DNA of 64,000 bases from Candidatus Aminicenantales bacterium (GTDB lineage: Bacteria > Acidobacteriota > Aminicenantia > Aminicenantales > Saccharicenantaceae), in NCBI GenBank assembly GCA_049513915.1, contig JBEKVN010000013.1:1655-65654 (forward strand). Reading direction: 5' to 3'. The notes below the pieces were generated by a model. It was given only the letters and a program-made list of their open reading frames with translations. It had not been told where the DNA came from and did no database searches. The position numbers and the translations under genes are program-made. How positions within the stretch are numbered: position 1 is the stretch's first letter; each line of letters opens with the position of its first letter. Below are positions 1-64,000 of the stretch, piece by piece.

Positions 1-125
1 CCAAAACCGCGGCCCTGCAGAATGTTGACCGAGGTAACCTCGCCGAACTGGGCGAACAGCTGCTTCAAAGTGTCTTCGGTGGTCTTGTAGTTGAGGTTAC
101 CCACATAAAGCTTTTGGAAGGACAT
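1..125 (-). CDS. RNA-binding protein, RRM/RNP-1 family (5' part only; runs off the window edge)
   Basis: Manual translation MSFQKLYVGNLNYKTTEDTLKQLFAQFGEVTSVNILQGRGFG, with RNP2 (LYVGNL) and the start of RNP1 (RGFG). AGGAGG SD upstream. Not in the ORF track. Confidence 0.85.
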   Translation of the reverse strand, partial: MSFQKLYVGNLNYKTTEDTLKQLFAQFGEVTSVNILQGRGF

Positions 126-341
126 TAAAAATTACCTCCTCTCTCTCCTGCCGCTGTCCACCCCGCGCGGGCGGGATGCGGACGCGACACGAGGAGATTT
201 CATTTTGCATATTTCGGAAGGACAAATCAAGCCTCGGCTCGAAATTATTTGTCAAAGTCCGTCCTTCCGCCCCCTGGGGCAATCTGGTATATTTGAGAGG
301 CCCGGACGGGGGACCTGTCCCGCGGGCCCGGAGGAACCATC

Positions 342-2063
342 ATGGCCATGAAGAAGGGAACTTACGTCCTGCTCATTGTCCTGTTCTTCATCCTGCTCAC
401 GGCGGCCGGGTTTATCTTCTTCTTCGTTTCCGAATTGGGGCCGCCCGCGGCCGAAGTCCCCGACCGCGCCTACGTCGACGTCAGCCTCTCCGGATCCGTG
501 GAGGAGGTCGCTCCGCCGGATTTTCTTTCGGCCCTTCTCCTCAGGGCCAAGCCTCTGACCGTCTACGATTTCTGGATGAACATGCGAAAGGCGGCGGTGG
601 ACGACCGCGTCCAGGCCGTCCTCCTGCGTCTCGGCATGCTCCAGTGCGACTGGGCCAAGGCGTCCGAAATGCGGGACGCCATCCTGCAGTTCCGGCGTTC
701 GGGGAAGAAGGTCACCGCCTACATCGAGGAAGCGCCCGATTTCGACATGGAATATTACGTCGCCACGGCCTGCGACCGGATCGTCCTGCACCCCTTGGGA
801 TGGCTGGGCGTCAAGGGCATCGGCGGCTATGTTCCCTTCTTTAAGGGCGCCCTGGACAAGCTCGGTATCCGGGCCGAATTCGAGCACGTGGAAGAGTACA
901 AAACGGCCTACAACATCTTCACCGAAAAGGGCTTCACCCCGGCCCACAGGGAGGAGATGGAGTCCCTGTACTCGGACATTTTCGCCGAGTACGTCCGGAC
1001 CGCGGCGAAGGCGCGCGGCAAGACCGAGGCCGAGTTCCGCTCGCTCATCAACCAGGGCTTTTTCCAGGGCGAACAGGCCAGGAAGGCGGGGCTCGTCGAC
1101 GCCTGTCTTTACGAGGACGAGCTCCAGCGCCGCCTCGTGGACGAAGGCCGGCCGCTCGGCCGGGTCCGGTTCGAGGAGTACACGCGGGTGAAACCCGCCT
1201 CCCTCGGGCTCGAGACGGGCCGCAAGGTGGCGCTCATCTACGGCGTCGGGACGATCATGACGGGCGAGAGCTTTTCCCAGGTCATGGGCGGCTCGACGGT
1301 GGCCCGCTGGATCCGGGCCGCGCGGCAAGACAGCTCGATCGCGGCCATCGTTTTCCGCGTGGACAGCCCGGGGGGCTCGTCCGTCGGGTCGGACGTCATC
1401 TGGCGGGAAGTCTTTCTCGCCAAGCAGGTCAAGCCCGTCGTCGTTTCGATGTCGGACGTGGCCGGGTCGGGAGGATACTGGATCGCCATGGCCGCGACCC
1501 GCATCGTCGCCCAGCCGCAGACGCTCACCGGTTCGATCGGGGTCCTCGCGGGCAAGTTCAGCGTCGCCGGCCTGCTCGACAAGCTGGGGATCACGGCCGA
1601 AAAACTGGCTTTCGGCGAAAAGGCCGACGTCTTCTCGCCTTTCAGGCCTTTCACCGCGGACGAAAAAAAGGCCCTCAAGGACCAGATCCTGTGGACCTAT
1701 GACCAATTCCTGACCAAGGTCGCCGAAGGCCGAAACATGACCAAGGAAGACGTCAACAAAATCGGCCGCGGCCGCATCTGGACCGGCCGCCAAGCCAAGG
1801 ACCTGAAGCTTGTGGATGAGCTCGGCGGCCTCACCGTCGCGCTCGGACTGGCCAAGAAGCTGGCCTCGATCCCCCCCGGCGAAGAGGTCCAGCTCGTCAT
1901 CTGGCCTAAAAAACTCACGTTCTGGCAATCAATTTTCGGGGCCCCGGACCAGGGGATCAACCTGAAATCGACCGCCGGCCTCGAAAAGGCGCTCGAAGCG
2001 GCCCGGTTGATGGAAAAGACAGGGATCTGGGCCATCATGCCCTTTTGGATCAAGCCGCGATAA
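342..2063 (+). CDS. sppA: Signal peptide peptidase SppA, 67K type
   Basis: N-terminal TM segment, two S49 halves, EEYKTA, RVDSPGGS, AGSGGYWIA, TGSIGV, GRIWTG. GGAGG SD. Confidence 0.95.
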   Translation: MAMKKGTYVLLIVLFFILLTAAGFIFFFVSELGPPAAEVPDRAYVDVSLSGSVEEVAPPDFLSALLLRAKPLTVYDFWMNMRKAAVDDRVQAVLLRLGMLQCDWAKASEMRDAILQFRRSGKKVTAYIEEAPDFDMEYYVATACDRIVLHPLGWLGVKGIGGYVPFFKGALDKLGIRAEFEHVEEYKTAYNIFTEKGFTPAHREEMESLYSDIFAEYVRTAAKARGKTEAEFRSLINQGFFQGEQARKAGLVDACLYEDELQRRLVDEGRPLGRVRFEEYTRVKPASLGLETGRKVALIYGVGTIMTGESFSQVMGGSTVARWIRAARQDSSIAAIVFRVDSPGGSSVGSDVIWREVFLAKQVKPVVVSMSDVAGSGGYWIAMAATRIVAQPQTLTGSIGVLAGKFSVAGLLDKLGITAEKLAFGEKADVFSPFRPFTADEKKALKDQILWTYDQFLTKVAEGRNMTKEDVNKIGRGRIWTGRQAKDLKLVDELGGLTVALGLAKKLASIPPGEEVQLVIWPKKLTFWQSIFGAPDQGINLKSTAGLEKALEAARLMEKTGIWAIMPFWIKPR

Positions 2064-2067
2064 TATT

Positions 2068-2211
2068 GTCGACCGGGTCTTGTTCTGGGCGGCACCGAAG
2101 CCACCCTTATCCCCCGCACCCCGGGAACCAGTTTCGTCGGTTCCCCCCGTCGGACAAGCCGTCGGGTCCCCCCTCCGCCACGGGGTCTTTCGGGCGGCCT
2201 CGGTACCGCCC
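2068..2211. repeat. Structured intergenic repeat, module beta, copy 1
   Basis: Near-identical core to 41356-41509. Closing stem gggcggcaccgaagccaccc / gggcggcctcggtaccgccc. Lies between convergent genes. Confidence 0.9.
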
Positions 2212-2255
2212 TTCACGGACTTGGCTCCAGTATTTGATGTCCGCCGCGAAGCTTA

Positions 2256-5234
2256 TCAATACGCGTACGATGACGGGCAGATGGTCTTGAAGTCGCAGAA
2301 GTTGCAGGTGTGCCAGGAGGGCGTGGCCGCGAAGTCGCCGCGCCGGATGCCCTCGGCGGCCTGACGGATTTTCTCGGCGGCGCGCCGGAATTCCCTCTCG
2401 CCCTTACGGGCACGCCCGATGATTCCCGATTCCAGAAAATAGAGCCGCGTCTCCGCCGGCAGAAGCCCCTGGGTTTTAAGGAACGAGAGGGCGTAGACGT
2501 CCATTTGCAGGCTGTCGGCCGTCCGGCGGTCGGCCTCTTTCTGCGAGCCGGCGTCCGACGATTTGAAATCGATGATCATGGGGCCGTCGTCCTCGAAGTC
2601 GACCCGGTCGAAGCGGCCCGAAAAACGGATGCCGCCTTCCTGCCATCGGAACGTTTTTTCGAGGAACCCCGGGACCTTCCCCGATTCCTCCTCCCGCCGG
2701 TAAAAGAGTCGGAGCGCGCGCTCGCCGGCGGCCTTTCTCAACTCCTCGTGTTCCCGGCTGAGGAACCCCTCATTGACCCAGTTTTTGGCATACTCGGCCA
2801 GGAATTCCTCCTCGCCCATCGCCTTTCCCCTCATCCGGCTTTTCAGATAGACGTGGATCGTCGCATGGAGGACGCGACCGAAAACGAGCGTGTGGTGGGG
2901 AAGGACCGGCACGCGCATCACGTGGCGGAAGCGGTACTTGAGCGGACAGACGAGATAGTCCTCGACCTGGACGTGGCTCAGCGGGAGGACGGCCGGGGCC
3001 CGGACTCTCGAGGCGGCCCGGGGCCGCTCGTCGGCCAAGGCATGGCGGCGGATCTCTTCGATGGCCGAGGACTTGAGGACCTCGTCGGGCATCTTGGGGA
3101 TGTCGAGGGCCTCAAGCACGAACGGGCTGACCTTCTTCAGCCGCTTGAGGCCGTAATCGCGGGCCCAGGTCAAATAAAGGGCGTGGCGGGCCCGGGTCAT
3201 CGCGACATAGAAGAGTCTCCGCTCCTCCTGCATGGAGTTCTCTTTACCCGGCAGGCTCTCCTTGAGGATCTCGTCGGGGACGGGGATCCTCTCGCGCTGC
3301 TCGCGTCCGGGAAACCTCTCCTCTATGAGGCTGACCAGGAAAACGGTCCCGAACTCGAGCCCCTTGGCCTTGTGCACGGTCAGGACGCTGACGGCGTCCT
3401 CGTCGAGGTCCGCTTCCGAGGTGGCCGGATTGTCGCCGACCTCCCGGAGGAGGTCGAGGTAGCGGGCGAACGAATGGATGGAGTCGTTGTCGGCGAGGTC
3501 GGAGAAGCCCTTGATTTTGTCGAAAAACAGCCGGATGTTCTTGATCCGGACTTCGGATTCGACGGACATCTTTTCGACCAGGGACTTCAGATAGCCGCTT
3601 TTTTCGAGGAAAGCGTAGACGACCGCCCCGGCGTTCTTCGAGCTCCCGAGCTCGACGAAAAACTGGAGGTCGGAAAAGATCCGCTTGACGGTGTCCTCGG
3701 TTCCCGGCGAGACCTCGACGGGCTTGGCCCCCTCGGCGATCAGCTTGAACACCCGGTGGAGGGAGAGGTTCGTCTTTTGGGCGTAGCCGGCGACCCTCGT
3801 CATGTCGTAGGAGTCCGCCCGGTAGACATCGGAGAGGGACAGATAAAAGAGGTCGCGGCTGTTCTCGAAGTCCGTAAGGGATTTGATGAACGCCGTCAGG
3901 ACCTTGATCTCCTCCTGTTGATAAAGTCCGCGGCTCCCCGAAAACCGGAACGGAACCTGTTTCATATTGAAGGCCCGCAGGTAGGCGTCGGCGTCGCCGT
4001 TGCGCCGGACGAGGACGGCCATGTCGCTCCACGGACGGCCCTCGGCGCGCTTTTCCAGGACGAGGTCGGCAACCTTGTCCGCTTCGTGGGAGAGCGTGTC
4101 GAACTGCAGCATGAAGATGCTTTTCCCCGTGCCGGGAGAGGCGGCTTTCAGCCGCTTGTCGACGCGGTCCTTGGCTTCGAGGCGGCTGGGATTGTTATGC
4201 TGAATGAGCTGATAGGACGCGTCCAGGATGGCCTGGGTGGAGCGGTAGTTCCTGGTCAGGACGACCCTTTTGGCCTCGGGGTAGATCTCCTCGAAGCTGA
4301 GGATGTTGCTGAGGGACGCCCCCCGGAATCGGAAGATGCTTTGGTCGTCATCGCCGACCACGGTCAGGTTCCGGTGACCGGCGGCCAGCATCTTGAGCAG
4401 CTGGAATTGGACGTAGTTCGTGTCCTGGAACTCGTCGACAAGGATGTACTTGTATTTCCGCCGGAACTCGTCGAGGACGGACGGCCGGGAGCGGAAGAGG
4501 TCTACGACGAGCAGCACCTGATCCTCGAAATCGATGAATCCTTCGTTCCTGAGGAGCGCCTGGTATTCGCCATAGACACGGGCGACCTCCCGGTGCTTGC
4601 GGCCCGTCTCCCTCTCTCCTTCCCCGGAAGCCCGTCCGGCCAACTCCTCGGCGTACCGGACGTAATCCTGGGGACGGACGTCTTCCTGCTTCAGGCGCCG
4701 GATGGCGTCCAGAAGCTCTTGGATGTGGCGCGTGGGATAACTCAGGGGGCGGTAGTATTCGAGTGAAAAGCGGAAAAGGTTTTCCCGGAAGAAGATGGCC
4801 TGCTCGACGTCATCGAGGAGCTTGAAGTCCGGCGGGTAGCCAAGGTCGAGGGCATAGTCCCGGAGGACCTTCTCCCCGAAGGAATTGAACGTGCTGATCT
4901 CCACGAACGAGTAGGTATAGGGGACGAGGACGTCCACCCGGGCCTCCATCTCGCTCGCGGCCTTCTCCGTGAAGGTCACGGCCAGAATCTCCTCCGGCCG
5001 GGCCCGCTTCGAGGAGATCAGGTGGGCGATCCTGTGCGTGATGACCTTGGTCTTGCCCGTTCCCGCGCCGGCGATGATGAGGAGGGGCCCTTGGCCGTGG
5101 AGCACGGCCCGGCGCTGCGCAGGATTCAGGGAGGACAGGAGGTCCTGTTCCTCCGGGGGGCCGCTCGCTTCGGAGGGACGGGGCGTGCGGCGCGAAGGTC
5201 GGTCCGGCCTATTTTTTCGGGGGTTTGGGGACAA
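2256..5234 (-). CDS. UvrD/PcrA-family ATP-dependent DNA helicase fused to a C-terminal PD-(D/E)xK (RecB/AddB-like) nuclease with a 4-Cys Fe-S motif
   Basis: AGAGTGKT, VDEFQD, VGDDDQSIF, NYRS, TVHKAKGLEF, EERRLFYVAMTRA. C-terminal CPLKY...GRFDRVD...IIDFKS...QMDVYA...CNFCDFKTIC. Start codon uncertain. Confidence 0.9.
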   Translation of the reverse strand: MSPNPRKNRPDRPSRRTPRPSEASGPPEEQDLLSSLNPAQRRAVLHGQGPLLIIAGAGTGKTKVITHRIAHLISSKRARPEEILAVTFTEKAASEMEARVDVLVPYTYSFVEISTFNSFGEKVLRDYALDLGYPPDFKLLDDVEQAIFFRENLFRFSLEYYRPLSYPTRHIQELLDAIRRLKQEDVRPQDYVRYAEELAGRASGEGERETGRKHREVARVYGEYQALLRNEGFIDFEDQVLLVVDLFRSRPSVLDEFRRKYKYILVDEFQDTNYVQFQLLKMLAAGHRNLTVVGDDDQSIFRFRGASLSNILSFEEIYPEAKRVVLTRNYRSTQAILDASYQLIQHNNPSRLEAKDRVDKRLKAASPGTGKSIFMLQFDTLSHEADKVADLVLEKRAEGRPWSDMAVLVRRNGDADAYLRAFNMKQVPFRFSGSRGLYQQEEIKVLTAFIKSLTDFENSRDLFYLSLSDVYRADSYDMTRVAGYAQKTNLSLHRVFKLIAEGAKPVEVSPGTEDTVKRIFSDLQFFVELGSSKNAGAVVYAFLEKSGYLKSLVEKMSVESEVRIKNIRLFFDKIKGFSDLADNDSIHSFARYLDLLREVGDNPATSEADLDEDAVSVLTVHKAKGLEFGTVFLVSLIEERFPGREQRERIPVPDEILKESLPGKENSMQEERRLFYVAMTRARHALYLTWARDYGLKRLKKVSPFVLEALDIPKMPDEVLKSSAIEEIRRHALADERPRAASRVRAPAVLPLSHVQVEDYLVCPLKYRFRHVMRVPVLPHHTLVFGRVLHATIHVYLKSRMRGKAMGEEEFLAEYAKNWVNEGFLSREHEELRKAAGERALRLFYRREEESGKVPGFLEKTFRWQEGGIRFSGRFDRVDFEDDGPMIIDFKSSDAGSQKEADRRTADSLQMDVYALSFLKTQGLLPAETRLYFLESGIIGRARKGEREFRRAAEKIRQAAEGIRRGDFAATPSWHTCNFCDFKTICPSSYAY

Positions 5235-5529
5235 CGACGACCTTCTCGCCCGGCTTGATCAGCCACAACCGCTCGCGGGCCGCCTTCTCGACGGCGCGGG
5301 GGTTTGTCTCGAGCTCATGGATTTCGGCCTCGAGCCGGGCCTTTTCCTGCCTGAGTTTCAGCGACTCGGCCTGAAGCTCCGCGAGTTTCAGCCGGGTCCG
5401 GTGGATGTCCATGACGCCCTTCTTCCCGAACACCGACGTCACGACCATGATCAGGAAAAGGCAGGCGACGCCGAGGATGAAAATTCTCTTCCGGAAGGCC
5501 GGCGTGTTCCGCGGAGATTCGGCGCTCAC
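5209..5529 (-). CDS. ftsB: Septum formation initiator, FtsB/DivIC family
   Basis: C-terminal 106 aa of ORF 5209..6261: TM segment, coiled coil, VEKAARERLWLIKPGE. GTG start overlaps the upstream stop (GTGA). Confidence 0.85.
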   Translation of the reverse strand: MSAESPRNTPAFRKRIFILGVACLFLIMVVTSVFGKKGVMDIHRTRLKLAELQAESLKLRQEKARLEAEIHELETNPRAVEKAARERLWLIKPGEKVVVVPKPPKK

Positions 5530-6929
5530 AGCACGGCCTCCATACCTTTCCGGAGCAGGTCGTCGACCCGCCTCTTGGTCGCTGCCTCGGCGTAACAGCG
5601 GATCAGGGGCTCCGTGCCCGACATCCGGAGGAGGAACCAGTCGCCGCCTTCGAAGTCCAGCTTGATCCCGTCGATCGTCTCGACCCCGATGACCTTGCGG
5701 CGCCCGACGTCCGCTGGCGGGCTTTGGATGAGGGCCTTCAGCCTCTTGGCCCGCTCCGGAGTCAGGGGCACAGTGCGCTGGCCGCCGGCCACCGTCCCGT
5801 ACCGTTCGAACAGATCCTCCCGGAGCGACCGCAGGCCCTTGCCTTCGACCGCGACCATTTCCGCCACCAGAAGCCCGGCGAAGATCCCGTCTTTTTCGGG
5901 GAGATGGTCCTTGACGGCGATGCAGGCGCTCTCCTCTCCGCCGAAGATGATGTGCCCCTTCAGGAAGAGGTCGGCCATGTACTTGAATCCGACCTTCGTT
6001 TTGTACAGAGGAAGGCCGTATCCGGCGGCGATGCGGTCCAGGAGGTGGGTCGTGGTGATGGACCTGGCCACCCCGCCCCGCCATCCCTTGACGCGGACGA
6101 GATAGTCGAGGAGCATGGCCAGGATGAAGTTCTGGTGGATGAACGTCCCCTCCTCGTCGATGATCCCGAACCGGTCGCCGTCGGCGTCCGTCGCGACCCC
6201 GAGGTGACACTTTTTTTCGAGGACCAGGGTCTTGAGTTCGGCCAGATTTTCTTCCGTGCAAGAGGGGATCACGCCCCCGAAATAAGGGTCGATGTAGCCG
6301 TGGATCCCTTCGACGAGGATCTCGTTTTCCTCCAGGACCTCGTCCAGGTACTCTCGGCTCGTGCCGAAGAGGAGGTCGACGCCGACGCGCAACCCTGCCT
6401 TGCGGATGGCCGCGAAGTCGATCTTGTCCTGGAGGAATCCGAGGTAGTCGGCCTGGAGGTCGATCCGGGCGATGTTGTCCTTCGGTGAATAATAAGGAAC
6501 GTGGGAAAAACGCGGCATCAGCTTGCGAATTTCCTCTTCGATGCTGTCGGTCACCTCGGGAAGCGCCGGCGCCCCCGTCTCGACGTTGAACTTGAGCCCG
6601 TTATACCAGGGCGGGTTGAAGGACGCCGTGAAGTTCACGGCCCCCTGGCATTTTCGCTTGATGACCTGTAGGGCCAGGGCCTGAGACGGCGCGTCCCGGT
6701 CGGCCAGGTAGACGGAGATGTCGTTCTTGGACAGCAGTTTCGCGGCCTCAAGGGCGAACCGCTCCGAGAGGAAACGCGTGTCATAGCCGACCGCAAGGGA
6801 AACGGGCTGTCCGGGGAATTTCTGCTTGACGTGATTGGCCACGGCCTGGACGACGACCCGAACGTTGTGGAACGTGAATTCTTCCCCCATGAGGCCACGC
6901 CAGCCCGACGTGCCGAAACGGATCATCAT
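5526..6929 (-). CDS. Phosphoglucomutase/phosphomannomutase family protein
   Basis: FGTSGWRG, GYDTR, TASFNP (variant of TASHNP), DADGDR, GGEES, RMSGTEP. Confidence 0.9.
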   Translation of the reverse strand: MMIRFGTSGWRGLMGEEFTFHNVRVVVQAVANHVKQKFPGQPVSLAVGYDTRFLSERFALEAAKLLSKNDISVYLADRDAPSQALALQVIKRKCQGAVNFTASFNPPWYNGLKFNVETGAPALPEVTDSIEEEIRKLMPRFSHVPYYSPKDNIARIDLQADYLGFLQDKIDFAAIRKAGLRVGVDLLFGTSREYLDEVLEENEILVEGIHGYIDPYFGGVIPSCTEENLAELKTLVLEKKCHLGVATDADGDRFGIIDEEGTFIHQNFILAMLLDYLVRVKGWRGGVARSITTTHLLDRIAAGYGLPLYKTKVGFKYMADLFLKGHIIFGGEESACIAVKDHLPEKDGIFAGLLVAEMVAVEGKGLRSLREDLFERYGTVAGGQRTVPLTPERAKRLKALIQSPPADVGRRKVIGVETIDGIKLDFEGGDWFLLRMSGTEPLIRCYAEAATKRRVDDLLRKGMEAVL

Positions 6930-6937
6930 TTGCGAAA

Positions 6938-6966
6938 AAAGTACCACATGCCGCCTGGAATTGCAA
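6938..6966 (-). promoter_or_regulatory. Sigma70-type promoter of the phosphohexomutase gene (near-leaderless)
   Basis: TTGCAA-17-TACTTT, with ATG 8 nt downstream and no SD. Confidence 0.55.
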
Positions 6967-6976
6967 CTCTACAGAG

Positions 6977-7520
6977 GTCGGACGGGTCCTCTCGGCGCGG
7001 GTCTAACAGGGGGGCTGAAGGGCTGGCCTCCACTCCAGAGCACGGTTCTTCACGCCCGAGAATCGCGTCCTTCTCGGCACCAAAACAACTCGCTTGGCGT
7101 GCGCTACGCCAAGCTCAAACACGTTTTGGCAGTTCCCCCTGGAACTTCCCTCGAAGGGCGTGATTCTCGGGCTAAACCGCGCATGACGTTTCGGCCATTC
7201 CCCTCAGCCCCCCTGTATAAGCCGGGCCGCCCGTCCGCACATTCATAGGAACTGACAGGGACAGCCCCTCGGAGAAATCGTGAAAGGGTGGCGCGGCACA
7301 GAGGTCCGCGGCCCTCACACTCGAACACTCCCTCGTATCGGGAATTCTCCGAGTGTGAGGAGTGGAGGTTTAGAAGGGGGAATATGCCTCTCCGCCCAGG
7401 CTTGGAAAGGGCCGAAGGGGTGTGGCCGGAACGTCATGTGCGGCTTAGCGCAAGACGCACTCTGGAGTGGAGGCCATCCCCGAGGCCCTTTCCGTTGACG
7501 CGCCGGGACAGGCCCCGTCC
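6977..7520. mobile_element. Composite structured element (MITE/REPIN-like): alpha rod + gamma-related module + inverted truncated alpha, with imperfect inverted ends
   Basis: Left end gtcggacgggtcctctcggcgcg; right end cgcgccgggacaggccccgtcc. Internal homology to 28003-28484. No coding signal. Confidence 0.75.
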
Positions 7521-7527
7521 AAATATT

Positions 7528-8319
7528 CTAGCCGTTGCGTTTTTTTTTAATGGCTTCGCCGGTCATGGGCACGAAGCGGACCTCGAAAATCCTGCGGACG
7601 ACGGGCTTCCCGTTCGTTTTGGTGATGAGAGTCAGAGTCTGGTACGACCGGGAGTCGCCGAGCGGGACGACCAGACGGCCGCCCTCCGCCAGCTGCTCCA
7701 GGAGCCGCGGGGGGACGCTGTCGACCGCGCAAGTGACGATGATCGCGTCGAAGGGCGCTTGCTCCGGCCAGCCGAAAAAGCCGTCGCCGCTCCTGACCCG
7801 GACGTTTGCGTACCCCAGGCTTTCGAGCGTATCAGCGGCCCGCCGGGCCAGTCTTTCGTTAATCTCGATGGAATAAACGGAGGCCGCGAGGAGCGAGAGG
7901 ACCGCGGCCTGATAGCCCGAACCGGTTCCGATCTCGAGGACTTTGTCGCCCTTTCCGAGGGCCACGCTCTCGGTCATGACGGCCACGACGTACGGCTGGG
8001 AGATCGTCTGCCCCTCGCCGATCGGCAAGGGGAAATCTCCGTAAGCCTCGCTACGGAGCTGCGGGGGAATAAAAAGATGCCTCGGGACCGTCCGCAGGGC
8101 ATCGAGGATGGCGGGATCCCGGACGCCCCGGGCGGCCACCTGCTCCTTGACCATGGCGGCGCGTTTCGCGGCGAAGGGGTCTGCGGCAAGGCTCGCGGCC
8201 CGGCCCGGATCTCCGGGGCAGATGGAGAAAACCGCCCCTGCGGCAAACATGACCCAGAACGTTACCATGGCCGACAGGGACAGCCGGCCCGGGGGCTTTT
8301 CTTTAAGCCCATGCCTCAT
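7528..8319 (-). CDS. pcm: Protein-L-isoaspartate O-methyltransferase with an N-terminal hydrophobic extension
   Basis: VPRHLF, GQTISQPYVVA, VLEIGTGSGYQAA, GDGFFGWPEQAPFDAII, VRFVPM. Confidence 0.92.
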   Translation of the reverse strand: MRHGLKEKPPGRLSLSAMVTFWVMFAAGAVFSICPGDPGRAASLAADPFAAKRAAMVKEQVAARGVRDPAILDALRTVPRHLFIPPQLRSEAYGDFPLPIGEGQTISQPYVVAVMTESVALGKGDKVLEIGTGSGYQAAVLSLLAASVYSIEINERLARRAADTLESLGYANVRVRSGDGFFGWPEQAPFDAIIVTCAVDSVPPRLLEQLAEGGRLVVPLGDSRSYQTLTLITKTNGKPVVRRIFEVRFVPMTGEAIKKKRNG

Positions 8320-8732
8320 TTTTTCACCCCGGTGGATTCGTCTCAATCATTATCCCACACTGGACGCCCGCGGCCAAGATCCCACGTCCTCTCCGGGAAG
8401 GGCCGCCCCCGGCGCGCGTGATTCCCTCCTCTTGGGGGGGGAGAATATCATCCACGAAATCACCCGCGGGGATGATTGACCCCCGGCGGGGGTGATGAAA
8501 AATAGAGGGCGCGAGGAGAACGCCGAAACCTGAAGGGTATCTTGGAATGAGCCGGAAGGAGGTCTTCGTCGTCAGTATCTATGGGTGCTTTCCCGTATGC
8601 CAATTTTTGTCAAGGGGAGCGGGCCAGCCGGGCTTCATCCCTGATCGTCATCAAGAATATCCGTTGACAAGGTGATTAATTTTTGATAATTGGATGATAA
8701 GCCTTCATGAGGAACCCAACGCGAGATTGAAG

Positions 8733-9236
8733 ATGGAAAGTCGAGCCATATACCCGGGATCCTTCGATCCGATCACCAACGGACATGTGGACATCATCGA
8801 GCGCGGATTGAAGGTCTTCGATGAAATCGTCGTGGCCGTGCTGGAAAATCCCAAGAAAGCTCCCCTCTTTTCGACTAAAGAGAGGGTCGCCATGATCCGA
8901 GGAATTTTTGGCCTTCAAACGAACATCCGCGTCAAGTCGTTTCGCGGGTTGATGGTCGAGTTCGCCCGGGCGCAGAAAACCCGTGTCGTCATCCGCGGGC
9001 TCAGAGCCATCTCGGATTTCGAATACGAGCTCCAAATGGCCCTCATGAACCGCAACCTGGCGCCGGACATCGAGACCTTTTTCATGATGCCGAACGTGAG
9101 GTACTCCTTTCTCAGCTCGAACCTGGTCCGCGAGGTCGTCATGCTGGGCGGCTCCGTCGAGGACCTCGTGCCCGGGCAGGTGGCCCGGAGGCTTCACGAT
9201 AAGATCAAAAGATCAAAAAATCTCAAAATCTCATAA
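8733..9236 (+). CDS. coaD: Phosphopantetheine adenylyltransferase
   Basis: YPGSFDPITNGH, RGLRAISDFEYE, SSNLVRE. Confidence 0.96.
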   Translation: MESRAIYPGSFDPITNGHVDIIERGLKVFDEIVVAVLENPKKAPLFSTKERVAMIRGIFGLQTNIRVKSFRGLMVEFARAQKTRVVIRGLRAISDFEYELQMALMNRNLAPDIETFFMMPNVRYSFLSSNLVREVVMLGGSVEDLVPGQVARRLHDKIKRSKNLKIS

Positions 9237-9248
9237 AGGCGGGCAAAC

Positions 9249-10328
9249 ATGTTCGGAATCTCTCGCGAAAAAGGATTAGTCGGGTTGGACATCGGCTCCT
9301 ACTCCGTCAAGGCCGTCGAGCTCCGGGCGAAGGGCCGGGGTGACCACGCGACATACGAAGTCCTGAAGATCGGTTACGAGGCCCTCCCGCACGACGCGAT
9401 CGTCGAAGGGACGATCATCGATTCCGCGGCCGTCGTGGAGACGATCCGCCTGGTCTTCGACGAGAACAAATTCGCCAACAAGGATATCGGCATTTCCATT
9501 TCGGGGAATTCCGTCATCATCAAGAAGATCTCCCTTCCCATCATGGAGAAGCAGGAGCTGGCGGAGTCCATCATCTGGGAAGCCAAGCACAACATTCCTT
9601 ATCCCTACGAGGAAACGAACGTCGACTACGCGATCCTCAAGCCCTTCCGGGCCACGGACGACAAGAACCTGGACATCCTCCTCGTGGCCGCGAAGAAAGA
9701 CAAGATCGCCAACTACAGCAACGTCGTCAACCAGGCCCGGAAGAACCTCCAGAGCATCGAGGTCGACGTCTTCGCCCTCCAGAACGTCCTGGAGATCAAT
9801 TATCCCGAGATCTTCGCCGAAAAAACGGTGGCCCTGATCAACATCGGCGCCAACATCACCAACGTCGTCATCGTCGAGCGGGGAACGCCCCAGCTGTTCC
9901 GCGACCTGTCGCTCGGCGGGTTCTTCTTCACGGAGAACATGCGCAAGGAGCTCAATATCAGCTTTGAGGAAGCCGAGAAGCTCCTCAAGGGCATCCCCGG
10001 GAAAACGGTCACGGCCGACCAGTTCGCGACCGTCCTCTCCATGAACGTCCGGGACCTTCTCGATGAAATCGAGAAGACCTTCTCCTTCTACGAGGCCTCC
10101 GAGAAGCGGGAGCGCAAGATCGAGCAGATCTTCCTCAGCGGCGGCCTGGCCAACGTCCCGAACATGATGGGGGCCTTCGAGCAGAAGTTCCGGATCAAAA
10201 CCGAGATTCTCAACCCCTTCCGCGGCCTCCATATCGACGAAAACAAGTTCGATTCGATGTATTTCAACGAAATGGCACCCATCTTTGGCGTCGCCGTCGG
10301 ACTGGCGACCCGAAAGGCAGAGAAGTAA
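9249..10328 (+). CDS. pilM: Type IV pilus assembly protein PilM
   Basis: GLDIGSYSVKAVEL, actin-like fold motifs, LSGGLA, AVGLA. First gene of the pilMNOPQ array. Confidence 0.93.
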   Translation: MFGISREKGLVGLDIGSYSVKAVELRAKGRGDHATYEVLKIGYEALPHDAIVEGTIIDSAAVVETIRLVFDENKFANKDIGISISGNSVIIKKISLPIMEKQELAESIIWEAKHNIPYPYEETNVDYAILKPFRATDDKNLDILLVAAKKDKIANYSNVVNQARKNLQSIEVDVFALQNVLEINYPEIFAEKTVALINIGANITNVVIVERGTPQLFRDLSLGGFFFTENMRKELNISFEEAEKLLKGIPGKTVTADQFATVLSMNVRDLLDEIEKTFSFYEASEKRERKIEQIFLSGGLANVPNMMGAFEQKFRIKTEILNPFRGLHIDENKFDSMYFNEMAPIFGVAVGLATRKAEK

Positions 10329-10330
10329 CC

Positions 10331-10972
10331 ATGATACGGATCAACCTCTTAAAGCCTGAAACAAAGGACTTCAAGGAAGCGGCCGTTATGCCGGGGGCGC
10401 CGGAAGTCACGATCAAGAAATCGCCGAAGCTCGGCAGCCTGGTCTTCCTCCTTCTCGTCATCGGGCTCGGGGCGTTTGCCTACCTCCAGCAGCGGGCCTT
10501 CGACCGCGAGAACGAGCTCATGACCACGGCCAAACTGGAGAAGGAGAAGCTCCAGTACGTCACGGTCAAGCTGGATCAACAGAAGAAGCTCAAGGCCTCC
10601 CTGGAACGGAAGATCAACCTCATCAACGACCTCCGGACCCAGCAGGACCTGGCCGCCCGGATCATGGACCAGCTCAGCCGGAGCCTCCCGGACTGGGTCT
10701 GGCTCTCGGAAGTGACCTTTGACGCCAAGGGTCTCCTGATCAAGGGCAAGGCCCTGTCGAACCTCCTCATCACGGACTACATGACGAGCCTCGAGAGCAG
10801 CCCCGTTTTCATGAACGTCAGCCTGATCAACTCGACCCAGAAAAAAGCCCAGAGAAACGAGTACCTGGAGTTCTCGCTCAGCGCGTTGCCCAAAAAGAAG
10901 CCGGAGCCGGCGACGGCGGCCGCCAGCCCCGAACCCAAAGACAAGCCCGCCGCGAAGAAAAGGGGGAACTGA
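10331..10972 (+). CDS. pilN: Type IV pilus assembly protein PilN
   Basis: N-terminal INLL motif, TM segment, coiled coil, LPDWVWL. Confidence 0.92.
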   Translation: MIRINLLKPETKDFKEAAVMPGAPEVTIKKSPKLGSLVFLLLVIGLGAFAYLQQRAFDRENELMTTAKLEKEKLQYVTVKLDQQKKLKASLERKINLINDLRTQQDLAARIMDQLSRSLPDWVWLSEVTFDAKGLLIKGKALSNLLITDYMTSLESSPVFMNVSLINSTQKKAQRNEYLEFSLSALPKKKPEPATAAASPEPKDKPAAKKRGN

Positions 10973-11553
10973 TGAAAAACATGCCCTGGTACGGATCCGT
11001 TATCGTCGCCGTCATCATCTTCGCCCTCGCATTCTTCTTCTATTTCAGCCCCCAGAACGCCAAGCTCCAGGCCGTGAAGGCGGACAGGATCAAGATCGAG
11101 GCCGAAGTCAAGGACCTCAAACAGAAGAAGAAAGAGCTGGATAAGATCGAGGCCGAACTGGTCGTCATGACGGCCCAGCTCAAGGGCCTCGAGTCCATCA
11201 TCCCCCAGCGCAAGGAGCAGGCCGACATCCTGAGGCAGATCCAGCAGTTGGCCTACGACGCCCGGCTGGACGTGACGAATTTCACCCAGCAGAAAGAGGT
11301 CAACCGCGAGTTCTACGCGGAATGGCCGATCAACATCCAGGTCAGCGGGACATACCACAACCTGGGCACCTACTTCGACCGCCTGAGCCAGTATTCGCGG
11401 CTGTTCACGATCGAGAAGTTCTCGATCAAGGCCCTGAGCCGGCAGACGGACCTGTCGACGATCTCGGCCAACTGGACGGCCAAAACATATCTCTTCCTCG
11501 AGGAGCAACCGGCTCCCGCACCCAAACCCAAAGCCAAGAGGCCCGGACGATGA
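10972..11553 (+). CDS. pilO: Type IV pilus assembly protein PilO
   Basis: TM segment, coiled coil, FYAEWPINIQVSGTYHNLGTYF. Confidence 0.92.
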   Translation: MKNMPWYGSVIVAVIIFALAFFFYFSPQNAKLQAVKADRIKIEAEVKDLKQKKKELDKIEAELVVMTAQLKGLESIIPQRKEQADILRQIQQLAYDARLDVTNFTQQKEVNREFYAEWPINIQVSGTYHNLGTYFDRLSQYSRLFTIEKFSIKALSRQTDLSTISANWTAKTYLFLEEQPAPAPKPKAKRPGR

Positions 11554-11993
11554 AAAAAACCGCATCCGTTATTCTGGTCCTGAGTTTGATCGGACTCCTT
11601 CCTCTCCTCGCCCAGGAGAACCCGGCCAACCCGAAACCCGAGGAGAAGCCGGTCCTCCGGGCGACGAACCCGGTCGTGTACAACGCCGAAGGCCGGAGAG
11701 ACCCCTTCAAGGACCTCCTCGGAGGGGGTTCCGGTCCGGCCGCCAGCGAGGCCCAAGGCGCCATCGATGACCTGGTCCTGATCGGGATCATCAAGGCCAA
11801 AAAGGGCTTTACCGCCATCGTGGGAACAACCCAGGGCTTTCCCCGGTTCCTGAGCGTCGGCGACAAGGCCGCCGACGGCTATGTCCTGAGCATCAGCGCC
11901 GGCCAGGTTGTTTTCCGGAAAACCCATGAACGGGGGGTCCCGCTCATGAGACCGCGGGACGTCATCAAAGAAATCAATCCGGAGGAGCGTTAA
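11550..11993 (+). CDS. pilP: PilP-like pilus assembly protein
   Basis: Signal peptide and YNAEGRRDPF motif; lies between pilO and pilQ. ATG overlaps the pilO stop. No lipobox Cys seen. Confidence 0.75.
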   Translation: MKKTASVILVLSLIGLLPLLAQENPANPKPEEKPVLRATNPVVYNAEGRRDPFKDLLGGGSGPAASEAQGAIDDLVLIGIIKAKKGFTAIVGTTQGFPRFLSVGDKAADGYVLSISAGQVVFRKTHERGVPLMRPRDVIKEINPEER

Positions 11994-11994
11994 C

Positions 11995-14373
11995 ATGACA
12001 AAGAAATTCCTGCCACCCCTTTTCGCCTGTTTGTGTGTCCTTTCCCTCATCTTCCTGCACGCGGAAAGCACGGGCCCCGCCGTCAATATCAGCAAGATCC
12101 AGGTCCAGCCGGGCGCCCTGTCCACCAAGCTCGTGCTGGAAACGGAAGGCCAGCTCTCCGCCCCGAAAGCGTACTACCTGCCTGATGCCCCGCAGACGCT
12201 GGTCCTCGACCTGAGCCGGGCGAAGACGTCCGAAGCGCCTCTCGTGCCCTCCTCCGAATCCCAGTTCATCCGTGATATCCAAGTCCAGAAGTCGGGATCC
12301 CAGGATCTCCGTTTCGTGGTCCGGCTGAACGAGCGCGTCCCGATCCGCATCCGGGCCGACTCCGGCCGGACGGTCATCGAGCTCGCCAAGATCCAGCGGG
12401 GCCAGGGGAGCTACCTCATCGACTCCGAAACCCAGGCCCAGCTCGACCGGAGACCCAAGGGCGCAATCTTCCTGGACAAGATCGACTACTCCCAGGCCGC
12501 CGACCGGGTCTCGTTCCGGGCCCAGCTGAGCGACCAGGCCGTGGCCCAGGTCTTCGCCCTGGAGAACCCCTCGCGCCTCGTCGTTGACCTTTACGACACC
12601 GTCCTGACCGCAAAGGCCGACGTCTGGTCGATCGAGGGTCCCCAGACGACCGTCCAGAGGGCCCGCGTCGGGCAGTTCCAGCAGTCCAATCCCCGGCCGA
12701 TCACCCGGCTCGTCTTCGACCTCAAAGACCCCGGCGTGTATTCGCTGGATTCGGACAAAAACGGGCTCGTCGTATCCTTTTATAAGAACCTCCCCGCGGC
12801 CGCCGCGGAAGTGAAGGCGGCCCCGGTCCAGGAGCCTCCCGCCCAAACGCCGACTCCCAAGAAGGACGAGGCGCAGAAGACCGCTCCGGCCCCGGCCCCT
12901 GTCGTCGCACAGGAGGTCCAGAAGCCGGCGCCCGCCGCCAAGTTCGAGCCCCCGCCGGCCGGCGAAACCAAAGCCGAAGCGAAACTCGTCGCCAAGGCCG
13001 ACACGACGCAGCCTCCTCCCCCGCTGCAGGGGAACCCCGCGGCGCTCCAGGAAAAGAAAGCCGCCACCAGCCAGCAGGATAAGTTCAAACCCAAAACCAT
13101 CGCCGCGGAAGAAAACAATTACACCGGAGAGGTCCTCAGCCTGAAGTTCAAGGACGCGGACCTCCGGGACGTCATCCTCTACCTGGCCGAGTTCGCCAGC
13201 CTGAACGTCGTCTTCGATTCGGACGTGCGGGGCACCGTCACATGCAACCTCCAGGATGTCCCCTGGGACCAGGCCCTCGACCTCGTCCTCAAACAGAACA
13301 AAATGGGCCGGACGATCGAGGGGAACGTCCTCCGCATCGCCCCGATCAACGTCCTCACCCGCGAGCAGGACGAGGACCGGAAACTCCGGGAGAGCAAGGA
13401 GCTCGCCGGGCCCGTCCAGACCAAGACCTACCCCCTGTCCTATTCCAAGGTCAAGGACGTCGCCGCCCTTCTCAAGTCCAAGGTTTCCACCCGCGGCGAA
13501 ATGATCATCGACGAGCGGACCAATACGCTCCTGCTCACCGACGTCAAGGAAAAGCTGGACCTTATCGAGAAGCTCATCACCGTCGTCGACACGCCCACCC
13601 CCCAAGTGTCCATCGAAGCCCGGATCGTCGAGGCTTCGACGACGTTCACCCGCAACCTGGGTATCCAGTGGGGATTCCATGCCGTCGCCGATCCGTTCTA
13701 CGGCAACCAGACCTCCCTCCAGTTCCCCAACCGGATCGACGTCAACGGCGCCATGATCCCCCAGGGGATCCAGACCAAGGGGATCGGCGGACCGCTCGGC
13801 GGCTACGCCATCAACCTCCCGGCGCCGTCCTTCAGCACCGCCCTGGGGCTCTCGTTCGCCAACGTTCTCGACACCTTCCGCCTGGACGTCGCCCTGACGG
13901 CCCTGGAATCGAAGGGCGAGGGCAAGATCATCTCCCATCCGCAGATCACGACCCAGAACAATATGGAAGCCGACATCATCCAGGGCCGGCAGATCCCGGT
14001 CCAGACGGTGGCCAACTTCACCGTCACGACCCGGTACCAGAACGCGGCCCTGGAACTCAAGGCCACGCCGCAGATCACGGCCGAAGGCACGATCATCATG
14101 ACGGTCGAGATCACGAACAACGCGGCCGATTTCGCCAACCTCGTCAACGGCATCCCGCCCATCACGACCCAGAGCGCAAAGACGACGATCATGGTCCCGG
14201 ACGGCGGGACGGCGGTCATCGGCGGCATCTATAGGACTGAGGACTCGGTGACCCGGGAAAAAGTGCCGTTCCTGACTCAGATCCCCATTCTGGGAGGGCT
14301 CTTCAGGAACTTCGCCCGGACCAAGACAAGCCGCGAGCTCCTTATCTTCATCACCCCCAGGATCATTAAGTAA
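11995..14373 (+). CDS. pilQ: Type IV pilus secretin PilQ with N-terminal AMIN domains
   Basis: AMIN-like repeats (PQTLVLDL, PSRLVVDL), Pro/Ala linker, SLKFKDAD, VPWDQALD, QVSIEARIVE, VPFLTQIPILGGLF, ELLIFITPRII. Confidence 0.95.
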   Translation: MTKKFLPPLFACLCVLSLIFLHAESTGPAVNISKIQVQPGALSTKLVLETEGQLSAPKAYYLPDAPQTLVLDLSRAKTSEAPLVPSSESQFIRDIQVQKSGSQDLRFVVRLNERVPIRIRADSGRTVIELAKIQRGQGSYLIDSETQAQLDRRPKGAIFLDKIDYSQAADRVSFRAQLSDQAVAQVFALENPSRLVVDLYDTVLTAKADVWSIEGPQTTVQRARVGQFQQSNPRPITRLVFDLKDPGVYSLDSDKNGLVVSFYKNLPAAAAEVKAAPVQEPPAQTPTPKKDEAQKTAPAPAPVVAQEVQKPAPAAKFEPPPAGETKAEAKLVAKADTTQPPPPLQGNPAALQEKKAATSQQDKFKPKTIAAEENNYTGEVLSLKFKDADLRDVILYLAEFASLNVVFDSDVRGTVTCNLQDVPWDQALDLVLKQNKMGRTIEGNVLRIAPINVLTREQDEDRKLRESKELAGPVQTKTYPLSYSKVKDVAALLKSKVSTRGEMIIDERTNTLLLTDVKEKLDLIEKLITVVDTPTPQVSIEARIVEASTTFTRNLGIQWGFHAVADPFYGNQTSLQFPNRIDVNGAMIPQGIQTKGIGGPLGGYAINLPAPSFSTALGLSFANVLDTFRLDVALTALESKGEGKIISHPQITTQNNMEADIIQGRQIPVQTVANFTVTTRYQNAALELKATPQITAEGTIIMTVEITNNAADFANLVNGIPPITTQSAKTTIMVPDGGTAVIGGIYRTEDSVTREKVPFLTQIPILGGLFRNFARTKTSRELLIFITPRIIK

Positions 14374-14398
14374 CCAGGGACAGGAGAGGAGAATAACC

Positions 14399-14968
14399 AT
14401 GAAAAACACGGCATCGGCTCTCAAGATAATGGCCGTCCTCATGGGGTTTCTGGTTTTGAATGCCTGCAACCCCATCGAGAAGAACTCCGAATCGAGCAGC
14501 ATGCTGATCGTGGAGAGCATCACCGGGACAACTATCGACGGTGCGACCGCCATGCTTCTCGAATCGGACGTCTCGCTGACCACGTCCGATACAGCCTCGA
14601 TCACGCTCCAGGCCGCCCTCCTCGCGCCGGGGACGGGCGTCACGGGCCCGTCGCAGTATAACGACGTCACCCTGACGGGCTACAAGATCGACTACTTCCT
14701 GCCGGACGGCACGGGGACCGCCGGCGTCGACGTCCCGGCCTCCGTCGAAGGCACGAGCTCGTCTCTCCTCGTCAAGATCGGAGAGAGCAAGACCGTTTCC
14801 TTCGTCGCCGTCCTCAGCGGCGCTAAACTGGTGGCCCCCCTGGTCGGCCTGGTCGGCACGACGACCCGGCTCCAGATCGTGGCCCGCATCACCTTCGAGG
14901 GACACGACGGGACGAACCACCCGGTCAAGGCCACTGGGCAGCTGACCATTTTCTTCGGCGATTATTAA
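14399..14968 (+). CDS. Hypothetical lipoprotein, last gene of the pil operon
   Basis: Lipobox LVLNA-C, beta-strand-rich body, GGAG SD, followed by a terminator. Confidence 0.8.
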   Translation: MKNTASALKIMAVLMGFLVLNACNPIEKNSESSSMLIVESITGTTIDGATAMLLESDVSLTTSDTASITLQAALLAPGTGVTGPSQYNDVTLTGYKIDYFLPDGTGTAGVDVPASVEGTSSSLLVKIGESKTVSFVAVLSGAKLVAPLVGLVGTTTRLQIVARITFEGHDGTNHPVKATGQLTIFFGDY

Positions 14969-15000
14969 GGGACGCGTTCCAAACGGAGCACGGAATTCCC

Positions 15001-15034
15001 AGAGGCTTTCCCTTCGGGGAAAGCCTCTTTTTTT
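15001..15034 (+). terminator. Rho-independent terminator of the coaD-pil operon
   Basis: 12-bp stem agaggctttccc / gggaaagcctct, TTCG loop, T-run. Confidence 0.85.
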
Positions 15035-17201
15035 ATCCGAGGGGGGAATAGGAAAAAACCACGGATTTCTTGAGACGGATGCGCGGCAGGGATTCATCGA
15101 GGGCCCGGTCGATCGTCTCCCGCCGCGGCGCTTTCAGGATGAGCTGAACCCGGGAGACATCCCGGACCCGGACAACCGAGGCCAGCGCGGGGCCGAGGAC
15201 CTCGAGCGCCGGCTCGAACGTCCGGAGGATGGCCCGTAAGTCCCTCGATCTTCCGGCCAAGGTCCTCACATCGCGGCCCTCGAGCGTCAGCTCGGCCAGC
15301 GCCGCGAGCGGAGGATAATTCATCACCCGCCGGAATTCGATCTCCCGGTCATAGAATGACCGGTAATCCCGCGACGCGGCCGCCCGGATGCTGAAATGGA
15401 CCGGGGCCGGCGTCTGGACGACGACCTCGGACCCGGCCGCGGACTCACAGAACTCGGTCATCCGGGAGACGGCCTGGAAGGTCCGGTGGCTCCCGCGGTA
15501 GTCGGAGAAGGCCAGCAGCGTTTCCGGAGCCAGGATGCCCACCAGGCGAACCCTGGGGACCCCCGGCTGGTAGGCCAGGAGCTGGGTGCCGACGAGGACG
15601 GGAATCCGGCCCTTGGAAAACCGATGGATGATCTTCTCCCGTTCCTCGCGGCCGGGGGCCGTGTCACTGTCGAAACGGGCGATGGGAACGCCGGGCAGGA
15701 GCTTCTTGAGCTCCTCCTCGAGGGCCTGGGTTCCGGCTCCCCTTCTTAAGGTCAGGCGTCCGCCGCAGGCGGGGCAGCCGGCCCGGGCCTCGAGGGAGGC
15801 GCTGCAGTAATGGCAGACGAGCTCCTCTTCATTCTTGTGGTAAACAAGCGGGATGTCGCAGCGCCGGCACCGAGGGATGCGGCCGCAGGCGCCGCAGATC
15901 AGGGACGCCGCGTAGCCGCGCCGGTTGAGGAACAGGATAACCGGTTCGTCCCTTTTGAGGCTCTCCCGCACCCTGCGCTCGAGGTCCCGGGACAAGACCG
16001 GAGTCTCTGTTCGATGGTCGATCCAAGCGAGCCGGACGCCTTCGGTCTGGCCTCCGACGTCGATGAGCGAGCCCTCGCGCCCGGCCTGGTAAAAGCCCTC
16101 GACGGAGGGCCGCGGCGAGCCGAAGACCACGACCGCGTTCTCGGACCTGGCTCTCAGCCAGGCCCCGCGCCGGGCGTCGTACGCCGGGCTCTCGGACTGG
16201 ACGTAGGATTCCTCGTGCTCGTCATCCACAATGATCAGGCGGAGCGGCTTGAGATCCAGGAAGAGAGAGGAGCGTGTCCCCGCGGCTAACGTCGTTCGTC
16301 CGCTCGCGAGGCCCCGCCAGGCCGACTCCTTTTGTTTCTCGGTCATCCTCCCGTGGAAGACGGCGGCGGTCCGGCCGGTCTGGGCTTTAAAACCGGCCAC
16401 GAACTCGCGCGTCAGGGCGACCTCGGGGACGAGGACCAGGGCTTTTCCCGAGGACGCGGCCGCCCGGCGCAGGAGGTCCCGGTACGCGGCTTCGAGCGCC
16501 GGCCTGGAGCCGTGGAGGTAAAACGCGCCGAAGCGGGCTGCATCGATCGCCCGTTCCACGGGGGTTAAGAGGCCGGCGGGCTTTTGGGAATCGTCGAAAT
16601 CCAAGCGCAGCTGAGAGGGCCCGTCGGCGCGCGTCTCCTTCGCGGCCCGCGGCGGCCGGACCGGCGTTGTCCGGAGAGAAAGGAGACCTTTTCTTTCCAT
16701 GCGCGAAATGAGGGGGATGGCGTTTTCGAGGCCGGATTTCCGCCGCAGAAAAAGCGGGCTCCGCCCGGCCGGCTGGCTTTCGAGAAAGGAGGCAAGGGCG
16801 CGTTCCTTGGGTCCCAGTTTTTTCTCTCCGAGCGCCGCCCGGCCGGCGTCCGTCAGAAGGACGGTCACCTTGGACTTTTGGGCCAGGGACGGCGGGAGGG
16901 AGGCCTGGAGGAGCTCTCCCCAGGAGGAGCGGAATTCGGCGCTGAGGGCGCCCGTGAAGGATAGGAAACGTTCGTCCCAGAGGGGTTTTCCGTCGAGGAC
17001 CTCGATGATCTCCTTGACCCGGATGCCAGGGGCGGGAAGGTCGGCGCCGGCGGAGATGATAAACCCGCTCTGGTTCTTTTTGCCGAAGGGCGCCAGGACT
17101 CGGCACCCCGGCCGGGCTTTCTCCTGGAGGGGACCGGGCACCCCATACACAAAAGACTGGTCGAGGGGCAGGGGAAAAACAACGCGGACGAACACGCTCA
17201 T
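15033..17201 (-). CDS. priA: Primosomal protein N' (PriA) with degenerate helicase motifs
   Basis: 3'-binding domain (PGCRVLAPFG), LVPEVALT, GTRSSLF, FLNRRGY, intact 8-Cys Zn region, CTD (VLGPA). Walker A and motif VI are lost. Confidence 0.92.
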   Translation of the reverse strand: MSVFVRVVFPLPLDQSFVYGVPGPLQEKARPGCRVLAPFGKKNQSGFIISAGADLPAPGIRVKEIIEVLDGKPLWDERFLSFTGALSAEFRSSWGELLQASLPPSLAQKSKVTVLLTDAGRAALGEKKLGPKERALASFLESQPAGRSPLFLRRKSGLENAIPLISRMERKGLLSLRTTPVRPPRAAKETRADGPSQLRLDFDDSQKPAGLLTPVERAIDAARFGAFYLHGSRPALEAAYRDLLRRAAASSGKALVLVPEVALTREFVAGFKAQTGRTAAVFHGRMTEKQKESAWRGLASGRTTLAAGTRSSLFLDLKPLRLIIVDDEHEESYVQSESPAYDARRGAWLRARSENAVVVFGSPRPSVEGFYQAGREGSLIDVGGQTEGVRLAWIDHRTETPVLSRDLERRVRESLKRDEPVILFLNRRGYAASLICGACGRIPRCRRCDIPLVYHKNEEELVCHYCSASLEARAGCPACGGRLTLRRGAGTQALEEELKKLLPGVPIARFDSDTAPGREEREKIIHRFSKGRIPVLVGTQLLAYQPGVPRVRLVGILAPETLLAFSDYRGSHRTFQAVSRMTEFCESAAGSEVVVQTPAPVHFSIRAAASRDYRSFYDREIEFRRVMNYPPLAALAELTLEGRDVRTLAGRSRDLRAILRTFEPALEVLGPALASVVRVRDVSRVQLILKAPRRETIDRALDESLPRIRLKKSVVFSYSPLG

Positions 17202-17977
17202 TTCTTGCCCAGGAGGGCCATCACTTTCTGCATGTCCTCCCAGACCATGCGCCGGATCTCCCGGTTGCCCTCGTTGCGGATCAAATAGGACGGATGGAAC
17301 GTGGGCATGACGGGGATCCCTTTATAGTCCCCGAACTTCCCCCGGAGGTCGCCCATCGCGGCCCGGCCTGGGACGAAATACTCCGTCGGGGTCTTGCCCA
17401 AAGTGACGATGACCTTGGGCCGGATGAGTTCGATCTGGCGGGCGAGGTAGGACCAGCAGGTCTCGACCTCGTCGCGGCAGGGCACCCGGTTTTCGGGCGG
17501 GCGGCATTTCACGACGTTCGTGATGTAGACCTCGTCCTCCCGGCACTTCATAGCGGCGATGATTTTCCGGAGGAGCTGGCCGGCGCGGCCGACAAACGGC
17601 CGGCCCTGGAGGTCTTCGTCGCGGCCGGGAGCTTCGCCGATGAACATGAGCTCCGTCGACCAGTCGCCTTCACCGGGAACGGCGTTCGTCCGGAGCGTAT
17701 GGAGCCGGCACAGCCGGCAGGCGCGGACCTGGCTTTCGATCTCCGCCGGCGTCCGGGTGTCGGGTGTCGGTTGGGAGGACCACGCCGCGGCGACGGGCTC
17801 GGAAGAGGGGGGGACTGACGGAGACGGCGCTTTCGGCGCGTTCGGCCCTGGACGGCTGCCGGCCCCGGCAGGGGCGTCATTCCTGGCCTTGGCCACGACA
17901 AAGCCCGCGCCGGCCTCCTCCAGAAAACCGACGTGGTCCCGGAGGCCGGCGAGGATCTCAGCGGGGCTTTTTTTCAA
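17198..17977 (-). CDS. Uracil-DNA glycosylase family 4
   Basis: CRLCRL, IGEAPG, PFVGRAG, NVVKCRPPENR, FHPSYL. TTG start at 17977 chosen from a GAGG SD. Confidence 0.92.
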   Translation of the reverse strand: MKKSPAEILAGLRDHVGFLEEAGAGFVVAKARNDAPAGAGSRPGPNAPKAPSPSVPPSSEPVAAAWSSQPTPDTRTPAEIESQVRACRLCRLHTLRTNAVPGEGDWSTELMFIGEAPGRDEDLQGRPFVGRAGQLLRKIIAAMKCREDEVYITNVVKCRPPENRVPCRDEVETCWSYLARQIELIRPKVIVTLGKTPTEYFVPGRAAMGDLRGKFGDYKGIPVMPTFHPSYLIRNEGNREIRRMVWEDMQKVMALLGKK

Positions 17978-19151
17978 GGACGGCCTCGATCTCGTCAAAG
18001 AGGATTCGGCTGATCTCCCGCTTGGTCAGGCGGGGCGTCGCGCGAACGCGGCCGGACGGCTGGATGATCCGGACCTCATTTTCGTCCGACCCGAAGCCCC
18101 GGCCCTCGCCCACCGGGTTGGCCACCATGAGGTCGGCTTTTTTCGCCGCCATTTTTTCGCGGGCGTTCCGGAGAATGTCCCCCGTTTCCGCGGCGAACCC
18201 GACCAGGACCTGGCGCTTCTTTTTCTTCCCGAGCAGGGCCAGGATGTCCTCGGTCTGTTCGATCTCCAAGGCGCCGGCGACTTCGCTCTTCTTCGCTTTC
18301 GCGGGCCGGACGTCCTTGAAACGGAAGTCGGACACGGCGGCGGCCATGAGCACGATGTCCGCCTTCGCGAACGCCCGGAGGACGGCCTCCTTCATTTCGG
18401 CCGCGGTCGTCACTTTTTGGAGCTTCGCGCCCGCGGGGGGCAGGAGCGCAGACGGCCCGGAGACGAGGACCACGTTCGCCCCGCGGCGGAGGGCTTCCGC
18501 GGCCAGTTCGTATCCCATTTTGCCGGATGACGGATTGGAAAGGAACCGGACCGGGTCCATGAACTCCCGGGTCGGCCCGGCGGTGACGAGAACGGTCTTC
18601 CCATTCAGGCTTTCGGTCCGGCCGACGAGAGACAATCCCTCGCGGACGATCTTCTCCGGCTCCGCGAGCCGCCCCCAACCCTCGTCCCCGCAGGCCAAGT
18701 AGCCCTGGTCGGGCGCCACGAATTCGACCCCGATGGCCTTGAGCCCGGCGATGTTGGCCTGGGTCCGGGGGTGAAGATACATGGCCTCGTTCATGGCCGG
18801 GGCAATGAGCACGGGGCAGCGGGCCGCCAAAAAGAGGGTGGACAGAAAATCGTCCGCGACGCCGTGCCAGAACTTGCCGAGGACGTTGGCCGTGGCCGGG
18901 GCGACGCAGAGGAGCGAGATCTCCTTGGCCAGAGAAACGTGGCCGATCGTCCGGGCCCACGGCTCGTCGAAAAGGTCGACGATCGTCTCGAGCCCCGAAA
19001 GGCTGCTGAAGAGCAAGGGAGAGACGAGGCGGGTCGCGTTCCTGGTCATGACGACCTGGACCTGGAGCCCGTTTTTCTGGAATCCCCGCAGAACCTCGCA
19101 GGCCTTATAGATCCCGATGGACGACGAGACACCCAGAGCGATCTTTTTCAT
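17958..19151 (-). CDS. coaBC: Bifunctional phosphopantothenoylcysteine decarboxylase/synthetase
   Basis: APATAN, PAMN, GYLACG, TAGPTRE, DPVRFLSNPSSGKMG, AAVSDF, VGFAAET. Confidence 0.96.
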   Translation of the reverse strand: MKKIALGVSSSIGIYKACEVLRGFQKNGLQVQVVMTRNATRLVSPLLFSSLSGLETIVDLFDEPWARTIGHVSLAKEISLLCVAPATANVLGKFWHGVADDFLSTLFLAARCPVLIAPAMNEAMYLHPRTQANIAGLKAIGVEFVAPDQGYLACGDEGWGRLAEPEKIVREGLSLVGRTESLNGKTVLVTAGPTREFMDPVRFLSNPSSGKMGYELAAEALRRGANVVLVSGPSALLPPAGAKLQKVTTAAEMKEAVLRAFAKADIVLMAAAVSDFRFKDVRPAKAKKSEVAGALEIEQTEDILALLGKKKKRQVLVGFAAETGDILRNAREKMAAKKADLMVANPVGEGRGFGSDENEVRIIQPSGRVRATPRLTKREISRILFDEIEAVLEKKPR

Positions 19152-19789
19152 GGTTTCCCTTTCTTCGCCGCCGGCCGGGAGCGGGGCCGGAAGCTCCGCA
19201 GGACAGGCCCCAGCGTCCCGGCCATGGCGGAGGCGCGGAGCCGCGAGGCCAGGATGACCGACTTGAGCCCCGCCGCGGCTTTCTCGAGGTCGTCATTGAC
19301 GACGACGTAGTCGAACCCAGCGTAGGCGCGGACCTCGGCCGCGGCGTTCCGGAGCCGCCGCGCAATGTCTCCGGGACTGTCCTCTTTTCTCCGGCGAAGG
19401 CGGCGGCGAAGCTCCTCGAACACCGGCGGCATGACGAAGACCTGAATCGCCCGGGGCATCTTCTTCCGGACCTGACGGGCGCCCTGGACGTCGATGTCCA
19501 GGATGACGTCCCCGCGTTTGGCCTTCCGTTCGAGCTCGGCCTTGGACGTTCCATAGAGGTGGCCGTGCACTCTCGCCCACTCGACGAAGCGCCGGGCCCT
19601 GATCATCCGTTCGAAAGCCCTGGGCGTGACGAAGTGGTAGTCGACCCCGTCGGTCTCGGATGGCCGCGGCGCCCGCGTCGTATGGGAGACCGAAAATTCG
19701 AGGTTCGGCAGGTCCCGCCGGACCCGCCTGATGAGGGTCGACTTGCCGCTGCCCGAAGGGCCGCTCACGACGAAGAACATGTGGGCCAC
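19148..19789 (-). CDS. gmk: Guanylate kinase
   Basis: SGPSGSGKST, SHTTRAPR, GVDYHF, YGT, DIDVQG. Confidence 0.95.
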   Translation of the reverse strand: MAHMFFVVSGPSGSGKSTLIRRVRRDLPNLEFSVSHTTRAPRPSETDGVDYHFVTPRAFERMIRARRFVEWARVHGHLYGTSKAELERKAKRGDVILDIDVQGARQVRKKMPRAIQVFVMPPVFEELRRRLRRRKEDSPGDIARRLRNAAAEVRAYAGFDYVVVNDDLEKAAAGLKSVILASRLRASAMAGTLGPVLRSFRPRSRPAAKKGKP

Positions 19790-19862
19790 CTTTCCCCTAT
19801 CAGGAATACGGGACATGAACCAAATCTCCTGATTTGGTATCGTGTCCCGCGAATTCCGTTAT

Positions 19863-20741
19863 TCATTCTATGTTTTGAATATGCTGCCGGATGGTCTCGA
19901 GCTCGTTCTTGATTCCCAGGCACTCCTTGGTGATCAGGATGTCCTGTGATTTCGAGCTCAGGGTGTTCGCCTCCCGGTAGAGCTCCTGGGCCAGGAAGTC
20001 CAGTTTTTTCCCCGCGGGCTCCGTCCCGCGCGGGGACACCAGGCTCCGGAGGGTGTCGAGGTGCGTCTTCAGCCGGAGGATCTCCTCGCCCAGGTCGTAG
20101 CGCTGGGCCATGAACGAAGCCTCCTCCGCCAACCGCCCCTCCGAAACGACGGCGTTGTGGTTGAGGTCGCGGAGCCGCTTCTTCAGCCTGGACTGGAGGC
20201 GGCCCGGCTGTTTTCGGAAGCGGCCCTCGATCCGGGCCACGTCCCCCCGGATATTCCGGATGTGGGCCTGGATCTGGCGGGAGGTTTCCCGGCCCTCCCT
20301 CGCCCTCAGCCGGACGACTTCCTCGACCGTCCGGAGAAAACTCTGCTCGAGGAAACGGGCCTCGGCGGCGTCGAGCCCTTTCCGGCTGAGCTCGACGAGT
20401 TGGGGGACGCGGAAAATGCTGTCCAGGGAGATCTCCAGGCGACGCCCGGTCCTCCGGGAAACGCGGTCGAGGGACGCCAGGATCTTCTCGAGCAGCCCTT
20501 CGTTGATCGAGAAATTCCAGCTCCGGGGGCTGAGGGAGACCATGTCCAGATAGACTTCGACGCGGCCCCGGCGGATTTTTTTCTGGCAGATCGTCCGGAG
20601 CCGGTTTTCCCATTCGCCGATGGGCGCGCCCTTGTACGACCAGTCGAAAAAGCGGTGGTTGAGCGTCTTGACGCTGATCTTCAACCGCAGGGACGGCGAC
20701 GCGAAATTCTTCTCGGCGAAACCCGTCATGCCTTGAATCAT
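19863..20741 (-). CDS. yicC: YicC/YloC family endoribonuclease
   Basis: GMTGF, LNHRFFD, RRGRVE, EEILRL, GKKLDFLAQELYREANT, IQNIE. Directly upstream of gmk. Confidence 0.93.
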   Translation of the reverse strand: MIQGMTGFAEKNFASPSLRLKISVKTLNHRFFDWSYKGAPIGEWENRLRTICQKKIRRGRVEVYLDMVSLSPRSWNFSINEGLLEKILASLDRVSRRTGRRLEISLDSIFRVPQLVELSRKGLDAAEARFLEQSFLRTVEEVVRLRAREGRETSRQIQAHIRNIRGDVARIEGRFRKQPGRLQSRLKKRLRDLNHNAVVSEGRLAEEASFMAQRYDLGEEILRLKTHLDTLRSLVSPRGTEPAGKKLDFLAQELYREANTLSSKSQDILITKECLGIKNELETIRQHIQNIE

Positions 20742-20759
20742 CGGCTGAGCTCCTCGGTG

Positions 20760-21788
20760 TCAGGTTATCTTGAAGAGAGACCGGGCGATCCCGTAAGCAT
20801 TGTGGGCCGAACCCAGGGTCAGGTTGTCGGCCACGGCCCAGATCCAGAACCCGCCCGGGACGGAATCGGCCTTCTTGATCTGGCCGACGAAGACCTTGTC
20901 TTTCCCGGCCACGCTCACGGCGGAGATGAGGCCCGGGCCGCCGGCGGCGGTGAGCTCGACCGCGTCCGTTCCGCGGAACGCGGCCTCGAGGTCGGCGATC
21001 GCCGCGTCCGTCTTGAGTTCGACGTAGATCATGATCGAATATGTATGGAACACGGGAGCGAGGACGATGGACAGGGACAGCGGGAAGTTCGCCGGGGCGA
21101 GGACCCTCCGGACCTCGGCCAGGATGCGCGCCTCCCGCGCCGAATAACCGTCGCGGCCCGCCTTTTCCGTCCGGGACAGGATGTTGAACGCCACCTGATC
21201 GTGGAAAAACTTCTTGGGCACGGGCGAGCCGCTGAGCAGGGCAAAGCTCTGGTCGGCGAGTTCCTGGATGCCCGCCTCTTCGAAGATCGAAACCGGCTCG
21301 AGGACGAAGGCCAGGGCCTTGGCGATCCCGAAGGCCGGGTCGAGGGCGTGGAGGAGATGGGAAAGGATGATCGTCACGGGGTTCGGGTTGGCGATCAGCG
21401 GGAACTTTTGACGGCGGATCCCGGCGTCGTTGACGCCGGACACGATGAGCGGGACCTCCTCCCGGTCGTTGAAGGTCTCGGCCAGGTCGATGGCCCGGTA
21501 GCCCAGGGCCGCCGCGCACTCGCCGTACTCGGTGTTCGTCCGGGGATCGGAGGCCAGGAAAACCAGGTCCAGCCCGGTCAGGGCCTTGCGGTCCAGATGG
21601 TGGACAACCTTGGGCTCGTCCCGGAATTGCGTCAGCTTGCTGAACTCTTCTTCCACGTCGGGGTCGTAGAATTCAAGGGACTTGAGCGGAAATTTCTTGG
21701 CGCCGAGGACGCTCCGGATCTCCCGCCCCCGCAGGGTCTCCGACCCGACCAGCGCGAAACAGAGCTTTTTCTTCTGCGGGGCGGCCAC
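20760..21788 (-). CDS. Aspartate-semialdehyde dehydrogenase-like (Usg-type) protein lacking the catalytic Cys/His
   Basis: VPLIVSGVN, IANPNP, QVAFNIL, PVFHTYS, WAVADNL...AHNA. Confidence 0.85.
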   Translation of the reverse strand: MAAPQKKKLCFALVGSETLRGREIRSVLGAKKFPLKSLEFYDPDVEEEFSKLTQFRDEPKVVHHLDRKALTGLDLVFLASDPRTNTEYGECAAALGYRAIDLAETFNDREEVPLIVSGVNDAGIRRQKFPLIANPNPVTIILSHLLHALDPAFGIAKALAFVLEPVSIFEEAGIQELADQSFALLSGSPVPKKFFHDQVAFNILSRTEKAGRDGYSAREARILAEVRRVLAPANFPLSLSIVLAPVFHTYSIMIYVELKTDAAIADLEAAFRGTDAVELTAAGGPGLISAVSVAGKDKVFVGQIKKADSVPGGFWIWAVADNLTLGSAHNAYGIARSLFKIT

Positions 21789-21797
21789 GGGACTTCC

Positions 21798-22019
21798 CTA
21801 CCGGGTTTTCTCGTGCTCCAGCATGAGCTGGTACATCCGGTCCTTGAGGACCAGCTTCCGTTTCTTGATTTCCCGTTCGGCCAGGGCGTCGGCCTCGGTC
21901 ACGTAGCTCTTCAGGCGGAGCTTTTCGAGTTCGAGCTCGCAGGTCCGGTGGTCCTCGAAAGTCTTCCGGAATTCCCCGCTGTCCCTTAGGAGGATCTCTT
22001 TCAGTTCGTGTTCGTTCAT
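21798..22019 (-). CDS. Small helical-hairpin protein, YdcH/DUF465 family
   Basis: EFRKTFEDH...EIKKRKLVLKDRM pattern. Preceded by TTGAAA-17-TATTCT. Confidence 0.75.
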   Translation of the reverse strand: MNEHELKEILLRDSGEFRKTFEDHRTCELELEKLRLKSYVTEADALAEREIKKRKLVLKDRMYQLMLEHEKTR

Positions 22020-22089
22020 CCGCCTGCTCCACGGCCAGAATAACATAACGACCGGGGCATTTCAATTTGCCGTCGGCGCTCGAGCAGGA

Positions 22090-22118
22090 TTGACTTCCCG
22101 GGGGGGGATTATTATACT
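22090..22118 (+). promoter_or_regulatory. Sigma70 promoter of tRNA-Phe
   Basis: TTGACT-17-TATACT followed by a GC-rich stretch. Confidence 0.8.
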
Positions 22119-22149
22119 AATTGGGCCCTCCGGCGGTTCCGGAGGCCAT

Positions 22150-22222
22150 GGCTAGGTAGCTCAGTCGGTAGAGCGAAGGACTGAAAATCCTTGCGTCGGC
22201 GGTTCGATTCCGTCCCTAGCCA
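22150..22222 (+). tRNA. tRNA-Phe(GAA), CCA not encoded
   Basis: GGCTAGG/CCTAGCC acceptor stem, GCTC/GAGC D stem, AAGGA-CTGAAAA-TCCTT anticodon arm, GGTTCGATTCC T arm. Confidence 0.97.
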
Positions 22223-22227
22223 TTTTT

Positions 22228-24846
<2,619 letters not shown>

Positions 24847-24877
24847 GATGCGCCTCCCGGTCCCTTCTCGTTCTACT

Positions 24878-24906
24878 ATTTAAGCGCCCGCCGCCCGGAC
24901 TGTCAA
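24878..24906 (-). promoter_or_regulatory. Sigma70-type promoter of clpB
   Basis: TTGACA-17-TTAAAT on the minus strand. A divergent TTGACA sits at 24935. Confidence 0.55.
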
Positions 24907-24981
24907 GCGGCAGAGCCGGCCGCCGCGCGCCCCCTTGACAAACAGGAAAAAATCGATATTTATTCATGGTAGGAGTTGTTC

Positions 24982-25320
24982 ATGGAAGAGTTGGAAATCG
25001 GAAGCTGGATGACCCTCGACGCCATCAAGAAGTCCAAGGCCGTGGAAATCGTCGAGTCGGTCGGAAATCTGCAAACAGACCACAACATGTCCGTCTTCTG
25101 CGTCATCGAAGACGATTACCTCGAACTCTGTTACAGCGACTCCGCGGCCAACTCCCTGCGGCGTTTCGAAGATCGCGACGAATTCGAGAGGGCCCTCGAG
25201 GAGCGGAAAGAGGACGCGGGGGAAGCGCCCCCCGATGCCGACGAGGACCGGGACTACGACGAGGACGACGACGACGATGAGGCGGAATTCGACGTCGAGG
25301 ACGAATCCGAAGCCTATTGA
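24982..25320 (+). CDS. Hypothetical highly acidic protein
   Basis: AGGAG SD at 24971, host-like codon usage, fills the clpB-mutS gap, Asp/Glu-rich tail. Confidence 0.75.
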   Translation: MEELEIGSWMTLDAIKKSKAVEIVESVGNLQTDHNMSVFCVIEDDYLELCYSDSAANSLRRFEDRDEFERALEERKEDAGEAPPDADEDRDYDEDDDDDEAEFDVEDESEAY

Positions 25321-27953
25321 GGCTTGAGGCCGGGCCTCAAGCGGTCTTTGAGGCCGCCGAGGATATTCAGAGCTTCGAGGGGGGTGAGTGAGGGGAGGTC
25401 GAGCTCCTCGATTTCACTTCTCAATTCCTTGAGCAGGGCGAACTCGCGGTCCTCCGCGAAGAGCAGGAGCTGATTCCGGTCCTGCTCCTGCCGCGTCCGG
25501 TAAGCCAACCGGGGCACGCCGGCCTCGTCGAGCTCCTGCTTTTCCAGGTTGAACAAAATCTCCCGGGCGCGGTCGATCACCGCGCGCGGGATGCCGGCCA
25601 GCTTGGCGACGTGGATGCCGTAGCTCTGGTCGGAGGGTCCGGGCAGGATCTTCCTCAGGAACAGGACCTCGTCCTGCCATTCCTTGACCGCGACGTGGTA
25701 GTTCTTGATCCTCTTCAGCGTCAAGGCGAGCTCGGTCAGCTCGTGGTAATGGGTGGCGAAGAGGGTCTTGGCCCGCAGGCCTTCCCTCTCGTGGAGGAAT
25801 TCGGCCACGGCCCAGGCGATGCTCAGCCCGTCAAAGGTGCTCGTGCCCCGGCCGACCTCGTCGAGAAGGATCAGGCTCCGGGACGTCGCGTTGTGGAGGA
25901 TGCTGGCCGTCTCCAGCATCTCGACCATGAACGTGGACTGGCCGACGCTCAGAAAATCCATGGCCCCGATCCGGGTGAAGATCCTGTCGACGAGCCCCAG
26001 GGTCGCCGCTTTCGCCGGCACGAAGGAGCCCATCTGGCCGAGGATGGCGATCAGGGCGACTTGTCGGAGGTAGGTCGACTTCCCGCCCATGTTGGGCCCG
26101 GTGATGATCAGGATCTGGTTGTCCCCGCCGTCGATCTCGGTATCGTTCGGGATGAATGGCTCGCCCTGGCTCGTTTCGATGACCGGGTGGCGGCCCTCCC
26201 GGATGACGATGGCGTCGCCGTCGTTGACCTCGGGCCGGACGTAATTTCTCCGGGCCGCGCACTCGGCCAGGGCTAGCAGGACGTCCAGGCAAGCGACGTC
26301 GGCCGCGACCCGCTGGAGCCGGTGGGTCTCGCGCGCGACCGCCTCGCGGACCTCCAAAAAGAGCTGGTGCTCGAGGACGCCGATCCGTTCCTCGGCGTAG
26401 AGGACCTTCTCCTCGTAGTCCTTAAGCTCGGGGGTCAGGAAGCGTTCGGAACCGACGAGGGTTTGTTTCCGCATGTAGTCCGGAGGAACCTGGGGCAAGT
26501 TGGGTTTGGTCACCTCGATGTAATAGCCGAAGACCTTGTTGTAGCGGACCTTGAGCGACCCGATCCCCGTCCTCTCCCGCTCGCGTTTCTCCATCTGGGC
26601 GATGAACGTCTTCCCCGAACGGCTGACGGACCGCAGGTCGTCGAGCTCGGCGTTGTGCCCGTCCTTGATGATCCCGCCGTCCGTTAGAAGGAACGCGGGC
26701 TCGTCCAGGATGGACCGGTCGATGAGCCTGGCGACGTCGCCGGCGCTGTCCCAGCGGCCGAGGATCTCCCTGAAGAGCTTGGCCGCGAACGGGCCCAGCC
26801 CTTCCTGGATCGCGGGAAGCGGGGCCAGAGACTTCTTGAGGGCCACGAGGTCGCGCGGATTGGCCGCCGCGAGGGAGACCTTGCCCACCAGCCTTTCCAG
26901 GTCATGGACCGCCGCGACGAGCTCGCGGAGCGTCTGGCGTCCGATGGTCTGTCGCAGGGCCTCTTCGCACGCGTCGAGCCGGTCACATATGCCGGCCGCG
27001 TCGAATAATGGCTGAAGGAGCCAAGCCCGGAGCAGCCGCCCGCCAGGCGCGGAGACGGTGAAGTCGATGACGTCGACCAGGGAATCCTTGACCCGTCCAT
27101 CGCGGAGGTTGCGGATGAGCTCCAGGTTGCGGATCGTCACGGCGTCGAGGCTGAGGCGGTCGCCTGAATGGAGATAGGAGATGCGGTCGACGAGGGCCAG
27201 GGAATCCCGGCGGACCTTTTTCATATAATAAAGGAGGGCGCCCGAGGCGGAGACGGCCCGGTTCTTCCCCGCGAGCCCGAAGCCGGCCAGCGATTTGGCC
27301 TTGAAATGCTCCATGAGGACTTGGCTGGCCTGCGGATAATCGAAAAGCCAGGGTTCGGCCGGGCTCCGGGGGACCGAGCCGAGGCCGTTCGCGGCGAGGA
27401 CGCGGGTGAGCATCTCCTCGGCGCCTTCCGCGAAGAGGATCTCCCTGGGGGCGGCTCTGAACATCTCGTCGGCCAGGGACTTCAAGTCCGGCCATTCGCC
27501 CTCGAGCGTGAACATCTCCCCGGACATGAGGTCGGCTAGGGCCAGCCCCCAGCCCTGCGGCTCGAGGTCGAGCGAGGCGATGACCATGCGCTCCTTGGCG
27601 TCGTCCCCGTCGATTTCGACGGCCGTGCCCGGGGTCAGGACCTTGATGACCTCACGCTTGACGACGCCCTTGGCCGACCTCGGGTCCTCGACCTGCTCGC
27701 AAATGGCGACCTTGTGGCCGAGGCGCAGGAGCTTGGTCAGGTAGGAGTTCACGGCGTGGTACGGGACGCCGCACATGGGGACTTTTTGCCGGGAGGTCAG
27801 GGCCAGCCCGAGGAGCGGGGCGGCGCGCTTGGCGTCCTCGTAAAACATCTCGTAAAAATCGCCCAGGCGGTAAAAGAGGAAGGCGTCCTTGTGCTCGCCC
27901 TTGATCCGAAAATATTGCTCCATCATCGGAGTCAGGGAAGTGTCGTTGGCCAT
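25314..27953 (-). CDS. mutS: DNA mismatch repair protein MutS
   Basis: TPMMEQY, GDFYEMF, TGPNMGGKST, STFMVEM, DEVGRGT, ATHYHEL, SYGIHVA. Confidence 0.97.
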   Translation of the reverse strand: MANDTSLTPMMEQYFRIKGEHKDAFLFYRLGDFYEMFYEDAKRAAPLLGLALTSRQKVPMCGVPYHAVNSYLTKLLRLGHKVAICEQVEDPRSAKGVVKREVIKVLTPGTAVEIDGDDAKERMVIASLDLEPQGWGLALADLMSGEMFTLEGEWPDLKSLADEMFRAAPREILFAEGAEEMLTRVLAANGLGSVPRSPAEPWLFDYPQASQVLMEHFKAKSLAGFGLAGKNRAVSASGALLYYMKKVRRDSLALVDRISYLHSGDRLSLDAVTIRNLELIRNLRDGRVKDSLVDVIDFTVSAPGGRLLRAWLLQPLFDAAGICDRLDACEEALRQTIGRQTLRELVAAVHDLERLVGKVSLAAANPRDLVALKKSLAPLPAIQEGLGPFAAKLFREILGRWDSAGDVARLIDRSILDEPAFLLTDGGIIKDGHNAELDDLRSVSRSGKTFIAQMEKRERERTGIGSLKVRYNKVFGYYIEVTKPNLPQVPPDYMRKQTLVGSERFLTPELKDYEEKVLYAEERIGVLEHQLFLEVREAVARETHRLQRVAADVACLDVLLALAECAARRNYVRPEVNDGDAIVIREGRHPVIETSQGEPFIPNDTEIDGGDNQILIITGPNMGGKSTYLRQVALIAILGQMGSFVPAKAATLGLVDRIFTRIGAMDFLSVGQSTFMVEMLETASILHNATSRSLILLDEVGRGTSTFDGLSIAWAVAEFLHEREGLRAKTLFATHYHELTELALTLKRIKNYHVAVKEWQDEVLFLRKILPGPSDQSYGIHVAKLAGIPRAVIDRAREILFNLEKQELDEAGVPRLAYRTRQEQDRNQLLLFAEDREFALLKELRSEIEELDLPSLTPLEALNILGGLKDRLRPGLKPQ

Positions 27954-27967
27954 TGTGGAACCCCCTC

Positions 27968-27996
27968 ACTATACCGAGGCTCCGCCCAATTTTCAA
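27968..27996 (-). promoter_or_regulatory. Sigma70 promoter of mutS
   Basis: TTGAAA-17-TATAGT. Confidence 0.7.
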
Positions 27997-28002
27997 GAAA
28001 AG

Positions 28003-28484
28003 GTCGGACGGGTCCTGTCACGGCGCGCTTCTGGAAAGGGCCTCGGGGATGGCTTCCACTCCAGAGCGCGGTTTTTCACGCCGCAAGAATCGCGCCCTTC
28101 TCGGCACCAAAACAACTCGCTTGGCGTGCGCTACGCCAAGCTCAAACAAGTTTTGGCGGTTCCCCCTGGAACTTCCTTCGAAGGTCGCGATTCTCGGGCT
28201 AAACCGCGCATGACGTTCCAGCCATTCCCCGCGGCCCCGTCCTAAGCGCCGGGAGACCCCCCGCTTTCGGACGGGTGGCCCGGCGGTGCTCTCCGACGGA
28301 CGAGCGGAAGGGGATTGCGCGCGAGCGCTGGGGGGTCCAGGGGGCGGCTTCCCCCCGGTCCGAGGAAGGCTTCCGGCAGCCGAGGAGGGGAGGTTCGGGA
28401 GGGGGAACTTGCCCCTCCGCCCCACGGGGGGATGGGTGGAGCGAAGTCCGCTCGGAGACACCGCTGGGACAGGACCCGTCCGAC
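28003..28484. mobile_element. MITE/REPIN-like element with perfect 17-bp terminal inverted repeats (alpha rod + gamma module)
   Basis: gtcggacgggtcctgtc (28003-28019) / gacaggacccgtccgac (28468-28484). The left half is homologous to 7006-7216. Confidence 0.8.
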
Positions 28485-28537
28485 GGCGGCATTTGTGCGA
28501 TTGACAAATCGCGGAAAGCTATAGTAATCTCGACCCC

Positions 28538-29080
28538 GTGAACGCGCCGAATTATCTGACCCTGGCCCGGATACTGGCCATCCCGGCGCTCGTCGCCGTC
28601 CTTCTCACGGACTTCCAAGGCCGAGACATCGTAGGCACGGCGATTTTTGTCTTCGCCTCGCTCACCGACTGGCTGGACGGTTACCTGGCCCGAAAACGGG
28701 GGCAGGTCACGGTCATGGGTCAGCTCCTGGACCCGACGGCCGACAAGCTGCTCATCACGTCCGCCATCATCTGTCTCGTGAAACTCGGCCGCGTCCCGGC
28801 CTGGGCGGCGGTCGTCATCATCGGGCGGGAGCTGGCCGTTTCGGGGTTCCGGGCGATCGCCTCGTCCAAAGGGCTGCATATTCCGGCCTCGGGACTGGGG
28901 AAGGCCAAAATGGGCATCGAATCCTGGGCCATCGGCGCCCTGATCCTCGGCCCGATCTACTTCGGAAGGCTTTACATCCTCGCCCAGATCGGGCTCTGGC
29001 TGGTTATCGTCGCAGCTCTCGCCTCGGCCGCCGAATATTACGTCCGGTACGGACCGCAGGTCCTCTCAAAGCAGCCCTGA
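28538..29080 (+). CDS. pgsA: CDP-diacylglycerol--glycerol-3-phosphate 3-phosphatidyltransferase
   Basis: PNYLTLARI, TDWLDGYLAR...GQLLDPTADK, IIGRELAVSGFR. Confidence 0.95.
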   Translation: MNAPNYLTLARILAIPALVAVLLTDFQGRDIVGTAIFVFASLTDWLDGYLARKRGQVTVMGQLLDPTADKLLITSAIICLVKLGRVPAWAAVVIIGRELAVSGFRAIASSKGLHIPASGLGKAKMGIESWAIGALILGPIYFGRLYILAQIGLWLVIVAALASAAEYYVRYGPQVLSKQP

Positions 29081-29998
29081 AAAGGCCGCTTTCGTTTTTT
29101 CCAACCCTTCCCAGTTCTCGATGTTGTGAAGGCCCGGCGCCTTGGCCCAGCCGCGGCTCGCCCGCTTCAGGAGCCCGGACAGGACTTTGCCCGGGCCGAG
29201 CTCCACGCAAGCGTCGACGGCCATCTCTTTCAGGAGTTCCATCGATCTCGCCCAAAGCACGGCCCGGCTGACCTGGCGCTTCAGGGCGTCGCGCGCCTCC
29301 TCTCCTGTCCGGATAAGACGGGCGTCGACGTTCGTGATGACCGGAAAGTCCAGGTCCCTGAAGGTGACGGCGGCCAGGTCGGCAGCCAGACGGTCTTCCG
29401 CCGGTTTCATGAGCCGCGAGTGAAACGGGGCGCTGACCGGGAGCATGACTGAGCGGGGCGGCTTGATCAGGGCCAAGGCCTCTTCGACGGCCGCTTTATC
29501 GCCGGAAATCACGATCTGCTCTTCGCTGTTCCAGTTGGCGATCTCGACGGCCCCGGACTTCACCCCGTCCAGCCCCTTCTGGATCTCCGCGCCGGGGACG
29601 CCCAGGACTGCGGCCATGGCGCCGGCGCCGACGGGGACGGCCTCCTGCATGTACCTTCCCCTTTTGTGGACCAGGAGGACGGCGTCCTCGAAGCCCAGGG
29701 CGCCGGCGGCGACAAGCGCCGAGTATTCGCCGAGACTGTGCCCGGCGGCCACCTGCGGCTCCTTTTCAAGAAGGCGGGAGGCGATGACCCCGACAATGAG
29801 GAGCGCCGGCTGGGTGTTCCTGGTCAGCCGGAGTTCGTCCTCGGGACCATCGAAAGAAATCCTGGAGATGGAATAGCCGAGAGCCGCGTCCGCCTGACCG
29901 TAGAGCTCCCGGGCCAGCGGCGAGCGGTCGAAAAAGTCCTTCCCCATGCCGACGGCCTGCGACCCCTGGCCCGGAAACAGGTAGGCGATCCGGCTCAT
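29066..29998 (-). CDS. fabD: Malonyl CoA-ACP transacylase
   Basis: FPGQGSQ, TQPAL, GHSLGEY, VSAPFHS, ELGPGKVL. Confidence 0.96.
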   Translation of the reverse strand: MSRIAYLFPGQGSQAVGMGKDFFDRSPLARELYGQADAALGYSISRISFDGPEDELRLTRNTQPALLIVGVIASRLLEKEPQVAAGHSLGEYSALVAAGALGFEDAVLLVHKRGRYMQEAVPVGAGAMAAVLGVPGAEIQKGLDGVKSGAVEIANWNSEEQIVISGDKAAVEEALALIKPPRSVMLPVSAPFHSRLMKPAEDRLAADLAAVTFRDLDFPVITNVDARLIRTGEEARDALKRQVSRAVLWARSMELLKEMAVDACVELGPGKVLSGLLKRASRGWAKAPGLHNIENWEGLEKTKAAFSGLL

Positions 29999-30654
29999 GG
30001 CGTGTTCTCCTTGGCGGAATCGAGGCAGTCCTTGTTGATCCGGACCTCGGCCTGGCTTCGGATATTCCTGAGCCACTCGGCCACCTGGCGGGCCTTAAGG
30101 TTTTCCCGGACCCGGGCTTCGAGAGCGGAAATAATCGTCTCCATCTTCTCCGGCTCGAGCCCCTCCGCCTTCCGCTCCGGAACGTAGACCTCGCGGTAGA
30201 ACTTCTCCACGTCTCCCCGGGAGACGGGGACGGTCGCAGAGAAGCGTGTGAAGACGACCTTTCCATACCGGATCCGTTCCTCGAGATAAGGGCGCAGGTC
30301 GGCTTCGTCCAGGCCGAATTTCCGGAGCTTCGCCAGGAAAATATCCGGGCCCAGCTTCGCCCGGAGCGCGTCGACGGCCAGGGCGATCTCGTCCTTTCCG
30401 ATCGTCACGGGCTCGCGGGCGATTTCGAGCGCGATCTTCTGGTTGATGATGGCGTCGAGGACGGCCAAGCGCGGGTCGTCCGCCCGGCCCTCGACGTCCC
30501 CGGCGAAGAGCTCGAACTCGCGGGCGATCTGGAAGTCGGCCAGCGTTACGGCCTGTCCGTTGACGACCGCGACGAGACAATCCACGATCTGGGGCACGGC
30601 CAGGGATAGGCCTGCGAGGCCGAAGAAGAACAGACTGGTGATGGTTCTTTTCAT
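29995..30654 (-). CDS. SurA N-terminal-domain-like exported chaperone, no PPIase domain
   Basis: Signal peptide, IVDCLVAVVNGQAVT, C-terminal WLRNIRSQAEVRI. Confidence 0.75.
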   Translation of the reverse strand: MKRTITSLFFFGLAGLSLAVPQIVDCLVAVVNGQAVTLADFQIAREFELFAGDVEGRADDPRLAVLDAIINQKIALEIAREPVTIGKDEIALAVDALRAKLGPDIFLAKLRKFGLDEADLRPYLEERIRYGKVVFTRFSATVPVSRGDVEKFYREVYVPERKAEGLEPEKMETIISALEARVRENLKARQVAEWLRNIRSQAEVRINKDCLDSAKENTP

Positions 30655-30658
30655 GGTC

Positions 30659-33412
30659 TTAAAACACGTTCCCGAGAGTGATAAAGATAAGGGGCTTATG
30701 CCCGCGGGCCGCGTCGGGCGCGCCGAGCTTCCAGGCCAGCTCGAAGCGGACCGGCCCCAGCGGCGTTTTATAGCGGAGCCCGAAGCCCACGGCCGATTCG
30801 AGGCCCGTGAACCGGAAATCCTTGACTTGGGCGAAGACGTTTCCGAGGTCCAAAAAGCCCACCCCGGACAGGTCCTTAATGGCCGAGATCAACGGGAATC
30901 CCATTTCGGCGTTGACGAGGAACAACGCCTGGCCGCCGAGTGGGTGTCCCTCCGGGTCCCTGGGGCCGAGCATGTCGAAGTCCTCGCCCCGGAACGAATT
31001 GGCCCCGCCGGCGAAGTACCGCTCCGGGATGGAGATCTTGCCGTGCCCGAGGCCCAGGCGTGCCGTCAGCCCGAAATGGAGCCGGGAGAACGCGCTCCGG
31101 AAATACTGAAACTTAAAAAAGGATTTCCAGTAATCCGATTCCGTGCCCAGGACCGGCGAGGCCAGCTGGCCCACCCAGCTCAGGAAATAGCCCCTCTCTG
31201 GGTTGAGGCTGTCGTCCCTGCGGTCCCGGATCAGGCTCACGGCCGCGAGCGCCGTCGAATACGGCTGGAACCGGCGGTCGACATCGGACTCGGGAATTTC
31301 GAGCTTCGTCAACACCGTCCGCGTCCAGCTGAGCGTCGTGAGAAGCAGGAGGTCCCGGCGGAGGGGCCGGATCGTATTGAAGCTGAAGCCCCGCCGGTCA
31401 TAGGTGTAACTTATCCGGTCCTCCCGTTCGGTCCAGGCCAGGAATGACGGCTGCAGGGGAAGTCCGAAGAGGTAGGGCTGGTTCCAGGCGGCGATCGCCC
31501 GCTTCTCGATAAGGCTGTATTGGCCGACGAGGCTCAACTGGGCGGCCAGGCCCAGGACATTGCTCCGGATGTATTCTCCCGTCCCCCGGACCCGGTACTG
31601 GCTGTCCCAAAGGGCCAGGGAGTTGACGGCGTCCACGGTCTCGAAACCGATCCCGGCCCCGACGTAGTTTTTCTCTCCCTCGAACACCGAGATGACCAGG
31701 GTCTCGTTGTCCGCGTCCGTCTGGATCTCCTCGACGCGGGTCTCCGAGAAAATGCCCAGCCTTTCGAGGCGCTGCTTGGTCTCCTGGATGAGCGAATAAT
31801 CCGCTGGCGCCCCTTTCTTGATCCGGATCTCCTTGGCGATGACCGAGGCCCGGGTTGTCTTGTTCCCGGTGATCAGGATGTTCTTGACCGTGACGACCCG
31901 GCCTTCCTCGATCTCGAATTTCAGGTCGTAAAGGCCGTTCCCCCCGGTCTCGACCCGGGGGATGATCTTCGTCCCGCGCACGCCGTGGTTCAGGTAATAA
32001 TTATCGAGGATCCCGGCGTCCCGCTGGACGTTGGGCGGAAAGTACGGTCCGCCTTGGACGTCCACGAGCTCCTTGAGGAGCGCTCCGGCGGAAAAGAGCC
32101 GCAGCCCCGCGAAACTGATGGACTGGATTTTCCGCTGGAGCCCTTCCTGGACTTTGTACACGACGTGAATGCCATTGCCGTTTTCCGTCCGGCGCAGCTC
32201 GAGGTCGACCTTCGCGTCCGGGTAGCCGTTCGCCTGGTAAAGATATTCGATCTCGCGGGGAATGGCGAAGAGACGGTCGCGACTCAGGAGGTCGAAAAAC
32301 AGGACCCTCTCGCTCACCGCCAATTCCTCCTTGAGCCGCAGGGGCGAGAAGGCCTTGACGCCCTCGAAGGAGAAATCCTCGATCCGGTATTTCTTTCCCG
32401 GGGCCACAGCGTAGCTGATCCGGAGCTCGTTCTCCGGCCGTTCGATCCGGCTCTGCACGGTCGCGAAGACGTAGCCTTGTTTCCTCAAGTAGTTCAAAAT
32501 CCGGACTTCCCCCTCGGCGAGCCCCCACTCCTCGAAAATCCGTTCCTCCCAGATCGGGGTCAGGAGGCTCGTGGGGACCTTGGCCCCGGAGACCGCGATC
32601 GTGACTTTTTCCCGGGGATCGGCCTGGAGTTCGAGGCGGACGCCGCGGCCGGCCTCGTCGAACCGCTCGGCGGCGAGCTGGACGGAGGACCTCGGGTATC
32701 CGAGAGACGTATAGTAGGTTTCGAGCGTCTGGATGTCCTTGTCGAGCAACGACGGCGCATAGAAATCCCCGGGCCGGGTTTTCAGGCGTTTCTTGAGGTC
32801 GGCGGCTTTGGCGGAACCGGGGCCGGTAATATCGACCGACTGGATCCTGTATCGCTTCCAACCGCTGATCCTGAAGTAAACGTCCACTTGGGCGTCACCC
32901 GGGTCCCGCCTCGTGCTGGGGCGGACGACGGCGTCGAAATAACCCTCCCCCCTCAAGGCTTCCTTGAGCTCGTCGATGGCTTTCGGGACCCGGTCTTCGG
33001 CGAACACGCCCCCCGGCCGGAAGGTCTCCGTGGCCTCTCGCAGCCGCGAGGACTTGATGCCGGAACCGGTGAAATAGACCCGGCGGACGATGAGGTTCCT
33101 GGCGAGGAGAAACGTCAGCGCGGCGTTCGGTTCGCCGCTCCGCACGACCTGGATGTCGGCGAAGAGTCCGGTCCGGAAAGTCTGCTTGACGACCCGGTCG
33201 ATGACCGCCCGGGAATAGGTGTCCCCGGGCTTGATGGAGATGAGGTCGCGAAACGCCGCGGGCGCCGGCTTGCCGTCGACGAGGACGGTCACGCCGGTGA
33301 CGACCGCCGGGGGGGTCTCCGGCGCCTGGCCGGCCGCGGGAGAAGCGAGCGGGAAAGACCCCGCCGCGATCACGGCCGCGACAAGGAGACGGAACATGCG
33401 CCGGACGGACAT
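30659..33412 (-). CDS. Omp85 family (BamA/TamA-like) outer membrane protein with multiple POTRA domains
   Basis: Signal peptide, POTRA repeats (ITGNKTTR...LERLGIF), FAGGANSFRG, GFGLRYKTPLGPVRFE, C-terminal Phe. Start placed at MSVRRM. Confidence 0.9.
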   Translation of the reverse strand: MSVRRMFRLLVAAVIAAGSFPLASPAAGQAPETPPAVVTGVTVLVDGKPAPAAFRDLISIKPGDTYSRAVIDRVVKQTFRTGLFADIQVVRSGEPNAALTFLLARNLIVRRVYFTGSGIKSSRLREATETFRPGGVFAEDRVPKAIDELKEALRGEGYFDAVVRPSTRRDPGDAQVDVYFRISGWKRYRIQSVDITGPGSAKAADLKKRLKTRPGDFYAPSLLDKDIQTLETYYTSLGYPRSSVQLAAERFDEAGRGVRLELQADPREKVTIAVSGAKVPTSLLTPIWEERIFEEWGLAEGEVRILNYLRKQGYVFATVQSRIERPENELRISYAVAPGKKYRIEDFSFEGVKAFSPLRLKEELAVSERVLFFDLLSRDRLFAIPREIEYLYQANGYPDAKVDLELRRTENGNGIHVVYKVQEGLQRKIQSISFAGLRLFSAGALLKELVDVQGGPYFPPNVQRDAGILDNYYLNHGVRGTKIIPRVETGGNGLYDLKFEIEEGRVVTVKNILITGNKTTRASVIAKEIRIKKGAPADYSLIQETKQRLERLGIFSETRVEEIQTDADNETLVISVFEGEKNYVGAGIGFETVDAVNSLALWDSQYRVRGTGEYIRSNVLGLAAQLSLVGQYSLIEKRAIAAWNQPYLFGLPLQPSFLAWTEREDRISYTYDRRGFSFNTIRPLRRDLLLLTTLSWTRTVLTKLEIPESDVDRRFQPYSTALAAVSLIRDRRDDSLNPERGYFLSWVGQLASPVLGTESDYWKSFFKFQYFRSAFSRLHFGLTARLGLGHGKISIPERYFAGGANSFRGEDFDMLGPRDPEGHPLGGQALFLVNAEMGFPLISAIKDLSGVGFLDLGNVFAQVKDFRFTGLESAVGFGLRYKTPLGPVRFELAWKLGAPDAARGHKPLIFITLGNVF

Positions 33413-33413
33413 T

Positions 33414-36400
33414 CTAGAACCTTCTCCGATACTTGAGGTCGAGGCTAAACCTTCCCAGTTCGTTGCGGACGGCAACGAGGGAGAATTCGCTCCGGACCTC
33501 CCATTCCATGCGGTAGATCTCGTCCCGCTGGGTGGCCAAATTGGTCGAATAGATGAAGAGAAGGTTCCGCGATAGTTTTTTTCCAACGGTCAGGCGGGCC
33601 GTCATTTCCGAAGAGGTGCCGCTGACGAGCGGATCGATGCGGAACCGGTCCAGCGTGAAGAGCCCCTCGGCCCTCCTCTTGGCCTGGTCGGCGATCTGGA
33701 AAGAGAGGAGCGAGGCCGTGCTGATCGTCGTGCTTCTCTCGGGGGTATAGGAATAGGTGTTCTTGAAAGCTTCACCCAGGGCGAGCAGGGCCAGGACGTC
33801 CTCAGGCGGAAGCGGCGGCGACGAGGTGAATTCAGGCTTGATGCGGCTCGCATACCCGGAGAGAGTCATGGTCACTCGATAATCCTTGACGTACGTCTCG
33901 GCCCGGAGCTCCAGGTAGGGCTCCGTCGAGGCGGGGTTGACGAAGCTGACCCGGCCTTTGAGGATCCGGAAATTCTGGTCCTGGAAGATGAACGTACCCC
34001 GGAGGATCTCCATGTCGCCGAGGAGGACGGGGTCGGCGGCGCTGCCGGTCAGGCTGAGGTTGAACCGTCCCGTAACCTTGCCCAGCGAATTGTCCATCAG
34101 GGCGTTGTCGGTGGCCCGGAGACGGAGGTTGAGCGTCAGGTCGTCGAAAAACGAGGGCGCGGCGTTCGGCTCGTAGAGGGACGCCGAGGAGAAGCTGGTG
34201 CTCTCGTAGAGCTCCCGCCGCCAGGTGAGTCTCTTGATCAGAAAATCGCCGTCCAAGACGAACTGGCGGCTGTCCTTGATCAGGCGGACACTGCCGTCCA
34301 CGAGGGCCCTCGTCCGCTCGAGGGGGGCCAACTGCATGTCCTTGCCGTTCACGGCGACGTCGATCGTTTCGACCCCGGATTTGCCGAGGACGATGGACCC
34401 CGACCCTGTCAGGTCCCCGCCGCCGAGCTTGCCCTTCAGCTCGGTGAGGGTGAGCCGTCCGTCCTCGAAATGGATGCTCCCGGAATAATCGGTGATGGGG
34501 TGCGCGAACCGGGGAATGGGCAGCAGAGGGCCCTGGAAATTGATGGTGCTCGCGAAGTGGGGTGAGGATCGCGTCCCGCTGATTTCCGCCGTGAAGTCCA
34601 AGCGCCCCTGCGGCCCCGTCCAGGGAAGGAGAAGGTCGAGGTTCGTCAGATATCCCTTGAGGGTTCCGGTCAGGGCATCCCCGGACACCGGCGTCGCGAG
34701 GACGGCCTGGATTTCGTTGTCGCCGGGGGTTACGGCGCTCTTGAGCTCGAGAGAAAGACGGTCCCCCGTGTAGTCCAGACTGAAGTCCCCCTTGGCCGCG
34801 GTCGTCCGGAGGGGCGGGACGAGGAGGTCCTGCACGGTGAAATGGCCGGTCAGTCTGTCCTTCTCGAAAATGCCGCGGCCCGATACGTCGAGCGCCAGGA
34901 GGCCCTTCACGTCCGGAATGAGCAGGCCGATATTGATATTTTCCGCGCGGAGGTCGACGTCGAAAGCCCGGCTGACCAGGCCGACGAGGGCCCGGCCCTG
35001 GACCCGGCCGCCGTAAATGTCCGCTCCGATTTCAGGAAAGTCCAGCGTCCCGTCTTTCCAGTCGAATCGGCCCGCGACTTTTCCGAAAGTCTGTCCGAAG
35101 GCCTTGATTTCTGGGCTGGAGAATGTCCCGCCGACGTCCTGGCTCGTGGCCGTCTGAATCAGCCGGAAGTCTCCGGCGGCCCGGCCCTGAAGCGGGATGG
35201 GGATCTGGAGCAGGGAGAATACCCTGGCCACATCGCCCTCGGTGTTCCGGAATTCGACATCGGTTTTCTCCGGCCCGGCCGAGACCTGGATGTCTCCCTT
35301 GAAGTCGGGGTCGTCGACGCGGAATTTACCCTGAAATTCCTTATTGAAGATCACGCCTTCACCCTCGACGAAGGCAGCATCGAAGACATCGAACCCGGCG
35401 GGCTCGAAGGACCCCTTGATCGAGACCACGGGATTGTCCGAACTCCCGGTCAGCCGGACGTCGGCATATCCGGCTCCGCGGATTTCCGGAAAATCAAGCT
35501 CCGTCGCCAGGATCAGGGAGACGAATTCCCGGGCCTGCTTGACGTCCCGGACCGTTCCGCGGATCTCCGTATCCATGGTCCCGTTCAACGTGACCGTGGA
35601 ATGCGCCTCCAGGCGGGCAAAGCCCGTCTGGATGTCCCGGGTTGTAATGTCCAGGATCGCCGTCACGGGGTCGAACCGGACGCTGACGGCCCCGCGCAGC
35701 GAAAAACGGTTTCCCTCGCGGTCGAGCGTCTGGTCCCGGAATTCTCCTTCGGCTTCGAGCTTTCCCTTGGAGACGACGAACGTTCCCCAGGCCGGGGATT
35801 TCACGGGCCAGGCGATCTTGAGGTCGGCCATGACGGGGTCGAGGAAGGCGCCCCTGACCTGGCCCTCCACCTGGTCGCCCCTGAACACGATGGCCATGGA
35901 TTCGGGCGTCAGGCCCGTCTTCTGGATGTCCAGGCCTACCCGCCCGCCTTTCCCGAAGTCGATATCGATCCGGCCGCGGACCCGCCCCGCGGGGACGCCG
36001 CTGATGACGAGCCCGTCCGCGGCGATGTCGGAAGACAGGGAGACTTCGCCGCCCTTCCGCAGGAACTTCCCCTGCCCGCCGGCCTTCCCCTTCCAGCTGA
36101 ACGGGAGATGGATGAGCGCCGCGGCGTGGGCCATGTCGACTTCAAACCGGCAATCGAGGTCGATCTCAGGGTCCTGGATATTCTTCAGCCGGCCGTCGCC
36201 CTTCAGGGCCAGATCGGGACCTTCCACCGTTAACCGCTGGATCTTGATCTCCTGCCCGGTCCCGGAGAGCGCGACGTTCAGGCTGCCGCCGAATTCGATT
36301 CTCTCCGGAAGAGAGGTGAAGGCGACCTTCTCCGACGTCGCCTTGAGGCTGAACTCCCCGCCCCGCTGGGTGAAAAGGACTTTCAGGCCGCTGGCTTCGA

Positions 36401-36869
36401 CGGTCCCGCCCTCGGTCTCGTAGGAAAAAAGTCCATTTTCGATGATGCCGCGCTCGATGACGAAGGGCAGGGCAACCGGGGGCGCCGGACGCTTCGCGGG
36501 GCTTCCGGCCGGCTCCGCCCGGAGACGGATTTCGGGCTGGTCGATAATGACCCCGATGGACTTCTCGTTTCGCAGGAGCGAAAGGAACGATATCTCGATC
36601 CGGACCTGGCGCGCCCGGAATAGCGGCGGGCCGGAGAGGGAGCGGACGTCCTCGAGGATGATGGCCGGCGGGATATAGGACACCCGCAGCTCGCCGTACG
36701 CGATGGACTTCCGGAGCTCGTTCCGGATCTGGCCCAGGAAAATGTTCTTTCCTGCGATGACCCCCCCGGCGAGGAGAAAAAGGACGAAGAGCGTCGCCGC
36801 GAGCCGCCGGACCTTCCTGATCAGGTCCTGGATGTGCTCGCGGATCCGGATATGGGGGTGGATTCTCAC
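33414..36869 (-). CDS. tamB: Translocation/assembly module TamB (DUF490/AsmA-like)
   Basis: N-terminal anchor, beta-taco-like body, C-terminal [17 protein letters not shown]...TVGKKLS. Directly upstream of the Omp85 gene. Confidence 0.85.
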
Positions 36870-37510
36870 GTCCGGACGTTCCTCCAGTCTTTCAGAAAGC
36901 GCTCGATGCCGGCATCCGTGAGGGGATGATGGACGAGTTTGGCCATAACGGCGTACGGGATAGTGGCGATGTCGGCGCCCAGGAGGGCGGCTTCCACGAC
37001 GTGCCTGGGATGACGGACGCTGGCTACGATGATCTCCGTATCGATCCTGTAATTTTCGAAGATCGTGACGATCTCCTCGATGAGCGCCATGCCGTCCTCG
37101 GAGGCGTCGTCGAGTCGGCCGATGAACGGGCTCACGAATCGGGCCCCGGCCTTGGCGGCGAGCAGGGCCTGGCTGGCCGAAAAAACGAGCGTCATGTTGA
37201 CCGGGACGTTTTCCGCGGCGAGAATCTTCGTGGCCTTCAGCCCTTCGATGCCGACGGGGATCTTGACGACCACGTTGGGGGCGATCCGGGCCAGGGCGCG
37301 GGCCTCGGGGAGGATCTCCGCGGCCTTGGCCGCGACCGCCTCCGCGGAGACGGGCCCGGTCACGACGGCGCAGATGTCCCGGATGAGGTGCTCGAAGGCG
37401 CCGCTTTCCTTGGCGACGAGAGTGGGGTTCGTGGTCACCCCGTCGAGGATGCCCCAGCTGGCCACTTCACGGATTTCATCGAGGTTGGCCGTGTCGAGAA
37501 AGAACTTCAT
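36866..37510 (-). CDS. tal: Transaldolase, small TalC/Fsa type
   Basis: [35 protein letters not shown]. The Glu/Phe pair favours transaldolase over Fsa. Confidence 0.9.
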
Positions 37511-38289
37511 GACCCCTCCTTGCCGGATTTTTTTCCCGCCACCGTGTTCGACAGGACCCCGATGCCGTCGATCTGAACGTCCACCCTGTCGCCGGGGGAC
37601 ATGGGCCCGATGCCGGCCGGCGTTCCGGTGGCGATGATGTCGCCGGGCAGGAGCGTCATGATCTGCGAGACAAACCGGACCAGGAAAGGAACGGAAAAAG
37701 TCAGGTTGGACGTTGCCCCGGACTGGACGACCTTGCCGTTGAGGAAGGTCTTCAGGTGCAGCGCGCCCGGGTCGAGGTCCGTGACGATGCACGGGCCCAC
37801 GGCGGCGAAGGTGTCGAAGGACTTGGCCCGCGTGAATTGGACGTCTTTCGCCTGCAGGTCCCTGGCCGTGACGTCGTTGAAACAGGTGTATCCCAGGATG
37901 TAGTCCGCGACCGGGTCCTCCTCCCTCAGGAGGCGGGCTTTCTTCTTGATGACGACGGCCAGTTCGCCTTCGTAGTCCACGCGGGCGGACATCCCGGGAT
38001 AATGGATCTCGCCCTGGGGGCCGATCACGGCCGTCGACGGTTTCAGGAAGATGAGCGGCTCCTCGGGAACGGCGTTCCCCAGTTCCCGGGCGTGGTCGCT
38101 ATAGTTGCGGCCGATCCCGATGATCTTGGACGGTTCGACGGGGGCCAGGAGCTTGACCTCGCCCATCGGGATCGGGCTGTCGCCGATGCGGAAATCCTTG
38201 AAGATCGACCCTTTCAGGGGAAAGAGAAATTCTTCCTTAAGGATTCCATAGAGGATTTTCTTCCTGTACCGGAACCGGTAGATTTTCAT
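37507..38289 (-). CDS. Fumarylacetoacetate hydrolase family protein
   Basis: [42 protein letters not shown]. Confidence 0.93.
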
Positions 38290-38291
38290 GC

Positions 38292-39383
38292 TCAGTTCCC
38301 TTTCAGGTACACGGGGCCGCGCTCCGCCTTCGGGCTTTCGTTCCCGTTCGTGTCCACGGCGGACACGGCGTAAACATAGGCTTTCCCTTTCCCGGCGGTC
38401 GCGTCGGTGAAGGAGTTGCCGGCCACGGGGACGGCGGTCAAAGAGACGAATTCGAACCCGCCCTCCTCCTTCCGCCACACCCTGTAGCCGGCGATGTCTT
38501 CCTCGCGGCCGGCGTCCCAGCTCAGGGAAATCCCTCCGGGTCCGGAGAGGGCGACAAGGCCGGCCGGGGGGTCGGGCGGGAAGACGTCCTTGGCCATGAC
38601 GTCGCGAGGAGCGGAGTTCGCGCTCTCCACGGAGGCACCGGGGCCGGCGGCGCAGGCGCGAACGACATAGGAGTAGGGCACGCCGAACGAGAATCGCCTG
38701 TCCCCGAACGTCCGGTCCGCGATCGGGGAAGACGTCAGCTTCTCGGGTTTCCCGCGGCCTTCGGCGCGGTACACGTTATAGCCGGCGACCTCCGCCGGAG
38801 CGGACCCGTCGGTATTGGACTGGGGAGGGGCCCAATCGATCTCGATCCTGTCTTTGAAGACGCGCACGTCCTGGATTTCGGGAGGCAACGGGCAGACCCG
38901 CGTCTCGACCACGATCGGGGCGCTGAACTTGGAGGGGCGCTTCTTCGAGTCCAGAACCCGGACGGCGAAAGCCATGACGGAAGGCCCGGCTTTTTCCCCG
39001 AAGATGGGATAGGCGAACATGACATCCGGGGACCGGGTTGCGGCGGCGCGGGGGGACGGCTGGAACTCCTTGGGCAACACCCGGCGTCCGAGCCGGCCCC
39101 GCGCTTCGAAATCCGGGAGTCCGAGGGGCATCTTCCCCTCCCCCGGCCGGAGCCCGAGGACCCAGATCTCCGCCGCTTCGATCGATTCGAGCGGCCGGCC
39201 GTCGATCGATTTTGCGGGGTTCGTCCATTCCAGGATGACCGCGCCGCCCTGCTGATGGGCGGTGAGGCCCTCGACGGCCTGCGGCCCGCGGGCGAGGGGC
39301 GGCTGAAGGGGACCTTTTCTCCCGCAGGCGGCCGCCAAAAAGGCGGCCAGCCCGATGGCGATAATTCCCGCAGGTCGCTTCAT
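38292..39383 (-). CDS. Lipoprotein with an N-terminal CGxKGPL motif and fibronectin type III repeats
   Basis: Lipobox LAAA-C, CGRKGPLQPP, FN3 motifs (GYNVYR, GYRVWR, YAVSAVD..GNES). Confidence 0.85.
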   Translation of the reverse strand: MKRPAGIIAIGLAAFLAAACGRKGPLQPPLARGPQAVEGLTAHQQGGAVILEWTNPAKSIDGRPLESIEAAEIWVLGLRPGEGKMPLGLPDFEARGRLGRRVLPKEFQPSPRAAATRSPDVMFAYPIFGEKAGPSVMAFAVRVLDSKKRPSKFSAPIVVETRVCPLPPEIQDVRVFKDRIEIDWAPPQSNTDGSAPAEVAGYNVYRAEGRGKPEKLTSSPIADRTFGDRRFSFGVPYSYVVRACAAGPGASVESANSAPRDVMAKDVFPPDPPAGLVALSGPGGISLSWDAGREEDIAGYRVWRKEEGGFEFVSLTAVPVAGNSFTDATAGKGKAYVYAVSAVDTNGNESPKAERGPVYLKGN

Positions 39384-40774
39384 CAGAGAATAAAACGCCG
39401 GAGGTCCTGGTCCTTGAGGATGTCCTTCAGCTGGCGCTGGACGTACTCGCGGTCGATCTTGATGGTTTTTTTCCCGATGTCCGGGGCGTCGAAGGAGATA
39501 TCCTCCATCACCTTCTCCATGACCGTGTGGAGCCGGCGCGCGCCGATGTTTTCGGAATCGGCGTTCACTTTTTCGGCGATCAGGGCGATCTCGTCGACGG
39601 CGTCGGCCGTGAAATCAACGCGGACGTCCTCCGTCGCCATGAGGGCCCGGACCTGCTTGATCAGGGCGTTCTCGGGCTCGGTCAGGATCCGCACAAAATC
39701 GTCCTTGCCGAGGGAGGTAAGCTCGACGCGGATGGGGAAACGGCCCTGGAGCTCCGGGATGAGGTCCGAGGGCTTCGAAACGTGGAACGCGCCGGCGCCG
39801 ATGAACAGGATATGGTCCGTACGGACGAGCCCGTAACGGGTGTTGACGGTCGTGCCTTCGATGATGGGCAGGAGGTCCCGTTGGACCCCCTCCCGGCTGA
39901 CGTCGGGCCCGTGCCCCGACTCGCGGCCGGCGACCTTATCGACTTCGTCGAGAAAGATGATCCCTCCCTGCTCGACCCGCTCAATGGCCAGCCGGGAAAC
40001 CTGGTCCATGTCCAGCAGCCGTCTCTCCTCTTCCTCAAGGAAGATCTCGCGGGCCTCGCCGATTTTCACTTTCCTTCTCTTCGAACGGCCGCCCATGAAG
40101 CCGGGAATGAGCTCCTGGATCTGGAAACCGATCTCTTCGACCCCCGAGTTGGAGAAAATCTCGAAAGGCGGCGCGTTCTTTTCCTTGACCTCGACCTCGA
40201 CCATCCGCTCGTCGAGAAGGCCGGCCCGGAGCTGCTTCCGGAGCTTTTCCCGGGTGTCGCCGAATCTCTCGTCGTCCTCGGACTCGGGGGTGCCCTCGGG
40301 TTTTTTGAGCGGCGGAAGCAGGAGATCCAGGAGACGCTCTTCGACGTTGCTCAGGGCTTTTTCCTCGATCTCCGCGATCTTCTCCTGCTTGACCATGTCC
40401 ACGGAGATCCGGACGAGGTCCCGGATCATGGACTCGACGTCGCGGCCGACGTAGCCGACCTCGGTGAACTTGCTGGCTTCGATCTTCAGAAATGGGGAGG
40501 ACGTGAGCTTGGCCAGCCGCCGGGAGATTTCCGTCTTGCCCACGCCCGTCGGCCCGATCATGAGGATGTTCTTCGGGGCGATTTCGTCGGCCAGCTCGGC
40601 CGGAAGCTTCCTCCGCCGGAACCGGTTGCGGAGGGCGATGGCCACGGCCTTCTTGGCGGCCTTCTGGCCGATGATGTACTTGTCGAGTTCGGCGACGATC
40701 TCGCGCGGGGTTAGCTCGGTCTCGGGGCGGAGGCCCGGTGGGGTCTCGAAGCTCTCAGGGAGCGGAATGGCCAT
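39383..40774 (-). CDS. hslU: ATP-dependent protease ATPase subunit HslU
   Basis: [36 protein letters not shown]-terminal FIL. Confidence 0.97.
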
Positions 40775-41302
40775 TCACAGCTCCTCGAGCGTGATCTGCT
40801 GATTGGTGTAAACACAGATATCGGCGCTGATTTTCAGGGCCTCGAGGGCGATCTCCCGGGCGGGAAGGTCCGTATGCTTGAGGAGGGCCCGGGCCCCGGC
40901 CAGGGCGAAGGCCCCGCCCGAGCCGATGGCGATAATGCCGTCGTCCGGCTCGACCACATCCCCCGTCCCGGAGATGAGAAAGGTCGTCTCCTTATCGGCC
41001 ACGACGAGCAGGGCGTCAAGCTGGCGGAGCGATTTTTCGAGGCGCCAGTCCTTGGCCAGTTCGATGGCCGCCCGGGAGAGGTTGCCGCGGTACTCCTCGA
41101 GCTTGATCTCAAACCGGGCGAAAAGGGCGAAGGCGTCCGAGGTCGCGCCGGCGAATCCCGCCAGCACGTCGCCCTTGTGGAGACGCCTGATTTTCTGGGC
41201 CGTCTTCTTGAGGATGGTCTGGCCCATGGTGACTTGCCCGTCCGCGGCCATGGCGACTCTCCCCTTATGGCGGACACAGATGACGGTTGTGGATCGGATC
41301 AT
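40775..41302 (-). CDS. hslV: ATP-dependent protease subunit HslV
   Basis: TTVICVR, DGQVT, GFAG, AIGSGG, ICVYTN. Confidence 0.97.
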
Positions 41303-41355
41303 CGCGTCTCCTTGTAAGCGCTTTCATCATAATGGATGGAGGCGTATAAGTAAAG

Positions 41356-41578
41356 GTCGGCCGGGTCCTGTTCGGGGGGGTGCCGAAGCCACCCTTATCC
41401 CCCGCACCCCGGGAACCAGTTTTGTCGGTTCCCCCCGTCCCGTTCCGTGGCGGAACCGGGCGGGTCCCCCCTCCACTACGGGGTCTTTCGGGTGGCCTCG
41501 GCACCCCCCTGTAGTGTCTTCCTTCCATTCCATCCCCCCAGCCTCTTTCCGGGCCGGCATTCGTGTTTGACCCCGGCC
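41356..41578. repeat. Structured intergenic repeat, module beta, copy 2
   Basis: Core shared with 2068-2211. Outer ends ggccgggtc / gaccccggcc. Confidence 0.9.
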
Positions 41579-41633
41579 GCCCGTTGAATTAAGATACCGA
41601 TAACTTGCGACCGGTATACGGAGGGAGCGGCTC

Positions 41634-45747
<4,114 letters not shown>

Positions 45748-45877
45748 CCCCGGGGGGCGACGCCCCCCTGCCCTGCCCTTTCAGGAAACCAAATCCCCCC
45801 CCGACGCGTAATAATCTAAGGGTTTGAAATTTTTCATGCATCTTGCTATTGTTAATGAAAGACGAGCTTACCCCCAG

Positions 45878-47866
45878 ATGAAATGCCCACGCTGCCGTTT
45901 CGATAACCCGGAAGGCACCCGGTTCTGCGGCTATTGTGGCCTCGAGCTCCAGGGGACGGGCCCCCGGCCTTATTCGGCGACCATGACCTACCAGACTCCG
46001 TCCAAGGGGCTCGAGCGGGGAACGATGTTCGCCCGGCGTTTCGAGATCATCGAGGAAATCGGCCGCGGCGGGATGGGCACGGTCTACAAGGCCTTCGACA
46101 CCAAGATCCGGGAAGTCGTGGTGCTCAAGCTCCTGAAGCCGGAGATCGCCATGGACGCGGAGGTCATCGAGCGCTTCCAGAACGAGGTGAAGCTGGCCCG
46201 GAAGGTCTCCCACCGCCACGTCTGCCGGATGTACGATATGGGCGAAGAAGGCCTGACGTTCTATATTTCCATGGAGTTCGTCCAGGGGGAGGACCTCAAG
46301 AGCTTCATCCGGAGGTCGGGACACCTCAACGAGGCCAAGGCCCTTCTTCTCGGCCGGCAGGTCGCAGAGGGGCTGGCCGAGGCGCACCGCCTGGGGGTCA
46401 TCCACCGGGACCTCAAGCCTCAGAACATCATGATCGACAGGGACGGGAACGCCAAGATCATGGATTTCGGCATCGCCCGTTCCCTCCATGGAAAAGGGAT
46501 GACCGCGACGGGCGTCATCATCGGGACGCCGGAGTACATGTCGCCGGAACAGGCCGAGGCCGGGGACGTCGACAAGCGGAGCGACATCTATTCGCTCGGC
46601 GTCATCCTCTATGAAATGGTCACGGGGCGGGTCCCCTTCGAAGGGGAAACTCCGTTGAGCATCGTTCTCAAGCACAGGGGCGAGCCCCCCCCCGACCCGA
46701 AGGACACGAACGCCCAGATAACGCCCGAGTTCAGCCGGGTGATCCTGAAATGCCTGGAAAAGGACAAGTCCCGGCGATATCAGCAAGCGGAAGATATCCT
46801 GGCCGACTTCGACCGGATGGCCCAGGGCCTGCCTGCGGCCCGCCAGACCACGGCCAAGCGGCAACCCATCACCACCCGGGAGATCACGGTCAAATTCAAT
46901 CTCAGGAAGCTCGTCGTTCCGGGGTTGGCCGTCCTCCTCGCGATCAGCGCCGGTCTCATCATTCTCAAGCCCGGAGCCGGCAGGGGCCCCGCCGGAAGGC
47001 GGGGGACCTTTTTTATTCCGAATCCCCCGGGTCCCGGGGACCAGAAGATCGCCGGGCCGACGGGTCCGGAGACCCTGTCTCAGGCGCCGGCGACGGGTGG
47101 CCCGGGCCAAGCCGCCCCTCAGGGCCGGACAGATTCCGGGGGCATCTGGGCGTTCCTCGAGCCCCTTTATCAGGAATATGCGAAAACCGTCGAGGGCAAG
47201 AACGCTCCCGGCATCGACCAGTTCCTGACGACGGTCAAGGCCAAGCTGCCCCCCGATTCCCCCTTCATCCGTATTGTCGACAAGATCCAGGTCCAAGTCC
47301 AGGAGGGCAAGAAGTTCCAGGCAGCTGGGGACGCCGAAGCGTCCCGGAAGAGCTATACCAAGGGCGAGTCCGAGATGCGGAAACTCCTGGCCCTCGTCAA
47401 CGAGAAGGAGAAGGCGGACCAGGCCAAGGACGAGCTGGACGCCGACAAGAAAAAAGCGGACGAGGCCGCCCTGAAGGCGGGCCCCAACCTCCTGACCTGG
47501 ATCGCGGCCGAGAAGGAGAAGGACGCCCTCGAAAGCTACCAGAAAAACGATTTTGCCGGCGCCAGGATCCTGTACGGCATCCTGGGCAAAGTCTATCTTT
47601 TGAGCGTCCGGGGCGGGGACGAGGCCCAGTGCCTGTCCGCCCTCCAGGGGCTGGTGAAATCGGCCCGGGACGAAGCCGAGACGGCGCGGGCGCCCGTCAA
47701 GCAGGCCTGGCTGTACGGCAGGGCCAAAGGAGACGAGGCCGCCGCGAGCGAACTCGCCCAGCAGAAGGCCTTTCCCGAGGCGGCCGAGCGGTTCATCGTG
47801 GCCGCCTTCCTTTATGAAAAGGCCAAGGAAGTCGCCCTGGAAAGCGCCCAGGCCCCAGGCAAGTGA
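45878..47866 (+). CDS. Hanks-type Ser/Thr protein kinase: zinc ribbon, kinase domain, TM segment, helical extracytoplasmic domain
   Basis: CPRC..FCGYCG, GRGGMG, HRDLKPQN, DFG, GTPEYMSPEQ, DIYSLG. Promoter TTGAAA-17-TATTGT at 45824. Confidence 0.93.
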   Translation: MKCPRCRFDNPEGTRFCGYCGLELQGTGPRPYSATMTYQTPSKGLERGTMFARRFEIIEEIGRGGMGTVYKAFDTKIREVVVLKLLKPEIAMDAEVIERFQNEVKLARKVSHRHVCRMYDMGEEGLTFYISMEFVQGEDLKSFIRRSGHLNEAKALLLGRQVAEGLAEAHRLGVIHRDLKPQNIMIDRDGNAKIMDFGIARSLHGKGMTATGVIIGTPEYMSPEQAEAGDVDKRSDIYSLGVILYEMVTGRVPFEGETPLSIVLKHRGEPPPDPKDTNAQITPEFSRVILKCLEKDKSRRYQQAEDILADFDRMAQGLPAARQTTAKRQPITTREITVKFNLRKLVVPGLAVLLAISAGLIILKPGAGRGPAGRRGTFFIPNPPGPGDQKIAGPTGPETLSQAPATGGPGQAAPQGRTDSGGIWAFLEPLYQEYAKTVEGKNAPGIDQFLTTVKAKLPPDSPFIRIVDKIQVQVQEGKKFQAAGDAEASRKSYTKGESEMRKLLALVNEKEKADQAKDELDADKKKADEAALKAGPNLLTWIAAEKEKDALESYQKNDFAGARILYGILGKVYLLSVRGGDEAQCLSALQGLVKSARDEAETARAPVKQAWLYGRAKGDEAAASELAQQKAFPEAAERFIVAAFLYEKAKEVALESAQAPGK

Positions 47867-48279
47867 AGATCCTCTTCGTCTGTTACGGCAATCTCTGCCG
47901 CAGCCCCATGGCCGCGGGGATCGCCCGGCGGCTCCTGGGAGACGCGACTGAGGTGGCCAGCGCGGGTATCGCGGCGGCCGGCGGCCCGGCGGCTGAGGAC
48001 GCCGTCCTGGTGATGAAAATCCTCTACAAGACCGACATCTCGGATCACGTGGCCAGGAATATCAGCGATTACGACCTCGGATCGTTCGACCACATCATCG
48101 CCATGGACTTTCCCGTCTACTCGCGCCTCCGGGACCTCCGGGTCATTCCCGACGAAAAATTGTACGGCTGGGATATCGAGGACCCGCTCGGACGGGGCTA
48201 CGAAGCCTTCAAGGAAGCCGCCCGGAAAATCGAAATCCGGCTGAAACAGTGGATCGCCCGGACCGGCCTCGAGACCTGA
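47863..48279 (+). CDS. Low-molecular-weight protein-tyrosine-phosphatase family protein
   Basis: CYGNLCRS P-loop, SAG, IIAMD, IEDP. GTGA overlap with the kinase stop. Confidence 0.9.
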   Translation: MKILFVCYGNLCRSPMAAGIARRLLGDATEVASAGIAAAGGPAAEDAVLVMKILYKTDISDHVARNISDYDLGSFDHIIAMDFPVYSRLRDLRVIPDEKLYGWDIEDPLGRGYEAFKEAARKIEIRLKQWIARTGLET

Positions 48280-48303
48280 AACGCCCTCTTTCCCCGCCCT
48301 TGA

Positions 48304-49320
48304 CTAATCCATGATCGCTTCGCACCCCCGAAGCGACGGCACGTTGCTGAAGATGATCTTGAGCACGGCCAGGACCGGAACGGCCAGGATCATGCCCGGG
48401 ATCTGCCAAAGCCAGGCCCCGAAGAACAAGGAGAAGAAGACGAGGAGCGGGCTCAGCCCCAGCCCTTTCCCCATGAGGCGCGGCTCGACGACATTGCCGA
48501 TCAGGAAATTGAGAGCTATCAGGAGCGCGAGGATCGCGATCGCCGTGCCGACCGAGCCGAAGAAGAACGTGGCCAGCAGGACCGGGAGCACCGAGGCGAT
48601 GATGGATCCCAGGGTTGGGATGTAGTTCAGGAAGAACGCCAGGACACCGAACACAACGGCGAAGGGAAGTCCGAACGCGGCCAGGATGACGGCTGTCATG
48701 GCCCCAGTGACGCTGCAGGTGAGGGTCTTGACGGCCAGGTATCTCTGAACCTGCCGGTCGATTTTCACCATCTCCCGGGCCACCGCCGAGGCCTGTCCCG
48801 GCGAAAACGCCTTGGCGATCTTCTTCTCCATCCGCCCCCGGCCGGCGAGAATGAAGATCATGAAGATGAAGACAAGCAGCATTTGGGAAACGAAGGACAC
48901 GAACGGCCCGAGGGCCGAGAGGATGAGGCCGCCCACCTTCTCCGCGTTGATATTGTTGACCCAACCCAGGATTTCGGCCTTCAGCCGCGGGCTGTGAATG
49001 TTCGCTTCGACGCTCGCCGCGAAGGACTTCATCATCTCGTTGTACGAGGGGAGCTCCGAGGCGAAACTCTTGCCGCTCGAATAGAAGAGTGTGCCCATGA
49101 AGAATAGAGCGATGATCGTCAGGAGCAGGAGGGCGACCACGGCGGCGGATTTCGGGATCTTATGGCGGACGAGGAAATCGAGAACGGGCGTCAGCGCGAA
49201 CGACAGGAAAAGCGCCATGCAGAACGGGACGAGGACCGGCTTGGCCATTTTCAGGAAGACTCCCAGAATAAATATGACGATGACGCCGACGCCGACCTTG
49301 AGGAATCTGTCTTTGTCCAT
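48304..49320 (-). CDS. AI-2E family transporter
   Basis: Multi-TM, FFLNYIPTLGS, VEPRLMG..LGLSP, GMILAVP. AGGAGG SD. Confidence 0.9.
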   Translation of the reverse strand: MDKDRFLKVGVGVIVIFILGVFLKMAKPVLVPFCMALFLSFALTPVLDFLVRHKIPKSAAVVALLLLTIIALFFMGTLFYSSGKSFASELPSYNEMMKSFAASVEANIHSPRLKAEILGWVNNINAEKVGGLILSALGPFVSFVSQMLLVFIFMIFILAGRGRMEKKIAKAFSPGQASAVAREMVKIDRQVQRYLAVKTLTCSVTGAMTAVILAAFGLPFAVVFGVLAFFLNYIPTLGSIIASVLPVLLATFFFGSVGTAIAILALLIALNFLIGNVVEPRLMGKGLGLSPLLVFFSLFFGAWLWQIPGMILAVPVLAVLKIIFSNVPSLRGCEAIMD

Positions 49321-49468
49321 CGCTTTCCTCCTGGCGTGTATTTTAGCCAAAACACCGGCAAAAGGGAACGACGAGCTTTCGGGGCGACGGCCAGCCCGGG
49401 TTTGACGCCGGTTTCCGGCCTGTGATATAAGCTCAGCCGCCGGCAGAAACGCCCCGCCCGCGCGAGGA

Positions 49469-51103
49469 ATGAAGCGCCCTCGCGCGCGAGCTGTTCGCAC
49501 GCGAGGACTGAAGCGCCCGGCATGGGAGGCCCCGCTGGAAAACCCGAGCATCCTGAACGACGTCCTGGGGCCGGTGATGCGCGGCCCGTCGAGCTCCCAC
49601 ACCGCGGGTTCCTATCACATCGGGCGAACGGTCCTCGACCTTCTCGGCGAGCGCCCCGTCCGGGCCGCGTTCCGGTTCGACCCGGGCGGTTCATATGCCA
49701 GGACCTTCCGCCAGCAGGGGGTTGATTTGGCCTTGGCGGCCGGGCTCATGGGCTGGCCGGTCACGGGACCGGAATTCCTTACGGCCCTGGCCAAGGCCCA
49801 GAAAAGCGGCCTCCGCATCGTTTTCGAGGTCGCCAAGATCGCCGGCGCCTCCCACCCGAACACGGTCGAAATCCGGCTGGAATCCGGAAGCGGGAAGAAG
49901 CTTTCAGCCACGGCTGAATCGACGGGGGGGGGCTCGTTTCTCATCAGGGCTCTCGACGGATGGCCCGTCCGTCTTGACGGCAAATCCCATATGATCCTGG
50001 TTTGGGGAGACGAGGCCTCTGAGGCTCCGCTGCGCAGGATCGCCGGCCGGCGCCTTCCGCTTCTTGAAAAACCCGCCTGGCTGAAGCGGGGCGCCGGATT
50101 TCTTCTGACGCTCCGCCTCTCCGGGGCGCCGGACGCGGAACTCCTCCGGGAACTCGCCGCGGCCGGAGGGGTCCGGAAGATCAGGACGGCGGCCCCCGTC
50201 TATCACGTCCAAAAAGGCCGGGCCCTTTTCGCGTCGGCGGCGGAGATGCTCCGCCTGGCCGGAAAAAACGGCTGGACGCTCGGACGGACGGCCCTGGCCT
50301 ACGAGGCCGCCCTTCTCGGCGTCCCGGAGAAAACCGTCCGGGAGGAACTGCTCCGCCGTTACCGGCTCATGTGGGAGTCCGTCGACGCCGGCCTCGCGAA
50401 ACGGGGGGTCGCCATGCAGCTTCTGCGGCCGACGGCCCACAAAGTCTGGAAGGCGGAGCAATCGGGCCGGCTCGCGGCCGGAGGCCTCCATGCCCGGGCG
50501 GCGGCCCGGGCGCTCGCGGCCATGCACGTCTCGAACAGCATGGGCGTTGTCTGCGCCGCCCCCACGGGCGGCTCGGCGGGCGTCATTCCCGGAGTCATCG
50601 TCAGTCTGGCCGAGGAGGCGCACATCAGCGGTAACGCCATCGTCCGTTCTCTAGCGGCCGCCGCGGCCGTCGGTCTGATCCTCGCCAAGCGGGCGACGTT
50701 CGCCGCGGAGGTGGCCGGGTGCCAGGTCGAGATCGGAGCGGCGGGCGCCATGGCCGCGGCCGCCGTGGTCGAGGCCGCCGGCGGAACGGCGCGGCAGGCC
50801 GCCGACGCCGCCGCGATCTCCTTCCAGAACACGATGGGCTCGGTCTGCGACCTGGTCCAGGGCATCTGCGAGATTCCCTGCCATACGCGGAATGCCGTGG
50901 CCGCGGCCGCCGCCTTTGTTTGCGCAGACCTGATCCTTGGAGGATACGAGAATCCGGTCCCTCTCGACGAGACGATCGACGCTGTTTTCGAATCGGGACG
51001 CAGGCTTCCGGTCGAGCTCCGCTGCACGGCGCGCGGCGGGCTGGCGCTGGCGCCGTCCGCGCGGCGGCTGCCGAACTTAAGGAAACGGAGGACGGGACGA
51101 TGA
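49469..51103 (+). CDS. sdaA: Fe-S L-serine dehydratase, fused beta-(ACT-like)-alpha form
   Basis: GPVMRGPSSSHTAG, HPNT, STGGG, AAPTGGSAG, GCQVEIG, CDLVQGICEIPC. Confidence 0.88.
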   Translation: MKRPRARAVRTRGLKRPAWEAPLENPSILNDVLGPVMRGPSSSHTAGSYHIGRTVLDLLGERPVRAAFRFDPGGSYARTFRQQGVDLALAAGLMGWPVTGPEFLTALAKAQKSGLRIVFEVAKIAGASHPNTVEIRLESGSGKKLSATAESTGGGSFLIRALDGWPVRLDGKSHMILVWGDEASEAPLRRIAGRRLPLLEKPAWLKRGAGFLLTLRLSGAPDAELLRELAAAGGVRKIRTAAPVYHVQKGRALFASAAEMLRLAGKNGWTLGRTALAYEAALLGVPEKTVREELLRRYRLMWESVDAGLAKRGVAMQLLRPTAHKVWKAEQSGRLAAGGLHARAAARALAAMHVSNSMGVVCAAPTGGSAGVIPGVIVSLAEEAHISGNAIVRSLAAAAAVGLILAKRATFAAEVAGCQVEIGAAGAMAAAAVVEAAGGTARQAADAAAISFQNTMGSVCDLVQGICEIPCHTRNAVAAAAAFVCADLILGGYENPVPLDETIDAVFESGRRLPVELRCTARGGLALAPSARRLPNLRKRRTGR

Positions 51104-52218
51104 GCAAAAACAGATTCAAGGCCGCGACGATGCTGGGCCTTCTCCTCTTCGCCTGGGGCTTTCTCGAGTCCGCGGACCTGAAAAGCCTGGTGAAAGACGT
51201 CTTCCCGATTCCCTCCACGACCGGGAACGAGGAACTGCTGGCCGGCCGGGTCCGGACGATCCTTCCCAAGGGCTTGGCCGTGGAAGACGACGGTCTCGGA
51301 GGCCTCGCGGTCCGCCTGGGCCAGGGGGAGCCCAAGGTCGTGGTCATCGCCGCGCTGGACGGATACGGCTTTTTTGTGAGCGGCATCACGCCCGAAGGGT
51401 ATCTCAGGGTCGACCGGGCCGTGCCTCCCCCGCATGCTCGGTTCGACGGCTACCTTCTCGGCCAGCCGGTCGTCATCTCCACCCGCAACGGTCCCGTCTC
51501 CGGCGTCGTGGCCCAGCCCGCCATGCACCTCCTGACCCCGGAGGTTCGCAAGACCGTGGTCGAAAATTTCGCCCTGGAAAACGCCTACGTGGACATCGGC
51601 GTCCGCTCGGAAAAAGAGGCCCGCGGCAAGGGCGTCGAAATCCTGGATGCGCTGACCTTCTGGCCCCAACTGACCGAACTCGCGGGCGACCGCTGGGCCG
51701 GCCCCTCGCTGGGCATGAAGGCCGTCTGCGCGGCCCTGATTTCGGCGGCCGCGGACTTCGAGAAAAGCCCGGCGGCCGGCGAAACCATCCTCGTCTGGGC
51801 GGCCCAGATGAAGTTCGCCCTTCGCGGCCGGGGGCCCAGGGTCTCGCTCGGAGCGGCGAGGGCCAAGAACCGCTGGCAGCCGCAGAGAACGGTCATCCTG
51901 GACATCGTCGCCGCCGGGAGGGGAGTTTCGGCGCCCGGCCTCGGGAAAGGGCCGGTTCTCATCCAGGCGGAAGACGCTCAGACGCCTCTCCGGCGGGGGC
52001 TCGAAGGGTCGGCGGGAGCCGGCGGCATATCCCTTCAGTATCTGGCAGGACCGGAGATGCCTCTTCTCTCGGCGTTCGGGGACGCGGAAAGCGATGCCGT
52101 GATCCTCGCCCTGCCCGTCCAATTCGCGCACACGCCGTCCGAGATCGTCGACCTCAAGGACCTCCAGGCCCTCCGCGACGTCCTGGACCGGTTCCTGAAG
52201 TCCGGGGGTGAAAAATGA
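51100..52218 (+). CDS. M42 aminopeptidase-like protein with a degenerate active site and a signal peptide
   Basis: PSTTGNEE, ITPEGYLRV, YVDIGVRS..EA...GV, AHTPSEIVDLKD. HxD, DDR and QEE motifs replaced. Confidence 0.85.
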   Translation: MSKNRFKAATMLGLLLFAWGFLESADLKSLVKDVFPIPSTTGNEELLAGRVRTILPKGLAVEDDGLGGLAVRLGQGEPKVVVIAALDGYGFFVSGITPEGYLRVDRAVPPPHARFDGYLLGQPVVISTRNGPVSGVVAQPAMHLLTPEVRKTVVENFALENAYVDIGVRSEKEARGKGVEILDALTFWPQLTELAGDRWAGPSLGMKAVCAALISAAADFEKSPAAGETILVWAAQMKFALRGRGPRVSLGAARAKNRWQPQRTVILDIVAAGRGVSAPGLGKGPVLIQAEDAQTPLRRGLEGSAGAGGISLQYLAGPEMPLLSAFGDAESDAVILALPVQFAHTPSEIVDLKDLQALRDVLDRFLKSGGEK

Positions 52219-53321
52219 ACAAACGGATCATGGCGCTCAGTGTGACAGTCGCCGTTCTTGCCGGCGCCCTCGCGGCCGCCCGGGAAAACCCCCGGGCCTG
52301 GGACATCCTGAGAAAGATCGTCCTCGTTCCCGGGGTCTCCGGGCAGGAGAAACCCGTGGCCGATTTCATCCAGCAGTCCCTCCCCGCACGCCTCAAGGTC
52401 CAGAGGGACGACATGCACAACGTCTGGTTCACGGCCGGGTCGGGCAAGCCTCACATCCTGTTCGTCGCCCATTGCGACGAGCTCGGCTGGACCGTGGACG
52501 CGGTCACACCCGACGGGAAGGTCAAGGTCAAGCCCGGCGGAGGGGTCCTCTCCCAGACCGCCGAAGCCCACGCCGTCCTTATCTATACGGCCAAGGGGCC
52601 GGTCGCGGGAATCATCGCGCCGCGGCCCGGCTATGACGAAAAACGCTCCGAAGGAGCGACCGCCCAGCCGTACACCGCGGCGGACTTCGAGATCGTCCTC
52701 GGCGTCGCCGACGAAAAAGAGGCCCGCGACCTCGGGGTAGCCGAGGGAAACCCAGTCACCATCAAGAAAACGATCGTCGATTTTTCTCCCGGCATGATGG
52801 CGACACGGGCCGTCGACGACCGGGCGGGCTGCGCCGCCCTGCTCGACGCCGCTCTGAGGATGGATTGGGACAAGCTCAAAGGGAAGACCGTGACCTTCGC
52901 CTGGGACGTCCAGGAAGAGACCGGCCTTTTCGGGGCCGCGGCGTTGGCCAAGGTCCTCCAGCCGGACTATGTCTTCGCCATCGACACGTTCGTCTCGTCG
53001 GATTCCCCGCTCGAGTCCAAGCGGTTCGCCTATAGCGTTGTCGGCGGGGGCGCGGTCTTGAGGGCCATCGATTCGAGCAGCGTCGTTCCGAAGTTCGAGC
53101 TCCGCCGGGTCCTCGATATCGCCCGGAGCCGCGGCATCCCCGTCCAGGTCGGGAGCTCGCGCGGCGGCAACGACGGCTCCGTGTTTCTTTCGGCGAAGGC
53201 GGTGGACATTCCCCTCTCCTGGCCGGGGTCCTACGCCCACTCATTCATCGAGAAGATTGACCGTCGCGACCTCGAGGCCCTGACCAACCTCATCCTGGCC
53301 CTCGTCCGCGATTGGAGATGA
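52215..53321 (+). CDS. M42 family (TET-like) metallo-aminopeptidase with a signal peptide
   Basis: PGVSGQE, AHCDE, AVDDRAG, VQEETG, AIDT, YAHS. Confidence 0.9.
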   Translation: MNKRIMALSVTVAVLAGALAAARENPRAWDILRKIVLVPGVSGQEKPVADFIQQSLPARLKVQRDDMHNVWFTAGSGKPHILFVAHCDELGWTVDAVTPDGKVKVKPGGGVLSQTAEAHAVLIYTAKGPVAGIIAPRPGYDEKRSEGATAQPYTAADFEIVLGVADEKEARDLGVAEGNPVTIKKTIVDFSPGMMATRAVDDRAGCAALLDAALRMDWDKLKGKTVTFAWDVQEETGLFGAAALAKVLQPDYVFAIDTFVSSDSPLESKRFAYSVVGGGAVLRAIDSSSVVPKFELRRVLDIARSRGIPVQVGSSRGGNDGSVFLSAKAVDIPLSWPGSYAHSFIEKIDRRDLEALTNLILALVRDWR

Positions 53322-54932
53322 TCAGCCGGCTATTTTTTCGAAGAAATCGTTCCCTTTGTCGTCGACGATGATGAAGGCCGGAAAATCCTTGACGGTGATC
53401 TTGAAAATCGCCTCCATCCCGAGCTCGGGATAAGCCAGGACCTCCTGGCTCGTGATGCAGTCCTTCCCGAGGCGCGCGGCGGGGCCGCCGATCGAGCCGA
53501 GGTAAAATCCGCCGTACGTCCGGCACGATTCCGTCACGGCCTTCGACCGGTTCCCTTTGGCCAGCATGACGAGCGACCCGCCCCTCTTCTGAAAGAGGGA
53601 CACGTAGTCGTCCATGCGGCCGGCCGTCGTCGGCCCGAACGACCCCGACGGGCAGCCGGGGGGCGTTTTGGCAGGGCCGGCATAATAAATGACGTGATCC
53701 CTGAAATAGGCCGGGAGGTCCCCGCCCGCGTCCAGGAGTTCCTTGAGCTTGGCGTGGGCGATGTCCCGCGCGACGACGATGGGCCCGTTAAGACTGAGCC
53801 GCGTCGCCACGGGATGCCGGCTGAGCATCGCCCGGATCTCGCTCATCGGCCGGTTGAGGTCGACGGGCACGGCCGGGGCCTCGACTCCCGAAGGTTCCGG
53901 AAGGTACTTGGCCGGGTCGGTTTCCAGGTGTTCGAGGAAAATGCCGTCGCGTGTGATCTTCCCCTTGACGTTCCGGTCGGCGTTGCAGCTTACGCCGATG
54001 CCGATCGGCAGCGAGGCGCCGTGCCGCGGCAGGCGGATGACGCGGACGTCGAGGCAGAAATATGTCCCGCCGAAGCCCGCCCCCAGCCCGAAGGTCCGGG
54101 AGGCTTCGAGGAGCTTCGCCTCGAGCTCGAGGTCGCGGAACGCGTGTCCGCCCGCCCCGCCCGTCGTCGGCAGGCTGTCCAGCGCGCGGGCCGAGGCCAG
54201 CTTCACCGTCTTGAGGACGAGCTCGGCTGAAGTGCCGCCGACGACGACCGCCACGTGGTAAGGCGGGCAGGCCGCCGTGCCGACCGCCCTGATCTTGCCC
54301 GCGAGAAACTTGGGCAGGGCGTCCGGGTTGAGGACGGCCTTGGTTTCCTGGAAAAGGGTCGTCTTGTTGGCCGAACCGCCGCCCTTGGCGATGAACAGGA
54401 AATGGTATTCGTCGCCGTCCACCGCGGAGATATCGATTTGGGCCGGGAGGTTGGTGCCGGTGTTCTTCTCCTCGTACATCGTGAGGGGGGCGTTCTGTGA
54501 ATAGCGGAAAAAGTTCCGGGTGTACGCGTTGAAAACGCCCCGGGACAGGGCGTCCTCGTCGCCGCCGCCCGTCCAGACCTGCTGGCCCTTCTTGGCATTG
54601 ATGACCGCCGTGCCGGTGTCCTGGCACATCGGGAACACCCCGTCGGCCGAGATCACGGCGTTCTTTAAGAGTTCCAGAGCGACATAGCGGTCGTTGGCCG
54701 AGCTCACCGGATCCTGGAAGATCCCGGCGACCTGCCGGAGGTAGGACGGGCGGAGCAGGAACGCGACGTCGTGAAACGCCCTCTCAGAGAGCAGCGTCAG
54801 GGCCTGCGGGGCGACCTTGACGATGGCCCGGCCCTCGAACGCGGCGGTCGATACGTGATCCCTGCTCAGCTCATCGTATTCGGTCGTGTCCTGCCCGAGG
54901 GGGAACATGGAATGGTGGGAGAACTCCGGCAT
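53322..54932 (-). CDS. fumA: Fumarate hydratase class I
   Basis: [54 protein letters not shown] before MPEFSH. Confidence 0.95.
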
Positions 54933-54958
54933 GATGATGCCTCCTCGACTCCCGGGGA

Positions 54959-56794
54959 TCATGCCGAGGCGGGATGCTCCAACTTCTGGAGAGAGGCCTC
55001 GACGACCTCCCGGACTCTCTTCCTTTCGCCGCGCCGGGTCCGGGCCCTTTTGAGGGGGCCGACGGCCTTGGGGTCGCCGATTTCCCCGAGCAGGCGGGCG
55101 GCCCGGAAACGTGTCGTCCAGGACGGAGATTTCAAGGCTTCGATGAGCGGGCCGCCGGCGTCCCGCCCGAAATTGAGGAGGGCGTTCTCGGCGCTTTCCC
55201 GAACGCTCCAATGCGGGTCGGCCATGGACTTCAGCAGGGGAAGGATCGATTTCGGGTCGAGGAAACTCCCCAGGATCCGCGCGGACTGGCAGCGGACCTC
55301 GCGCGAAGCGTCCTTGAGGCCGTGCAAAGCCGCTTCGACGACGTTGGGCTGGCCCTGGCCGGACGCGCGCAGGACACGCATCGCCTCGCTCCGGATGAAC
55401 TCGGCCGGGTCTTTCCTGACGGTCCGGATGAGGTGCTTGACCGCCTCCAGCCCGCCCAGCCTGCCCAGGGCCCGGACGGCTTCGAAACGGACGTTGTCGG
55501 AATCGTCCTGGAGCGAGGGCAGTATCCGGAGGACCACGGAAACGTCGGCCACTTCGGCCAGGACCTTCAGCGCGCAGCAGCGGCCCCAGGCCGCGCAGCC
55601 GGTCTGGAACAGCGCCTCGGAGGCGGCGTCCCGGAGATCGGGCAACCCCTCCTCGACGATCTGCTTCAGGCACGGAACGGCGCGGTGGTCCTCGAGCCCG
55701 GCCAGGGCTTTGAGGGCCCTCATCTGGAGTTCCGGATGCTCCTTGTCCGCGGCGTCCTTGATGAGCAAACCGATGTCGGATGTGTTATAGGACAGCGCCG
55801 GCAGGAGCAATTCGGTGACACTCGGGCCGAAGCGGGCCAGGGCCGACACCGCGGCCTGGCGGACGATGAAATAACTGCTCCGGAGGTAGCTGATCAAGGC
55901 GGGGACGGACTTCGGGTCGCCGATCCGCCCCAGGCACTTGAGGAGGGCCCGCTGGGTGAACTTGTCCCGTTCCCGACAAAGGACGTTGAGCAGGGGCAGG
56001 GTTGCCTGCCGGCCGAAGCGGACGACGGCATCCGAAGCTTTTTCCTGGACCTTCTCCACGTTGTCCTGGATCCTGTACACCAGGGCCTCGACGCTGATCC
56101 TGTCCCCGATCAGGCCCAGGGCCTCGGCCGCCGAAGCGCGGACGGACCCGGCCTCGTCCTGAAGGAGGTCGATGAGATAAGGCGCGGAGCCCCGGGATTT
56201 CATGTTCCCCAGGGTCCGGGCGGCGCCGGCCCGGATGGTCGGGGATGAATTCCGCAGGGCGTCGTGCAGCCAGTGGATGCTCTCCGGTCCGATCTCCCGG
56301 AAGCCGTCGATGGCCAGATCGACGATCTCCTCGTTCTCGAGCGAGAACATGTGGATCAGGACCCGGGCCAGGCGCACGTCCTTGCGGGCGATGATGTCCC
56401 TGACCTTGGCCATCAGCTCCGTGACGGCCTGGGTCCGCACGATCCACTCCGGGTCCTCGACGGCCTTGAGGAGATGGTCGATGACACGGTAGTCGCCGAG
56501 CCGGCCGACGGCGGTGACGGCCGCCCACCGGATCTGGGACTGGCTCGAGCGGAAGATCTTCGGCTTGACGAGCTCCGCGATGGCCTCGGCCCGGCCGAGC
56601 CGGCCGAGGGAGATCACGGCGGCGTGCTGGATGCTGGGGTTGGGGTCATTGAGCTTTTCGACGATCAGGGGGTAAATCTCCGGTTGTGTCTCGTAACCCA
56701 GCTGCATGATCGCCGCCCGCACGGCGGAGGCGTCTTCGCTCTCCCGGACGGTGCGGAGAAGACCTTCGATCGGGGGGGGAACCGCTTTTTCCAA
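54959..56794 (-). CDS. HEAT/PBS-lyase repeat protein
   Basis: Many ~31-aa repeats of the form L.D....VR..AA.ALG.IGD. TTG start 1 nt after the upstream stop. Confidence 0.88.
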
Positions 56795-56795
56795 A

Positions 56796-57293
56796 TCAGG
56801 TCCTTTCGATGTAGCCCTTGCAGTCGCCGTCGATGTTGAACGACGTCACCTGGTACTCGCAGTCGATGTTGGCCAGGGCCTTGACGGCGGCCCGGAAGCA
56901 GCCGATCCGGGCGCAGGTCAGGTCGCGGACGGAGAAGCCCTCTTCGATCAGGGCCTGGCAGCTCTTGAGATAGACGCAGTCATGGACCGTGATTTCCAGG
57001 TGATGCGGGTTCACCTCCACCAGGTCGAACGAGCTCGCGTCCCGGAACAGCCCGCCGGCGATCCCGATCTGAATGTAGTTCTCGACGGCGGCCCGGATCG
57101 AATCCGACTTCTTGATCTGCATCCCGTACGCATCGCCCAGGAGGTGGAGATAGTACTGCACGGAGTGCTCGTACGCCCGGGCCACGAAAACGCTGGGCCT
57201 CGTGCCGTGGAAATCGCGCGCCGTCTCTTCGAGCGCGCTCAGCCAGCAGAGGGCGACGAGCCACCCCGCTTCTTCGCGATTGATCTTGTCCAT
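56796..57293 (-). CDS. Hypothetical V4R/MetOD1-like small-molecule-binding protein
   Basis: Pattern LEITVHDCVY..C...TCARIGCF...CEY...C resembles V4R-superfamily Cys clusters. GAGG SD. Confidence 0.6.
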   Translation of the reverse strand: MDKINREEAGWLVALCWLSALEETARDFHGTRPSVFVARAYEHSVQYYLHLLGDAYGMQIKKSDSIRAAVENYIQIGIAGGLFRDASSFDLVEVNPHHLEITVHDCVYLKSCQALIEEGFSVRDLTCARIGCFRAAVKALANIDCEYQVTSFNIDGDCKGYIERT

Positions 57294-57315
57294 GATGGCA
57301 TCCTCTTGTCGTTCG

Positions 57316-58746
57316 TTATTTCGCCGCGGCCGTTTTTTTCCCGGCGCCGGCCGCCCCGAGGTTCAGCCGCTCGAGCTCCCTTTTCACGGCGTCGGCGCCG
57401 GCGGCGAGGCCGATCTCACGGCTCCATTTCGAGGCCAGGGCGGCGGCGTCCGCCTTGGGGTTCTGCGCCCAGAGGACAACGAGCTTGGCGAGGTCCTCGG
57501 GCCCGAAATCGGCCGGCCGCACGAGTTCCGTGGCGGCCGCGGGCGCGGCCTTCCGCGGGCCCAGGGCCTCCAGGATGGCCTTGGTGTCCCTGGCGATGGC
57601 CAGCTCCTCGTTGGTCGGGACGACCAGGAGCTTGACCCGGCCGGTGCTGATAACGGGCTCATTGGCCTCGTTCTTCTTGGCGTCGAAAACGATGCCGAAT
57701 TCATCCAGGCCCTCGCTGACGAGCCGGCGCACGAACCGGGAGTTTTCCCCGATCCCCCCTGTGAAGATGACGGCGTCCACCCCGCCCATCTCGGCCATGT
57801 AGGCGCCGATGTACTTGCGGACGGAATGGCAGTAGATCTCCAGGGCCAGCTTGTGGCGCTCGCTGCCGTGGGCGGCCTCCTGCTCGATCTCCCGCATATC
57901 GTGGGAGGTCTCGGTCAGCCCCAGCATGCCGCTGTTCTTGTTCATGATGGCGTCGATTTCCTTGGTCCCGAGCTTTTCCCTTTCCATGATGTAGGGGACG
58001 AGCGCGGGGTCGATGCTGCCGCAGCGCGTGCCCATGACCAGGCCTTCCAGAGGCGTGAAGCCCATCGTCGTGTCGACCGATTTCCCGCCGTCCACGGCCG
58101 TGATGCTGGCGCCGTTGCCCAGGTGGCAGGTGATGAGCTTGAGCTTCTCGATCGGCCGGCCGAGCATCTCCGCGGCTTTATGGGCGACGTAGCTGTGGGA
58201 CGTGCCGTGGAACCCGTAGCGCCGGATGCTCAGTTTCCGGTAGAGGGCGTACGGGAGCCCGTAAATAAAGGCTTTGGGCGGGATCGTCTGATGGAAGGCC
58301 GTGTCGAAGACCGCTACCTGGGGGACCGTGGGCAGGAGGGCATCGCAGGCCTCGATGCCTTTCAGATTATGGGGATTGTGGAGCGGCGCGAATTGGATGC
58401 ACTTGCGGATGGTCGCTTTGACCTTGTCCGTGATGAGCACGGATTCGGAAAAATCTTCGCCGCCGTGGACGACGCGGTGGCCGATCCCGTCGATCTCGCT
58501 CTTGTCGCGGATCACGCCGTGCTGGGGGTGGAGCAGCAGCGACAGGACCATTTCGATGGCCACGCTGTGGTTGAGGACTTCGCGGATCTCCCGGATCTTG
58601 TTCCTGCCCTCCGGCTGATACGTGACGATCGCGTCGCTCGAACCGATCTTCTCGACGATCCCTTTGGCCAGCAGGCCTTCGTCTTCCATGCGGATAAACT
58701 GGAACTTGACGGACGAACTGCCGCTGTTGAGCACGAGAACTTTCAT
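57316..58746 (-). CDS. ackA: Acetate kinase with an ~80-aa C-terminal extension
   Basis: NSGSSSVKF, GHRVVHGG, APLHN, FDTAFH, YGFHGTSH, HLGNGAS, MGTRCG, FTGGIGEN, PTNEE. Confidence 0.95.
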   Translation of the reverse strand: MKVLVLNSGSSSVKFQFIRMEDEGLLAKGIVEKIGSSDAIVTYQPEGRNKIREIREVLNHSVAIEMVLSLLLHPQHGVIRDKSEIDGIGHRVVHGGEDFSESVLITDKVKATIRKCIQFAPLHNPHNLKGIEACDALLPTVPQVAVFDTAFHQTIPPKAFIYGLPYALYRKLSIRRYGFHGTSHSYVAHKAAEMLGRPIEKLKLITCHLGNGASITAVDGGKSVDTTMGFTPLEGLVMGTRCGSIDPALVPYIMEREKLGTKEIDAIMNKNSGMLGLTETSHDMREIEQEAAHGSERHKLALEIYCHSVRKYIGAYMAEMGGVDAVIFTGGIGENSRFVRRLVSEGLDEFGIVFDAKKNEANEPVISTGRVKLLVVPTNEELAIARDTKAILEALGPRKAAPAAATELVRPADFGPEDLAKLVVLWAQNPKADAAALASKWSREIGLAAGADAVKRELERLNLGAAGAGKKTAAAK

Positions 58747-58851
58747 GGCCGTGGTCTCTCCTCAGATCACGGACGGCCGTCCCTCCGCGATCGCGATTTC
58801 TTTTCTGAAGCGACGCCGGACGATTCCCGGAAGCGCGCGACAAGTCCATTT

Positions 58852-58880
58852 AATATAGATATTTCGGGGGGGGCTGTCAA
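58852..58880 (-). promoter_or_regulatory. Sigma70 promoter of the ackA operon
   Basis: TTGACA-17-TATATT. Confidence 0.75.
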
Positions 58881-58930
58881 GCCCCGCTCCCGGGCCTCTC
58901 CCCTGTCGCCGGCGCGCGCCGGGCCCCGGT

Positions 58931-58959
58931 TTGACAACCACCGGGCCGTCTGCTATAAG
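58931..58959 (+). promoter_or_regulatory. Sigma70 promoter of sucCD
   Basis: TTGACA-17-TATAAG with a TG extension. Confidence 0.7.
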
Positions 58960-58991
58960 GGGAACGCCCCAGGGGGGCGGGAGTTTTTTTC

Positions 58992-60149
58992 ATGAAGATC
59001 CATGAGTATCAGGCCAAGCAGATCCTGGCCCGACACGGTGTCCGGATCCCCCGCGGGGAACTGGCGGAAACCCCGGCCGCCGCCCGGGCCATCGCCGAGC
59101 GCCTCGGCACCCGGGTCGTCCTGAAGGCGCAAATCCATGCCGGCGGACGGGGCAAGGGCGGCGGCATCAAGCTCGCCGATTCCCCGGCCGAAGCCGAACG
59201 CCTGGCCCGGGCCATGATCGGCATGACCCTGGTTACGCCTCAGACGGGCCCCGAGGGAAAGACCGTGCAGAGGATCCTGGTCGAAGAGGCCCAGGACATC
59301 CAAAGGGAACTCTACCTCGGCATGGTCATCGACCGGGCCGCGGAGGCGGCGGTGCTCATGGCCTCGACGGAGGGCGGCGTCGAGATCGAGAAGGTCGCCG
59401 CGGAAAACCCGGAGGCCATCTTCAGGGAATACATCCACCCGGCGACCGGCCTGCGGCCGTTCCAGGCCCGTTCCCTGGCTTTCCGCCTCGGCCTCGAGGG
59501 CGAAACGCACAAGAAGGCCGTGGCGTTCATCACCGGCCTGGCCGGGGCTTTCGAGGCGACCGACGCCTCGCTCGCCGAAATCAACCCGCTCCTCGTGACC
59601 CGCCAGGGGGATGTCTTGGCGCTCGATGCCAAGATGAATTTCGACGACAACGCCCTCGCCCGCCACCCGGACATCCGGGCCATGCGCGACTTGGCCGAGG
59701 AATCGCCGCTCGAGGTCGAAGCCTCGAAATACAACCTCAATTACATCAAGCTCGACGGGACCGTGGGCTGCATGGTCAACGGCGCCGGGCTGGCCATGGC
59801 CACCATGGACATCGTCAAGTACGAGGGCGGGACCCCGGCCAACTTCCTGGACGTGGGCGGCGGGGTCACCGAGGAGGCCGTGACCAACGCTTTCCGGATC
59901 CTCGTTTCCGACCCGGACGTCCGCGGGGCCCTGATCAACATCTTCGGGGGGATCGTCCGCTGCGACCTCATCGCCAACGGCGTCGTGAAGGCGGCCCGGG
60001 AGCTCGGCACCCGGATCCCGGTCGTGATCCGGCTCGAGGGGACGAACGTCGAGCGCGGGAAGGAAATCCTCCGGGAATCGGGGCTGGCCTTTCACCCGGC
60101 CGACAGCATGAAAGAGGCCGCGGCCAGGATCGTGGCCTTGGTCAAGTAG
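58992..60149 (+). CDS. sucC: Succinate--CoA ligase (ADP-forming) beta subunit
   Basis: [59 protein letters not shown]. Confidence 0.96.
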
Positions 60150-60170
60150 GGAAGCGCCGAGGAGTCCGCC

Positions 60171-61049
60171 ATGAGCATTCTGGTCGACGAAAAAACCCGT
60201 GTGGTGGTTCAGGGGCTCACCGGCAGCGAGGGGACGTTTCACGCCCAGCGGATGATGGAATACGGGACCCGCGTCGTGGCCGGTGTCACGCCAGGCAAGG
60301 GCGGGACTGCGCACCTTGGAGTTCCCGTCTTCAACACCGTGGCCGATGCCGTTCGGGCCGAAGGGGCGGACGCGGCGGCCATCTTCGTGCCCCCGTTCCA
60401 CGCCGCGGACGCCGTCATGGAAGCGGCGGCGGCGGGCGTGCGGCTGGTCGTCTGCATCACGGAGGGGATTCCCACCCTGGACATGATCAAGGTCAAGGCA
60501 TTCCTCAAAGACACCCGGGCGTCCCTCGTCGGGCCGAATACCCCCGGCGTCATCTCCCCGGGCAAGGCCAAGATCGGAATCATGCCGGGCCATATTCACA
60601 AGCGCGGGACGGTCGGCATCATCTCCCGTTCGGGAACCCTGACCTACGAGGCCGTCCAGCAGGTCACCCTGCAGGGACTGGGCCAATCCACCGCCGTGGG
60701 CATCGGCGGGGACCCGATCGTCGGCCTGAAATTCGTCGACCTCCTGGCGCTCTTCAAGGACGACCCGGAGACCGAGGCCGTGATCCTCATCGGCGAAATC
60801 GGAGGGACCGCCGAGGAGGACGCCGCGGCGTATATGAGGAAAGGATACCCCAAGCCCGTTGTCGCCTTCATCGCCGGGCAGACGGCGCCTCCAGGCCGGA
60901 GGATGGGGCACGCCGGCGCGATCATCGCCGGCGGGAAAGGGACGGCCCGGGAAAAGATGGACGCCCTCCAGGCGGCTGGCGCCCGGGTCGCCGTCAGCCC
61001 GGCCGAAATAGGATCCAGCCTGAAGGCCGCCTTATCCCGACGCGCCTGA
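60171..61049 (+). CDS. sucD: Succinate--CoA ligase alpha subunit
   Basis: [36 protein letters not shown]. Confidence 0.96.
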
Positions 61050-61445
61050 TTCTCCGGCTTCCTTGTCCCTGGCCGCCAGGGCCCGGGCGACCAGATTCCG
61101 CAGGTCATAGGGCAGGAACGGCTTGGGCAGGAAGTCGAAGGCCCCGATCTGCATGGCCTGGAGCGTGTTCTTCATGGTCGGGTAGCCCGTGATCATGATG
61201 ACCTGGACCGCCGGGCTGATGGACTTGAGCGATTTGAGCAGGTCCATGCCGTTGAGGCCGGGCATCATCAGGTCGACGATGATCACATCGTATCTCTTTT
61301 GACCCTCCATTTTCAGCGCCTCCTCCCCGCTCAGAGCGACGTCGATGTCGTACTCCTCGCGGACAAGGGCCTTCTTGATGCTCCGGCAGACCGTGTCCTC
61401 GTCGTCAACTACAAGGATTTTTTTCTTGTCCTTATCCGCCATCAT
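61032..61445 (-). CDS. Single-domain response regulator
   Basis: VVDDE, DLMMP, ITGY, FLPKPF. No output domain. Confidence 0.9.
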
Positions 61446-63490
61446 GCCTCCTTCATCTTTGGATTCTCTTCAGTTTTGTCGACCAGCGGGATGCGCACGG
61501 TGAAGACCGACCCGCGGCCGACCTCGCTCCGGACCTCGATCGTCCCGCCCCGCTGCAGAATGATCCCGTAGCTGACGGCCAGGCCCAGTCCCGTCCCGAA
61601 ACTCTTGGTGGTGAAGAACGGGTCGAAAAGCTTGGGGAGATTCTCCCCGGGGATCCCCACCCCGGTATCGGAAAAGACGATCTCCAGGGCCGCGCCGTCG
61701 CGGCTCAGGCGGCTGGTGATCGTCAGGGTCCCGCCGTCGGGCATGGCCTCCCGGGCATTCATGGCGAGGTTCGAAAAGACCTGCTGGATCTTGTTCTTGT
61801 CGAGGTCGACCGGCGGGAGGGACCGGTCGAGCTGCTTCTCAATGTGGATGTTCCGGACCGAGGCCTGCATTTCGTGGAGCTGGACCGTGCGGTCGATGAT
61901 GTCATTGACGTCGGCCGGGGTTTCCTGGGCCGGCGTCTGGCGGGCGAAATCGAGGAGCCCGCTTACGATCTTGGCGCAGCGGGCCGCCTCCTCGGCGATA
62001 AGCGTCAGGGACTCGCGCTCTTCGCCGGCCTCGCCGTGGGTTTCGAGCAGCAGGTGGGTGTTGAGCAGGATGGACGTCAGGGGGTTGTTGATTTCGTGGG
62101 CGACGCCGGCCGCCATCTGGCCGAGCGAGGCCAGCTTCTCCGACTGGATAAGCTGGTCCCGGGTTAGGCGGAGCTGCTGGGTCCTCTCCTCGACCCGCCG
62201 CTCGAGCGTCCGCCCCCACTGAGTCAGGTCCTCGCGGGCGGCGTGGAGGTCCTCGGTCATCCGGTTGAACGATTGGGCCAAAAGGCCGATCTCGTCCCGC
62301 CCTTCGGCGTCGACGCGGTGTTCGAGGTCGCCGCGGGCGATTTTGTCGGTCGCCTCGACCATGGCGGCCAGGGGCCGGGTGATGTTGCGGGCGATATACG
62401 CCAGAAGGACCAAAAGGAACACGGTGCACAGGCCGGCCAGGCCGGAGAAGGTCGCCATGACGCGGTTGCGCAGGTCGATATACGGCCGCTCGAGCATCCC
62501 CACGTAGATCATGCCGATCGTTTTGCCGTCGATGTCCCGGATCGGCTCATAGGCGGTGATGTACCAGGCCGTGACGACGAAGGCCCGGCCGAGATAGGAC
62601 CGTCCCTGCCGAAGGACGGCCTCATTGACTTCACGGGAGACGCGCGTCCCGACGGCCCGGTTTCCCTTGTCGTCGAGGACGTTTGTGGAAATGCGGAGGT
62701 CGTTCTGGAACAGGGTCGCGGTGCCGATGTCATGGCCCTTGTACTTCTCTCCCCGGTAAACGATGTCCTTGACCCGGTCGACGAGCTCGTAGTCCCGGTC
62801 GAGCAGCAGCCCGCCGTAGAGAACGCCGAGGACACCGGCCCCATCATCAACGACGGGGACGGCGGACTTGAGCATCATGCCGCTCTCCTCGTGGTTTTCC
62901 GTCCGTTCGGCGGCCATGGGCGTCGGGACGAACTCGAAATAGGCCCGGTCCGCGAGGTCCCGTCCTTCTTTGAGGAGCTCCCCGCGCGGCACGATCTGGG
63001 TCCCGGCCGCCGTCTCGCCCCGCAGGGCGCGGGCGACGAAGGGGTCCCGGGATTCGTTGTCGCCGTCCGTTCCCGCCGCGCTTTCGCCGACTCCCGAAGA
63101 CCCGGCGCGGCGGGAGCGTACGACGGCGCGGCCGCTCCCGTCCGTGAGGGTGAGGACGTCGAGCCGGTAATCCCGGCGGACTTTGTCCAGGCGGGCCGCC
63201 AGTCCGTCGAAATGGCCGGAGCGGAGCGCCTGGCGAAGGGATTCCTGCTCAGCGCTGAGCCGGACGGTGTCGCGGATGCCGTTCAGCTTCTCGTTATAGA
63301 CGACCCAGGCCGCGGCCAGGTCATGCCGGACCTTGGCCTCGGCCAGCGAGATGATCGTCCGGTGTTCGAGGCGCGTCCCGATGAGGAGCGAAACGACACC
63401 TCCGATCAGGATGACGACGAGAAAGCTCAGGACGAGCTTGCTTCTGAGGGGAAGATCATGGAAACGTCGGACCAGGGTGCGGGACTGCAT
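61442..63490 (-). CDS. Membrane sensor histidine kinase (Cache-type sensor, HAMP, HisKA, HATPase)
   Basis: Two TM segments, RISTNV..G.RAVGT, DEIG.LA.SFN.M, AHEINNPL, QVFSNL..NA, DTGVGI, GTGLGL. Start uncertain. Confidence 0.9.
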   Translation of the reverse strand: MQSRTLVRRFHDLPLRSKLVLSFLVVILIGGVVSLLIGTRLEHRTIISLAEAKVRHDLAAAWVVYNEKLNGIRDTVRLSAEQESLRQALRSGHFDGLAARLDKVRRDYRLDVLTLTDGSGRAVVRSRRAGSSGVGESAAGTDGDNESRDPFVARALRGETAAGTQIVPRGELLKEGRDLADRAYFEFVPTPMAAERTENHEESGMMLKSAVPVVDDGAGVLGVLYGGLLLDRDYELVDRVKDIVYRGEKYKGHDIGTATLFQNDLRISTNVLDDKGNRAVGTRVSREVNEAVLRQGRSYLGRAFVVTAWYITAYEPIRDIDGKTIGMIYVGMLERPYIDLRNRVMATFSGLAGLCTVFLLVLLAYIARNITRPLAAMVEATDKIARGDLEHRVDAEGRDEIGLLAQSFNRMTEDLHAAREDLTQWGRTLERRVEERTQQLRLTRDQLIQSEKLASLGQMAAGVAHEINNPLTSILLNTHLLLETHGEAGEERESLTLIAEEAARCAKIVSGLLDFARQTPAQETPADVNDIIDRTVQLHEMQASVRNIHIEKQLDRSLPPVDLDKNKIQQVFSNLAMNAREAMPDGGTLTITSRLSRDGAALEIVFSDTGVGIPGENLPKLFDPFFTTKSFGTGLGLAVSYGIILQRGGTIEVRSEVGRGSVFTVRIPLVDKTEENPKMKEA

Positions 63491-63566
63491 CGGGTTTACA
63501 GCGTACACAATAGCACCCCCCCCCCGCCGCCAGCCCGGTAACGCGGACTGCGAGGACACCGAACTC

Positions 63567-64000
63567 TTGGACAGAACAGCACGAAAAAGCCACTCGATTT
63601 CACCCCTCGTCCACACGGTCGTCGGGAATTATCAGCGCCGGAAACGCTCCCTCATCCCCATCCTCCAGGATATTCAGGAGAGGAGCCGGTGGCTTTCGCC
63701 CGAAATTCTTGACGAGGTGGCCCGGGAGCTGGAGATTCCGCCCGCCCATGTCTATTCCGTCGCCACCTTTTACAAATCGTTCAGCCTGGCGCCGCGCGGC
63801 CGCCACATCTGTACCGTTTGCATGGGAACGGCCTGCCATGTCCGGGGAGGGGCGATCATCCTGGAGCATTTAGAACGGAAACTGGGGATCCGGGCCGGCC
63901 AGACGACACCTGACAAGAAGTACACCCTGGAGCGGGTCAACTGCCTGGGCGCCTGCGCCCTGGCGCCGCTCGCCGTCGTCGACGGCCGCTACTACGGCCA
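63567..64000 (+). CDS. NuoE/HydC-like [2Fe-2S] subunit (3' end truncated by the window)
   Basis: Manual translation ...LIPILQDIQ...VYSVATFYKSFSLAPRGRHICTVCMGTACHVRGG...VNCLGACALAP. TTG start with a GAGG SD. Confidence 0.88.
   Translation, partial: MDRTARKSHSISPLVHTVVGNYQRRKRSLIPILQDIQERSRWLSPEILDEVARELEIPPAHVYSVATFYKSFSLAPRGRHICTVCMGTACHVRGGAIILEHLERKLGIRAGQTTPDKKYTLERVNCLGACALAPLAVVDGRYYG

Follow-up and report, generated by a model that had tools for sequence, protein, structure and literature searches.

Large structured blocks interrupt several intergenic regions in the genome of a Candidatus Aminicenantales bacterium. The question they raise is what kind of repeat they are, and how they move and change. 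An original prediction, made from the DNA letters of one stretch, viewed them as a modular family of non-coding elements in which one shared end motif is combined with different structured inner parts. The source genome (G000) is a draft of 3.49 Mb in 77 contigs, with 61.8% G+C and 93.9% completeness; 2867 genes were called by a heuristic of our own (90.7% coding). The window, that is the whole stretch of 64,000 nucleotides analysed, corresponds to positions 1655-65654 of contig C13 (C denotes contigs). All the genomes compared are draft metagenome assemblies, and cross-species comparisons involve relatives at only ~75-87% DNA identity. The family is real and genome-wide: the blocks are small non-coding, hairpin-forming mosaic repeats, made by a common end motif and interchangeable inner modules. 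They represent a mosaic system of the REP/BIME/NIME type; a RAYT-like enzyme acting in trans probably handles them as folded single strands, unless they are reshuffled through recombination at the two ends, called L and R.

The shared end motif L has the core GGGTCCTGTC, and forms a REP-like end unit of ~20-28 nt. The motif GTCGGACGGGTCCTGTC, searched with up to 3 mismatches, is found 7 times in the window versus 0.60 expected, and none of 100 shuffles reached 7. Five of the seven matches are element ends (6977+, 7507-7523-, 28003+, 28468-28484-, 41356+); the remaining two (43203 and 52536) reside inside coding DNA and look like chance matches. The L-like copy at 2068 features 4 mismatches, and hence escapes this search; it is homologous all the same, because 2068-2151 is 92% identical to 41356-41439. 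In G000, 25 L copies adjoin modules. Their consensus is aaGg.C gGAC GGGTCCTGTC.CGGcGcgtc, in which GGGTCCTGTC is conserved at 90-100%. Solitary L-like matches (up to 2 mismatches) number 63 in G000, and the 58 located in coding DNA are taken as chance. That the motif bounds every structured block does not hold for the whole genome, where many copies of the modules E and delta are solitary, L being missing at up to 2 mismatches.

The partner end R (CACCGCCGGGCCACCCGTCCG) is an inverted copy of L minus CCTGT, as seen most clearly in orthologous D units of the relatives G003 and G004. The coordinates predicted for it (7221-7237, and inverted at 28268-28284) were exact. In DNA folds of three elements L and R pair as a basal stem and CCTGT-type bases are left unpaired, which matches the bulged stem that had been proposed. 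Folding energies were -85.7 kcal/mol for 6977-7240 (z -10.8), -57.7 kcal/mol for 28266-28486 on the minus strand (z -3.1) and -49.1 kcal/mol for 41356-41560 (z -3.6); with 200 shuffles per element, 0 of 200 were as stable in each of the three. A minimal hairpin, GGACGGG-N4-10-CCCGTCC, was also considered as an abundant stand-alone REP and discarded, as its counts equal those of controls. With a TCCTGT loop this hairpin is found in one instance only, in G003, at the site orthologous to locus 1.

Table 1. Elements in the window, their parts, and the state of seven loci in G000 and in related genomes (G001 to G007). A slash marks the joints of empty alleles.
Feature	Position	Strand	Composition in G000	Basis	State in relatives
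Locus 3	2068-2230	+	degenerate L (2068-2085), then module E (~2084-2212)	E match C13:3738-3866	G002, G003 empty: TTAA/TACGCGTAGG; G004, G001 other cargo with L-like left ends
Locus 1	6977-7523		two tail-to-tail units		G003 only a 26-nt palindrome of two L starts; G002, G004 other cargo; G001 none of this repeat family
Unit 1 (locus 1)	6977-7237	+	L-alpha/beta-R: L 6977-6993; alpha 5' arm and core ~7009-7040; nested beta 7056-7176; alpha 3' core and arm ~7182-7216; R 7221-7237	self-comparison, module catalogue, DNA fold	
Spacer (locus 1)	7238-7278	.	between the two tail-to-tail units	without match in the module catalogue	
Unit 2 (locus 1)	7279-7523	-	L 7523-7507; short alpha without beta ~7490-7400; module epsilon 7375-7296; degenerate R-like end ~7301-7281	motif search, self-comparison, module catalogue	
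Locus 2	28003-28484		L-alpha/beta-R and R-D-L composite		absent in G001-G004: AAGG/CCG/CGATTGACAA; G005 has another insert here, of E type
Unit 3 (locus 2)	28003-28245	+	L 28003-28019; alpha with nested beta; degenerate R-like end 28232-28245		
Unit 4 (locus 2)	28268-28484	-	L 28484-28468; module D 28467-28286; R 28284-28268		
Locus 4	41356-41558 (41356-41560 in the allele comparison)	+	L 41356-41372; module E 41372-41510; short R-like end 41549-41558		left flank GTAAAG and right TTGACC box common to all genomes; G002 E with nested delta; G003, G004 L-D-R; G005 delta; G001 only GTCGGCCGGGGCC
Locus C1			L and alpha		G007 empty; five different states in others
Locus C16			L-D-R		G002, G004 empty; G003 L and alpha remnant
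Locus C3			L-E		G003 empty; G002 L and D fragment; G004 L, E-like and alpha; G005 cargo-free L, then L-D-R

The two large blocks are made by two units each, and the opposite orientation that had been noticed corresponds to a tail-to-tail arrangement. The region 7059-7226 is 90% identical to 28086-28253 by self-comparison, and 7456-7520 is the inverted complement of 28006-28070 (86%). Units 3 and 4 constitute a composite with perfect 17-nt inverted L ends. The element at 2068-2230 is located between the stop codons of two convergent genes, that at 41356-41558 directly upstream of a conserved TTGACC box. As predicted, -35 boxes and stop codons are spared: in six genomes the elements directly adjoin conserved TTGAC(A/C) boxes and stop codons. 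No transposase is found inside the elements. At three loci (window 28501-28506 and 41567-41572, and ~118340 of C1 in G000) elements end ~0-16 nt from a conserved TTGAC(A/C) box. These are divergent promoters, and the inserts of other species stop at about the same point, which may reflect either selection against promoter hits or a real target preference.

By a catalogue made with BLAST and regular expressions, 79 module loci and at least 6 hairpin modules were identified in G000. The original prediction had expected many copies genome-wide, and copies are indeed not few; it had also distinguished the modules alpha, beta and gamma, and was right that different hairpin modules are interchangeable, while the types exceed three. 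Matches number 28 for alpha-5', 20 for alpha-3', 14 for beta, 30 for delta, 26 for E, 12 for D and 4 for epsilon. Alpha copies are short (18), carry beta nested in the apical loop (12) or carry other inserts (~5), the apex being without insert in some copies and carrying beta or delta in others. L stands before alpha, D, E and delta, and module D is nearly always found as L-D-R. One composite, L alpha(x) .. R- D L-, is found 4 times in G000.

The repeats mark the genomes of relatives as well. L resides in all 7 congeneric genomes besides G000: an L 14-mer, allowing up to 1 mismatch, is found in 21, 34, 16, 4, 13, 11, 22 and 8 copies in the eight congeners (G000 included), the reversed-motif control giving 0-2 per genome. 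The 547-nt block has matches in 15 of 41 related genomes. All 7 genomes of the genus and all 5 genomes of a second genus contain matches to alpha/beta; in the second genus the match at the DNA level is limited to the beta core. Beta sits there in a diverged alpha-like scaffold, and features the same branched fold, with compensated stems and changed loop sequences. Public records in which this repeat occurs bear the titles of Candidatus Aminicenantes or Aminicenantales MAGs. The exact 18-mer GGTCGGACGGGTCCTGTC occurs in 37 stretches of public genome contigs, ~10 from Aminicenantes-type records; the other stretches, in high-G+C genomes, are probably due to chance. Alpha core and exact L 18-mer are also present in a MAG titled Terriglobales (DATKJS01..., loci L021, L027, L110, L121), the label or binning of which may be off.

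The stems of the modules co-vary and the cores are constant. In 53 distinct alpha units, own arms pair at -31.0 kcal/mol versus -24.1 kcal/mol with the arms of other copies, and no foreign arm pairs as well in 18 of the 53. The outer stems of E are 85.3% paired, versus 71.7 +/- 1.5% (maximum 77.7%) in 500 partner shuffles, in a set of 23 distinct pairs, of which 2 are mis-anchored; a single position shows as many as 5 types of pair. The arms of REPINs are reported to keep complementarity (Bertels and Rainey, 2011). Mismatches on the E+ strand are A:C in 26 cases and G:T in 8; read on the opposite strand, these A:C mismatches would be tolerated G:T pairs. Among copies that are related, this excess is a hint of single-strand use. 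Altogether, the evidence is good for turnover and structure-preserving evolution.

Structured RNA genes or cis-elements, in the form of a multi-copy family of small or regulatory RNAs with helices kept by selection on the transcript, are a reading very improbable on balance. It accommodates the strong co-variation of helices around constant internal loops, the branched asymmetric alpha-beta fold shared by two genera, in which stems are compensated and loops differ, and the excess of A:C over G:T on one E strand. It is opposed by the location of the copies. Of 32 alpha units, 30 lie between genes, and alpha shows no preferred orientation relative to its neighbours (11 in divergent gaps, 8 in convergent gaps, and in tandem gaps 6 sense and 5 antisense); E (5 vs 3), beta and D behave alike, and delta leans sense (11 vs 3). 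Many copies are found 20-50 nt from both adjacent genes, which leaves no room for signals of their own. No Rfam match was obtained over the elements, even at E <=1, the gathering score being reached by tRNA only, and presence/absence and nesting of modules are typical of mobile DNA. A tRNA gene at 22150-22222 is the sole Rfam match in the window. For window positions 5600-8300, no matching RNA data set was found.

Seven loci were compared, each with 3 to 6 relatives (Table 1). Synteny with five congeners is preserved throughout the window, its breaks coinciding exactly with the elements. Empty alleles were found at five of the seven loci (2, 3, C1, C16 and C3), and alleles made by L only at the remaining two (1 and 4), in a relative or in a metagenome contig. 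At locus 4, metagenome contigs from three runs of three studies pass from 41371 or 41368 to 41565 over 8-11 letters, so that L remains alone. Among contigs of four metagenome runs compared with 24000-43999, this joint was the only informative one; a skip of 28074-28198 has a side of just 25 letters and may derive from another alpha copy, and no contig bridges locus 2. Shuffling of the modules had been predicted, and is seen as exchange of cargo behind a fixed L at orthologous sites (locus 4, C16, C3). Judging from the aligned alleles, L can reach a naive site with cargo, and then persists while the cargo changes. The AAG preceding L belongs to the element and not to the target, because the empty alleles of locus 3 lack it and the C4 and C21 composites carry it in mirror image at each end. 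The outer stems were also considered as pre-existing target hairpins. The empty alleles of loci 2 and 3 show no hairpin, and stems therefore arrive with the element.

In agreement with what had been noted in the window, no direct repeat was seen at any junction, and none of the 5 empty-allele loci features a target-site duplication, at a flank divergence of 15-25% under which a duplication of 2-3 nt would be hidden. The repeats have thus little chance of being ordinary MITEs of a DDE transposon with an autonomous copy outside the assemblies and L as terminal inverted repeat. Such MITEs would feature inverted ends, as the composites do with their perfect 17-nt inverted L, and draft metagenome assemblies often lose multi-copy insertion sequences. 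Besides the missing duplications, however, no inward-facing L pair 1-3 kb apart occurs in the 8 genomes (same-contig pairs are ~0.3-0.6 kb apart, by eye), DDE_Tnp_1 and rve domains were not found in G000, and the stems vary freely, unlike inverted repeats bound by a transposase.

Different cargo behind orthologous L copies, at three loci, may alternatively be the product of recombination. The same repeats would be reshuffled, not by a Y1 enzyme, but by ectopic gene conversion or template switching through the short homology of L and R, or by a site-specific recombinase acting on L. This is held to be fairly unlikely. L and R, being common to several module families, provide homology on both sides; in G005 a cargo-free L directly precedes a second unit, L-D-R; and no enzyme is linked in cis. 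A homology of 17-28 nt is short for RecA-dependent exchange, and recombination alone fails to explain the first arrival at empty sites lacking L (loci 2, 3, C1, C16, C3). Syntenic arrays of variable content are known from the Neisseria NIMEs, and a site-specific recombinase has been proposed there to act on dRS3, the repeat corresponding to L, in NIME arrays (PMC1797815); a gene of the IS110 type was not found in G000.

In a related and unlikely view, drawn by analogy, L would be a docking site like dRS3 or integron attC, and a single-strand or site-specific enzyme would swap hairpin cassettes behind GGGTCCTGTC at fixed sites, often just upstream of -35 boxes. If so, a cassette-exchange system for structured non-coding DNA would exist in a deep-branching phylum.

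Y1 genes of G000 encode one IS200-like TnpA and 7 RAYT-like proteins. Five of the 7, scanned against the NCBIfam profile REP_Tyr_transpos, scored 55.9-81.8 bits, and one passes the cut-off of 80; the catalytic Y is replaced by F in one of the 7, by eye. Repeats of their own, 25-35 nt long, reside on both flanks of 5 of the 7 RAYT-like genes and on one flank of a sixth, which denotes a working REP/RAYT biology in G000. The repeat GGGGACGGTCCTGKTTT is found on both sides of a 236-aa RAYT-like gene (C11:73937-75293), in a classical-looking REPIN/RAYT pair. It counts 65 copies in G000, mostly inverted pairs ~60 nt apart, and resembles the L core by eye; 12 copies are found in G003 and 0-2 in the other six genomes. 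The C11 RAYT was rejected as mobiliser of L, since no relative above 35% identity is found in the other 7 genomes and GGGGACGGTCCTGKTTT is nearly confined to G000 and G003, L being present in all 8.

Four further RAYT-like genes are located in G000 at C21:44819-45481, C51:26046-26783, C4:82423-83115 and C3:126133-127080 (own flanking repeat families AATTCGGTGACACA..., GGGGACACAATAC..., GGGGTCAAATCTACGCAATGCCAGTTTCC). The C51 gene has its own repeat on one flank only, and the C3 protein features a DnaA-C-like tail. The terminal repeat of the second of the RAYT-like genes in C2 shares GGTCGGAC with the L terminus; the similarity, 8 nt, was judged compatible with chance and the candidate was dropped.

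The repeats themselves are not associated with such genes. L, R and modules flank none of 16 Y1 loci (8 from G000 and 8 from relatives, inspected with 1.5 kb on either side): 14 lack any of them, and 2 have a lone one-sided match more than 1 kb away. In G000 the module-associated L nearest to a Y1 gene is ~3.8 kb apart, and the flanks of the IS200-like tnpA (C6) contain no L, R or module. No Y1 reading frame turned up when 64 loci (1.6-8 kb) of other genomes were inspected; they surround matches to alpha or L, and chance matches in unrelated phyla account for many of them. No RAYT clade was found in all 8 genomes, and G002 has a single RAYT-like gene yet 13 L copies. The orientation of modules relative to local GC skew is unbiased (alpha 7:8, E 5:7, delta 7:7, D 2:3), by a proxy that is weak, skew being tiny and negatively correlated with gene strand. 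A profile search of the 93.9%-complete draft of G000 gave no match to PF01548, PF02371, PF07282, PF00078, PF01609 or PF00665, that is to IS110 (either domain), TnpB, reverse transcriptase, DDE_Tnp_1 or rve. PF04986 (IS91) had no match in G000, with the control likewise silent. The basal stem had been proposed as recognition site of a mobilising enzyme, and copies were to be sought beside Y1/RAYT, IS110, IS91 or reverse-transcriptase genes. No copy has been found linked to a mobilising enzyme so far, and the RAYT whose REP resembles L is found in G000 only.

Repeated segments of 0.5-1.3 kb, revealed by self-comparison, are in 9 of 10 inspected cases parts of paralogous genes (sigma-54 activators, kinases, others), and not insertion sequences. 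A 1.28-kb segment at C50:14353-15636 has 5 other matches and almost no called gene. In the window, a 323-nt stretch at 46325-46647 (C13:47979-48301) has 4 further copies in the genome self-comparison, and may be a paralogous gene segment. A separate family of ~125-nt repeats, starting with CAATCCCCTTCGCGGGATTCC... and counting ~47 copies (e.g. C1:98648-98775 and C2:145679-145808), is hairpin-forming and sometimes carries nested inserts; none resides in the window.

Y1 is the sole candidate class detected in G000, and ties to L by analogy. The reading preferred here, put forward tentatively and at somewhat under an even chance, is that of non-autonomous mosaic hairpin repeats of the Aminicenantes lineage, cut and rejoined in trans by a Y1 enzyme, a class suggested by elimination, other families not being found, and by analogy with E. 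coli TnpA-REP. The modules bracketed by L and R are alpha, either plain or with beta or delta nested inside, and D, E, delta and epsilon; the elements would act as folded single-stranded DNA. An HUH tyrosine enzyme (RAYT-like, Y1) would read the mismatched basal stem in trans, and might cleave between C and T of the bulged CCTGT before rejoining the ends. The use of alternative cut sites could lead to excision, insertion or exchange of modules, as proposed for E. coli BIMEs.

The blocks extend mosaic repeats of the REP/NIME type to the uncultured lineage Aminicenantes. Natural contrasts on the movement of repeats are provided by alleles of one site that are empty, reduced to L or loaded with different cargo, and by textbook-looking REP/RAYT pairs in the same genome. 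The blocks also explain breaks in synteny alignments, and should be masked before predicting promoters or small RNAs in these genomes.

Comparison with known systems places the repeats near some families and apart from others. In common with DDE MITEs they feature inverted L ends; no duplication, parent element or DDE domain was found. They differ from IS200/IS605 PATEs, as the single IS200-like tnpA of G000 has flanks free of L, R and modules and TnpB was not found. Like REPIN-RAYT systems, G000 holds REP doublets flanking RAYT-like genes, and the repeats feature inverted L/R doublet pairs, with arms that co-vary in alpha and E. Unlike REPINs, they have no GTAG tag (the consensus of 25 L copies being aaGg.CgGACGGGTCCTGTC), L flanks no RAYT (0 of 16 Y1 loci), the L-R spacer is made by modular hairpins of 100-250 nt rather than by a short linker, and L occurs also in genomes without the RAYT whose REP it resembles.

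CGTC-type REPs, as set out by Di Nocera et al. 2013 (PMC3733652), are a class without dedicated transposase, which includes the dRS3 of Neisseria, and some REP dimers are regularly embedded in longer palindromes; both traits recall the repeats described here. In CGTC REPs the stem, of 8-9 bp, starts from A/T pairs, the loop measures 4-5 nt and the tail is CCA, whereas the L stem is G+C-rich, measures 5-7 bp and has a 6-nt TCCTGT loop. L fits neither the GTAG nor the CGTC sequence definition.

REP/BIME and REPIN-RAYT systems of Enterobacteria and Pseudomonas are likewise made by intergenic palindromic units in inverted hairpin pairs with complementary arms, and linker and copy number vary between strains. 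E. coli TnpA-REP depends on unpaired bases within the stem of the REP, cleaves between C and T, can act hundreds of bases away and recombines parts of BIMEs (PMC3333891); the L bulge carries the corresponding CC/T.

Neisseria NIMEs are the nearest in architecture. Their arrays differ in that dRS3 (ATTCCCN8GGGAAT) is unlike the CGGG-TCCTGT-CCCG inside L and absent here; in that the cargo of the repeats described here is made by long hairpins with co-varying stems, nested in each other; in that the arrays described here are short (1-2 units) and reside in another phylum; and in that the IS110-type phage transposase was not found in G000. NIMEs were proposed as recombinase substrates, and said in 2007 not to occur outside Neisseria (PMC1797815). 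The literature that surfaced on palindromic repeats of Aminicenantes, in partial form, contained none on such repeats. Even so, the original label of a possibly undescribed system is too strong for the kind, as the architecture matches NIMEs (PMC1797815) and REP/BIMEs (PMC3333891). The 20-bp dRS3, a short unit with internal inverted repeat, flanks more than 100 families of unrelated RS elements, 50-200 nt long, in arrays without a dedicated transposase beside them (PMC1797815, PMC3733652); L likewise precedes alpha, D, E and delta. In both systems the arrays occupy syntenic intergenic positions and vary in content between genomes, as do the seven loci compared here.
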